A stretch of 32,192 nt of DNA, taken from NCBI GenBank assembly GCA_013696425.1, contig JACCYP010000063.1:1-32192 (forward strand). The letters run 5' to 3'. The notes beneath the pieces were generated by a model that ran no database searches, was not told the origin of the DNA, and saw only the letters and a list, made by a program, of their open reading frames with translations. The DNA comes from Thermoleophilaceae bacterium. GTDB lineage: Bacteria; Actinomycetota; Thermoleophilia; Solirubrobacterales; Thermoleophilaceae. The position numbers and the translations under genes are program-made. This document shows, in pieces, positions 1 through 32,192 of the stretch; within the stretch, counting starts at the first letter, position 1; each line of letters opens with the position of its first letter.

Positions 1-522
1 GGCCATGACCTCGGCCTGCTCGGCGCGGTGCTCCGCGGAGTAGGCGAAGCCGGTGGCCACCAGCGTCGATGCGAGCGAGGCGGGTACGCGGACGTGCATC
101 GGTGCGCCGTCGAGCGTCGCCCCGCCGCCGCGCTGCGCGGCGAACAGCTCACCGCTCGGCGGGTGAAAGATCACCCCGGCGAGCCCGCCGCCGGCGTCCT
201 CGACGGCCACGCTCACACACCACAGCGGGTGCCCGTAGAGGAAGTTGACGGTGCCGTCGAGCGGGTCGACCACCCATCGCCGCCCCGACGAGCCCTCGAG
301 GCCGGCGCCCTCCTCGCCCAGCAGCCCGTCGTCGGGGCGCTCGCCGCGCAGCAGCTCCTCGAGCAGGGCCTCGGCGTCGCGATCGGCGTCCGAGACCGGA
401 TCCGTCGAGGTGGACTTCGACTCCACGCCGGAGGCCGGCCCGCGGAAGCGCTCAAGCAGCAGTGCCCCCGCCTCGCGTGCGGCGCGCTCGGCCAGCTCCA
501 GGTCAGACGACGAAGCGGACAA
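1..522 (-). CDS. Inositol monophosphatase (IMPase/SuhB/HisN-type) family protein, partial; C-terminus runs off the left edge
   Basis: My own minus-strand translation, in the frame ending at nt 1, gives SSDLELAERAAREAGALLLERFRG...SDADRDAEALLEELL...GRRWVVDPLDGTVNFLYGHPLWCVSVAVED...LVATGFAYSAEHRAEQAEVMA. WxxDPxDGTxNF is the IMPase metal-binding signature. The ORF is absent from the track because it has no stop inside the window. TTG at 522 is the only canonical start I see, so the start is uncertain. Confidence 0.8.
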   Translation of the reverse strand, partial: MSASSSDLELAERAAREAGALLLERFRGPASGVESKSTSTDPVSDADRDAEALLEELLRGERPDDGLLGEEGAGLEGSSGRRWVVDPLDGTVNFLYGHPLWCVSVAVEDAGGGLAGVIFHPPSGELFAAQRGGGATLDGAPMHVRVPASLASTLVATGFAYSAEHRAEQAEVMA

Positions 523-604
523 CCAGGACCACCACGACGAGCACGGCGAGCACGTAGAGGAGGAACCTGAACGCCTCCCCCTCGGACCGAACGGGGTTGA
601 TCAA
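503..604 (-). CDS. Candidate 33-aa single-pass hydrophobic micro-protein (MINPVRSEGEAFRFLLYVLAVLVVVVLVVRFVV) downstream of oxidase subunit III
   Basis: This is the tail of track ORF 503..1156. The only canonical start downstream of the ctaE stop is TTG at 604. About 31 of 33 codons end in G/C, matching genuine genes here. It has a charged N-terminus followed by one strongly hydrophobic helix. No obvious Shine-Dalgarno sequence. It overlaps the proposed IMPase TTG start by 20 nt. Confidence 0.3.
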   Translation of the reverse strand: MINPVRSEGEAFRFLLYVLAVLVVVVLVVRFVV

Positions 605-631
605 ATCAACATCTTGTCGCGAAATTTGCGA
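596..631. promoter_or_regulatory. AT-rich island with two adjacent palindromes: GTTGAT-caa-ATCAAC (596-610) and TCGCGAAATTTGCGA (617-631, one mismatch)
   Basis: Read directly from the sequence. It is one of the few AT-rich patches in the window. It sits between the ctaE stop (727) and the IMPase-family start (522). A TTTCGCGA half-site recurs at 719-726. Confidence 0.3.
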
Positions 632-726
632 GAACCAAGCTCCGCAAGGAAGCAGGGTCGAAGACTTGGTAGGCCAAGTCGAGACCCGATGACGCCGCGG
701 AGCGACGGTTCGCAGCCATTTCGCGA

Positions 727-1347
727 CTAGATGAGGTAGATCGTGGTGTACACGACGATCCACATCACGTCGACGAAGTGCCAGTAGATCCCGGGGATCT
801 CGACACCGCGGTGCTCCTTCTCGGTGAAGTGTCCGCGGAACGCGCGCGTGGTGGCGAAGAACAGCAGCGTGAGGCCGATGAAGACGTGCGCGCCGTGCAG
901 GCCGGTGAGGCCATAGAAGATCGAAGTCTGCGCGCTCTCGGAGATCGCGAAGCCGATCGACACGTACTCGTTGATCTGGATCGCGAGGAACGCGGTGCCG
1001 AGCATCAGCGTGGCGAGCAGGCCGATGCGCATCGCGCGGCGGTTGCCGTGCTTCGCGCCCTCCAGCCCCCAGTGCATCGTGAAGCTCGAGGAGAGCAGGA
1101 TCGCGGTGTTCACGCCCGCGACCGCCACCGGCAGCTCGTTGCCGTCGCCCGGCCACGGCTCGTTGTTCACGACCCGGGTGAAGAAATAGGCCGTGAAGAA
1201 CGCTCCGAAGAGCATGACCTCGGAGATGATGAAAAGGAGCATCCCGAGCATCTGCGCGTCCACGCGCGAGCTCTGGTTGGCCTCCGGCGGGCCGTGATGG
1301 TCGTGCGAGCCGGCGGCGTGGCCGGCGCTGATCGAGGCGCTCTCCAT
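727..1347 (-). CDS. ctaE: Cytochrome c oxidase subunit III (short, about 5-TM form)
   Basis: A 206-aa ORF containing ...MLGMLLFIISEVMLFGAFF...FYGLTGLHGAHVFIGL...GIYWHFVDVMWIVVY, typical Cox3 motifs. Its start shares one base with the upstream stop (TGATG). Confidence 0.93.
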   Translation of the reverse strand: MESASISAGHAAGSHDHHGPPEANQSSRVDAQMLGMLLFIISEVMLFGAFFTAYFFTRVVNNEPWPGDGNELPVAVAGVNTAILLSSSFTMHWGLEGAKHGNRRAMRIGLLATLMLGTAFLAIQINEYVSIGFAISESAQTSIFYGLTGLHGAHVFIGLTLLFFATTRAFRGHFTEKEHRGVEIPGIYWHFVDVMWIVVYTTIYLI

Positions 1348-2171
1348 CAGGCGTTCGCGTCCTGTGGCATCTCGGCAGCGCTCGTTTCGACGTGCTCGAC
1401 CGGTGCCCCGCTCGATGCCCGCACCCGCTCGATGAGGTTGTTGCGCAGCCAGCCGGAGCGCTCGCCCGAGAGGGTCGAGATCACGACCTCATCGACCATG
1501 TAGAACTGGAGCGCGTTCATGATCGCCGTGTAGGGATCGGGGTGGACCACCTGCCCGACCACCTCGAGCCCCTCTCCCTCGAGCAGCTTGAGCGTGTCCG
1601 CGAGGCGCTGGAAGGCGGGGTCGCTCGAATCGTCGCCCTGGGGGCAGATGAGCGTGAACCGGTGCGGCTTGTCCGCGGCCTTCTTCTCGAGCAGCTCGAT
1701 CAGCGGCCGCCCGCTCACGGTCTGGTTGGCGACCACGAGCGTGTTCGTCACGTCCCTGCGGTCGCGGTCGAGGTCGACCACCACGTGCTGGACCGGCAGG
1801 CCGGTCTCGTGCTTGATCCGGTCGACGAGGCCGCGGCGCAGCCAGCCTGAGCGGGTCTCCGGGTGGGTCGAGACGATGATTTCGTCCGGCTTGAACATCT
1901 CGCACGCATCCATCGTGGCCGAGTAGGGGTCGGGGTCCATGACCTCGCCCGTCGCCCGGATGCCCTCGTCCGCGAGCTGGGCGATGGTGAGTTTGAGCCG
2001 GTTCTCGGCCGCCTCGCGCACCGTGCCGTCGTAGATCACGTAGCCGTGCTTGGGCTGGTTCTGCGGGGCGACCACGAACGCCTCGACCTCGCCCTCGGAC
2101 TTGCGGCTCTTCACGGCGTCGATCAGCTGCTGGCCGCCGACGGTCTCGTTGGCTACGACGAGGACCTTCAT
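1347..2171 (-). CDS. Soluble tandem-repeat protein with two degenerate USP-like / adenine-nucleotide alpha-hydrolase-like domains, embedded in the oxidase operon
   Basis: These are the C-terminal 274 aa of track ORF 1347..4124, starting at ATG 2171 (MKVLVVANETVGG...). The ATG overlaps the ctaD stop (ATGA). Its own TGA shares a base with the ctaE ATG. There is a clear internal duplication (aa 1-135 versus 141-262). No TM segments. Fold assignment is by pattern only. Confidence 0.75.
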   Translation of the reverse strand: MKVLVVANETVGGQQLIDAVKSRKSEGEVEAFVVAPQNQPKHGYVIYDGTVREAAENRLKLTIAQLADEGIRATGEVMDPDPYSATMDACEMFKPDEIIVSTHPETRSGWLRRGLVDRIKHETGLPVQHVVVDLDRDRRDVTNTLVVANQTVSGRPLIELLEKKAADKPHRFTLICPQGDDSSDPAFQRLADTLKLLEGEGLEVVGQVVHPDPYTAIMNALQFYMVDEVVISTLSGERSGWLRNNLIERVRASSGAPVEHVETSAAEMPQDANA

Positions 2172-4051
2172 TCGGCCGCCACCGGCTCGCGCTTCTCCTC
2201 GGTGGCCTTGAAGATTGCATGCTGTGCGCCCGGGACGCCGTACTCGTAGGGACCGCCGACGACCGTCGGGATCTCGTCGAAGTTGAAGATCGGCGGCGGT
2301 GAGGAAACCTGCCACTCGATCGTGTGGGCGCGCCACGGGTTGGCGGCGGCCTTCGGGCCGTGCCGCCACGAGGAGATCATGTTGTAGAGGAAGATGAAGA
2401 AGCTCATGCCGAAGATGAAGCTCGACACGCTGATGAGCGCGTTCAGCGTCGCGAACTCCTCGGCGTAGTCGGCCACGCGGCGCGGCATGCCGTCGACGCC
2501 CACGAGGTGCATGGGGCCGAAGGTGAGGTTGAAGAAGATGAACGACAGCCAGAAGTGGATGCGCCCGAGCGTCTCGTCGTACATCCGGCCCGTCATCTTC
2601 GGGAACCAGTGGTAGATGCCGGCGAAGATCGTGAACACCGACCCGCCGAACAGCACGTAGTGGATGTGGGCCACAACGAAGTAGGTGTCCGACACGTAGA
2701 TGTCCACGGGGATGACGGCGAGCACGATGCCGCTGATCCCGCCGAGGGTGAACATCGTGATGAAGCCGAGCGCGAACAGCATCGGCGTTGTCATGTGGAT
2801 GACGCCCTTCCAGAGCGTCGCGATCCAAGAGAAGATCTTGATGCCGGTCGGGACGGCGATCAGCATCGTCGTGATCATCATCGGGACGCGCAGCCAGCTG
2901 AACATGCCGGACACGAACATGTGGTGCGCCCAGACGGTGAATCCGAGCACCACGATCGCCATCAGTGAGAAGGCCATCATCCGGTAGCCGAAGACCGGTT
3001 TTCGGGCGTGCGTCGATATGACCTCGCTGATGATCCCGAAGCCCGGCAGCATCATGATGTAGACCGCCGGGTGGGAGTAGAACCAGAAGACGTGCTGGTA
3101 CATGAGCACGTCGCCGCCGGCCGCGGCGTTGAAGAAGTCCGTGCCGAGCGCGCGGTCGAAGAGGACGAAGAACTGCGAGCCGGCGATGAAGGGCGTCGCG
3201 ATCACGACGAGCAGCGAGGTCGTGAAGTTCGCCCACACGAGCAGCGGCATGCGCCAGAAGGTCATTCCGGGCGCGCGCATCGTGATGATCGTGACCAGGA
3301 AGTTGAGCGCGGTCGCGATCGAGGAGGCGCCCGCGAACTGGACGCCGATCGTGAAAAAGGTCTGCCCTAGCGGGGTCTCCGTCGAGAGTGGTGCGTAGGC
3401 GGTCCAGCCCGTCGCGAAGGAGCCGCCGGGGGCGAAGAAGCTCGCCACCATCATGATCCCGGCCGTCGGCAGCATCCAGAAGGACAGCGCGTTCAGGCGC
3501 GGGAAGGCCATGTCCGGCGCGCCGATCATGAGCGGCAGCACGTAGTTCGCGATCCCGGCGAACACCGGGATGATGAACAGGAAGATCATCAGCGAGGCGT
3601 GGACCGAGAACAGCCCGTTGAAGGTGTTCGGGTCGACGATCTGCGAGCCCGGCGCGGCGAGCTCCGCGCGCATGACCATCGCCATCAGCCCGCCGAGCAC
3701 GAAGAAGACGAACGTCGTGCAGATGTACTGGATGCCGATGACCTTGTGGTCGGTGTTGACCTTGAAGTAGTCCTTCCACGTGTGCGCGCCGTGGCTGGAG
3801 TGGTCCTCCTCGCGCGTCGGCTTGCCCGCCGCCCAGTAGAACCAGTAGTCGAAGCAGCCGATGCCGACCAGGAACGCGAGCGGAGTCGAGATGAGCGCGA
3901 CGGTGGTGATCGCGTCGCCGTCGAAGAGCGGGTCGTAGCCGTAGAGGGCGCGGACCCCGACGGTGAGCCCCAAGCCGAACAGGATGCCGAGCGGAATCGA
4001 CAGCGCGGCGCGGTACCAACCCGGTCCCTTGAACTTGGCGGCGAGCGTCAT
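2168..4051 (-). CDS. ctaD: Cytochrome c oxidase subunit I, A2-type (YSHPAV motif), with about 65 extra N-terminal residues forming two additional predicted TM helices
   Basis: A 627-aa ORF. It contains NTDHKVIGIQY, WFYSHPAVYIMMLPGFG (nt 3062-3079 encode YSHPAV, verified by hand), WAHHMF and VVAHIHYVLFGG. High GC3 persists through the N-terminal extension. Confidence 0.95.
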   Translation of the reverse strand: MTLAAKFKGPGWYRAALSIPLGILFGLGLTVGVRALYGYDPLFDGDAITTVALISTPLAFLVGIGCFDYWFYWAAGKPTREEDHSSHGAHTWKDYFKVNTDHKVIGIQYICTTFVFFVLGGLMAMVMRAELAAPGSQIVDPNTFNGLFSVHASLMIFLFIIPVFAGIANYVLPLMIGAPDMAFPRLNALSFWMLPTAGIMMVASFFAPGGSFATGWTAYAPLSTETPLGQTFFTIGVQFAGASSIATALNFLVTIITMRAPGMTFWRMPLLVWANFTTSLLVVIATPFIAGSQFFVLFDRALGTDFFNAAAGGDVLMYQHVFWFYSHPAVYIMMLPGFGIISEVISTHARKPVFGYRMMAFSLMAIVVLGFTVWAHHMFVSGMFSWLRVPMMITTMLIAVPTGIKIFSWIATLWKGVIHMTTPMLFALGFITMFTLGGISGIVLAVIPVDIYVSDTYFVVAHIHYVLFGGSVFTIFAGIYHWFPKMTGRMYDETLGRIHFWLSFIFFNLTFGPMHLVGVDGMPRRVADYAEEFATLNALISVSSFIFGMSFFIFLYNMISSWRHGPKAAANPWRAHTIEWQVSSPPPIFNFDEIPTVVGGPYEYGVPGAQHAIFKATEEKREPVAAE

Positions 4052-4141
4052 CGGCGGCGAATCCTAGACCCCGGGGGTCGTGGCAGACGGCGGCCGCGAG
4101 CTCGACCACAATTTCGCCGCCCATTGGTCGAATCCATCGGC

Positions 4142-4888
4142 CTAGCCTTCCTCGGCGGCCTTCGCGGCCGTCTTCGAGAGCCAGGCGTCGTACTCCTCGG
4201 GAGCCACGACCCTCACGCTCCCGCGCATGGTCGAATGGCCCAGCCCGCAGAGCTCGGCGCAGAGCACGTCGTAGCTGCCCTTTTCCGACGGTGTGGCACG
4301 CCAGTGCGTGGTGATGCCGGGCACGGCGTCGATCTTCAGGCGGAAGGCGGGGATCCAGAAGTCGTGGATCACATCATCCGTGTTGATGTTGAACTCGACC
4401 TGGCGGCCCGTGGGCACGACGAGGTCGTAGCTCTTGACCTTCTCCTTGCCGCCGGTGGGGTTCGGATATTCGTAGCGCCAGATGAATTGCTGGCCGCGCA
4501 CCTCCACCTGCAGCCGGTCGGGCTTCTTGGCCTCGATGTCGTCGAGCACGATCCAGCCGTAGACGGCGAGCACGGACACGATCACGAACGGGACCGCGAC
4601 CCACACGACCTCGAGCATCGTGTTGCCGTGGATCGGCTCGCCGTCGCCCATGTCGCCAGGCCTGGCCTTGAACGCGCGCACGCAGTAGATGACCACGACC
4701 ATCACGAGCACGAAGATCGGGACCGAGACGATCAGCAGGACGTCCCACAGGGTGTCGATGTCCTTGGCCTCCTGGACCGCGGCCGGGGGGAACCAGTCGA
4801 TCCACAAAGCGGCCACCACGCCGATCACCGAGGCGATCAGGCCGTAGATGGCCATCCGCAGGAGGGGGTGAGACACGCGAGAACGCAT
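4142..4888 (-). CDS. ctaC: Cytochrome c oxidase subunit II (CuA type, no fused cytochrome c domain)
   Basis: A 248-aa ORF with two N-terminal TM helices and the CuA motif DVIHDFWIP...CAELCGLGHSTM. No CxxCH. The start could also be the internal Met at residue 12. Confidence 0.93.
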   Translation of the reverse strand: MRSRVSHPLLRMAIYGLIASVIGVVAALWIDWFPPAAVQEAKDIDTLWDVLLIVSVPIFVLVMVVVIYCVRAFKARPGDMGDGEPIHGNTMLEVVWVAVPFVIVSVLAVYGWIVLDDIEAKKPDRLQVEVRGQQFIWRYEYPNPTGGKEKVKSYDLVVPTGRQVEFNINTDDVIHDFWIPAFRLKIDAVPGITTHWRATPSEKGSYDVLCAELCGLGHSTMRGSVRVVAPEEYDAWLSKTAAKAAEEG

Positions 4889-4963
4889 TGCCGGGCGGCA
4901 GCTTATCCCCCCTTCCGGCGAAGCGCTGCGCCAGGATTACGGTTGGCTCGGGCCGGGTGCGCG

Positions 4964-5326
4964 CTAAGCGGCCATCTCGGCACCCGCGTTGCCCCGGAAG
5001 CGGGACGGGGGAGTGCCGTGATGGCGGCGGAATGCCTTGGCGAACTGGGCCGGCTGCCTGTAGCCGACGCTCTGTGCGACGTCCCTCACGGGCGTCGTTT
5101 CCGACTGGAGCATCTCGGCCGCCTTGCGCATGCGCACACGCGCGAGGTGCGTGCGGAAGGAGGTCCCGCCGATCTCGTTGAAAACCCTTTGCAGCTGACG
5201 CCGGGAGGTCGCGACCCTTCGCGCGAGCCGGTCCAGGTCCAGATCCTGGGCGTACTCGTTCTCGATGATTGCAACCGCCTCGTCGAACAGAGCCCTGCGC
5301 CTGTGGATCGTCGTAGGTCGGTTCAT
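4964..5326 (-). CDS. AraC-family HTH transcriptional regulator, DNA-binding domain only (about 120 aa)
   Basis: Contains LDLDRLARRVATSRRQLQRVFNE...FRTHLARVRMRKAAEMLQ...VRDVAQSVGYRQPAQFAKAFRRHHGTPPSRFR, a double HTH of AraC type. I chose ATG 5326 rather than track start 5365 because the 13 upstream codons are AT-rich at the third position and look non-coding. Confidence 0.8.
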   Translation of the reverse strand: MNRPTTIHRRRALFDEAVAIIENEYAQDLDLDRLARRVATSRRQLQRVFNEIGGTSFRTHLARVRMRKAAEMLQSETTPVRDVAQSVGYRQPAQFAKAFRRHHGTPPSRFRGNAGAEMAA

Positions 5327-5410
5327 TAAAGGCTTATACGAGGCAACCCGGTAAACGGATGTCATGGGTTAGGGTTGAGCCGATCGGCACTAACTACCGA
5401 GAGGAGCAGG

Positions 5411-5827
5411 ATGCGGGTTAGCGAGGGCATGACGGCGACGGTCCTGAGTGTCGGACCGGGCCACTCCCTGCGCGACGCCGCCCGCCTGATGGCCGAGAAG
5501 CGCGTGGGCGCGGCGGTCGTGACCGATCCCGAGCAGCCCGGCCCGGGCATCATCACCGAGCGCGACGTGCTGAATTCGCTCGGCAAGGGCGAGGATCCCG
5601 ACCAGGAGCGGGTCGGCGATCACCTCTCGGGGACGCTCACGCTCGCATCGCCCGACTGGTCGCTCGAGCGCGCCGCCGAGGTGATGGTGCAGCGCGGCTT
5701 CCGCCACCTCGTGGTCGTGAACGGCGCCGACACGGTCGGCGTGCTCTCCATGCGCGACATCGTGCGCTGCTGGATCGGCGACGGCGCGACGTCGGACATG
5801 CCGCGGGAGCTGCCCGGGGCGGGTTGA
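5411..5827 (+). CDS. Stand-alone CBS-pair domain protein
   Basis: Contains MRVSEGMTATVLSVGPGHSLRDAARLMAEKRVGAAVVTD...GIITERDVL...AAEVMVQRGFRHLVVVNGADTVGVLSMRDIVRCW, two CBS motifs. GAGGAG lies 4 nt upstream of ATG 5411. Confidence 0.85.
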   Translation: MRVSEGMTATVLSVGPGHSLRDAARLMAEKRVGAAVVTDPEQPGPGIITERDVLNSLGKGEDPDQERVGDHLSGTLTLASPDWSLERAAEVMVQRGFRHLVVVNGADTVGVLSMRDIVRCWIGDGATSDMPRELPGAG

Positions 5828-5885
5828 GGCTCGCGCCCGCGCCGCGTCCCTGTCGCTGGCGCGTCCGCGAAGCGGCGAGCAGCGG

Positions 5886-6128
5886 CTAGTGGTGCTCCAG
5901 CGGCAAATCCGAGATGTCGTTGCGGACATCGCGGATCCACTTGGCCAGCACGTAGAGCAGGAGCAGGATTCCGAAGCCGCAGATGATCCAGCTCTTCACG
6001 ACGCCGAAGAGGATGACCGTGACGGCGAAGGCCACGAGGATCGGCTGGAAGCTCGGGTCGGGTAGGTGAACCGTTTCCGAGGGCGGGGCCAGCGGCCCGC
6101 CTGCGCCCTGTATCTCCTCGTCGGCCAT
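5886..6128 (-). CDS. 80-aa two-TM membrane protein, possible oxidase subunit IV-like small subunit
   Basis: These are the last 80 aa of track ORF 5886..6998: MADEEIQGAGGPLAPPSETVHLPDPSFQPILVAFAVTVILFGVVKSWIICGFGILLLLYVLAKWIRDVRNDISDLPLEHH. High GC3. The LPxPSxxPI motif followed by two TM helices is reminiscent of actinobacterial CtaF-type proteins (from recall, not searched). Confidence 0.6.
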   Translation of the reverse strand: MADEEIQGAGGPLAPPSETVHLPDPSFQPILVAFAVTVILFGVVKSWIICGFGILLLLYVLAKWIRDVRNDISDLPLEHH

Positions 6129-6232
6129 CAGTAGACGGATGCGACGAAGAAGGCCGCGCCGAACACCACGAGCGAGATCGCACCGGCGATGAGGCCGGTG
6201 CGCAGGTTGCGGATTGCGAGGCGTCGGTCCAC
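6128..6232 (-). CDS. 34-aa single-TM micro-protein (VDRRLAIRNLRTGLIAGAISLVVFGAAFFVASVY), translationally coupled to the 80-aa membrane protein
   Basis: This is track ORF 6128..6331 trimmed to GTG 6232, because the upstream part is Arg-rich and overlaps glk on the opposite strand. About 30 of 34 codons end in G/C. Its stop shares a base with the downstream ATG (TGATG). Confidence 0.45.
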   Translation of the reverse strand: MDRRLAIRNLRTGLIAGAISLVVFGAAFFVASVY

Positions 6233-6252
6233 GGAAGCGATCTTGTAGCAGA

Positions 6253-7254
6253 ATGCGCGGCGTGTCCGCCGACCAGCACCCGCTCGTGCTCGGCGTGGAC
6301 GTCGGCGGCACGAAGGTCGCGGTGGGCGCACTCGAGCGCGGTGCGATCACGGCCCGCACGGAGCAGCCGACCGTGCTCGACGGGCCCGACGCGTTGCTCG
6401 ACGGGATCGAGGCGGCGGTGGACGAGGTCGTGGCACGAACGGGAGCGCCCGCTGCGATCGGCGCCGGCATCCCTTCACAGATCGAGTTCGCCACCGGCAC
6501 CGTGCTCTCGAGCGTGAACATCCCGCTCGAGGGGGTGGCGCTGCGCGACGAGCTCTCCGCGCGGCTCGGGGTGCCCGCGGTGGTGGACAACGATGCCAAC
6601 TGCGCCGCGCTCGCCGAAGCCGACTCGCTGCCGGGATCGAACATCGTGATGCTCACGCTCGGCACGGGCGTGGGCGGGGGTGTGGTGATCGACGGGCGCA
6701 TCTTCCGCGGCTCATCGGGCCTCGGCGCCGAGCTCGGCCACGTGGTGATCGACGAGAACGGCCCGCCGTGCCCGGGCTCGTGCCCGAACCGCGGCTGCCT
6801 CGAGGCGTTCTGCTCCGGCACGGCGCTCGAGCGCGACGCGATGCAGGTGGCCGAGGACCGCCCCGACACCCACCTCGGGCGTGTGGTGGCCGAGCACGGC
6901 GAGGTGAAGGGCAAGCACGTGGTGCAGGCCGCCGAGGCCGGCGACCCGCACGCCCTCGACCTCTTCGAGCGGCTCGGGCGCCAGCTCGGCGTGGGCATAG
7001 CGAGCCTCGTGAACGCGTTCGAGCCCGAGCACGTGGTGATCGGCGGCGGCCTCGGGAGGGCGGCGGACTATTACCAAGCGCGGGCCGAGCGCGAGGCCTC
7101 GATCCGCGCGCTTCCCGCCTTGTGGGAGCGGACCCGGGTAAGCCGTGCCGCGAAGGGGGCGGACGCCGGCATGTTCGGCGCGGGGCTGCTCGCCTTGCAG
7201 GAGCTTGGCCGCAGCCGTGATACTTCCGCTCCGACCCGAGGAGAGGCCAGGTAA
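6253..7254 (+). CDS. glk: ROK-family sugar kinase, probable glucokinase
   Basis: Contains LVLGVDVGGTKVAVGAL (N-terminal ATP motif), VDNDANCAALAE, LTLGTGVGGGVVIDG and ELGHVVIDENGPPCPGSCPNRGCLEAFCSG (Cys-rich Zn region). ATG 6253 chosen within track ORF 6214..7254. Confidence 0.85.
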   Translation: MRGVSADQHPLVLGVDVGGTKVAVGALERGAITARTEQPTVLDGPDALLDGIEAAVDEVVARTGAPAAIGAGIPSQIEFATGTVLSSVNIPLEGVALRDELSARLGVPAVVDNDANCAALAEADSLPGSNIVMLTLGTGVGGGVVIDGRIFRGSSGLGAELGHVVIDENGPPCPGSCPNRGCLEAFCSGTALERDAMQVAEDRPDTHLGRVVAEHGEVKGKHVVQAAEAGDPHALDLFERLGRQLGVGIASLVNAFEPEHVVIGGGLGRAADYYQARAEREASIRALPALWERTRVSRAAKGADAGMFGAGLLALQELGRSRDTSAPTRGEAR

Positions 7255-7264
7255 CAGGAGAGAG

Positions 7265-9280
7265 ATGACAGCCACGACCACCGAGACGCGCACGCTGGAC
7301 GAGCTCTGCGTCAACACGATCCGCACGCTCTCGATGGACGCGGTCCAGAAGGCCAACTCGGGCCATCCGGGCACCGCGATGTCGCTGGCCCACGTCACCT
7401 ACACGCTCTACACGAAGGTGATGAACCACTCGCCTTCGAACCCGGACTGGCCCGACAGGGACCGCTTCGTGCTCTCCTGCGGCCACGCGTCGATGCTCCT
7501 CTACTCGACGCTCTTCATGGCCGGCTACGAGGGCGTGACCCTCGAGGACCTCGAGAACTTCCGCCAGCTCGACCGCCCGACCGCCGGGCACCCCGAGTAC
7601 GGCGACGCCGGGGGCATCGAGACGACGACCGGCCCGCTCGGCCAGGGCATCTCGAACGCCGTGGGCCTGGCGCTCGGTGAGCGCATGATGGCCGCCCGCT
7701 ACAACGAGGGCGAGCACGAGATCGTGAACCACTTCACCTACACGATCGCCAGCGACGGCGACCTGGAGGAGGGGATCTCGGGCGAGGCCAGCTCGCTCGC
7801 CGGCCACCTCGGCCTCGGGCGCCTGATCGCCTTCTACGACGACAACCACATCTCGATCGAGGGCGACACCGAGCTCGCGTTCTCCGAGGACGTGGCGGGG
7901 CGCTATGAGTCCTACGGCTGGCACGTCCAGAACCTCGGCGAGGACAACGGCATCGAGCGCGTGGAGGACGCGATCGCGAACGCCAAGCACGTGACCGACC
8001 GCCCCTCGCTGATCATCCTCCGCACCCACATCGCGGTGGGCGCGCCGAACGCGCAGGACACCAAGGAGGCGCACGGCGCCCCGCTCGGCGACGAGGAGGT
8101 CAAGCTCACCAAGGAGGCCTACGGCTGGCCCACCGAGCCGGCCTTCCTCGTGCCCGACGAGGCGTTCGAGCACTGGCGCGAGTGCATCCCGCGCGGCAAG
8201 GAGTCCGAGAAGCGCTGGGATCACAAGGCCTCGAAGTACGCGGAGTCCCATCCGGAGAAGTGGGCCGAGTTCGAGCGCCAGGTGGCGGGCACGCTCCCCG
8301 AGGGCTGGGACAGCGACACGCCGAAGTTCGAGGCCGGCGAGGACATGGCCACGCGCAAGGCGGGCCACAAGGTACTGCAGTGGGCGGCCTCGAAGGTGCC
8401 CGAGCTGGTGGGCGGCTCCGCCGACCTCGCGCCCTCGACCCTGACGGACATCGAGGACGCGGGCAGTGTCGAGAACGGCACGTTCGGCGGGCGCAACCTG
8501 CACTTCGGCATCCGCGAGCACGCCATGGGCGCGATCGTGAACGGGCTCAACCTGCACTACTTCCGCGCGTACGGGTCGACGTTCCTGATCTTCTCGGACT
8601 ACATGAAGGGCGCCATCCGCCTGTCGGCCCTCATGAAACTGCCGTCGATCACGGTGTTCACCCACGACTCGATCGGGCTCGGTGAGGACGGCCCGACGCA
8701 CCAGTCGGTGGAGCAGCTCGTGCACCTGCGCGCGACGCCGAACCTCCGCGTCGTGCGCCCGGCCGATGCGAACGAGACCGCGCTCGCGTGGCGCTACGCG
8801 ATCCGCCTCGACACCGGTCCGACGGCCCTCGCGCTCTCGCGCCAGGGCCTGCCGGTGATCGATCCGGCCAAGGTGCCAGACGACGCGATCGAGCGCGGCG
8901 CCTACGTCTTGGAGGATCCGGAGGGCGGCGAGCCCGACCTGATCCTCATGTCGAGTGGCTCCGAGGTCCCGATCTGCATGGCCGCGGCCGAGGCGCTCGA
9001 GACCGACGGCGCGAAGGTTCGTGTGGTGTCGGCGCCCTGCCTCGACACCTTCACCGAGCAGGACCAGGCCTACCGGGACTCGATCCTGCCGCCGTCGGTC
9101 AAGGCGCGCCTCGCTGTCGAGGCCGCGAGCCCGATGTCCTGGTACCGCTGGGTGGGTGACGGCGGCGACGTTCTCGGGATGACCACATTCGGAGCGTCGG
9201 GTCCGTACAAGGATGTCTACGAGAAGTTCGGCTTCACGCCGGAGAACGTCGTGAAGCGAGCCAAAGCACTAACGAGCTAG
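7265..9280 (+). CDS. tkt: Transketolase
   Basis: Contains [40 protein letters not shown]...[12 protein letters not shown]...[16 protein letters not shown]...[17 protein letters not shown] lies upstream of ATG 7265. Confidence 0.95.
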
Positions 9281-9289
9281 GAGCCGGTC

Positions 9290-12025
9290 ATGGAAGCAGC
9301 GACGAAGGTCAATCCCCGGCTGAAGGCCCTTGTCGAGGCCGGCACGAGCCCGTGGCTCGACCAGATCCGCCGCAGCCTGATCGAGGGCGGCGAGCTCCAG
9401 CGGCTCGTGGAGGAGGACTCCCTGCGCGGCGTGACCTCGAACCCGGCCATCTTCGAGAAGGCGATCCTCGGCTCCGACGACTACGACGAGGAGATCAACA
9501 AGCTCTCGGGCGAGGGGCTCGAGGCGAAGGACATCTACGAGAACATCGCGGTGAAGGACGTCCAGATGGCCTGCGACGTGCTGCGCCCCGTCCATGACGC
9601 CACCGATGGCTACGACGGCTACGTGTCGCTCGAGGTCGAGCCCTCGCTCGCGCACGACACCGAGGGCTCGCTCGGCTCGGCGCGCGATCTGTGGGGGCGA
9701 GTGGATCGCCCGAACGTGATGATCAAGATCCCCGGCACCGAGGAGGGCGTCCAGGCGATCGAGGACGCCATCGCCGACGGCATCAACGTGAACGTGACGC
9801 TGCTGTTCTCGGTCGAGTCCTACGAGACCATCGCCGAGGCCTACATCCGCGGCCTCGAGCGGCGCCACGAGAAGGGGGAGTCACTCGACATCCATTCCGT
9901 CGCGAGCTTCTTCGTCTCGCGAGTGGACTCCGAGGTCGACAAGCGACTCGCCGATCTCGGCCGCGAGGACCTCGAGGGGATCGCCGCCGTGGCCAACGCC
10001 CGGGCGGCCTACATGAGCTTCAAGGAGATGTTCTACGGAGAGCGTTTCGCCGACCTGCGCGCGGCCGGCGCGCCGGTGCAGCGGCCGCTGTGGGCTTCGA
10101 CGGGCGTGAAGGACCCGAAGTACCCGGAGACCAAGTACGTGGACGATCTGGTCGCACCGGACACGGTGAACACGATGCCGATGGCCACACTCACCGCGGC
10201 TGGTGAGAAGTCCGAGATCAGCGGCCCTACCGCCGACCAGGACCCGGCCGAGGACCTGAGGAAGCTCGCCGACGCCGGGATCGACATGGGCGATGTAACA
10301 AAGACCCTGCTGAACGACGGCATCGACAAGTTCATCGATCCCTTCAAGAAGCTCGTGGACGGTGTGGAGACGATTCGCAAGGCCGTGCTCGAAGGCCGCC
10401 CGCCGACCATCGAGGCCGGGATCCCCGACGACCTCAGGGCGAAGATCAAGGCCCGCGCCAAGCAGTCCGAGGACGAGGAGGTCGCGCGCCGTGTGTGGCG
10501 CAAGGACGAGACGCTCTGGGGCGGTCCCGGACCGGAGATCGGCAACCGCCTGGGCTGGCTCACCGTGGCCGACAACATGCTCGAGGCCGCTCCCGAGCTG
10601 CGCTCGTGGGCGGAGAGCGTGGCCGGCGAGGGCTACACCGACGCCGTGCTGTGCGGCATGGGCGGGTCGAGCCTGGCGCCGGAGGTGTTCCGCCTCTCCT
10701 ACGGCGAGATCCCGGGTGCGCTGAACCTGCACGTGCTCGACTCGACCGACTCGGGCGCGATCAAGGCGGTCGAGGACGCCATCGATCTCGACAAGACGCT
10801 GTTCATCGTCTCCACGAAGTCGGGCGGGACGATCGAGACGCTGTCGCTCTACAAGCACTTCCGCGCGAAGATCGACGACGGGCAGCACTTCGTGGCCGTG
10901 ACCGATCCCGGCAGCGGCCTGGAAAAGCTGGCCGAGGAGCAGGACTTCCGGCGCATCTTCCTCGCCGACCCGAACATCGGCGGGCGCTACTCGGCGCTCA
11001 CCCACTTCGGGATCGTGCCGGCCGCGCTCATGGGCGTGGATGTCGAGGCCGTACTCAACCGCGCGCTGGTGGCGGAGCAGAACTGCGCCCACTACGGCTC
11101 GACCGCGGACAACTCCGGCCTCTGGCTCGGCCTCGCGATGGGCGAGCTCGCGCGCGAGGGGCGCGACAAGGTCACGTTCTTCGTCTCGCAGCCGATCGAG
11201 GGCTTCTCGCTCTGGGTCGAGCAGCTGATCGCGGAGTCGACCGGCAAGGAGGGCAAGGGGATCCTGCCCGTGGCCGGCGAGCCGATCGGCGCGCCTGAGG
11301 CCTACGGCGACGACCGCGTGTTCGTCTACCTGCGAAACGGCGACGAGCCGGACGAGGACACCGACGCGAAGGTGAAGGCGCTCGCCGATGCGGGCCATCC
11401 GACCGTCACGCTCACCACGGAGGGCGGGCCGAGCGATCTCGGGCGGATCTTCTTCTTCGCCGAGTTCGCGGTGGCCGTGTCGGGCTGGGTGCTCGGCATC
11501 AACGCCTTCAACCAGCCGAACGTGCAGGAGGCCAAGGACGCCACCAACAAGGTGCTCGAGGGCTATGAGTCGAGTGGCTCACTGCCGGACGTGGCCGACG
11601 CCTCGGACGAGGACCTGCGCGCGCTGCTGGCGGAGGCCGGGCCGGGCCGCTACGTGGCGATAATGGGCTACCTCGAGCCCTCGGAGGAGTTCGACGCCGC
11701 GGTCACCGACCTGCGCGTCGCGATCCGCGACGCGAGGCGCGTGACCACCACCTACGGCTACGGGCCGCGCTTCCTGCACTCGACGGGCCAGCTGCACAAG
11801 GGCGGCCCGAAGACGGGCATCTTCCTCCAGCTGCTCCACGACGTGGACGTGGCCGAGGAGATCCCGGGCTCGCCGTTCGACTTCACGACGCTCAAGCACG
11901 CCCAGTCGATCGGGGACATAGAGACGCTCAAGGCGCACGAGCTGCCGGCGGCGCGTGTGCACCTCGAGGGCGATCCGGTGGAAGCGGTCCGCGCGCTCAC
12001 CGAGCGCGTGAAGGGTCTGCTGTAG
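9290..12025 (+). CDS. tal: Bifunctional transaldolase / glucose-6-phosphate isomerase fusion (911 aa)
   Basis: The N-terminal roughly 370 aa (SPWLDQIRR...GVTSNPAIFEKAI...VSLEV...MIKIPGT) are transaldolase. From about aa 395 (VWRKDETLWGG...LGWL...LCGMGGSSLAPEV...FIVSTKSGGTIET) the sequence is a PGI/SIS domain. Such fusions are a known annotated family. Confidence 0.9.
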   Translation: MEAATKVNPRLKALVEAGTSPWLDQIRRSLIEGGELQRLVEEDSLRGVTSNPAIFEKAILGSDDYDEEINKLSGEGLEAKDIYENIAVKDVQMACDVLRPVHDATDGYDGYVSLEVEPSLAHDTEGSLGSARDLWGRVDRPNVMIKIPGTEEGVQAIEDAIADGINVNVTLLFSVESYETIAEAYIRGLERRHEKGESLDIHSVASFFVSRVDSEVDKRLADLGREDLEGIAAVANARAAYMSFKEMFYGERFADLRAAGAPVQRPLWASTGVKDPKYPETKYVDDLVAPDTVNTMPMATLTAAGEKSEISGPTADQDPAEDLRKLADAGIDMGDVTKTLLNDGIDKFIDPFKKLVDGVETIRKAVLEGRPPTIEAGIPDDLRAKIKARAKQSEDEEVARRVWRKDETLWGGPGPEIGNRLGWLTVADNMLEAAPELRSWAESVAGEGYTDAVLCGMGGSSLAPEVFRLSYGEIPGALNLHVLDSTDSGAIKAVEDAIDLDKTLFIVSTKSGGTIETLSLYKHFRAKIDDGQHFVAVTDPGSGLEKLAEEQDFRRIFLADPNIGGRYSALTHFGIVPAALMGVDVEAVLNRALVAEQNCAHYGSTADNSGLWLGLAMGELAREGRDKVTFFVSQPIEGFSLWVEQLIAESTGKEGKGILPVAGEPIGAPEAYGDDRVFVYLRNGDEPDEDTDAKVKALADAGHPTVTLTTEGGPSDLGRIFFFAEFAVAVSGWVLGINAFNQPNVQEAKDATNKVLEGYESSGSLPDVADASDEDLRALLAEAGPGRYVAIMGYLEPSEEFDAAVTDLRVAIRDARRVTTTYGYGPRFLHSTGQLHKGGPKTGIFLQLLHDVDVAEEIPGSPFDFTTLKHAQSIGDIETLKAHELPAARVHLEGDPVEAVRALTERVKGLL

Positions 12026-12040
12026 GGGGCAATCCTGCTT

Positions 12041-12061
12041 TGACCACCGTATGGGTGGTCA
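12041..12061. terminator. Perfect 8-bp stem / 5-nt loop hairpin (TGACCACC gtatg GGTGGTCA), 16 nt after the tal-pgi stop
   Basis: Read directly from the sequence. No U-tract follows on either strand, so it would be an I-shaped terminator or stabiliser at best. Confidence 0.35.
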
Positions 12062-12245
12062 ATCCAGGACTGTGTGACTAGCGGCGAAGGCGCTCGCGGG
12101 GAGCACGAAAGCGGTGGCGATGGCGAGCGAAAAGGCGAGGCGCTTCATGCCTCAACCAAGGCAGCAGGGCCCCAAAGCTTGCGGCCCCGGCGCCGGAACG
12201 TCGATACTGCCCGCTCCGCAACCCCGCGCAAAGGAATCGCCTCTA

Positions 12246-13175
12246 ATGCAACTCGGCTTCATCGGCCTCGGAAAGATGGGCGGCAACATGGTCCATCGCA
12301 TCCACCGCGACTCGGATCACACGGTCGTCGCATTCGACTTCTCCGACGAGGCCGTGAAGGAGGCCGAGGGCACCGGCGCCACCGGCGCCAGCGGCCTCGA
12401 GGATCTCGTCGGCAAGCTCGAGGCGCCCCGGACCGTCTGGGTGATGGTGCCCGCCGGCGATCCCACGCAGGAGACCGTGGACAAGCTCGCCGAGCTGCTC
12501 GAGGAGGGCGACACGATCATCGACGGCGGCAACACGAAGTGGAAGGACGACGTGCGCCGCGCCGAGGAGCTGAAGCCAAAGGGGATCAACTACGTCGACG
12601 TCGGCACGAGCGGCGGCGTCTGGGGCCTCGAGGTGGGCTACTGCATGATGGTCGGCGGCCCCGACGAGGCGGTCGAGCGCGCCGCCCCGATCCTCGACAT
12701 CCTCGCTCCGCACGAGACCGAGGAGTGGGGCAAGGGCTGGGGCCACATGGGGCCGACCGGTTCCGGCCACTACGTGAAGATGGTCCACAACGGGATCGAG
12801 TACGGGATGATGCAGGCCTACGCCGAGGGCTTCGATCTCTTCCAGCAGTGCCAGTTCGACCTCGACAACGAGAAGATCGCCAAGCTGTGGATGCAGGGAT
12901 CGGTGATCCGCTCGTGGCTGTGCGGCCTCGCCGCGCGCGCCTTCGAGCAGGACGGCAACGACCTCGCTCCGCTCAAGGGCTTCGTGAACGATTCGGGTGA
13001 GGGCCGCTGGACGATCGAGGAAGCGATCGAGAACGACGTGCCGATGCCCGTGATCACCACCTCGCTGTTCGCGCGCTTCTACTCGCGCGGCAACGGCGAC
13101 TTCACGGCCCGGGTGCTGGCTGCGCTGCGCAACCAGTTCGGCGGCCACGCGGTCGAGAAGCAGGACGGCCCGTGA
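12246..13175 (+). CDS. gnd: 6-phosphogluconate dehydrogenase, short (about 300 aa) decarboxylating Gnd-like form
   Basis: Contains MQLGFIGLGKMGGNMVHRI (Rossmann GxGxxG), IIDGGN, GTSGGVWG and GSGHYVKMVHNGIEYGMMQAYAEG. ATG 12246 chosen. The upstream parts of track ORFs 12074 and 12114 look non-coding. Confidence 0.9.
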   Translation: MQLGFIGLGKMGGNMVHRIHRDSDHTVVAFDFSDEAVKEAEGTGATGASGLEDLVGKLEAPRTVWVMVPAGDPTQETVDKLAELLEEGDTIIDGGNTKWKDDVRRAEELKPKGINYVDVGTSGGVWGLEVGYCMMVGGPDEAVERAAPILDILAPHETEEWGKGWGHMGPTGSGHYVKMVHNGIEYGMMQAYAEGFDLFQQCQFDLDNEKIAKLWMQGSVIRSWLCGLAARAFEQDGNDLAPLKGFVNDSGEGRWTIEEAIENDVPMPVITTSLFARFYSRGNGDFTARVLAALRNQFGGHAVEKQDGP

Positions 13176-14725
13176 CCACAGTCGGCCAGCAGGACAAAAC
13201 CGAGCAGGAGGCCAAGAACCCACTGGTGGAGGGGCTCGAGCGGCTCCCGGTCCACCCGACGAACCTCGTGATCTTCGGGGCCACGGGCGACCTCTCCAAG
13301 CGAAAGCTCCTGCCGGCGCTCTACAACCTCGCCCACGAGGGCGCGCTGCCGGAGCGCTTCAACCTGATCGGCGTGTCGCGTTCGGACATGCCCCACGGGG
13401 ACTTCCGCGGCATGGCCAAGGAGGCGATCGAGAAGTTCTCGCGCCGCAAGCCCGATCCCAAGGTGCTCGAGGAGCTGCTGAACGAAGCCAAGTACATCCC
13501 CGGCAGCTTCGACGACGACTCCGTCTACACGACGCTCACAGACACCCTCGAGGAGTTCGACGAAGCCGCCGGGCACCCGTTCAACCGGATCTTCTACCTC
13601 TCGACGGCGCCGATGTTCTTCCCCGTGATCGTCGGGGCGCTCGGCAGGCACAAGCTCGAGGACACCAAGGACGACAACGAGGTCCGGGTCGTGATCGAGA
13701 AGCCCTTCGGCACGAACCTCGAGGAGGCGCAGGACCTGAACGAGCAGGTGCTCGACGTGCTCGACGAGTCGCAGGCCTACCGGATCGACCACTACCTCGG
13801 TAAGGAGACCGTCCAGAACATGCTGGCGTTCCGGTTCGCCAACGGCCTCTTCGAGCCGATCTGGAACCGTAACTTCATCGACAACGTGCAGATCACCGCC
13901 GCCGAGGACATCGGCATCGGCAGCCGCGCCGGCTACTACGACAGCGCGGGCGCGCTGCGCGACCTGGTCCAGAACCACATGCTCCAGCTGCTCACGCTGC
14001 TGTGCATGGAGCCGCCGGTCACCTTTTCCGCCGACGATGTTCGCGACGAGAAGGTGAAGGTGCTCCACGCAGTGATCAAGCCGACACCCGAGACGGTGGA
14101 CAGGTTCGCCGTGCCGGCTCAGTACGGCCCGGGGGTCGATGCCGGCGAGGACGTCGGCGGCTACCTGCAGGAGGACGACGTACCCGAGGACTCGACCACG
14201 GAGACGTTCGCCGCGCTGCGCCTCGAGGTGGACAACTGGCGCTGGGCCGGGGTGCCGATCTACCTGCGCACCGGCAAGCGGCTCGCGCGCAAGGTCACCG
14301 AGATCGCGGTGACCCTGAAGCCGGTGCCCCACCTGGCCTTCCAGGAGGACGGTTCGGTGGGCGTCAAGCCGAACCAGATCATCCTCACCATGCAGCCCAA
14401 CGAGGGCGTGACGATCACTCTCGGGGCGAAGATCCCCGGCAGCCGGATGCGGATCCGGCCGGTGAACATGGAGTTCCTCTACGGCACGGCTTTCCTCTCT
14501 GAGTCCCCGGAGGCCTACGAGCGCCTGATCATGGATGCGATGCGCGGCGACGCCACGCTTTTCACCCGCAACGACGAGGTCGAGGCGCAGTGGCACATCT
14601 GCGACCCGATCGTCAAGAACTGGGAGGCCCAGTCGGGACCGATCGCCCAGTACGAGTCCGGCTCCCAGGGGCCGGAAGAGGCCGACGAGTTGCTCGAGGA
14701 GGGCTCGCACTGGCGGGCGATCTAG
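13172..14725 (+). CDS. zwf: Glucose-6-phosphate 1-dehydrogenase
   Basis: Contains LVIFGATGDLSKRKLLPALYNL, VIEKPFG and RIDHYLGKETVQN. The GTG start overlaps the gnd stop (GTGA). Confidence 0.95.
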   Translation: MTTVGQQDKTEQEAKNPLVEGLERLPVHPTNLVIFGATGDLSKRKLLPALYNLAHEGALPERFNLIGVSRSDMPHGDFRGMAKEAIEKFSRRKPDPKVLEELLNEAKYIPGSFDDDSVYTTLTDTLEEFDEAAGHPFNRIFYLSTAPMFFPVIVGALGRHKLEDTKDDNEVRVVIEKPFGTNLEEAQDLNEQVLDVLDESQAYRIDHYLGKETVQNMLAFRFANGLFEPIWNRNFIDNVQITAAEDIGIGSRAGYYDSAGALRDLVQNHMLQLLTLLCMEPPVTFSADDVRDEKVKVLHAVIKPTPETVDRFAVPAQYGPGVDAGEDVGGYLQEDDVPEDSTTETFAALRLEVDNWRWAGVPIYLRTGKRLARKVTEIAVTLKPVPHLAFQEDGSVGVKPNQIILTMQPNEGVTITLGAKIPGSRMRIRPVNMEFLYGTAFLSESPEAYERLIMDAMRGDATLFTRNDEVEAQWHICDPIVKNWEAQSGPIAQYESGSQGPEEADELLEEGSHWRAI

Positions 14726-14745
14726 CGGGCGCGCCCGAGCGGGAG

Positions 14746-15792
14746 ATGGAGGGCGTCTGGAGCGCCCGGGACACCTCGCCCTCGGACATCGAGGCGGCCC
14801 TTCGGGAGTTGCTGCGAAAGCGCCACGAGGAGGAGGCGGCCTACGTGCCGGCCCGGGTGCTCAATCTCGTGGTGGTGGTCGACCGCGAGTGGAAGGGCGA
14901 GATCGAGAACCGACTGGACAATGTCGGGCGCTACCACCCCTCGCGAACGATCCTCTGCGCTGTCGAGGAAGGACGCACCTCGATCGACGCGAACGCCTCG
15001 ATCACCGACGACTCCGAACGCACCGGCATGACGCTCGGGTGGGAGCGCGTGGAGGTGGACGTCGGGCCACAGCACGTGAAGGCGCTCGACTCGATCGTCG
15101 ACCCTCTGGTGGTCACCGACCTCGCGACGGTGGTCTGGGCGCCCCACCGCCACTACGAAGCCGTCGATTCGCTCCTGAAGCTCTCGCAGGTGGTTCTGCT
15201 CGACTCGGTGGACGAGCCGGAGCCCGAGCTGGCCGTCAGGCGTGCCGCCGGCTTCGAGCGCCAGGCCTACGTGGTGGACCTCGCGTGGCTTCGCTCGACG
15301 CCATGGCGCGAGCGCGTGGCCGCGATCTTCGATCCGCCGCGTTTCCGCGAGGCGGTGAACCGGATCACCGCCGTCACCGTTCGCCACCACCCGAGCTCGG
15401 TGGTGGCCGCATCGCTGCTCGTGGGCTGGCTCGCCACCCGGCTCGGATGGGAGCCGGGCCGGCTCGCACGCCACGGTGACACGCTTCACGGCCGCGCGAA
15501 GGCGCGCAGGCAGGAGGTCGAGATCCATCTCGAGACCGTCTCGGAGATGTCCGTGCCGGGGCTCGAGGGAATCACGATCGGGATGGACTCGGGGGCGAGC
15601 TTCTCGTTTGACCGCGGCCCGGGCGGGCTCACGGCGACGCGCAGGGGGCGCGACGGCAAGGAGCAGCAGTTCACGGCCCTCGGGGCCTCGCGCGGGGAGT
15701 CGGGGATCCTGGGCGAGGGCATCCGCCAGGCGTTGCTCCGCGATCCCACCTACGGCCCAGCGCTCGAGGCCGCCGAAAAGATGCTCACCTGA
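14746..15792 (+). CDS. opcA: OpcA, glucose-6-phosphate dehydrogenase assembly/effector protein
   Basis: It sits immediately after zwf. The N-terminus TSPSDIEAALRELL...ARVLNLVVVVD and the overall size (348 aa from ATG 14746) fit OpcA. Confidence 0.8.
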   Translation: MEGVWSARDTSPSDIEAALRELLRKRHEEEAAYVPARVLNLVVVVDREWKGEIENRLDNVGRYHPSRTILCAVEEGRTSIDANASITDDSERTGMTLGWERVEVDVGPQHVKALDSIVDPLVVTDLATVVWAPHRHYEAVDSLLKLSQVVLLDSVDEPEPELAVRRAAGFERQAYVVDLAWLRSTPWRERVAAIFDPPRFREAVNRITAVTVRHHPSSVVAASLLVGWLATRLGWEPGRLARHGDTLHGRAKARRQEVEIHLETVSEMSVPGLEGITIGMDSGASFSFDRGPGGLTATRRGRDGKEQQFTALGASRGESGILGEGIRQALLRDPTYGPALEAAEKMLT

Positions 15793-16475
15793 TGGAGGTC
15801 TCGGTAGTCGAGGCTCCGGCCGCCGTGGCGGCCGCCCGAATCGCCGTGGTGGCACAGGCGGGGGGCCACATCGCTCTCTCGGGCGGATCGACGCCCCGCA
15901 GCGCGTATGAGCAGGCCGCCGCCATCGGCGGGGACTGGAGTGGAGCCACGCTTTGGTTCGGCGACGACCGCTGCGTGCCGCCGGACTCCGAGCACTCCAA
16001 CTACCGGCTGGTGAAGGAGTCGCTGCTCGATCGCCTCGAGGGCGAGCCGCCCGCGGTCGAGCGGGTCGAGGGCGAGCTCGAGCTGGCCGAGGCCGCCGAT
16101 CGCTACGACGCCCGCCTGCGCGAGGGCCTCGACCGATTCGACCTGCAGCTGCTCGGACTCGGCCCCGACTCCCACACGGCCTCGCTGTTTCCGGGGAGCG
16201 ACGCCCTCGGCGTGAGCGATCGGATGGCGGTGGGCATCGAGACTCCGGGAATGGCCCCGCTCGTGCCGCGCGTGACGCTCACGCTCCCGGTGCTGAACGC
16301 GAGCCGCGACATCGTCTTCCTCGTTGAGGGAGAGGGCAAGGCGGAGGCGGTGGCGCACGCCTTCTCCCGCGCCGACGGCGGCAGTCCCGAGGCGCCGGCC
16401 TCGCTCGTGCGCGCCGATGGTGAGGACTCGACCCTCACGCTGATCTGCGACGAGGCCGCGGCGAGCCTGCTGTGA
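15792..16475 (+). CDS. pgl: 6-phosphogluconolactonase
   Basis: Contains IALSGGSTP, WFGDDRCVPPDSEHSNY and LLGLGPDSHTASLFPG. The start shares a base with the opcA stop (TGATG). Confidence 0.92.
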   Translation: MEVSVVEAPAAVAAARIAVVAQAGGHIALSGGSTPRSAYEQAAAIGGDWSGATLWFGDDRCVPPDSEHSNYRLVKESLLDRLEGEPPAVERVEGELELAEAADRYDARLREGLDRFDLQLLGLGPDSHTASLFPGSDALGVSDRMAVGIETPGMAPLVPRVTLTLPVLNASRDIVFLVEGEGKAEAVAHAFSRADGGSPEAPASLVRADGEDSTLTLICDEAAASLL

Positions 16476-18406
16476 AGACCTTCGTCTCCGACGACACGAG
16501 CGGGCTGCGCACGCCGTTCCCCCCGATCGCCGAGTACTCGTTCCTGTCCGACTGCGAGACCTGCGCGCTGCTGGCTCCGAACGGCAATGTCGAGTGGCTC
16601 TGCCTGCCGCGCTTCGACTCCCCCTCTGTGTTCGGCGCGATCCTCGACCGCGACGCCGGCATCTTCCGCCTCGGCCCCGCCGACATCGAGGTGCCCACCG
16701 CCCGCCGCTACCTGCCGGGCACGATGGTGGTCGAGACCTCGTGGGGCACGAAGGGCGGCTGGGTGATCTGCCGCGACGTGCTGCTCATCGGCCCCTGGCA
16801 CCACGAGCACGAGCGCTCCGGCTCCCACCGCCGCTCGCCCACCGACTACGACGCCGACCACGTGCTGCTGCGGATGGTCCGCTGCGTGAACGGCGAGGTG
16901 CAGATCAACATGGATTGCGAGCCGGTGTTCGACTACGGGCGCACGCGCGGCGGGTGGGAGTACACCGGCCCGACCTACCACCAGGGCAAGTGCACGGCCG
17001 AGGGCCAGGACATCGAGCTCACGCTCACCACCGACCTGAACATCGGCTTCGAGGGCTCGCGCGCCACCGCCCGCCACCTGATGAAGCAGGGCGAGTCGAC
17101 CTTCTGCGCGCTCTCGTGGACCGAGCACGCGCCGCCGGCATCGACCGAGGAGGCCTACGAGCGCCTGGTGTGGACCGCGCATCACTGGCAGCACTGGCTC
17201 GACCACGGCGAGTTCCCCGACCACCCCTGGCGCACATATCTCCAGCGCAGCGCGCTCACCCTGAAGGGTCTCTCCTACGCGCCCACCGGCGCGATGATCG
17301 CCGCGGCCACCACCTCGCTGCCCGAGACACCCGGCGGCGAGCGCAACTGGGACTACCGCTACACCTGGATCCGCGACTCGACCTTCATGCTCTGGGGCCT
17401 CTACTCACTCGGCTTCGACTGGGAGGCCAACGACTTCTTCTATTTCATCGCTGACGTGGCGGAGGCGGAGGAGGGCCAGCTGCAGATCATGTACGGGATC
17501 GACGGCGAGGCGAAGCTCGTGGAGGAGGAGCTCGACCACCTTCAGGGCTACGACGGCGCGAAGCCGGTCCGGGTCGGCAACGGCGCCTACGACCAGGACC
17601 AGCACGACGTCTGGGGGGCGGTTCTCGACTCGGTCTACCTGCACACCAAGTCCCGCGACTACCTGCCCGAGCGGGTGTGGCCGATCTTGAAGAAGCAGGT
17701 CGAGGCCGCCCTGGAGAACTGGAGCGAGCCCGACGCCGGGATCTGGGAGGTGCGCGGGGAGTCCAAGCACTTCACCTCCTCGAAGATCATGTGCTGGGTG
17801 GCCGCCGACCGCGGCGCGCGGCTCGCGCGCATGCGCGAGGAGAACGACAAGGCCGAGGAGTGGCAGCAGGCCGCGGATGAGATCCACGCGGACATCTGCA
17901 AGAACGCCGTCGACAAGCGCGGCGTGTTCACCCAGCACTACGACACCGACGCCCTCGACGCCTCGGTGCTTCTCATACCGCTTGTGCGGTTCCTGCCCGC
18001 CGACGATGAGCGGGTGAAGAAGACCGTGCTGGCCGTGGCCGACGAGCTCACCATCGACGGCCTGGTGCTGCGCTACAAGGTCGAGGAGACCGACGACGGC
18101 CTCTCGGGCGAGGAGGGCACGTTCACGATCTGCTCGTTCTGGCTGGTGTCGGCGCTGTGTGAAATCGGGGAACTCAGCCGCGCCCGCGACCTCTGCGAGA
18201 AGCTCCTCTCCTACGCCTCGCCGCTCGGGCTCTACGCCGAGGAGATCGACTCGCGCACCGGGCGCCACCTCGGCAACTTCCCGCAGGCCTTCACCCATCT
18301 GGCGCTGATCAACGCGGTGATGCACATCATCCGCGCTGACCAGGATCTCGAGACGAAGGAGTTCTCCTTCGAGGACGAGGTAACCCGCCAGCAAGACTCG
18401 CAGTGA
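16472..18406 (+). CDS. Glycoside hydrolase family 15 protein (glucoamylase / actinobacterial trehalase-like)
   Basis: Contains IAEYSFLSDCETCALLAPNGNVEWLCLPRFDSPSVFGAIL, a typical N-terminus of bacterial GH15 proteins, plus WIRDSTF and ...FPQAFTHLALINA. The GTG start overlaps the pgl stop (GTGA). Confidence 0.85.
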   Translation: MKTFVSDDTSGLRTPFPPIAEYSFLSDCETCALLAPNGNVEWLCLPRFDSPSVFGAILDRDAGIFRLGPADIEVPTARRYLPGTMVVETSWGTKGGWVICRDVLLIGPWHHEHERSGSHRRSPTDYDADHVLLRMVRCVNGEVQINMDCEPVFDYGRTRGGWEYTGPTYHQGKCTAEGQDIELTLTTDLNIGFEGSRATARHLMKQGESTFCALSWTEHAPPASTEEAYERLVWTAHHWQHWLDHGEFPDHPWRTYLQRSALTLKGLSYAPTGAMIAAATTSLPETPGGERNWDYRYTWIRDSTFMLWGLYSLGFDWEANDFFYFIADVAEAEEGQLQIMYGIDGEAKLVEEELDHLQGYDGAKPVRVGNGAYDQDQHDVWGAVLDSVYLHTKSRDYLPERVWPILKKQVEAALENWSEPDAGIWEVRGESKHFTSSKIMCWVAADRGARLARMREENDKAEEWQQAADEIHADICKNAVDKRGVFTQHYDTDALDASVLLIPLVRFLPADDERVKKTVLAVADELTIDGLVLRYKVEETDDGLSGEEGTFTICSFWLVSALCEIGELSRARDLCEKLLSYASPLGLYAEEIDSRTGRHLGNFPQAFTHLALINAVMHIIRADQDLETKEFSFEDEVTRQQDSQ

Positions 18407-19371
18407 CCGGTTCCGCATTCGTCACCGGCGCGTCGGGCTTTATCGGCCGCGCACTGGTCGAGCGTCTGCGCGAATCCGGCTACGAGGTGCGTGGCGTGGA
18501 CGTGGCGGCGGATCCCGCGCGCGGGGTGGTGGCCGGCGATGTGTGCGAGCCAGCTGGCTGGCAGGGCCACGCAGAGGGCTGCGAGCTGTTCTTCCACACC
18601 GCGGCGCTCGTGTACATGCGCGGCGATCCCGAGCTCTTCTGGAGGGTGAACGTGCTGGGGGCGCGGCGTGCGCTCGACGCCGCGGCAGCGGCGGGCGCTG
18701 CACGGTTCGTGCACCTCTCCTCAGTGGTCGCCTTCGGCTTCGACTATCCCGACGGCGTGGACGAGCGCTGGCCGGTGCGCACAAACGGCGCGCCCTACGT
18801 GGACACGAAGGTGGCCGCGGAGGCCGCGGTGCTGACCGCGCACGGGGCAGGGGAGATCGCGGTCACGGTGATTCGCCCGGGAGACGTCTACGGGCCCGCC
18901 GGCAAGCAATGGACGATCGCGCCGGCGGAACTCATGAAGCAGGGCCGCTTCGCATTGCCGTTCCGCGGCCAGGGCCGCCACACGCCGGTGTACGTCGAGA
19001 ACCTCGTGGACGGGATCGTGCTCGCGGCCGAGAACGAGGCGGGCGCCGGCCAGGTGTTCGTGCTCACCGACGGGCACCCGAAGCTCACGACGGCCGACTA
19101 CTTCGACGGTTTCGCCGCCGCGCTGGGCCTGCCCGTCACGCGCAAGGTGCCGACCGTGGCGATGACCGCTGCCGCCTGGGCCATGCACCACGGCAGCCGG
19201 ATGGCGGGGCGCCCGAACCTCGTCGACCCGGACGCGGTGGCCTACCTCTGCCGCACGGGCACCTACTCGAATGCGAAGGCGCGCTCGATGCTCGGCTGGG
19301 AACCGAAGGTGTCCCTCGCGGAGGGGCTGCGGCGCTCGGCGGAATGGGTGCGCGCGGAGGGGATCGTCTAG
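18403..19371 (+). CDS. NAD(P)-dependent epimerase/dehydratase (extended SDR) family protein
   Basis: Contains AFVTGASGFIGRALVERL (GxxGxxG) and ...YVDTKVAAE (YxxxK). The GTG start overlaps the GH15 stop (GTGA). Confidence 0.85.
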   Translation: MTGSAFVTGASGFIGRALVERLRESGYEVRGVDVAADPARGVVAGDVCEPAGWQGHAEGCELFFHTAALVYMRGDPELFWRVNVLGARRALDAAAAAGAARFVHLSSVVAFGFDYPDGVDERWPVRTNGAPYVDTKVAAEAAVLTAHGAGEIAVTVIRPGDVYGPAGKQWTIAPAELMKQGRFALPFRGQGRHTPVYVENLVDGIVLAAENEAGAGQVFVLTDGHPKLTTADYFDGFAAALGLPVTRKVPTVAMTAAAWAMHHGSRMAGRPNLVDPDAVAYLCRTGTYSNAKARSMLGWEPKVSLAEGLRRSAEWVRAEGIV

Positions 19372-19796
19372 CGCGCGACGCGGTTGGTGCCGCGGCCCTC
19401 GTGCCAGGACTCGATCACCATCTTCGAGCGGTCCTCGTTCAGACCCACCACCACGAGCTCGGTGATGTCGAAGCGGAACAGGTGGTAGTCCTCGTCGTGA
19501 TCGACCTCCTCCGCGCTCCCGGCGAGCTTCGCGTCGCCGGCCCAGCCCTTGTCGGGATCCTCGGAGGCGCTGTGGAGGGCAAAGCGCGGATCGCGCTGCA
19601 GGTCGAGCGCCTTCATGGCGCCGTTCATGCTCCCGATGAAGATCTCGCCGTCGCGCATCTGGATCTCGGTGCCGCTGATGCGCGGCGAGCCGTCCTTGCG
19701 CACCGTGGCGATCGTGAGGTGCGTGTGCCCGTCGAGGAACGCCTTCGCGCGCGTGGCGAGCTCCGGCACCTCTTTCTCGACGTCTGCCCACCTCAT
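19368..19796 (-). CDS. Pyridoxamine 5'-phosphate oxidase-like (FMN/F420-binding split-barrel) family protein
   Basis: A 142-aa ORF containing AFLDGHTHLTIATVRKDGSPRISGTEIQMRDGEIFIGSMNGAMKALDLQRDPRFALH, a pattern typical of PNPOx-like split-barrel proteins. Family assignment is by pattern only. Confidence 0.65.
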   Translation of the reverse strand: MRWADVEKEVPELATRAKAFLDGHTHLTIATVRKDGSPRISGTEIQMRDGEIFIGSMNGAMKALDLQRDPRFALHSASEDPDKGWAGDAKLAGSAEEVDHDEDYHLFRFDITELVVVGLNEDRSKMVIESWHEGRGTNRVAR

Positions 19797-19822
19797 CGAT
19801 CCGGCAGCATAGGCTCCGCCGC

Positions 19823-20827
19823 TTGATCCTTCTCGTCTACCGCTACGACTCGACCTTCATCGCCATCGACCGCGCGATCCTCGGCGAGCGCGGCGAGGTC
19901 GAGGACTGGTCAGGGCGCAAGCCGATGAAGCCGCTCGCCACCTGGCGCGCGGTGCGGCGTTCGAAGCTGGTGGTGGGCTGGTTCGCCGGCTGGCACGCGG
20001 TGCTGCCCGTGCTGTTCGCGCGCCTGCAGCGCAAGCCCGCGCTGATGATCGTCGGCGGGATCGACGCGGCCTCGCTCCCGGAGATCGGCTACGGGTTCCA
20101 GCGGGGAGGTCCGCGTCAGTGGGCGGCGCGCTTCTGCATGAAGCGGGCGAGCGCACTTCTCACCAACTCGCACTACTCGCGCACGGAGCTCGAGCGCAAC
20201 GCGGGCGTTGATCCCGCTCGCGTGCGCGTGGTGCACCACGGGTTGCCGGACCCGTTCGGCGAGCTACCCGTGGAGCCGCGCGCGGTGAGCGTCCTGACCG
20301 TCGGCGTGGCGGACGAGCGCAACCTCGAGCGCAAGGGCCTACGACCGTTCGTCGAGGCGGCCGCGGAGCTGCCCGACGTGCCGTTCGTATTGGTGGGAAG
20401 GGCCGAGGGCGAGGCGGGCGAGAAGCTGCGCGCCATCGCGCCTGCCAACGTGGAGATCACCGGCTTCGTGGAGCCGGAGGAGCTCGACCAGCGCTACCGC
20501 AGCGCGACGATCTACGTGCAGGCCTCGCTGCACGAGGGCTTCGGCATGGCGGTGGTCGAGGCGATGCTGGCCGGCGCCATCCCGGTCGTGTCCGACCGCG
20601 GGGCGCTGCCGGAGGTCGTGGGCGATGCCGGGATCGTGGTGGAGGGGGTCGACCCCGAAGCCATCGCCAGCGGCATTCGCCGCGCCTTGAACGAAGGGGC
20701 GGACATGCGCATGAGGGCCCGCGAGCGCGCGCTGTCCCAGTTCAACCTCGACATGCGCGAGCGCGGTTTGCTGAGCGCCGTGGACGAGCTGGTCGAGCGC
20801 CCGCCAACGCCCGCGCGTCAGCCATGA
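19823..20827 (+). CDS. Glycosyltransferase, GT4 (GT-B, RfaB-like) family
   Basis: The C-terminal half contains YRSATIYVQASLHEGFGMAVVEAMLAGAIPVVSDRGALPEVVGDAG, the E-x7-E type GT4 motif. TTG start at 19823. High GC3 from the first codons. Confidence 0.8.
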   Translation: MILLVYRYDSTFIAIDRAILGERGEVEDWSGRKPMKPLATWRAVRRSKLVVGWFAGWHAVLPVLFARLQRKPALMIVGGIDAASLPEIGYGFQRGGPRQWAARFCMKRASALLTNSHYSRTELERNAGVDPARVRVVHHGLPDPFGELPVEPRAVSVLTVGVADERNLERKGLRPFVEAAAELPDVPFVLVGRAEGEAGEKLRAIAPANVEITGFVEPEELDQRYRSATIYVQASLHEGFGMAVVEAMLAGAIPVVSDRGALPEVVGDAGIVVEGVDPEAIASGIRRALNEGADMRMRARERALSQFNLDMRERGLLSAVDELVERPPTPARQP

Positions 20828-20875
20828 CCCGTTTGCACTAGGCCCCTTATAAGGGGGCAAACTGCAAACGGGCGC
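20828..20875. repeat. Palindromic element copy A: CCCGTTTGCA...TGCAAACGGG outer stem with inner CCCCTTA/TAAGGGG stem, filling the convergent gap between the GT4 gene and ctaB
   Basis: Read directly from the sequence. It shares an identical 16-mer, AACTGCAAACGGGCGC (20860-20875), with copy B (29015-29030). Confidence 0.7.
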
Positions 20876-20888
20876 CGTTGACGGGTCC

Positions 20889-21776
20889 CTACAGCCGCGC
20901 GTCGAGAACCATCGCGGCGAAGAGCAGCGCGAGGTAGGCCAGCGAGAAGAGGTACAGCTGCAGCGCGGCGCTGCGCGTGGCCTCCTTCATCAGGCGGTAG
21001 GCGCCGTAGATGAAGATCGCGCCGAGGCTGACGGATGCGACCAGGTAGGGGATCCCCATCCCGCCCGCGCAGAAGGGCAGCTGCGAGACGGCGTACAGGA
21101 GCACGGTGTAGAGCAGGATCTGGCGGCGGGTCTCCTCTTCGCCGCGCACCACTGGCAGCATCGGCACGCCGGCCTTCGCGTACTCGTCCTTCATGAGTAG
21201 CGACAGCGCCCAGAAGTGCGGCGGGGTCCAGAAGAAGACGATCGCGAACAGGTAGATCGCGGTGCCTGACAGGCCTCCGGTTACGGCTGCCCAGGCCACG
21301 AGCGGCGGCACTGCGCCGGCGGCGCCGCCGATCACGATGTTCTGCGGTGTGGTGCGCTTGAGCCACAGCGTGTAGACGAACACGTAGCCGAGGAAGCCCG
21401 AGAACGAGAGCGCGGCGGCGAGCGGGTTCACCGCCACGGTGAGCAGCACCAGCGAGGCCGCCGCCAGCACGATGCCGTAGGCGAGCGCCGCGCGCGGGGC
21501 GACACGGCCCGAGGGCACCGGCCGGTCGGCCGTGCGCGTCATGAGCGCGTCGAGGTCGCGGTCGAGGTAGTGGTTCACGGCGCCGGCGCCGCCGGCGGAG
21601 AGCGCGCCGCCGAGGCAGGTGAGCAGCACCAGCGAGATCGAGGGATCGCCCGCGACGTACATCGTCGTGACCGTGGTGAAGAGCAGCAGCGACTGCACCT
21701 TCGGCTTGGTCATGTCGAAGTAGTCGCGCGCGACCTGGAAGCGGCGCGCGCCGGTTATCGCTGCGGCGGAGGTCAT
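20889..21776 (-). CDS. ctaB: Protoheme IX farnesyltransferase (heme O synthase)
   Basis: Contains DYFDMTKPKVQSLLLFTT...AVNHYLDRDLDALMTRTADRPVPSGRV, a UbiA-family CtaB/CyoE signature. The ATG overlaps the ctaA stop (ATGA). Confidence 0.93.
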   Translation of the reverse strand: MTSAAAITGARRFQVARDYFDMTKPKVQSLLLFTTVTTMYVAGDPSISLVLLTCLGGALSAGGAGAVNHYLDRDLDALMTRTADRPVPSGRVAPRAALAYGIVLAAASLVLLTVAVNPLAAALSFSGFLGYVFVYTLWLKRTTPQNIVIGGAAGAVPPLVAWAAVTGGLSGTAIYLFAIVFFWTPPHFWALSLLMKDEYAKAGVPMLPVVRGEEETRRQILLYTVLLYAVSQLPFCAGGMGIPYLVASVSLGAIFIYGAYRLMKEATRSAALQLYLFSLAYLALLFAAMVLDARL

Positions 21777-22771
21777 GCAGTCACGGAGTCTCTCTCAACG
21801 GGCGGCGAAGCGCCGACCGGTGACGGCACCTTGTACAGATTCAGGATGAGCCCGACGAGCGCGGCCCACAGCAGCGTGCCGACGGCCAGGTGGGCCACGA
21901 TCAGCACCTCGTACTCCTCGAGCCACACGTTCAGCGCGCCGAGCACCAGCTGCACGAGCAGGATGCCTCCGGCGGCGTGCGCGAGCGTCACCACGCGCGC
22001 GTTCGGACGGCGCCGCAGAGCGGTGACCACGAGCCAGATCACGGCGATGGTCGCCAGGTACACGAACACGCGGTGGGTGAGATGGATGTCCACGAGGCGG
22101 GACTCGCCGAAGGGCAGGAACGCGTCGTTGCAGGTGGGGAACTCGCGCCCGCAGGCGTGGTGGGCGCCGTCGCCGAGCTGGTAGTCGGCGCGCCCGTAGT
22201 TCTGTGTGCCCGCCATGTATCCGCCCGCCACGATCGTGCCGAGCACGAGGCCGGCGGAGGAAAGCGCGAGGCCCTTGAAGCGCGGGCCGCCGTCGGGGGG
22301 CTCGGCGCCGATCACGTCGGGCCGCGAGGAGCGCCAGATGTAGATCACGAGCGCGAGCAGCAGCATCGCGAGCAGCAGGTGCGTGGCCACGAGCGCCTCG
22401 TCGAGGTTCTCCTCGACCACCACGGCGCCGAGTAGTCCCTGGAGCACCACGAGCGCGGCGGCGGCGATCGAGGCGCGCACGATCCCGATGCTGCCGCGGT
22501 AGCGGCGGAAGGCGAGCACGGCGAGGGCGAACATCATCAGGCCGACGATGCCCGCCAACGTGCGGTGGGAGTACTCGACCACGGCGTTCAGGTCGAGGCC
22601 CGGGAGTACATCTCCCTCGCACAGCGGCCAGCCGCTGAAGCCGCTGCCGGCGGGTCCGCAGCCGAGGCCGGAGTCGCTCACGCGGACGATCCCCCCGAGG
22701 ACGATCAGGAAAAAGGTGGCTACGCCGGTCCAGAAGGCGAGTCGCCGGAAGCCAGGGGAGGGGGCACCCAT
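21773..22771 (-). CDS. ctaA: Heme A synthase (COX15/CtaA), form with both Cys pairs
   Basis: This is the C-terminal part of track ORF 21773..24688. It contains FLIVLGGIVRVSDSGLGCGPAGSGFSGWPLCEG...EYSHR...HHACGREFPTCND...THR. Start is ATG 22771, with GTG 22795 as an alternative. Confidence 0.88.
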   Translation of the reverse strand: MGAPSPGFRRLAFWTGVATFFLIVLGGIVRVSDSGLGCGPAGSGFSGWPLCEGDVLPGLDLNAVVEYSHRTLAGIVGLMMFALAVLAFRRYRGSIGIVRASIAAAALVVLQGLLGAVVVEENLDEALVATHLLLAMLLLALVIYIWRSSRPDVIGAEPPDGGPRFKGLALSSAGLVLGTIVAGGYMAGTQNYGRADYQLGDGAHHACGREFPTCNDAFLPFGESRLVDIHLTHRVFVYLATIAVIWLVVTALRRRPNARVVTLAHAAGGILLVQLVLGALNVWLEEYEVLIVAHLAVGTLLWAALVGLILNLYKVPSPVGASPPVERDSVTA

Positions 22772-22854
22772 CGAGCCGGAAAGGGTACCCGTCACGGCTA
22801 GACCCTGGGGGTCATGGCAGACGAAGGCTTCGGGCTCGACAACGGGTTCGGCGC

Positions 22855-24546
22855 CTAGGAGACGGGCTGGGCGACGGAGCCCTCGGCGGCGGTCGACTTC
22901 TCGACCTCCCGCCGGATGTCCTTCATGGGCTCGACCGAACGCACGAGCGGCACGACGTCGAAGTTGTTCTCCGGCGGCGGCGACTGCGTGAACCACTCGA
23001 GCGTGTTGCCCTGCCACGGGTCGTTGCCCGCCCTGCGGCCCTTCTTCAGCGAGCGGATGACGTTCACCACGGTGATGAGAACGCCGATGCCGAGCAGGAA
23101 AGAGCCGACCGTCGAGATGAAGTTGAAACCCTCCCAGCCGGCCGCCTCGGGATAGCGGTAGATGCGCCGCGGCATGCCCGAGAGGCCCGCCGAGTGCTGC
23201 ACGAGGAAGGTGAGGTTGAAGCCCGCGAACATCACCCAGAAGGACAGCTTCCCGAGCCCCTCGGAGAGCATCCGGCCCGACATCTTCGGGAACCAGTAGT
23301 AGAGCCCGGCGAAGATGCCGAACACGGTGCCGCCGAACAGCACGTAGTGCAGGTGGGCGACCACGAAGTAGGTGTCGTGCAGCTGCCAGTCGACGGGGAA
23401 GATCGCGAGGAGCACTCCGGAGATGCCGCCGATCACGAAGAGGGCCGGCAGGGCGGCCGCGAAGTAGAGCGGGGTCTTGAACACGATCGAACCCCGCCAG
23501 AGCGTTGCGATCCAGTTGAAGATCTTGATGCCGGTAGGCACCGCGATCGCGAACGAGCTCAGCATGAAGAACACCAGCACGACCGTGGCCGTCGGCGTCG
23601 TGAACATGTGGTGCGCCCAGACGAGCATCCCGAGGAACGCGATGGCCGCCAGGGCCGCCGCCATCGCCTTGTAGCCGAACATCGGCTTGCGGGCGAAGAC
23701 GGGCAGGATCTCCGAGATGATCCCGAAGGCGGGCAGGATCATGATGTAGACCTCGGGGTGCCCGAAGAACCAGAACATGTGCTGCCACAGCAGCGGGTCC
23801 CCGCCGCCGGTCGTATCGAAGAACGCGGTACCGAAGTGGCGGTCCGTGAGCAGCATCGTGACCGCGGCGGCGATCGAGGGCAGCGCCAGGATCAGCATGA
23901 AGGAGTAGATGAGGATCGCCCACACGAACAGCGGCATCCGGCCCCAGCCCATGCCCTTCGCGCGCATGTTGTGGATGGTCGCCACGAAGTTGATCGCGCC
24001 CACGAGCGATCCGAGGCCCGTGAGGTGGACGAGGAAGATCCACGCGTCGATGCCGCCCGACTGCAGGTAGGCGTCGTCGGAGAGCGGCGCGTACGAGGTC
24101 CAGCCGGCTCCCGGCGGGTCGAAGAAGAGCGAGGCGTAGAACACCAGCCCGCCGAAGATGAAGAGCCAGAACGAGAGCGCGTTCAGCTTCGGGAAGGCCA
24201 TGTCGCGCGCGCCGATCATCAGCGGCACGAGGTAGTTGCCGAAGCCCGCGAGCACCGGAACGATGAACAGGAAGACCATCGTCGTGCCGTGCATGGTCAG
24301 CAGCGCGTCGTAGGTGTGCGGATTGACCAGCGTGTTGTCCGACACCGCGAGCTGGAGGCGCATGAGGAGGGCCTCGACGCCACCGAGGATGAAGAACATG
24401 AAGGTGGCGACCAGGTACATGATCCCGATCTTCTTGTGGTCGGTCGTTGTGAGCCACGAGAGCCAGCCGGTCTGTGGCTCCTTGATCTGGCGGAGCGTGA
24501 CCTCGGGCGAGGAGGTGCCGGCGGGCGGTGGCGCGGTGGCGGTCAT
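22855..24546 (-). CDS. ctaD: Cytochrome c oxidase subunit I, A1-type (GHPEV motif), second paralogue
   Basis: A 563-aa ORF. It contains TTDHKKIGIMY, WFFGHPEVYIMILPAFG (nt 23749-23766 encode FGHPEV, verified by hand), WAHHMF and VVAHLHYVLFGG. Confidence 0.95.
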   Translation of the reverse strand: MTATAPPPAGTSSPEVTLRQIKEPQTGWLSWLTTTDHKKIGIMYLVATFMFFILGGVEALLMRLQLAVSDNTLVNPHTYDALLTMHGTTMVFLFIVPVLAGFGNYLVPLMIGARDMAFPKLNALSFWLFIFGGLVFYASLFFDPPGAGWTSYAPLSDDAYLQSGGIDAWIFLVHLTGLGSLVGAINFVATIHNMRAKGMGWGRMPLFVWAILIYSFMLILALPSIAAAVTMLLTDRHFGTAFFDTTGGGDPLLWQHMFWFFGHPEVYIMILPAFGIISEILPVFARKPMFGYKAMAAALAAIAFLGMLVWAHHMFTTPTATVVLVFFMLSSFAIAVPTGIKIFNWIATLWRGSIVFKTPLYFAAALPALFVIGGISGVLLAIFPVDWQLHDTYFVVAHLHYVLFGGTVFGIFAGLYYWFPKMSGRMLSEGLGKLSFWVMFAGFNLTFLVQHSAGLSGMPRRIYRYPEAAGWEGFNFISTVGSFLLGIGVLITVVNVIRSLKKGRRAGNDPWQGNTLEWFTQSPPPENNFDVVPLVRSVEPMKDIRREVEKSTAAEGSVAQPVS

Positions 24547-25415
24547 TCGGATCCGACCCCCTGCAGCCGCTGGAGGCCGAGCCCGACCTGGGCCGCCTTG
24601 ATGTCGGCGCCCTGCTTGGCCGCCCAGGCCCTGAACTCGTCCGGCGGCACGGCGCGCACGCGGGCGAGCATGTCGGCGTGGTTCTCACCGCAGAGCTCGG
24701 CGCACTGGCCCTTGTAGATGCCTGGCTTCTCGATCTTGAACCAGGTCTCGTTCGTGTAGCCCGGAGTCGCGTCGGCCTTGCCGCCGAGCGTCGGGATCCA
24801 CCAGGAATGGATCACGTCCGAGGCCGTGATGTTGAGGGTCACCGTCGTGTTCGTGGGCACGACCATCTCGTAGAAGGAGTACAGCCGCTCGGCCTCGCCC
24901 TTGAGGGAGCCCGGGTAGTCGAAGCGCCACATGTACTGCTGGCCGTTCACGTCGATCTCGAGTGCCCCATTGCCGGGCGGCTTCGGCTGGTCGCGGGTGG
25001 CGAACTGGACGCCCTCTGCGGCCTGGTAGCCGTTGGCGCTCGAGGCGGGCGGATCCGTGATGTCGCCGAGGTAGAGGAAGGTGAGCACGGTGAGACCGAC
25101 GAGGATCACCGCCGCGCCGACGGTCCAGCCGATCTCGAGCGGCGTGTTGCCGCGGATCTGCTCCGCGTCCGGGCCACCGCGGCGGGCGCGGTACTTCACG
25201 AGGCAGTAGATGATCGCGCCCTCGACCACGAGGAAGATCACGAGGCCGATGATCAGCGTGATGTTGTAGAGGAAGGAGATGTCCTTCCCGTTCTGCGAGC
25301 CCTGCTCGTCGAAGGTGAAAATGCCTCCGAAGGCCGCCGGGGCGGCCACCAGGAGCAGCAGCAGGGCGCCCGTCAGGGCAAGGGTCGTCCGTGAGGAGCG
25401 CAAGGCGGGCGGCAT
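24543..25415 (-). CDS. ctaC: Cytochrome c oxidase subunit II (CuA type), second paralogue
   Basis: A 290-aa ORF with a signal-like N-terminus, two TM helices and DVIHSWWIP...CAELCGENHADM. No CxxCH. Its stop overlaps the subunit I start (ATGA). Confidence 0.93.
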   Translation of the reverse strand: MPPALRSSRTTLALTGALLLLLVAAPAAFGGIFTFDEQGSQNGKDISFLYNITLIIGLVIFLVVEGAIIYCLVKYRARRGGPDAEQIRGNTPLEIGWTVGAAVILVGLTVLTFLYLGDITDPPASSANGYQAAEGVQFATRDQPKPPGNGALEIDVNGQQYMWRFDYPGSLKGEAERLYSFYEMVVPTNTTVTLNITASDVIHSWWIPTLGGKADATPGYTNETWFKIEKPGIYKGQCAELCGENHADMLARVRAVPPDEFRAWAAKQGADIKAAQVGLGLQRLQGVGSE

Positions 25416-25445
25416 CTTATCGGGCGCCTTGGCGGCTCAACGCCC

Positions 25446-26240
25446 TCAGCTGCCGGAGAACTCCGGCTTGCGCTTCTCGACGAACGCCAATGCGCCGTTC
25501 AGAAAGTCCTTCGAGCGCCCCAGTTCGTGCTGGATCGTGGCCTCGAGCTCGAGCTGCTCGTCCATGCGCGGGTAGAGCATCGCGTTCAGCGCCTGCTTGG
25601 TTCCCGCGTAGGAGCGCGTCGGGCCCGCGGCCAGCGCGCTCACCAGCGCGTTGGCCTCGTCCAGCAGCTTCTCGTCGGAGTAGACGCGGTTCACGAGGCC
25701 CCATTCGAGCGCCTTCGCCGCCTCGACCCGCTCGCCGAGCAGCGCCATCTCGAACGCCCGCGCCTTGCCCACCGCGGCGGGTACGAACAGGGTCGAGCCG
25801 CCGTCGGGCATCAGGCCGATGTTCACAAAGGCGAGCGAGAAGAAGGCCGACTCCGCCGCGAGCACGAGGTCGCCGCAGAGTGCGAGCGAGCAGCCGATGC
25901 CGGCCGCCGGGCCGTTCACGGCCACCACCACGGGCTTCGGGATGGTGCGCAGCCCGACGATGATCGGGTGGTAGACGTCATGCAGGCGCTTGCGGATGTC
26001 CGGGCCGCCGTCGTCGGCATCGGGCTCGAAGCCCTCGCGCAGGTCGGCGCCGGAGGAGAAGCCGCGGCCGGCGCCGGTGAGGAGGATGGCCCTGACCGAG
26101 GGATCCTGGGCCTCGCCGGTTACCACCGCGCGCAGCTCCTCGCCGAACTGGAGCGTCCACGCGTTGAGCGTCTCGGGGCGGTTCAGCGTGATGCGGCCGA
26201 TGCCGCCGGACTGCTGCCACTGCACGGTCTCGTAGCTCAT
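25446..26240 (-). CDS. Enoyl-CoA hydratase/isomerase (crotonase) family protein
   Basis: Contains ITLNRPETLNAW...ILLTGAGRGFSSGADL...VVAVNGPAAGIGCSLALCGD, crotonase oxyanion-hole motifs. Confidence 0.9.
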   Translation of the reverse strand: MSYETVQWQQSGGIGRITLNRPETLNAWTLQFGEELRAVVTGEAQDPSVRAILLTGAGRGFSSGADLREGFEPDADDGGPDIRKRLHDVYHPIIVGLRTIPKPVVVAVNGPAAGIGCSLALCGDLVLAAESAFFSLAFVNIGLMPDGGSTLFVPAAVGKARAFEMALLGERVEAAKALEWGLVNRVYSDEKLLDEANALVSALAAGPTRSYAGTKQALNAMLYPRMDEQLELEATIQHELGRSKDFLNGALAFVEKRKPEFSGS

Positions 26241-26299
26241 TGAAGCGGACCCTATCCTGGCCGGGTGTCTACGATGCTGTTCCTCGCGAAGCGGTAACA

Positions 26300-26947
26300 G
26301 TGCTCATCGACGCCCTCGACTGGACCGGTCACTCGGGCTTTCGCCTACGCGCCAGGGATGCGACCATCTACATCGATCCGTATCGCGTCGAGTCCGGCCC
26401 TCCGGCCGACCTGATCCTGATCACCCATGGGCACTACGACCACTTCTCCCCCCAGGACGTGGAGCGGCTCAGGCACGAGCGCACCCGGCTCGTGGCCCCG
26501 GCCGCCGTGGCCGAGCGGGTGGAGGGCAACGTGACTTCGATCGCCCCGGGCGAGGCGGTCGAGCCCGACGAGGCGCGTGGGGTCTTCGTGGCCGCGGTCG
26601 CCGCCTACAACACCTCCAAGCGCGACCCCGAGGGCAACCTCTTCCACCCGCGCGAGGCCGGCTGGGTGGGCTATGACCTGAACGTGCGCGGCGAGCGGCT
26701 CTACCACGCCGGCGACACCGACGTGATCCCCGAGATGGACTCGGTGACCGGCGTCGACCTGGCGCTGCTGCCCGTGAGCGGCACCTACGTGATGACGGCG
26801 GCGGAGGCCGTGGAGGCGGCCCGGCGGATCCAGCCGCGCATGGCGGTACCAATGCACTGGGGAGCCAACATCGGCACCGACGAGGACGCGGCGGTCTTCG
26901 CAGCGAAGGCGCCCGTCGAGGTGAGGATCATGAAGAGGAGCGCTTAG
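26300..26947 (+). CDS. Small MBL-fold metallo-hydrolase
   Basis: Contains ILITHGHYDHF (HxHxDH), HAGDT and a later His. I prefer GTG 26300 (MLIDALDWTGHSGFRL...) over track TTG 26240, which abuts the divergent crotonase start. The start is uncertain. Confidence 0.8.
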   Translation: MLIDALDWTGHSGFRLRARDATIYIDPYRVESGPPADLILITHGHYDHFSPQDVERLRHERTRLVAPAAVAERVEGNVTSIAPGEAVEPDEARGVFVAAVAAYNTSKRDPEGNLFHPREAGWVGYDLNVRGERLYHAGDTDVIPEMDSVTGVDLALLPVSGTYVMTAAEAVEAARRIQPRMAVPMHWGANIGTDEDAAVFAAKAPVEVRIMKRSA

Positions 26948-28704
26948 TGGACAACACCCGGCAAGCCATCCGGACGATGGCCTCGGAGGACCCGGAGCTC
27001 GCGGCGAGGCTGGTGCTCCAGGGGCTGCCGGCGGCGGCTGGGTCGATCGACGGCCCGCTCGCCTACGAGCTGAACGTCGAGGGGCTCGGCTCGTGGCTCG
27101 TGTGGTCGCGCAATGGGCAGAGCGGCGTGGAGGAGGGTGGCGCGGGCGACCGGCCGGTCGACTTCCGCCTCACCACCGATCCCGCGACGCTCGCGGAGAT
27201 GGCGGGCGGCGAGAGCGCCGTGAAGCTCATGCTCGGCGGGCGGGTGCGCATCCGCGGCAAGCGCCGCAAGGCGCTCAAGCTGCGCTCGATGGGGGACGCC
27301 GGCGCCGGCCTCGACGAGGTCGCGCGCGCGGGTGGGCGCGTGGATCCCGACCTGCTCTACCGCGCGCTGCCCTACCTCGTGCCGGCCGAGTGGACGAAGG
27401 GGCACTCCTTCAAGATCCTCCAGGAGATCGGCGGCGAGGGCGCGTGGCTGATCGACGTGCGCGACGGCGAGCGGATCGCCGTGACGCCCGGAGCCTCGAT
27501 GAACGGCAATGAGGGCATCTCCCACGTGAAGCTCTCCGGCGACACCTTCCGCCGCCTGCTCGCCCGTGAGCTCACCCCGCCCGAGGCGATGCAGCAGCAG
27601 CTCACGACGATCGACGGTCCGGTGGCGCCCGTCACCCTGCTCGGGCGCTGGATGGAGCGCGCCCAGGGCAACGACGACGCCGAGCTTGCCCGCGAGGCCG
27701 AGCAGCGCGAGATCCAGGCGCGCCGAGCCGGCTCCTGGGGCGCCACCATGAACGGCGACGGCTCGCGCGGCGGCCAGGGCGATCCCGGCCACGCCGCCGA
27801 GGGCGAGCGGCGCAAGGGCGGGGACCTCATGAGCTACCACCAGCTCTACGCGCTCTGGGAGAAGCAGAACTGGAAAGCGCACGAGCTCGACTTCTCGGTC
27901 GACAAGGAGCAGTGGCTGATCACCCCGCGCGAGGCGCAGCTCGACACGCAGTGGTCGCTCGGCGCCTTCTACGTCGGCGAGGAGCGGGTCGCCGCCGACC
28001 TCGCGCCGTTCGTGCTCGCCGCGCCGAGCGGCGAGATCGAGGCGTTCCTCTCCACCCAGCTCGTGGACGAGGTGCGCCACGCGGTGTTCTTCGACCGCTT
28101 CGGTGCCGAGGTGATGTGCCTCGGCGCGGATGACCTGCGCTCCCGCCTCGCGGAGATCGAGGCGACGATGCTGCGGCCCTGGCACGACGTGTTCGACGAC
28201 GGCCTGCGCGAGATCGCGCACCGGATCGCCGCCCGCCCGGACGACCTCCCGCTGTTCGTCGAGGGCATCACGACCTACCACATGATCATCGAGGGTGTGC
28301 TCGCCATGACCGGCCAGCGGCTGATCCTCAAATACATGGGCGAGCACGACATCTACCCCGGGTTCCAGAAGGGCTTCGGACTCGTGGAGCAGGACGAGCA
28401 CCGCCACATCGCGTTCGGCGTCAAGTTCCTGAAGGACGCCGTCGAGGAGGACCCCGCCCTCGGCAAGATCGTGCAGGGGCGGATCGAGGAGCTCGTGCCG
28501 AAGGCGATGAAGATCTTCGTGCCCCCCTACGCGGAGTCGGCGCGCGAGTTCACCTCCTATTCGAACACCTCGGGCGAGATCTACGGCTACGCCTACCGTG
28601 CGCTCAAGAGGCGGATGAACGTGATCGGCCTCGAGATCCCCGGACCCGAGGACCTGATGCCCGGCCCGATCGACGACGTGGCGGAGGCCCCCGCGCTGGC
28701 CTAG
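26947..28704 (+). CDS. Fusion protein: two SCP2-like lipid-binding domains plus an R2-like ligand-binding-oxidase-like (ferritin-like di-metal carboxylate) domain
   Basis: A 585-aa ORF. Residues about 10-115 and 125-240 each end in SCP2-like patterns (VDFRLTTDPATLAEMAGGESAVKLMLGGRVRIRGKRRKALKL and VKLSGDTFRRLLARELTPPEAMQQQLTTIDG). Residues 295-585 carry the RNR-R2 ligand set E345, E375-x2-H378, E449 and E484-x2-H487. Phe, not Tyr, sits at H378+4. The GTG start shares a base with the MBL stop (TAGTG). Confidence 0.8.
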   Translation: MDNTRQAIRTMASEDPELAARLVLQGLPAAAGSIDGPLAYELNVEGLGSWLVWSRNGQSGVEEGGAGDRPVDFRLTTDPATLAEMAGGESAVKLMLGGRVRIRGKRRKALKLRSMGDAGAGLDEVARAGGRVDPDLLYRALPYLVPAEWTKGHSFKILQEIGGEGAWLIDVRDGERIAVTPGASMNGNEGISHVKLSGDTFRRLLARELTPPEAMQQQLTTIDGPVAPVTLLGRWMERAQGNDDAELAREAEQREIQARRAGSWGATMNGDGSRGGQGDPGHAAEGERRKGGDLMSYHQLYALWEKQNWKAHELDFSVDKEQWLITPREAQLDTQWSLGAFYVGEERVAADLAPFVLAAPSGEIEAFLSTQLVDEVRHAVFFDRFGAEVMCLGADDLRSRLAEIEATMLRPWHDVFDDGLREIAHRIAARPDDLPLFVEGITTYHMIIEGVLAMTGQRLILKYMGEHDIYPGFQKGFGLVEQDEHRHIAFGVKFLKDAVEEDPALGKIVQGRIEELVPKAMKIFVPPYAESAREFTSYSNTSGEIYGYAYRALKRRMNVIGLEIPGPEDLMPGPIDDVAEAPALA

Positions 28705-28902
28705 ATCGCCGCATGGCGCCGTGGCCCAGGCGAAGGGCCTCGGCGTGCAGATCGTGCGGCGCTTCCTCGACCTCGAAGGGTTCCAGCAGGCCTCGGCCTG
28801 CAGTCCGGGCTGCTGGCGACGGGCCTCGTGATCGTGGCCGGCACGGTGGTGGGCGCCGCGGTGGACGAGCGCCGGCTCGCCGCTTCGCCGCTCGATTTGA
28901 AA

Positions 28903-29105
28903 AACAGCGAGCAATAGGGGCGAGGGACGGGCGGTTTGCGATTGCTCGCGAGGCGCTTGTGGCTACGCGCCACCGGTGCCGGCCCGTTTGCAGTTGTGCC
29001 CCGACAGAGGGGTTAACTGCAAACGGGCGCGCTGGCGTGGCCACATTGCCGCAACGATCCGTGGACAGCCGGATCCGCCCGGGCCACCCCTTATCGCTCG
29101 CTGTT
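28903..29105. mobile_element. About 200-bp non-coding element bounded by imperfect terminal inverted repeats (MITE-like), containing nested palindromes
   Basis: The left end is AACAGCGAGCAATAGGGG (28903-28920). The reverse complement of 29087-29105 is AACAGCGAGCGATAAGGGG, giving one mismatch and one indel. A third copy of the GCGAGCAAT motif lies in inverse orientation at 28941-28949. I see no target-site duplication and no transposase. Confidence 0.35.
28983..29030. repeat. Palindromic element copy B: perfect 13-bp arms CCCGTTTGCAGTT / AACTGCAAACGGG with an inner CCCC/GGGG stem
   Basis: Read directly from the sequence. It belongs to the same family as 20828-20875 (identical 16-mer at 29015-29030). 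A degenerate half-copy, GGGCGGTTTGCGATTG, lies at 28929-28944. Confidence 0.7.
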
Positions 29106-29136
29106 GTCCGTCCGAGCGCCGAAGGCGCGAAGCTCG

Positions 29137-29838
29137 CTAGTCCTCGAGCACCTTGCGCTTCGCCGTCTCGAACTCGGCATCGGTGAGCACGCCGGCGTCG
29201 CGGAGCTTCACGAGCTTCTCGAGCGAGGCGAGCGTGTCGTCCACATCGTCGCCGGCGTGGGGCTTCGCGATCGAGGCGGTGTCGGGGGTCATCGGCGTCG
29301 GCATCTGGCCGGCCGCCTGCTGGTACTGCTGGGCCACCTCCATCGCGGCCTTGATCTGGTCGGTGAGGCTGCCGGTGCCGCCCTGCATCGCGTTCCAGCT
29401 GGAAACGTCGATCTGAGCGCCCGGATGCGTCTGCTGCAGCTGGTTGAGGTCAACGCCGGCGTCCGTGGCCGCCTTGATCGTGGCCTCGGAGAAGTCCCCG
29501 AATTGCGCGGGCTGCGCGCTCACCGACGTGGCCGGTGCGGCCGTGGGTGCCGGCGGCGGGTCGGGCTCGGGCGGGGGCGCCGAGGACACGCGCGGGCCGG
29601 CCCAGTCGATCTCGACGTTCGAGGGGTCCGAGCGGTCGATGGTCGCGCGCAGCGTCTGGCCGGGCGTGGGCCAGTTGGCGCGGTCCTTCGGCACGTCGTC
29701 CACGTGCACGGTGCTCGCGGGCACGTTCGGTCCGCGGACGGTGAGCGACGCGCCGGAGTCCGAGAACGACAGCACGTAGGCCTCACCCTGGACCGGATCC
29801 TTCATTCGGCGCCCGAACAATCCCACGGGCGCAGTCAA
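29137..29838 (-). CDS. Hypothetical protein with a Pro-rich linker and a C-terminal SHOCT domain
   Basis: A 233-aa ORF. The C-terminus LASLEKLVKLRDAGVLTDAEFETAKRKVL matches the SHOCT short C-terminal domain pattern. The start is either TTG 29838, abutting the Crp stop, or ATG 29805. Confidence 0.7.
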   Translation of the reverse strand: MTAPVGLFGRRMKDPVQGEAYVLSFSDSGASLTVRGPNVPASTVHVDDVPKDRANWPTPGQTLRATIDRSDPSNVEIDWAGPRVSSAPPPEPDPPPAPTAAPATSVSAQPAQFGDFSEATIKAATDAGVDLNQLQQTHPGAQIDVSSWNAMQGGTGSLTDQIKAAMEVAQQYQQAAGQMPTPMTPDTASIAKPHAGDDVDDTLASLEKLVKLRDAGVLTDAEFETAKRKVLED

Positions 29839-30492
29839 TCAGCGCGCGGCGCGTTCCGCCAGTCCAGGTATGTCGAGCACCCGCGTTTTCCCCCGCGCGA
29901 GCTCGACGTTGCCGCGCTTCTCCTCGTCGCGCAGAACCTTGTTCACGGTGGCGCGGCTGGTGCCCGCGAGGCCGGCGATGTCCTCCTGGGTGAGCGGGAC
30001 GAGCGCCTGCCCGTCCTCCTCGTATATCGCGGCCAGCTCGGACAGGCGCTTAAGCACGCGCCGGTCGCTCGGCACGTACAGCGCCTCGACGAGATGACGG
30101 GAGAGGCGCTGCACCTGGGCCGCGAGGATCGCCACGAGCACCTCGTTTGTCTGTGGGTTCTCACGTCGCAGCCGTTGCACGTCGAGCTGGTGGACCGAGC
30201 GGGTCTCGGCTGGCTCGAGCGCCGCCACGGTGGCGCTGCGGGCGGCGCCCTGGGACACGAGCGCCAGCTCCCCGAACACCTCGCCCGGGCCGAGCACGGC
30301 GAGGATGGCGGTGTCTCCGAGCGGCGTGGTCGAGCGGACCGCGAAGCGACCCTTGGCGATCAGGTGGAGGGTGTCCGCGGGGTCGCCCGCGTGGAAGACG
30401 ACCTCGCCACGGCTGAAGCTGCGCCGCCGGGCCGTCGCAAGCACCTGGCGGACCTGCTCCTCGGGTACTCCCGCTAGCAGCGGCCAGTCCAC
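29839..30492 (-). CDS. Crp/Fnr-family transcriptional regulator (cNMP-binding type, cysteine-free)
   Basis: Contains FSRGEVVFHAGDPADTLHLIAKGRFAV...GPGEVFGELAL...RSATVAA (cNMP-binding beta-roll) and LTQEDIAGLAGTSRATVNKVLRDEEKRG (HTH). The 217 aa contain no Cys, so it is not an Fe-S FNR. Confidence 0.9.
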   Translation of the reverse strand: MDWPLLAGVPEEQVRQVLATARRRSFSRGEVVFHAGDPADTLHLIAKGRFAVRSTTPLGDTAILAVLGPGEVFGELALVSQGAARSATVAALEPAETRSVHQLDVQRLRRENPQTNEVLVAILAAQVQRLSRHLVEALYVPSDRRVLKRLSELAAIYEEDGQALVPLTQEDIAGLAGTSRATVNKVLRDEEKRGNVELARGKTRVLDIPGLAERAAR

Positions 30493-30556
30493 GAACGCAA
30501 TCTACCCGCCTGCCGGGACGGTCCACAACCGGGCTACGACCTAGACTGCCGCGCCC

Positions 30557-31420
30557 GTGGGAACCGCCAGAAAGCTCGCAATCGCGGCCGTCGCAGCCGG
30601 CGTCCTCGTGCCTCCGCTGCGCAGGCGGCTGCGCCTGCCCGCGCCCGTGGTGTCCGTCCTGGCGTGGCAGGCCCCATACGCGCTCACACTCGCCCTCCCT
30701 CGCACGCGCGCGCGGGACGCGGGTGTGTATGCGCTGCAGATGTGGGCGTACTTCGCGCATTACCAGATGCCGGCCGACGATCCGGACAACCTGCTCGAGC
30801 GCCTGAAGGTCCGGTATCCGATCCGGGCGGACGAATGGATGGGCCGCGGCGAGGCCCCCACCATCCGCCTGCAGAAGCGCATCGGCTCGAGCGACTCGGT
30901 TCGCCCGCATGACTTCGCGCTCGCCGCTGTGCACTGGGCGTGGTTCTTCTATCCGCACGCAACGGTCGCCTACACGTTGTGGAAGCGCCCCGAGCAGTTC
31001 CCGCGTGCGGCCACGCTCATGGCGGGAACCTTCGACGCCGGCCTGCTGGTGTACTGGCTCGTGCCGACCGCGCCACCGTGGTGGGCCGCGGCGAACGCCG
31101 ACATGCCTCCGGTCCGGCGGATCATGACCGAGGTGGGTGAGCAGGTCTGGGGCCGCGCCTGGGCGCCGATGTTCGCCTACATCGGCGGCAATCCGTTCGC
31201 CGCGATGCCCTCCCTGCATTTCGGCACCTCGGTCACCGCCGCCCACATCCTCTCGCGCATCGGGCGCAAGCAGGGCGCGGTCGGCTGGGCCTACGCCGGA
31301 ACGCTGGGCTTCGCGCTCGTCTATCTCGGCGAGCACTACGTGGTGGACCTCCTGGCGGGCCTTGGGCTCGCCGAGGGTGTGCGGGCAGGCGCACGCCTTC
31401 TCCATCTCGATCCTCCCTGA
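30557..31420 (+). CDS. PAP2-superfamily integral membrane protein (PAP2_3 / inositolphosphotransferase-like)
   Basis: A 287-aa multi-TM ORF with ...AAMPSLHFGTS... and ...YLGEHYVVDLLAG..., corresponding to the SxH and HxxxD motifs of PAP2 phosphatase/phosphotransferases. Confidence 0.65.
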   Translation: MGTARKLAIAAVAAGVLVPPLRRRLRLPAPVVSVLAWQAPYALTLALPRTRARDAGVYALQMWAYFAHYQMPADDPDNLLERLKVRYPIRADEWMGRGEAPTIRLQKRIGSSDSVRPHDFALAAVHWAWFFYPHATVAYTLWKRPEQFPRAATLMAGTFDAGLLVYWLVPTAPPWWAAANADMPPVRRIMTEVGEQVWGRAWAPMFAYIGGNPFAAMPSLHFGTSVTAAHILSRIGRKQGAVGWAYAGTLGFALVYLGEHYVVDLLAGLGLAEGVRAGARLLHLDPP

Positions 31421-31436
31421 CCGTGCTCATGGGAGC

Positions 31437-31700
31437 CTAGGTTCGTAGGGCCGCGAGCTTGTCCTCGCGGCTGAGCGCCTTGAACCGCGCTTCCTCGCGC
31501 ATGGCCGCCGACGCGTCCTCGAGCTCCCACCTCGCGGCGAGCTCCACGGGCAGTCGGCTGCGCGTGTAGCGCGCGCCGCGACCGGCGGAATGCGCCGCCA
31601 AGCGCTTCTCGACGTCGTACGTCCAGCCCGTGTAGAGGCTGCCGTCGCCGCAGCGCAGGACGTACACGAAGGCGGCGCGCTCGGTCACGAGATGGACCAT
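31437..31700 (-). CDS. GIY-YIG nuclease superfamily small protein (UPF0213-like)
   Basis: An 87-aa ORF containing FVYVLRCGDGSLYTGWTYDVEKRLAAHSAGRGARYTRSR, a GIY...YxG...R...H/E pattern. Confidence 0.85.
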   Translation of the reverse strand: MVHLVTERAAFVYVLRCGDGSLYTGWTYDVEKRLAAHSAGRGARYTRSRLPVELAARWELEDASAAMREEARFKALSREDKLAALRT

Positions 31701-31753
31701 CCAACCCGACTATGACCGAGGGCCCGGCCGGTCCGGCGCGTATAACTCGTGAC

Positions 31754-32192
31754 GTGGCCGAGCCGCAGCCACCGGTCGACGAGCTCGAAGAGCAGGCAAC
31801 CGAACTCGCCGACCAAGAAACCGAGGACATCACCGAACGCGGGCTGGCGCTGCTGCGCAGCCCACGCCGCCTCGGGCTCCTCGTGCTCGCCCTTGTCGCG
31901 ATCGTCGTCGCGATCTACTACTTCGTGCCAAAGCTCGCCGGGCTCGAGGGCACGCTGCACAAGCTCGGCGACGCCACCTGGTATTGGATCGTGGTTGCGT
32001 TCGGCTTCTGGCTCGGTGCCGCCATCTGTCTCATGCTGCTGTTCCGCGCGGCGGTCGGCGGTGGCCCCGACGAGGAGATCCGAAAGCGCCTCGACGTCGA
32101 CTCCTCGCTCCAGATCACGCTCGCAGGACTTGCCGCGACCGCGCTCTTCTCTGCCGCCGGCGCCGGCGGCCTCGCGCTGATGTACTGGGAGC
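31754..32192 (+). CDS. Flippase-like / lysylphosphatidylglycerol-synthase-TM-region (UPF0104) family membrane protein, partial; runs off the right edge
   Basis: My own translation in the frame of GTG 31754 gives MAEPQPPVDELEEQATELADQETEDITERGLALLRSPRRLGLLVLALVAIVVAIYYFVPKLAGLEGTLHKLGDATWYWIVVAFGFWLGAAICLMLLFRAAVGG...LQITLAGLAATALFSAAGAGGLALMYWE. It is absent from the track because it has no stop. Track ORF 31749..32180 is the wrong frame (Arg/Ser/Pro junk). Confidence 0.7.
   Translation, partial: MAEPQPPVDELEEQATELADQETEDITERGLALLRSPRRLGLLVLALVAIVVAIYYFVPKLAGLEGTLHKLGDATWYWIVVAFGFWLGAAICLMLLFRAAVGGGPDEEIRKRLDVDSSLQITLAGLAATALFSAAGAGGLALMYWE

Follow-up and report, generated by a model that had tools for sequence, protein, structure and literature searches.

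A soluble tandem TT0030/USP-like protein encoded between the subunit I and III genes of a Thermoleophilia haem-copper oxidase: a candidate cytoplasmic partner of the enzyme

Introduction

What is a soluble protein doing between the genes for subunits I and III of a haem-copper oxidase? The question is raised by a 32,192-nucleotide contig of a Thermoleophilaceae bacterium (JACCYP010000063.1, hereafter the window), in which an earlier note, made from the letters alone, had pointed to such a gene, here called gene X. To our knowledge, bacterial A-type oxidases are built of membrane subunits only, and control of the enzyme itself by a soluble cytoplasmic domain is described for mitochondria and not for bacteria. 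Searches of the literature on TT0030/2IEL, on universal stress proteins (USPs) together with oxidase operons, and on Thermoleophilia oxidases returned no description of gene X. From its operon position and its recurrence across the class, we consider X probably an undescribed cytoplasmic partner of the oxidase. Here we examine its coding status, conservation, fold and gene neighbourhood, and weigh the roles that these allow.

Results

The features of the operon are listed in Table 1. The start codon of X overlapping the ctaD stop, and its stop codon sharing a base with the ctaE start, can be read directly in the sequence as the earlier note had it. Both junctions recur beyond chance. The 4-nt overlap of ctaD and X was found in 68/87 loci, and X overlaps ctaE by 1 nt in 69/87 and by 4 nt in 8 of the 87. 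With the overlaps kept at this frequency (68-69/87 loci) and synteny preserved wherever flanks were present, the claim that X is a translationally coupled member of the oxidase operon is well supported. X has the marks of a real coding gene, judged from a GC3 of 0.95, dN/dS values of 0.09-0.19 in unsaturated orthologue pairs, and 70 invariant columns among 37 orthologues (60-79% identity). The Kyte-Doolittle 19-residue mean peaks at 1.19, which indicates no TM segment and agrees with the proposal of a soluble product; since X has neither a signal peptide nor a TM helix, we place it in the cytoplasm.

Table 1. Features of the oxidase operon and of gene X in the window
Feature	Position	Strand	Description
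AraC-family regulator	4964..5365	-	Pfam HTH_18; directly upstream of ctaC
ctaC	4142..4888	-	oxidase subunit II, 248 aa; Pfam COX2 + COX2_TM
ctaD	2168..4051	-	oxidase subunit I, 627 aa; Pfam COX1 E 3e-156, domain at residues 105-546
ATGA junction	2168..2171	-	X ATG 2171-2169 overlapping ctaD TGA 2170-2168
Gene X	1347..2171	-	274 aa + stop codon; soluble tandem TT0030/USP-like protein; ORF, translated sequence
X domain 1	1761..2171	-	residues 1-137; motifs ANET, PQNxPxHGY, DPDP, STHPxTRSGWLR; invariant alignment columns
X domain 2	1383..1760	-	residues 138-263; duplicate of domain 1; self-alignment, model secondary structure
TGATG junction	1345..1349	-	base 1347 common to X TGA 1349-1347 and ctaE ATG 1347-1345
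ctaE	727..1347	-	oxidase subunit III, short form, 206 aa; Pfam COX3 E 7e-41, profile positions 77-255 of 258
Micro-ORF	503..604	-	33 aa, TTG start, MINPVRSEGEAFRFLLYVLAVLVVVVLVVRFVV; one TM helix; after ctaE

The surrounding genes encode an A2-type oxidase, as had been proposed, with the YSHPAVY motif in ctaD. Hydropathy analysis placed two extra hydrophobic helices in an N-terminal extension of ctaD of about 100 aa. Here ctaC carries no fused cytochrome c domain; a Cytochrom_C domain is added in three relatives (L002, L085 and L091). The AraC-family regulator was found upstream of ctaC in most related loci by tblastn. A scan of positions 300-5500 for promoters and terminators gave nothing that exceeded the expectation from shuffled sequence. 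A separate Caa3_CtaG gene lies close to the operon in L091.

The survey covered loci from Thermoleophilaceae, Solirubrobacterales, Gaiellaceae and several more distant relatives, and only readable flanks were counted. All 80 species genomes with flanks had the order ctaD-X-ctaE, and so did 80 soil metagenome contigs as far as their flanks could be read, the Gaiellaceae loci, and relatives of 48-51% identity; the position of X between the subunit genes is invariant in at least two orders, even where identity falls to 46%. In every locus examined, ctaD and ctaE flank X. Scattered homologues or the lack of a USP fold, which the earlier note had named as observations that would speak against it, were thus not what we found for the orthologues of X, because their synteny was strict and the fold was confirmed (below). 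Distant single-domain relatives, on the other hand, are scattered. Three were checked (the Thermus TT0030 orthologue, L089 and L090), among them the only one with a crystal structure, and none was linked to an oxidase: the Thermus gene adjoins LptF/G and ADH genes, and one TT0030-like relative sits among Usp, sigma-factor and Asp23 genes. A tandem relative adjoins DUF1775. A single ORF of 1130 aa in L083, apparently a COX1-X-COX3 fusion, contains out-of-frame stretches at the COX1 end and inside domain 2 and was for this reason dismissed as an assembly frameshift artefact; the matching operon has separate genes in L085-L087, and no genuine fusion of X to subunit I or III was present among the loci examined.

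The two halves of X gave a local alignment score of 222, compared with 28 ± 4.6 for 300 shuffles. At about 42 SD over the shuffles, the internal duplication that had been noticed before is clear, and the motif pairs quoted for it align as claimed. Domain 2 is short of about 10 residues of the PQNxPxHGY loop, seen as a 10-residue gap in the self-alignment. A single-domain X of 143 aa was found once between ctaD and ctaE, in L093. All of the metagenome loci fetched with this protein as query (80/80) were tandem; as the single-domain form was seen once and is evidently rare, we draw no evolutionary conclusion from it.

The AF2 model of X (pLDDT 79.9, pTM 0.55) predicts two beta-alpha-beta domains, each with five parallel strands alternating with helices (E-H-E-H-E-H-E-H-E, in two copies), and pLDDT falls below 50 in the conserved loops 40-48 and 107-109. 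In a Foldseek search with this model, tandem USPs and TT0030 were the best matches (E about 1e-7, USP probability 1.00), which upholds the USP-like alpha/beta fold suggested in the earlier note. A profile built from the alignment of X orthologues matched 2iel_A among PDB sequences (E 3.6e-7, residues 3-135), and X as a single sequence matched 2IEL with E 0.0019; domain 1 aligns to 2IEL residues 4-135. The model of the TM-USP protein described below likewise matched TT0030 and USPs. Superposition on TT0030 (2IEL) gave TMt values of 0.75 for X and 0.76 for the USP-like domain of the TM-USP protein, with rmsd 3.4-3.6 Å and 26-31% identity. By profile, superposition and loop motif, the domains of X are TT0030-like. 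When the whole chain was compared with tandem USPs, TM was 0.29-0.38 (about 0.33) and rmsd 18-20 Å; with a pTM of 0.55, the model is an uncertain guide to how the two domains pack.

X did not match the Pfam Usp model (PF00582) even at E<=10, and P0246 scored 20.3 bits against it, under the cut-off of 24. The same model was matched by 27 of the 37 X orthologues at E<=0.01 (best 3.4e-8). X is therefore a remote member of the USP superfamily that lies outside the reach of the Pfam model. No Pfam or NCBIfam family was matched by X, the assembly factors Cox11/CtaG, Caa3_CtaG, Surf1 and Sco included. An identity as DotU/TssL was rejected: the Pfam score was 19.8 bits over a 28-residue stretch (cut-off 27) and the NCBIfam score 16.3 (cut-off 89.95), a short, local and spurious match to a conserved loop.

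The canonical ATP loop G-x2-G-x9-G[ST] is missing in X, in 120 close homologues, in 117 TM-USP proteins and in 120 proteins of the TT0030 family. As observed before, X has ST(H/L)PxxRSGWLR in its place; the motif S-T-x-P-x2-R-S-x-W-L occurs twice in 118/120 close homologues. Judged by the phosphate-binding loop after strand 4, X would fall outside the ATP-binding USP subclass (MJ0577 type). Any ligand of X is hypothetical, since the canonical nucleotide loop is missing. The conserved polar residues of X (N, E, T, H, R and S) cluster at strand ends.

A motif-bearing micro-ORF lies just downstream of ctaE in 71/90 loci. In Gaiellaceae operons the same position is taken by a TM-USP protein, which adds a third USP-like domain and is modelled as a two-helix hairpin followed by a linker and then the USP-like domain. 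A peptide HMM built from the micro-ORF matched residues 3-27 of TM-USP proteins, and in L093 and L092 the N-terminus of the TM-USP protein has almost the same sequence as the micro-ORF peptide. On this sequence evidence we regard the micro-ORF as homologous to the N-terminal membrane anchor of the Gaiellaceae protein. The micro-ORF is a new finding that the earlier note did not contain, and so is its connection with a third USP-like domain anchored in the membrane. The conserved micro-protein (33-36 aa) is sometimes missed by gene callers and is uncalled in L091.

Discussion

We think it somewhat more probable than not that the A2-type haem-copper oxidase of Thermoleophilia has in X a cytoplasmic accessory subunit of its own, with a structural or regulatory task. 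Gene X shares its mRNA with the genes for subunits I and III, and the overlapping start and stop codons favour matched production of the three. The USP-like domains could bind to the oxidase from the cytoplasmic side, where the subunit I C-terminus, the subunit III N-terminus and the proton-uptake entrances lie, and the micro-protein may help to hold them there. The motifs ANET, PQNxPxHGY, DPDP and STHPxTRSGWLR are predicted to form a conserved crevice at the C-terminal strand ends; this crevice might bind a small ligand or a partner loop in a non-canonical mode, and through such binding X may modulate the activity or stability of the oxidase. We infer an accessory or regulatory partner, as the earlier note did; hibernation in particular, which it also named, is without support.

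The rival explanations each account for part of these observations. Operon membership by itself would also suit an assembly or biogenesis factor with a transient role in the cytoplasm and no place in the mature enzyme; such a factor might, for example, hold new subunit I or its cofactors ready until subunit III is added. The strict linkage of X fits this equally well. The statement in the earlier note that described oxidase operons hold membrane subunits only was too strong: in P. aeruginosa coxBA-PA0107-coxC, this same slot between the subunit I and III genes is taken by an assembly-factor gene, possibly translationally coupled (PMC5436846). Like gene X, PA0107, a non-subunit gene, sits in the subunit I-III slot of an A-type oxidase operon, but the two are unrelated in sequence and fold, and X matches no known assembly-factor family in Pfam or NCBIfam. 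PA0107-type factors are membrane-anchored and active outside the cytoplasm, and Cox11/CtaG, Surf1 and Sco likewise work on the outer side of the membrane; X, by contrast, is a cytoplasmic protein. The permanently anchored third domain of Gaiellaceae also suggests a stable membrane-proximal module and not a transient chaperone. We therefore regard an assembly role as unlikely.

Less likely still, X could be a protein of general stress or energy status whose gene is co-transcribed purely for co-regulation, without any physical or specific functional tie to the oxidase. USP-family proteins are generally stress-related, and the relatives of TT0030 type found beside LptF/G, among Usp, sigma-factor and Asp23 genes, or next to DUF1775 occupy unrelated contexts. 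Such a protein would hardly be expected, however, to keep an invariant slot, its codons overlapping those of both neighbours, in at least two orders and at identities as low as 46%, in an operon that also encodes a membrane-tethered USP-like domain; moreover, the second oxidase cluster of the window, which is of A1 type with GHPEVY, lacks an X-like gene. We give very little credence to the idea that X is an adenine-nucleotide alpha-hydrolase or other HUP-class enzyme that supplies the oxidase with a cofactor or nucleotide, by synthesis or modification. Phosphopantetheine adenylyltransferases and photolyase N-domains do appear lower in the Foldseek lists, and the gathering of conserved polar residues at strand ends would suit an enzyme, but in structure X comes closest to TT0030 and to USPs that are not enzymes, and HxGH and SGGxDS, the catalytic signatures of these HUP-class enzymes, are missing from X.

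Returning to X as an accessory subunit, known systems offer partial parallels. In both sequence and structure, each of the X domains, and the TM-USP domain as well, has its best relative in TT0030 of Thermus thermophilus (2IEL), an uncharacterised structural-genomics protein for which our literature search found no paper. X and TT0030 have the ST-x-P...S-x-W-L-R loop in common, and TT0030 is a single domain of 138 aa whereas X has two. Tandem USPs (UspE/YdaA of E. coli/Salmonella, Rv2623 of M. tuberculosis and TTHA0350 of T. thermophilus) have two USP-fold domains per chain like X, in chains of about 270-310 aa, and matched it in Foldseek with E 1e-7 to 1e-6. In contrast to these proteins, X lacks G-x2-G-x9-G(S/T) and a match to PF00582, and we know of none of them that is a member of an oxidase operon.

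Two cytoplasmic, ligand-dependent modulators of membrane machines were also among the Foldseek matches (8-19% identity): TeaD, which belongs to the TRAP transporter TeaABC, and the USP domain of the kinase KdpD, which binds c-di-AMP. Sharing the fold of X, and encoded with or fused to the machine that they modulate, they provide our working model for X. Their partners are a transporter and a kinase, however, whereas that of X would be a respiratory oxidase, and TeaD has a canonical ATP site where X has none. A parallel in concept is mitochondrial cytochrome c oxidase, whose nuclear-encoded matrix-side subunits carry allosteric ATP/ADP sites: in the same way, an N-side extrinsic domain could couple an A-type oxidase to energy status. 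The folds and origin of these subunits are unrelated to those of X, nucleotide binding by X is hypothetical, and we know of no bacterial counterpart of them.

More tentatively, and with distinctly lower confidence than we place in an accessory subunit as such, we suggest that X, the micro-TM protein and the anchored third domain of Gaiellaceae may constitute a previously unknown cytoplasmic, ligand-sensing extrinsic module of the oxidase that gates proton uptake or turnover by energy or stress status. If true, bacteria would have their own version of an allosteric control by nucleotides that is known from mitochondrial cytochrome c oxidase alone. X is in any case a concrete, testable candidate for regulation of a bacterial oxidase by a cytoplasmic domain. 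It also supplies a first functional context for the orphan TT0030-like branch of the USP superfamily, a branch with a crystal structure but with neither a Pfam model nor a known role. Thermoleophilia are very abundant soil actinobacteria that have built two or three USP-like domains into their core oxidase operon. Thermoleophilia-specific proteins of unknown function have been reported, by accession only (PMC6544083).

Structure and conservation of gene X

Gene X, which encodes a 274-aa tandem protein resembling universal stress proteins (USP), overlaps both of its neighbours, ctaD (subunit I) and ctaE (subunit III). Its ATG (2171-2169) overlaps the ctaD TGA (2170-2168) as ATGA, and the last base of its TGA (1349-1347), 1347, is also the first of the ctaE ATG (TGATG). 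These junctions are as the earlier note had described them, and its claims of an internal duplication and of a protein without a transmembrane (TM) segment were likewise confirmed. The two halves gave a local alignment score of 222, compared to 28 +/- 4.6 for shuffled halves, and no TM segment is predicted in X because the Kyte-Doolittle mean is at most 1.19 in every 19-residue window. In 68 of 87 loci ctaD and X overlap by 4 nt; X and ctaE overlap by 1 nt in 69 of the 87 and by 4 nt in 8. GC3 of X was 0.95, similar to the adjoining genes, and dN/dS in close orthologue pairs was 0.09-0.19. Judged by sequence, X is co-transcribed with subunits I and III and coupled to them by codon overlap, it is cytoplasmic, and it is under strong purifying selection. 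The adjoining ctaD carries YSHPAVY, the A2-type signature in the established classification of haem-copper oxidases.

Features around gene X and elsewhere in the window
Feature	Position	Strand	Remarks
Gene X	1347-2171	-	ORF, 274 codons + stop
COX1 (ctaD)	2168-4051	-	upstream of X; Pfam E 3e-156
COX3 (ctaE)	727-1347	-	downstream of X; Pfam E 7e-41
COX2 (ctaC)	4142-4888	-	further upstream of X; Pfam; 248 aa
Micro-ORF MINPVRSEGEAFRFLLYVLAVLVVVVLVVRFVV	503-604	-	33 aa, TTG start, one TM helix, motif NPVRSEGEAFRFL
AraC-family regulator	4964-5365	-	upstream of ctaC
CBS-pair protein	5375-5827	+	divergent from AraC-family regulator, upstream of ctaC
Two-helix protein	5886-6131	-	81 aa; weak Cyt_c_ox_IV match, E 9e-4; C-terminal DLPLEHH
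Small hydrophobic ORF	about 6131-6235	-	precedes two-helix protein
Pentose-phosphate block	7145-16475	+
Second oxidase cluster	20889-25415	-	the four genes below
ctaC2	24543-25415	-
ctaD2	22855-24546	-	A1 type, GHPEVY
Haem A synthase-like ORF	about 21773-22800	-
ctaB/UbiA	20889-21776	-
SCP2/ferritin-like protein	26947-28704	+	585 aa

Fold and family

No Pfam or NCBIfam family matched X; DotU matches in these searches, being short and sub-threshold, were judged spurious. Among PDB chain sequences one relative was found, the uncharacterised single-domain Thermus protein TT0030 (2IEL), with E = 0.0019 for the single sequence and 3.6e-7 for a profile of 37 orthologues. The match spans the whole domain and aligns the loop STLPPGLSRWLR with STHPETRSGWLR. 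The AlphaFold2 model of X (pLDDT 79.9) contains two five-stranded beta-alpha-beta domains, whose relative orientation in the model is uncertain (pTM 0.55). Foldseek searches of the PDB with this model returned UspE/YdaA, Rv2623, TTHA0350 and AF 3LOQ (E 1e-7 to 1e-6), as well as TT0030 at TM 0.75 and 26-28% identity. The USP-like fold suggested in the earlier note is therefore borne out by matches to both tandem USPs and TT0030. Weak PF00582 matches occurred in 27 of 37 X orthologues (best E 3.4e-8). The ATP loop G-x2-G-x9-G(S/T), which the same note had found missing, was indeed absent from X, and also from 120 orthologues, 117 proteins with a membrane-anchored USP-like domain (TM-USP) and 120 TT0030-family proteins. 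From the sequence and structure matches, the weak PF00582 hits and the missing ATP loop we conclude that X consists of two TT0030-like domains in tandem and belongs to a divergent USP superfamily branch for which Pfam has no model.

Invariant residues of X follow strand 1 (ANET), strand 2 (PQNxPxHGY), strand 3 (DPDP) and strand 4 (STHPxTRSGW), and are placed at the C-terminal strand ends, the ligand-binding place in this fold class. Two of these four motifs form the lowest-confidence loops of the model, and in domain 2 about 10 residues of the second loop are missing in the self-alignment.

Linkage to oxidase genes

The X family comprises more than 7,900 proteins by word-indexed search and 2,427 representatives at 50% identity by exhaustive search, and its conserved peptide patterns are present in 566 species genomes. 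Synteny was assessed at X-bearing loci in the best 80 of these 566; their labels are Thermoleophilaceae, Solirubrobacterales, Conexibacter or unclassified Actinomycetota MAGs. In all of the 80 that have flanks, tblastn placed ctaD directly upstream and ctaE directly downstream of X, with ctaC and usually an AraC gene further upstream. The same order was found in three Gaiellaceae loci (L085-L087; X 46-49% identical), in two further clusters (L091, 51%; L092, 48%) and, where the flanks are present, in 80 independent contigs from soil metagenomes. Thus the position between ctaD and ctaE described in the earlier note held at every examined X locus with flanks, and sequence comparison indicates class-wide linkage to the oxidase operon among the X-bearing loci surveyed.

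The possibility that homologues are scattered was not realized for close orthologues, which are syntenic, but it does apply to the distant single-domain relatives checked. In a Thermus genome the orthologue of TT0030 adjoins LptF/G and ADH genes, and another such relative has Usp, sigma-factor and Asp23 genes around it; neither is linked to oxidase genes. P0132, a divergent relative with tandem domains (40% identity), is beside DUF1775, with no oxidase gene within its 3.2-kb contig. Neither a USP-like gene nor a subunit III gene was found in the second oxidase cluster of the window.

An apparent 1130-aa COX1+COX3 gene spanning X in a Gaiellaceae MAG (L083, 4594-7986) was rejected as a frameshift artefact, not a fusion, in high-GC DNA whose alternative frames are open. 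Similar chimeras occur among metagenome "proteins" of the representative library (P0175, P0212, P0240, P0268).

A micro-ORF and its membrane-anchored counterpart

In loci of the window type an ORF of 33-36 aa directly follows ctaE, with the motif xNP(L/V)RSExEAFRFL and then one hydrophobic helix; it was found with the motif in 71 of 90 related loci. Gene calling gave it 36 aa in L001 and L002 and missed it in L091. Gaiellaceae-type operons carry TM-USP (about 215-220 aa) at this position, which starts with the micro-ORF motif (MRNPVRTEAEAF..., VRNPLRSEAEAFRFLLL...); after a second helix and a linker comes one TT0030-like domain. An HMM built from 68 micro-peptides matched TM-USP residues 3-27 (E 2.5e-5 to 1e-3, at a nominal database size of one million), and by this comparison the micro-ORF is homologous to the TM-USP N-terminus. 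In the AlphaFold2 model of one TM-USP (P0246), a helical hairpin (4-31, 34-54) is joined by a disordered linker to a USP-like domain, and 2IEL is the best PDB match (E 3e-9, TM 0.76). Therefore the operon of the window lineage has two USP-like domains and a bare anchor, and that of Gaiellaceae and most soil contigs long enough to show it has three such domains, one membrane-tethered. The predicted anchor is encoded in the same operon as X, and in a sister lineage it is fused to a homologous domain. At L093 a single-domain X (143 aa, 935-1366), the only one among about 170 loci, lies between ctaD and ctaE and is followed by a TM-USP gene, so that the operon encodes single-domain X and an anchored domain.

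Proposed role

The subunit I C-terminus, the N-terminus of five-helix subunit III and the proton-uptake entrances all face the cytoplasm. USP domains are commonly ligand-dependent regulators attached to membrane machines, and TeaD and the KdpD USP domain were among the Foldseek matches. We somewhat favour the hypothesis that X serves the oxidase specifically, as an accessory subunit or as a regulator. It would dock on the cytoplasmic face, helped by the micro-protein, and by binding a ligand in its non-canonical crevice it may tune the activity or stability of the oxidase. A transient assembly factor is an unlikely but reasonable alternative, as the gene of such a factor occupies the slot between the subunit I and III genes in P. 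aeruginosa (PMC5436846). That X is merely co-regulated with the oxidase we consider rather improbable, and an enzymatic role very improbable.

TT0030, the closest relative, is known by structure only, with no function assigned. Tandem USPs have the closest architecture, but X lacks their ATP loop, fails the Pfam model and differs in genomic role. Our literature search found no description of a haem-copper oxidase operon that contains a USP-like gene, and we regard X as a known fold that has been recruited to the core operon of a respiratory oxidase and is conserved there.

Additional observations

The AraC-family and CBS-pair gene pair recurs in L001, L002 and L091. Since CBS pairs often bind adenosine ligands, the CBS-pair protein may provide an energy-sensing input to the operon. 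The two small ORFs beyond it have equivalents, again as a pair (34-36 aa and 75-80 aa), in L001, in L002 and, next to the COX1-UbiA genes of the other oxidase, in L091. In the ctaD product about 100 aa (residues 1-104) precede the COX1 domain as an N-terminal extension that contains two additional hydrophobic helices, and the L091 ctaD call (827 aa) has a DUF4389 region in front. Subunit II of the window lacks the C-terminal cytochrome c domain that is present in many relatives (322-363 aa; L002, L085, L091); the operon therefore exists in aa3-like and caa3-like versions within the clade. The pentose-phosphate block is complete (transketolase, a 911-aa transaldolase-PGI fusion, 6-phosphogluconate dehydrogenase, G6PD, OpcA and 6-phosphogluconolactonase), and in L001 and L002 its synteny with the oxidase operon covers the transketolase and TAL-PGI genes. 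The 585-aa protein combines SCP2 sterol-transfer and ribonucleotide-reductase-small-chain-like (ferritin-like) domains, an unusual pairing.

Follow-up and report, generated by a model that had tools for sequence, protein, structure and literature searches.

R2lox proteins form a structurally well-studied Mn/Fe family, of which the physiological substrate and reaction are debated, and the characterised members are, to our knowledge, all single-domain proteins of ~300 aa. In this study, a stretch of 32,192 nucleotides from a Thermoleophilaceae bacterium (JACCYP010000063.1, assembly GCA_013696425.1; hereafter the window) raises the question of why an oxidase resembling R2lox should be joined to a pair of SCP2-like modules, and on what kind of molecule such an enzyme might act. 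The gene in question is a single open reading frame with a GTG start and no internal stop, in agreement with the uninterrupted 585-aa frame described in the first-pass annotation, and it is laid out as follows.

26947..28704, + strand: whole fusion ORF, 585 aa, in the order SCP2, SCP2, linker, R2lox-like oxidase (frame, domain and PDB searches, alignment, AlphaFold2)
26947..27297, + strand: SCP2 module 1, residues 1-117 (Pfam SCP2, AlphaFold2, Foldseek)
27310..27663, + strand: SCP2 module 2, residues 122-239, on balance a divergent duplicate of module 1 (hhalign, Pfam on orthologues, order of secondary structure)
27664..27828, + strand: conserved helix (residues ~244-260), then a Gly-rich flexible linker (residues ~263-294) (pLDDT, identity)
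27829..28641, + strand: R2lox-like ferritin-fold di-metal carboxylate oxidase domain, residues 295-565 (phmmer against PDB, Foldseek, NCBIfam)

Since domain searches, the PDB search, structure prediction with fold search and conservation all agree, we regard it as almost certain that two SCP2-like modules and an R2lox-like di-metal oxidase are combined in one polypeptide. Module 1 was recognised by Pfam SCP2 (PF02036) at residues 40-114 with 39.4 bits (E 8e-10; the gathering score is 21.3 bits), and AlphaFold2 predicted for it an alpha/beta topology resembling SCP2 with a pLDDT of ~90. Foldseek matches of the N-terminal half comprised SCP2, SCP2-like and UbiJ-SCP2 structures together with the SCP2-like domains of alkylsulfatases, the best being that of the alkylsulfatase SdsA1, and the SCP2 character previously proposed for this half is thus upheld by domain search, AlphaFold2 and fold search. 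Module 2 in the window's own copy scored 12.5 bits (E 0.19), under the Pfam SCP2 gathering score; its orthologous segments were over that score in 8/10 homologs, profile-profile comparison of the two modules by hhalign gave a probability of 91% (E 9e-7), and AlphaFold2 predicted an identical order of helices and strands in both. On balance, we take module 2 for a diverged module of the SCP2 type. Across 50 aligned homologs invariant residues are more numerous in module 2 than in module 1, and the region around the fusion junction contains the invariant residues R238, Q240, G241, D243, E246, R249, E250, Q253 and R260. The helix in the linker region shows a mean identity of 70% across 80 loci, and the Gly-rich linker noted earlier is predicted to be disordered, with AlphaFold2 pLDDT below 50 at residues 266-282.

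In the C-terminal half, the metal ligands are E345, E375, H378, E449, E484 and H487, the first position being Glu, not Asp, with E345 sitting in YVGEERV, while V348 and Y444 occupy the positions of the R2lox ether crosslink and F382 occupies that of the radical tyrosine of ribonucleotide reductase (RNR). All nine of these residues (E345, V348, E375, H378, F382, Y444, E449, E484 and H487) are invariant in 50 aligned full-length homologs. In the phmmer alignment with GkR2loxI (4hr0), E345, V348, E375, H378, Y444, E449, E484 and H487 are paired with E69, V72, E102, H105, Y162, E167, E202 and H205, respectively, a numbering of GkR2loxI that agrees with PMC10867098, and GkR2loxI likewise has Phe at the position aligned to F382. 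The residue numbers from E345 to H487 given in the first-pass annotation proved exact, and two of its more specific readings, the Phe four residues after H378 in place of the radical tyrosine and the location of Val348 and Tyr444 at the crosslink sites, hold in the alignments as well.

The top PDB matches of the oxidase domain (phmmer) are the R2lox structures 6qrz, 4hr0, 7qbp and 3ee4, with E from 1e-18 to 1e-15, and Foldseek ranks 1-34 are all R2lox, with TM(target) of 0.65-0.78, about 0.75. Identity to the solved R2lox proteins is ~24-26%; the NCBIfam R2lox models gave E 4e-34, and 0/5 of them (NF006198-NF006202) reached the cut-off, the best being NF006200 with 118 vs 194 bits. The nearest stand-alone relatives are also under these cut-offs. 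Because of the scores below the NCBIfam cut-offs the domain is filed here as R2lox-like, not as a member of a curated equivalog, and with the ~24-26% identity added it is, judged by sequence comparison, a divergent R2lox-like sister clade outside the curated equivalogs; for the same two reasons its substrate and chemistry could differ from those of R2lox.

A total of 1513 homologs of the fusion protein were identified, and the best 120 of these 1513 are all 567-604 aa long with both Pfam domains. Genomic stretches with the fusion were confirmed by tblastn in 175 cases, the best 80 of which all come from Thermoleophilia MAGs, and in 80/80 of these best loci one continuous frame extends from query residue ≤15 to ≥560, which answers the concern raised at first pass that a frameshift or stop might lie at the junction. 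At the level of sequence, the SCP2-first fusion is under selection, and many actinobacteria of soils share this design. Hundreds of such fusion proteins are already present in public databases under automatic names, the homologs being called 'ribonucleoside-diphosphate reductase beta chain'.

A permuted fusion, in which the R2lox-like domain is followed by one SCP2 (~410-490 aa), gave 780 matches in other Actinomycetota, for example P0240 and P0233 from uncultured Actinomycetota. The active-site signature E-V-E-H-F-Y-E-E-H is common to both arrangements, and the SCP2 of the permuted form is homologous to modules 1 and 2 (hhalign 97% and 95%, respectively, similarities that do not discriminate its origin), whereas its domain order is reversed, its SCP2 is single, and its neighbours are aldehyde dehydrogenase and short-chain dehydrogenase genes on either side. 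Stand-alone relatives without any SCP2 carry the same signature; the neighbours of P0226 and P0229 were uninformative, on contigs of 1.2 and 2.9 kb. In a crude neighbour-joining tree of the oxidase domain, midpoint-rooted, without support values and used qualitatively only, the permuted fusion falls in at least two clusters interspersed with stand-alone forms. That SCP2 has been joined to the oxidase repeatedly, before it as well as after it, speaks for the two working together.

The genes surrounding the fusion in the window bear on its possible role.

26240..26947, + strand: MBL-fold metal-dependent hydrolase (Lactamase_B_3), 235 aa (Pfam PF13483, E 9e-27)
29137-29838, - strand: SHOCT gene, between the fusion and PAP2_3 genes
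29839-30492, - strand: Crp-type regulator gene, between the fusion and PAP2_3 genes
30557..31420, + strand: PAP2_3-family membrane lipid phosphatase/phosphotransferase (Pfam PF14378, E 9e-25)
31769..32192, + strand: flippase-like (LPG_synthase_TM) membrane protein, start approximate, running past the window end (tblastn)

The MBL gene product is PRK00685-like in NCBIfam, under the cut-off. The TAG stop of this gene and the GTG start of the fusion overlap (TAGTG), with a GAGGAG Shine-Dalgarno sequence 6 nt upstream, and because of this overlap the two genes are probably co-transcribed and translationally coupled; the MBL gene lies directly upstream of the fusion on the same strand in 45/80 loci. 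Downstream and again on the same strand, a PAP2_3 gene was found within 6 kb in 55/80 loci, mostly within 80-900 nt, and a flippase-like gene in 52/80. The flippase-like fragment of 140 aa had no Pfam match on its own, and shares 46% identity over 140 aa with an LPG_synthase_TM / TIGR00374 protein of the related locus L081 (tblastn, E 2e-27). Beside the fusion we found no gene for a ferredoxin, a rubredoxin or a dedicated reductase. A conserved downstream flavoprotein was considered as a dedicated reductase and rejected, because its match to TIGR01292, above cut-off, marks it as an ordinary thioredoxin reductase, which suggests that part of the gene order is lineage synteny, not an operon. Since the genomes with the SCP2-first fusion all belong to one class, the conserved neighbourhood is of limited weight. 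A promoter and terminator scan around the fusion gene yielded nothing above chance.

We infer lipid binding, substrate hand-over between the domains, metal identity, reaction and substrate of the fusion as set out here, and for the whole course from lipid capture through the oxidase channel to O2-dependent oxidation we have moderate confidence. The fusion would be a soluble three-part enzyme, in which the tandem SCP2 modules, putatively arisen by internal duplication and packed as one unit, would be connected to the oxidase half by the conserved helix and the flexible linker of ~30 residues, and the two-metal site of the oxidase would, by analogy with R2lox, probably hold Mn/Fe. The SCP2 modules might take a long-chain hydrophobic molecule from a membrane or droplet, candidates being alkanes, fatty acyl chains and other membrane lipids, and hand it to a hydrophobic channel of the oxidase domain. 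There the reduced metal site would activate O2, and the aliphatic chain would undergo a two-electron oxidation, most likely by hydroxylation.

Several lines of evidence point towards such oxidation of a long hydrophobic chain. The architecture, the complete ligand set, the conserved residues at the crosslink sites and the conservation of the fusion are observed; the conserved same-strand neighbours include the PAP2_3 lipid phosphatase/transferase and the flippase-like protein; the permuted fusion is flanked by aldehyde dehydrogenase and short-chain dehydrogenase genes; and Thermoleophilum album, the type species of Thermoleophilia, grows only on C13-C20 n-alkanes (PMC6741124). Analogy points the same way, as the N-terminal half resembles the SCP2-like domain of SdsA1, a long-chain (hydroxy) fatty acid is found bound at the metal site of solved R2lox proteins (PMC9314684), and haloarchaeal R2lox genes are reported to be clustered with sterol-carrier-protein genes and induced on hexadecane (PMC9314684, citing Kumar et al. 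2020). In addition, GkR2loxI is claimed in a 2024 paper to be active as an alkane monooxygenase and to degrade C10-C22 alkanes; the evidence for this is rather weak, with modest substrate loss in crude lysates and little activity lost in a ligand double mutant (PMC10867098). The statement in the first-pass annotation that the physiological substrate of R2lox is unknown is partly outdated by this claim, weak as the crude-lysate evidence is.

The same chemistry might instead be directed at an endogenous isoprenoid or membrane lipid, not a growth substrate, and belong to envelope or respiratory-chain lipid metabolism; hydroxylation of a prenylated quinone, a farnesylated haem intermediate or a phospholipid tail would be examples, by analogy with UbiJ (SCP2) and Coq9-Coq7. 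The fusion gene divergently adjoins a haem-copper oxidase and haem A cluster consisting of ctaB (UbiA family), ctaA, coxI and coxII, and cox-like genes recur upstream on the opposite strand in 56/80 (coxI-like) and 61/80 (coxII-like) loci, with an adjacent cox pair in Solirubrobacterales-type loci that is far more divergent (CoxI ~40% and CoxII ~30-36% identical). These features speak for an endogenous lipid, as do the PAP2_3 and flippase-like genes conserved downstream and the UbiJ-SCP2 structures that Foldseek matched to the N-terminal half. However, UbiJ matches no better than generic SCP2 proteins, and the adjacency to cox genes may reflect no more than synteny in a single class; the best matches of the oxidase are R2lox, with nothing that links it to Coq7-type or other quinone hydroxylases, and the permuted fusions occur in a different context, beside aldehyde and short-chain dehydrogenase genes. 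An endogenous substrate of this kind is, in our view, unlikely.

It might also be that the SCP2 modules dock the protein to a membrane, mediate oligomerisation or act as a regulatory lid, the oxidase taking its substrate directly. The full-length AlphaFold2 model has a pTM of 0.84, which suggests a fixed arrangement of the parts, not a swinging one; an interface role fits the strongly conserved helix after module 2 and the more numerous invariant residues of module 2; and the stand-alone relatives share the active-site signature without SCP2. Ligand handling, however, explains more easily than a structural role that SCP2 was recruited repeatedly at either end of the oxidase, and binding of hydrophobic ligands is described for the SCP2 domains attached to the enzymes SdsA1 and MFE-2. 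A docking, oligomerisation or lid role seems quite improbable.

Most database entries name the fusion as the small subunit of ribonucleotide reductase (R2, NrdB), and besides this automatic annotation as ribonucleoside-diphosphate reductase beta chain, the Pfam PF00268 score just over the gathering score (35.0 vs 33.6 bits) agrees with the name. The radical tyrosine is replaced by Phe382, however, and the RNR beta model NF005550 gives 26.8 bits against a cut-off of 309. R2lox matches are far stronger throughout, in the PDB search (1e-18 vs 1e-5 for R2c structures), in NCBIfam (4e-34 vs 2e-6 for the RNR model) and in Foldseek, where R2lox takes the top 34 ranks, and R2c is ranked below all R2lox in the PDB sequence search and in Foldseek alike; the same comparison upholds the earlier reading of the C-terminal half as R2lox-like against RNR R2. 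The R2lox-typical Val/Tyr crosslink pair is conserved, fusion to a lipid-binding domain would have no rationale for an RNR, and misannotation of R2lox proteins as RNR R2 is known (PMC10867098), all of which makes an RNR subunit very improbable indeed.

That adjacent genes were joined by a lost stop codon or frameshift, as an assembly or sequencing artefact, might be suspected from short 'stand-alone' tandem-SCP2 entries such as P0147 (263 aa), but the fusion is conserved, with an unbroken frame in 80/80 loci from independent assemblies, more than 120 full-length homologs and invariant residues within the junction region, so that the artefact has practically no chance and is regarded as refuted. 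P0147 (L081), the best candidate for a genuine split SCP2 and oxidase gene pair, consists of three frameshifted pieces of one fusion gene (frames 3, 1 and 2), and most short homolog matches were rejected as split versions, being fragments.

Returning to the carrier-fed oxidation of long hydrophobic chains, a wider proposal is that SCP2/R2lox-like fusions of both orders represent a previously unrecognised, widespread Actinomycetota family of self-supplying Mn/Fe oxygenases, in which long-chain alkanes or the tails of lipids would be drawn out by the tethered SCP2 and passed on to the channel of the oxidase; we offer this tentatively, and lean towards doubt. If this is so, standard annotation could have overlooked a hydroxylase of long-chain alkanes or lipids in Thermoleophilia. 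The physiological substrate of R2lox proteins in general, which has been looked for since 2009, could then be caught by the attached carrier and identified directly. A conserved, repeatedly evolved covalent fusion is evidence from genomes, and an independent line of it, that the molecules on which this lineage acts are long, hydrophobic and in need of a carrier. On purification the true substrate may come along with the SCP2 modules, a defined complex becomes available for structural work on substrate entry into the R2lox channel, and hundreds of database entries can be flagged as misnamed ribonucleotide reductase beta chains.

In the literature searched, we found no description of an SCP2-R2lox-like fusion in either order, the permuted form included. 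The suggestion in the first-pass annotation that the architecture is undescribed thus stands as far as a describing paper is concerned, but hundreds of entries were already in databases, and the clustering of haloarchaeal R2lox and SCP genes has been published (PMC9314684, citing Kumar et al. 2020). The surprise is tempered because both this clustering and a proposal of alkane hydroxylation are already in print.

Among known systems, the UbiJ/Ubi hydroxylases and Coq9-Coq7 follow the scheme proposed here for the fusion, in which an O2-dependent hydroxylase receives its very hydrophobic substrate from a protein that binds lipids, and Coq7 is itself a ferritin-like di-iron enzyme. These are, in contrast, non-covalent complexes acting on prenylated quinone precursors, and beyond the shared folds we found no specific sequence relationship of the fusion to Coq7 or UbiJ. 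SdsA1/Pisa1, MFE-2 and SCPx are alike in carrying an SCP2-like module joined to a catalytic domain for long aliphatic chains, and the SCP2-like domain of SdsA1 is described as recruiting hydrophobic substrates to the enzyme; their catalytic domain is a hydrolase or thiolase, whereas the fusion is a di-metal O2-activating oxidase with a duplicated, N-terminal SCP2. The MBL fold of the alkylsulfatases is present here too, in the probably translationally coupled upstream gene. An SdsA1-type alkylsulfatase combines MBL, dimerisation and SCP2-like domains in one chain. The fusion resembles it in the SCP2-like part only; the MBL protein encoded next to it, of the Lactamase_B_3 type, is small and a chain of its own, and lacks the dimerisation domain.

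With R2lox itself the fusion shares the ferritin/R2 fold, the same ligand set, the crosslink Val at E+3 and Tyr at E-5, and Phe for the radical Tyr, and differs by ~294 extra N-terminal residues that make up the two SCP2 modules and the linker. The R2lox authors proposed that aliphatic compounds of poor solubility might be brought to the enzyme by a partner (PMC9314684). The haloarchaeal R2lox-SCP clusters (Kumar et al. 2020, cited in PMC9314684) bring together the same two families with a proposed link to long-chain alkane metabolism; there the two are separate archaeal genes accompanied by a ferredoxin, whereas in Thermoleophilia, with no adjacent ferredoxin, the SCP2 is duplicated and the connection is covalent.

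A frame of 585 aa, opened by a GTG codon, occupies positions 26947-28704 (+) of the window, whose GC content is ~69%. This start codon shares bases with the TAG stop of the preceding gene (TAGTG), a Shine-Dalgarno sequence, GAGGAG, lies six bases 5' of it, and the start at 26947 is supported because homologs are conserved from the first protein residues on. An open frame of 656 aa is also present opposite the fusion gene (window 26944-28914 (-)), but no homology was found in its support, all homology evidence falling on the + strand; it is one of the antisense ORFs that high-GC DNA commonly contains. A search of ~5.8 billion proteins returned 1513 matches to the fusion, and the best 120 of these are all 567-604 aa long, carry both Pfam domains, share 58-86% identity and, where a source is named, come from metagenome-assembled genomes (MAGs) of Thermoleophilaceae, under the automatic names 'ribonucleoside-diphosphate reductase beta chain' or 'SCP2 sterol-binding domain-containing protein'. 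A scan covering each GTDB species with one genome yielded 175 stretches confirmed by tblastn. Of these 175 loci, the best 80 all belong to Thermoleophilia MAGs (labelled Thermoleophilaceae, Solirubrobacterales, Solirubrobacteraceae or more broadly), and in every one of the 80 a single frame spans query residues from 15 or less to 560 or more, which removes the concern, raised in the first-pass annotation, that a frameshift or lost stop had joined two genes. The fusion is real and conserved. Short 'stand-alone' N-terminal matches were mostly fragments. One of them, the protein P0147, was rejected as a stand-alone tandem-SCP2 protein, being a frameshifted copy of the fusion on a long contig (locus L081); there, P0147 and the subsequent 235-aa gene make up one fusion gene (5001-6766) broken by frameshifts (frames 3, 1, 2), probably an assembly error or a pseudogene.

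The C-terminal half was recognized by Pfam as Ribonuc_red_sm (residues 298-522), barely over threshold. Five NCBIfam models of R2lox match the fusion at E 4e-34 to 3e-18, whereas a model of the ribonucleotide reductase (RNR) beta subunit reaches only E 2e-6; all R2lox scores, however, fall under the curated cut-offs, the best being 118 bits versus 194. The best PDB sequence matches are all R2lox (6qrz, 4hr0 and its mutants, 7qbp, 3ee4 and 7qbk; E 1e-18 to 1e-15), against E 1e-5 for chlamydial R2c, placing the oxidase with R2lox in this comparison. A full-length AlphaFold2 model built on 50 homologs was confident (pLDDT 87.2, pTM 0.84), and a Foldseek search of the PDB with it returned R2lox proteins at all of ranks 1-34 (TM(target) ~0.65-0.78), followed by R2c. 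Identity of the oxidase domain to solved R2lox is ~24-26%. The residues named in the first-pass annotation all proved right: E345/V348/E375/H378/Y444/E449/E484/H487 align with E69/V72/E102/H105/Y162/E167/E202/H205 of the characterised R2lox protein GkR2loxI (4hr0), as listed in PMC10867098. These residues are invariant in the 50 full-length homologs, together with F382 (H378+4), the phenylalanine at the position of the radical tyrosine in class Ia R2. Since every sequence-level R2lox feature tested was found except a score above the curated thresholds, the domain is filed as R2lox-like, outside the curated equivalogs; judged by its sequence it is R2lox-like, of a divergent clade, and the fusion protein would be expected to work like R2lox. 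RNR R2 and alkylsulfatase were both rejected as identities of the fusion protein.

The N-terminal half had been described as two SCP2 domains, and this stood for module 1 by Pfam (residues 40-114, E 8e-10), but the window's own copy of module 2 scores weakly against SCP2, at 12.5 bits. The orthologous segment exceeds the SCP2 gathering score in 8 of 10 homologs and also matches the SCP2-clan families Alkyl_sulf_C and SCP2_2. Profile-profile comparison of the two modules (91% probability, E 9e-7) points to an internal duplication. Modelled by themselves, residues 1-252 gave a confident structure (pLDDT 90.9, pTM 0.85) that presents an identical helix-strand pattern twice, at 1-117 and 122-239; in the PDB its fold is matched best by the C-terminal SCP2-like domains of three alkylsulfatases (Pisa1, SdsA1 and YjcS), with yeast, human, rabbit and mosquito SCP2, then UbiJ-SCP2 and archaeal SCP2, at later ranks. 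Module 2 is connected to the oxidase by a conserved helix (~244-260, 70% mean identity) and the expected Gly-rich linker, which is predicted to be disordered at 266-282. In this protein, a tandem SCP2 unit and a complete di-metal site of the R2lox type are tethered together.

Other architectures were found in an exhaustive search of 50%-identity representatives, which gave 1790 relatives. These include stand-alone proteins of ~300 aa (37-44% identity) and many of 400-490 aa in which the R2lox-like domain precedes SCP2, an order verified in P0233, P0240, P0299 and P0307 and in 8 of 10 further representatives. The family of P0240 has 780 matches in Actinomycetota MAGs, and two permuted fusions of ~490 aa from this family, P0358 and P0471, with a single C-terminal SCP2, are encoded at loci L082 (6001-7470) and L083 (6001-7401). 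P0292 (731 aa) joins an alpha/beta-hydrolase to a following R2lox-like domain, P0307 (752 aa) has ~300 N-terminal residues without assigned domain ahead of its two domains, and P0353 (753 aa) carries a tandem-SCP2-like region at 519-750 behind ~500 such residues. The signature E-V-E-H-F-Y-E-E-H is present in 51 of 60 representatives, fused and stand-alone. A stand-alone minority (P0287, P0300, P0336, P0348, P0268 and P0317) has lost at least one metal ligand or the Val/Tyr pair (signatures include GVDHYHEEH, SAHHFFEGH and EAEHFSEEH), which suggests sub-lineages with changed or lost chemistry. In a crude neighbour-joining tree, the N-terminal fusions form their own clade, and C-extended forms occur among stand-alone proteins in at least two clusters. 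Two opposite domain orders mean that joining took place at least twice, and its occurrence in both orders is a classic Rosetta-stone signal of a putative functional partnership.

The fusion gene has the following neighbours in the window:

20889-25415 (-), haem-copper oxidase and haem A cluster, upstream of and divergent from the fusion
20889-21773 (-), ctaB/UbiA
21776-22858 (-), ctaA
22855-24546 (-), coxI
24543-25415 (-), coxII
26240-26947 (+), MBL-fold hydrolase (Lactamase_B_3), 235 aa, directly upstream with stop/start overlap
29137-30492 (-), SHOCT-domain gene and Crp/cNMP-binding regulator, between the fusion and PAP2_3
30557-31420 (+), PAP2_3 membrane lipid phosphatase/transferase
31437-31700 (-), GIY-YIG nuclease-domain gene, between PAP2_3 and the flippase-like gene
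running off the window end (+), flippase-like LPG_synthase_TM protein

Among the 80 related loci (best 80 of 175), the MBL-fold gene recurs in 45, and genes on the same strand within 6 kb downstream encode PAP2_3 (55), the flippase-like protein (52), thioredoxin reductase (50; about 2-3 kb away, L081 9379-10401 and equivalents) and an FAD_binding_4/ALO oxidase (23). Upstream on the opposite strand are coxI-like (56), coxII-like (61) and enoyl-CoA hydratase (31) genes. The gap from fusion to PAP2_3 is 80-900 nt in most related genomes; the window keeps the downstream block, but interrupted by the SHOCT, Crp-type and GIY-YIG genes, which are absent from all 80 loci. In Solirubrobacterales-type loci (within L040-L080) the fusion lies 100-500 nt from a far more divergent cox pair (CoxI ~40%, CoxII ~30-36% identity), thus adjacency to an oxidase operon persists though the oxidase differs, and it could be synteny or meaningful. 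The thioredoxin reductase is bona fide (TIGR01292, over cut-off); its adjacency may be plain synteny, and the paper on GkR2loxI names thioredoxin as one possible cofactor that alkane hydroxylation requires from the host (PMC10867098). No electron-donor gene was evident near the fusion. Given that a single class accounts for all these genomes and that a housekeeping gene, trxB, is part of the block, we take the neighbourhood as suggestive, short of operon proof, of membrane-lipid biology.

R2lox proteins assemble a Mn/Fe cofactor and activate O2. They form a Val-Tyr ether crosslink, and a channel at the metal site holds a long-chain (hydroxy) fatty acid. Delivery of poorly soluble aliphatic substrates to R2lox by a partner or the membrane was a speculation of the authors of PMC9314684, who also pointed out that in haloarchaea the R2lox genes occur in clusters with genes for ferredoxin and sterol carrier protein and show induction on hexadecane. 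We propose that the SCP2 modules might take up a long-chain hydrophobic substrate and pass it on into the channel of the oxidase, where O2-dependent oxidation, most likely hydroxylation, would follow. The substrate may be an exogenous alkane or fatty acid, in line with Thermoleophilum album, type species of the class, which grows on C13-C20 n-alkanes only (PMC6741124), or an endogenous lipid (membrane or isoprenoid), an option suggested by the neighbouring PAP2_3, flippase-like and cox/haem A genes. A 2024 paper claimed alkane monooxygenase activity of GkR2loxI, on the evidence of modest substrate loss in crude lysates, with little activity lost in a double ligand mutant (PMC10867098). At L082 and L083, two loci only, permuted fusions lie near aldehyde dehydrogenase and short-chain dehydrogenase genes, a context that would fit a route from alkane via alcohol and aldehyde to acid.

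The first-pass annotation held the architecture to be undescribed, and we found no paper on an SCP2-R2lox fusion in either domain order, yet such proteins are numerous in databases, where they carry automatic names. Since the gene-level association of R2lox with SCP and the hypothesis of a long-chain aliphatic substrate are already in print, the fusion falls short of a categorical surprise; as a genomic clue it is useful and fairly strong, and it offers experiments a good starting point. The tandem-SCP2 half finds its best fold matches in the SCP2-like domains of alkylsulfatases, which are themselves MBL-fold enzymes, and the coupling of a small MBL-fold gene to the SCP2-carrying gene means that MBL fold and SCP2 co-occur here as well. 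However, here they reside on separate polypeptides of translationally coupled genes (MBL fold 26240-26947 (+), SCP2 26947-27663 (+)), and the MBL subfamily, Lactamase_B_3, differs from that of the alkylsulfatases.
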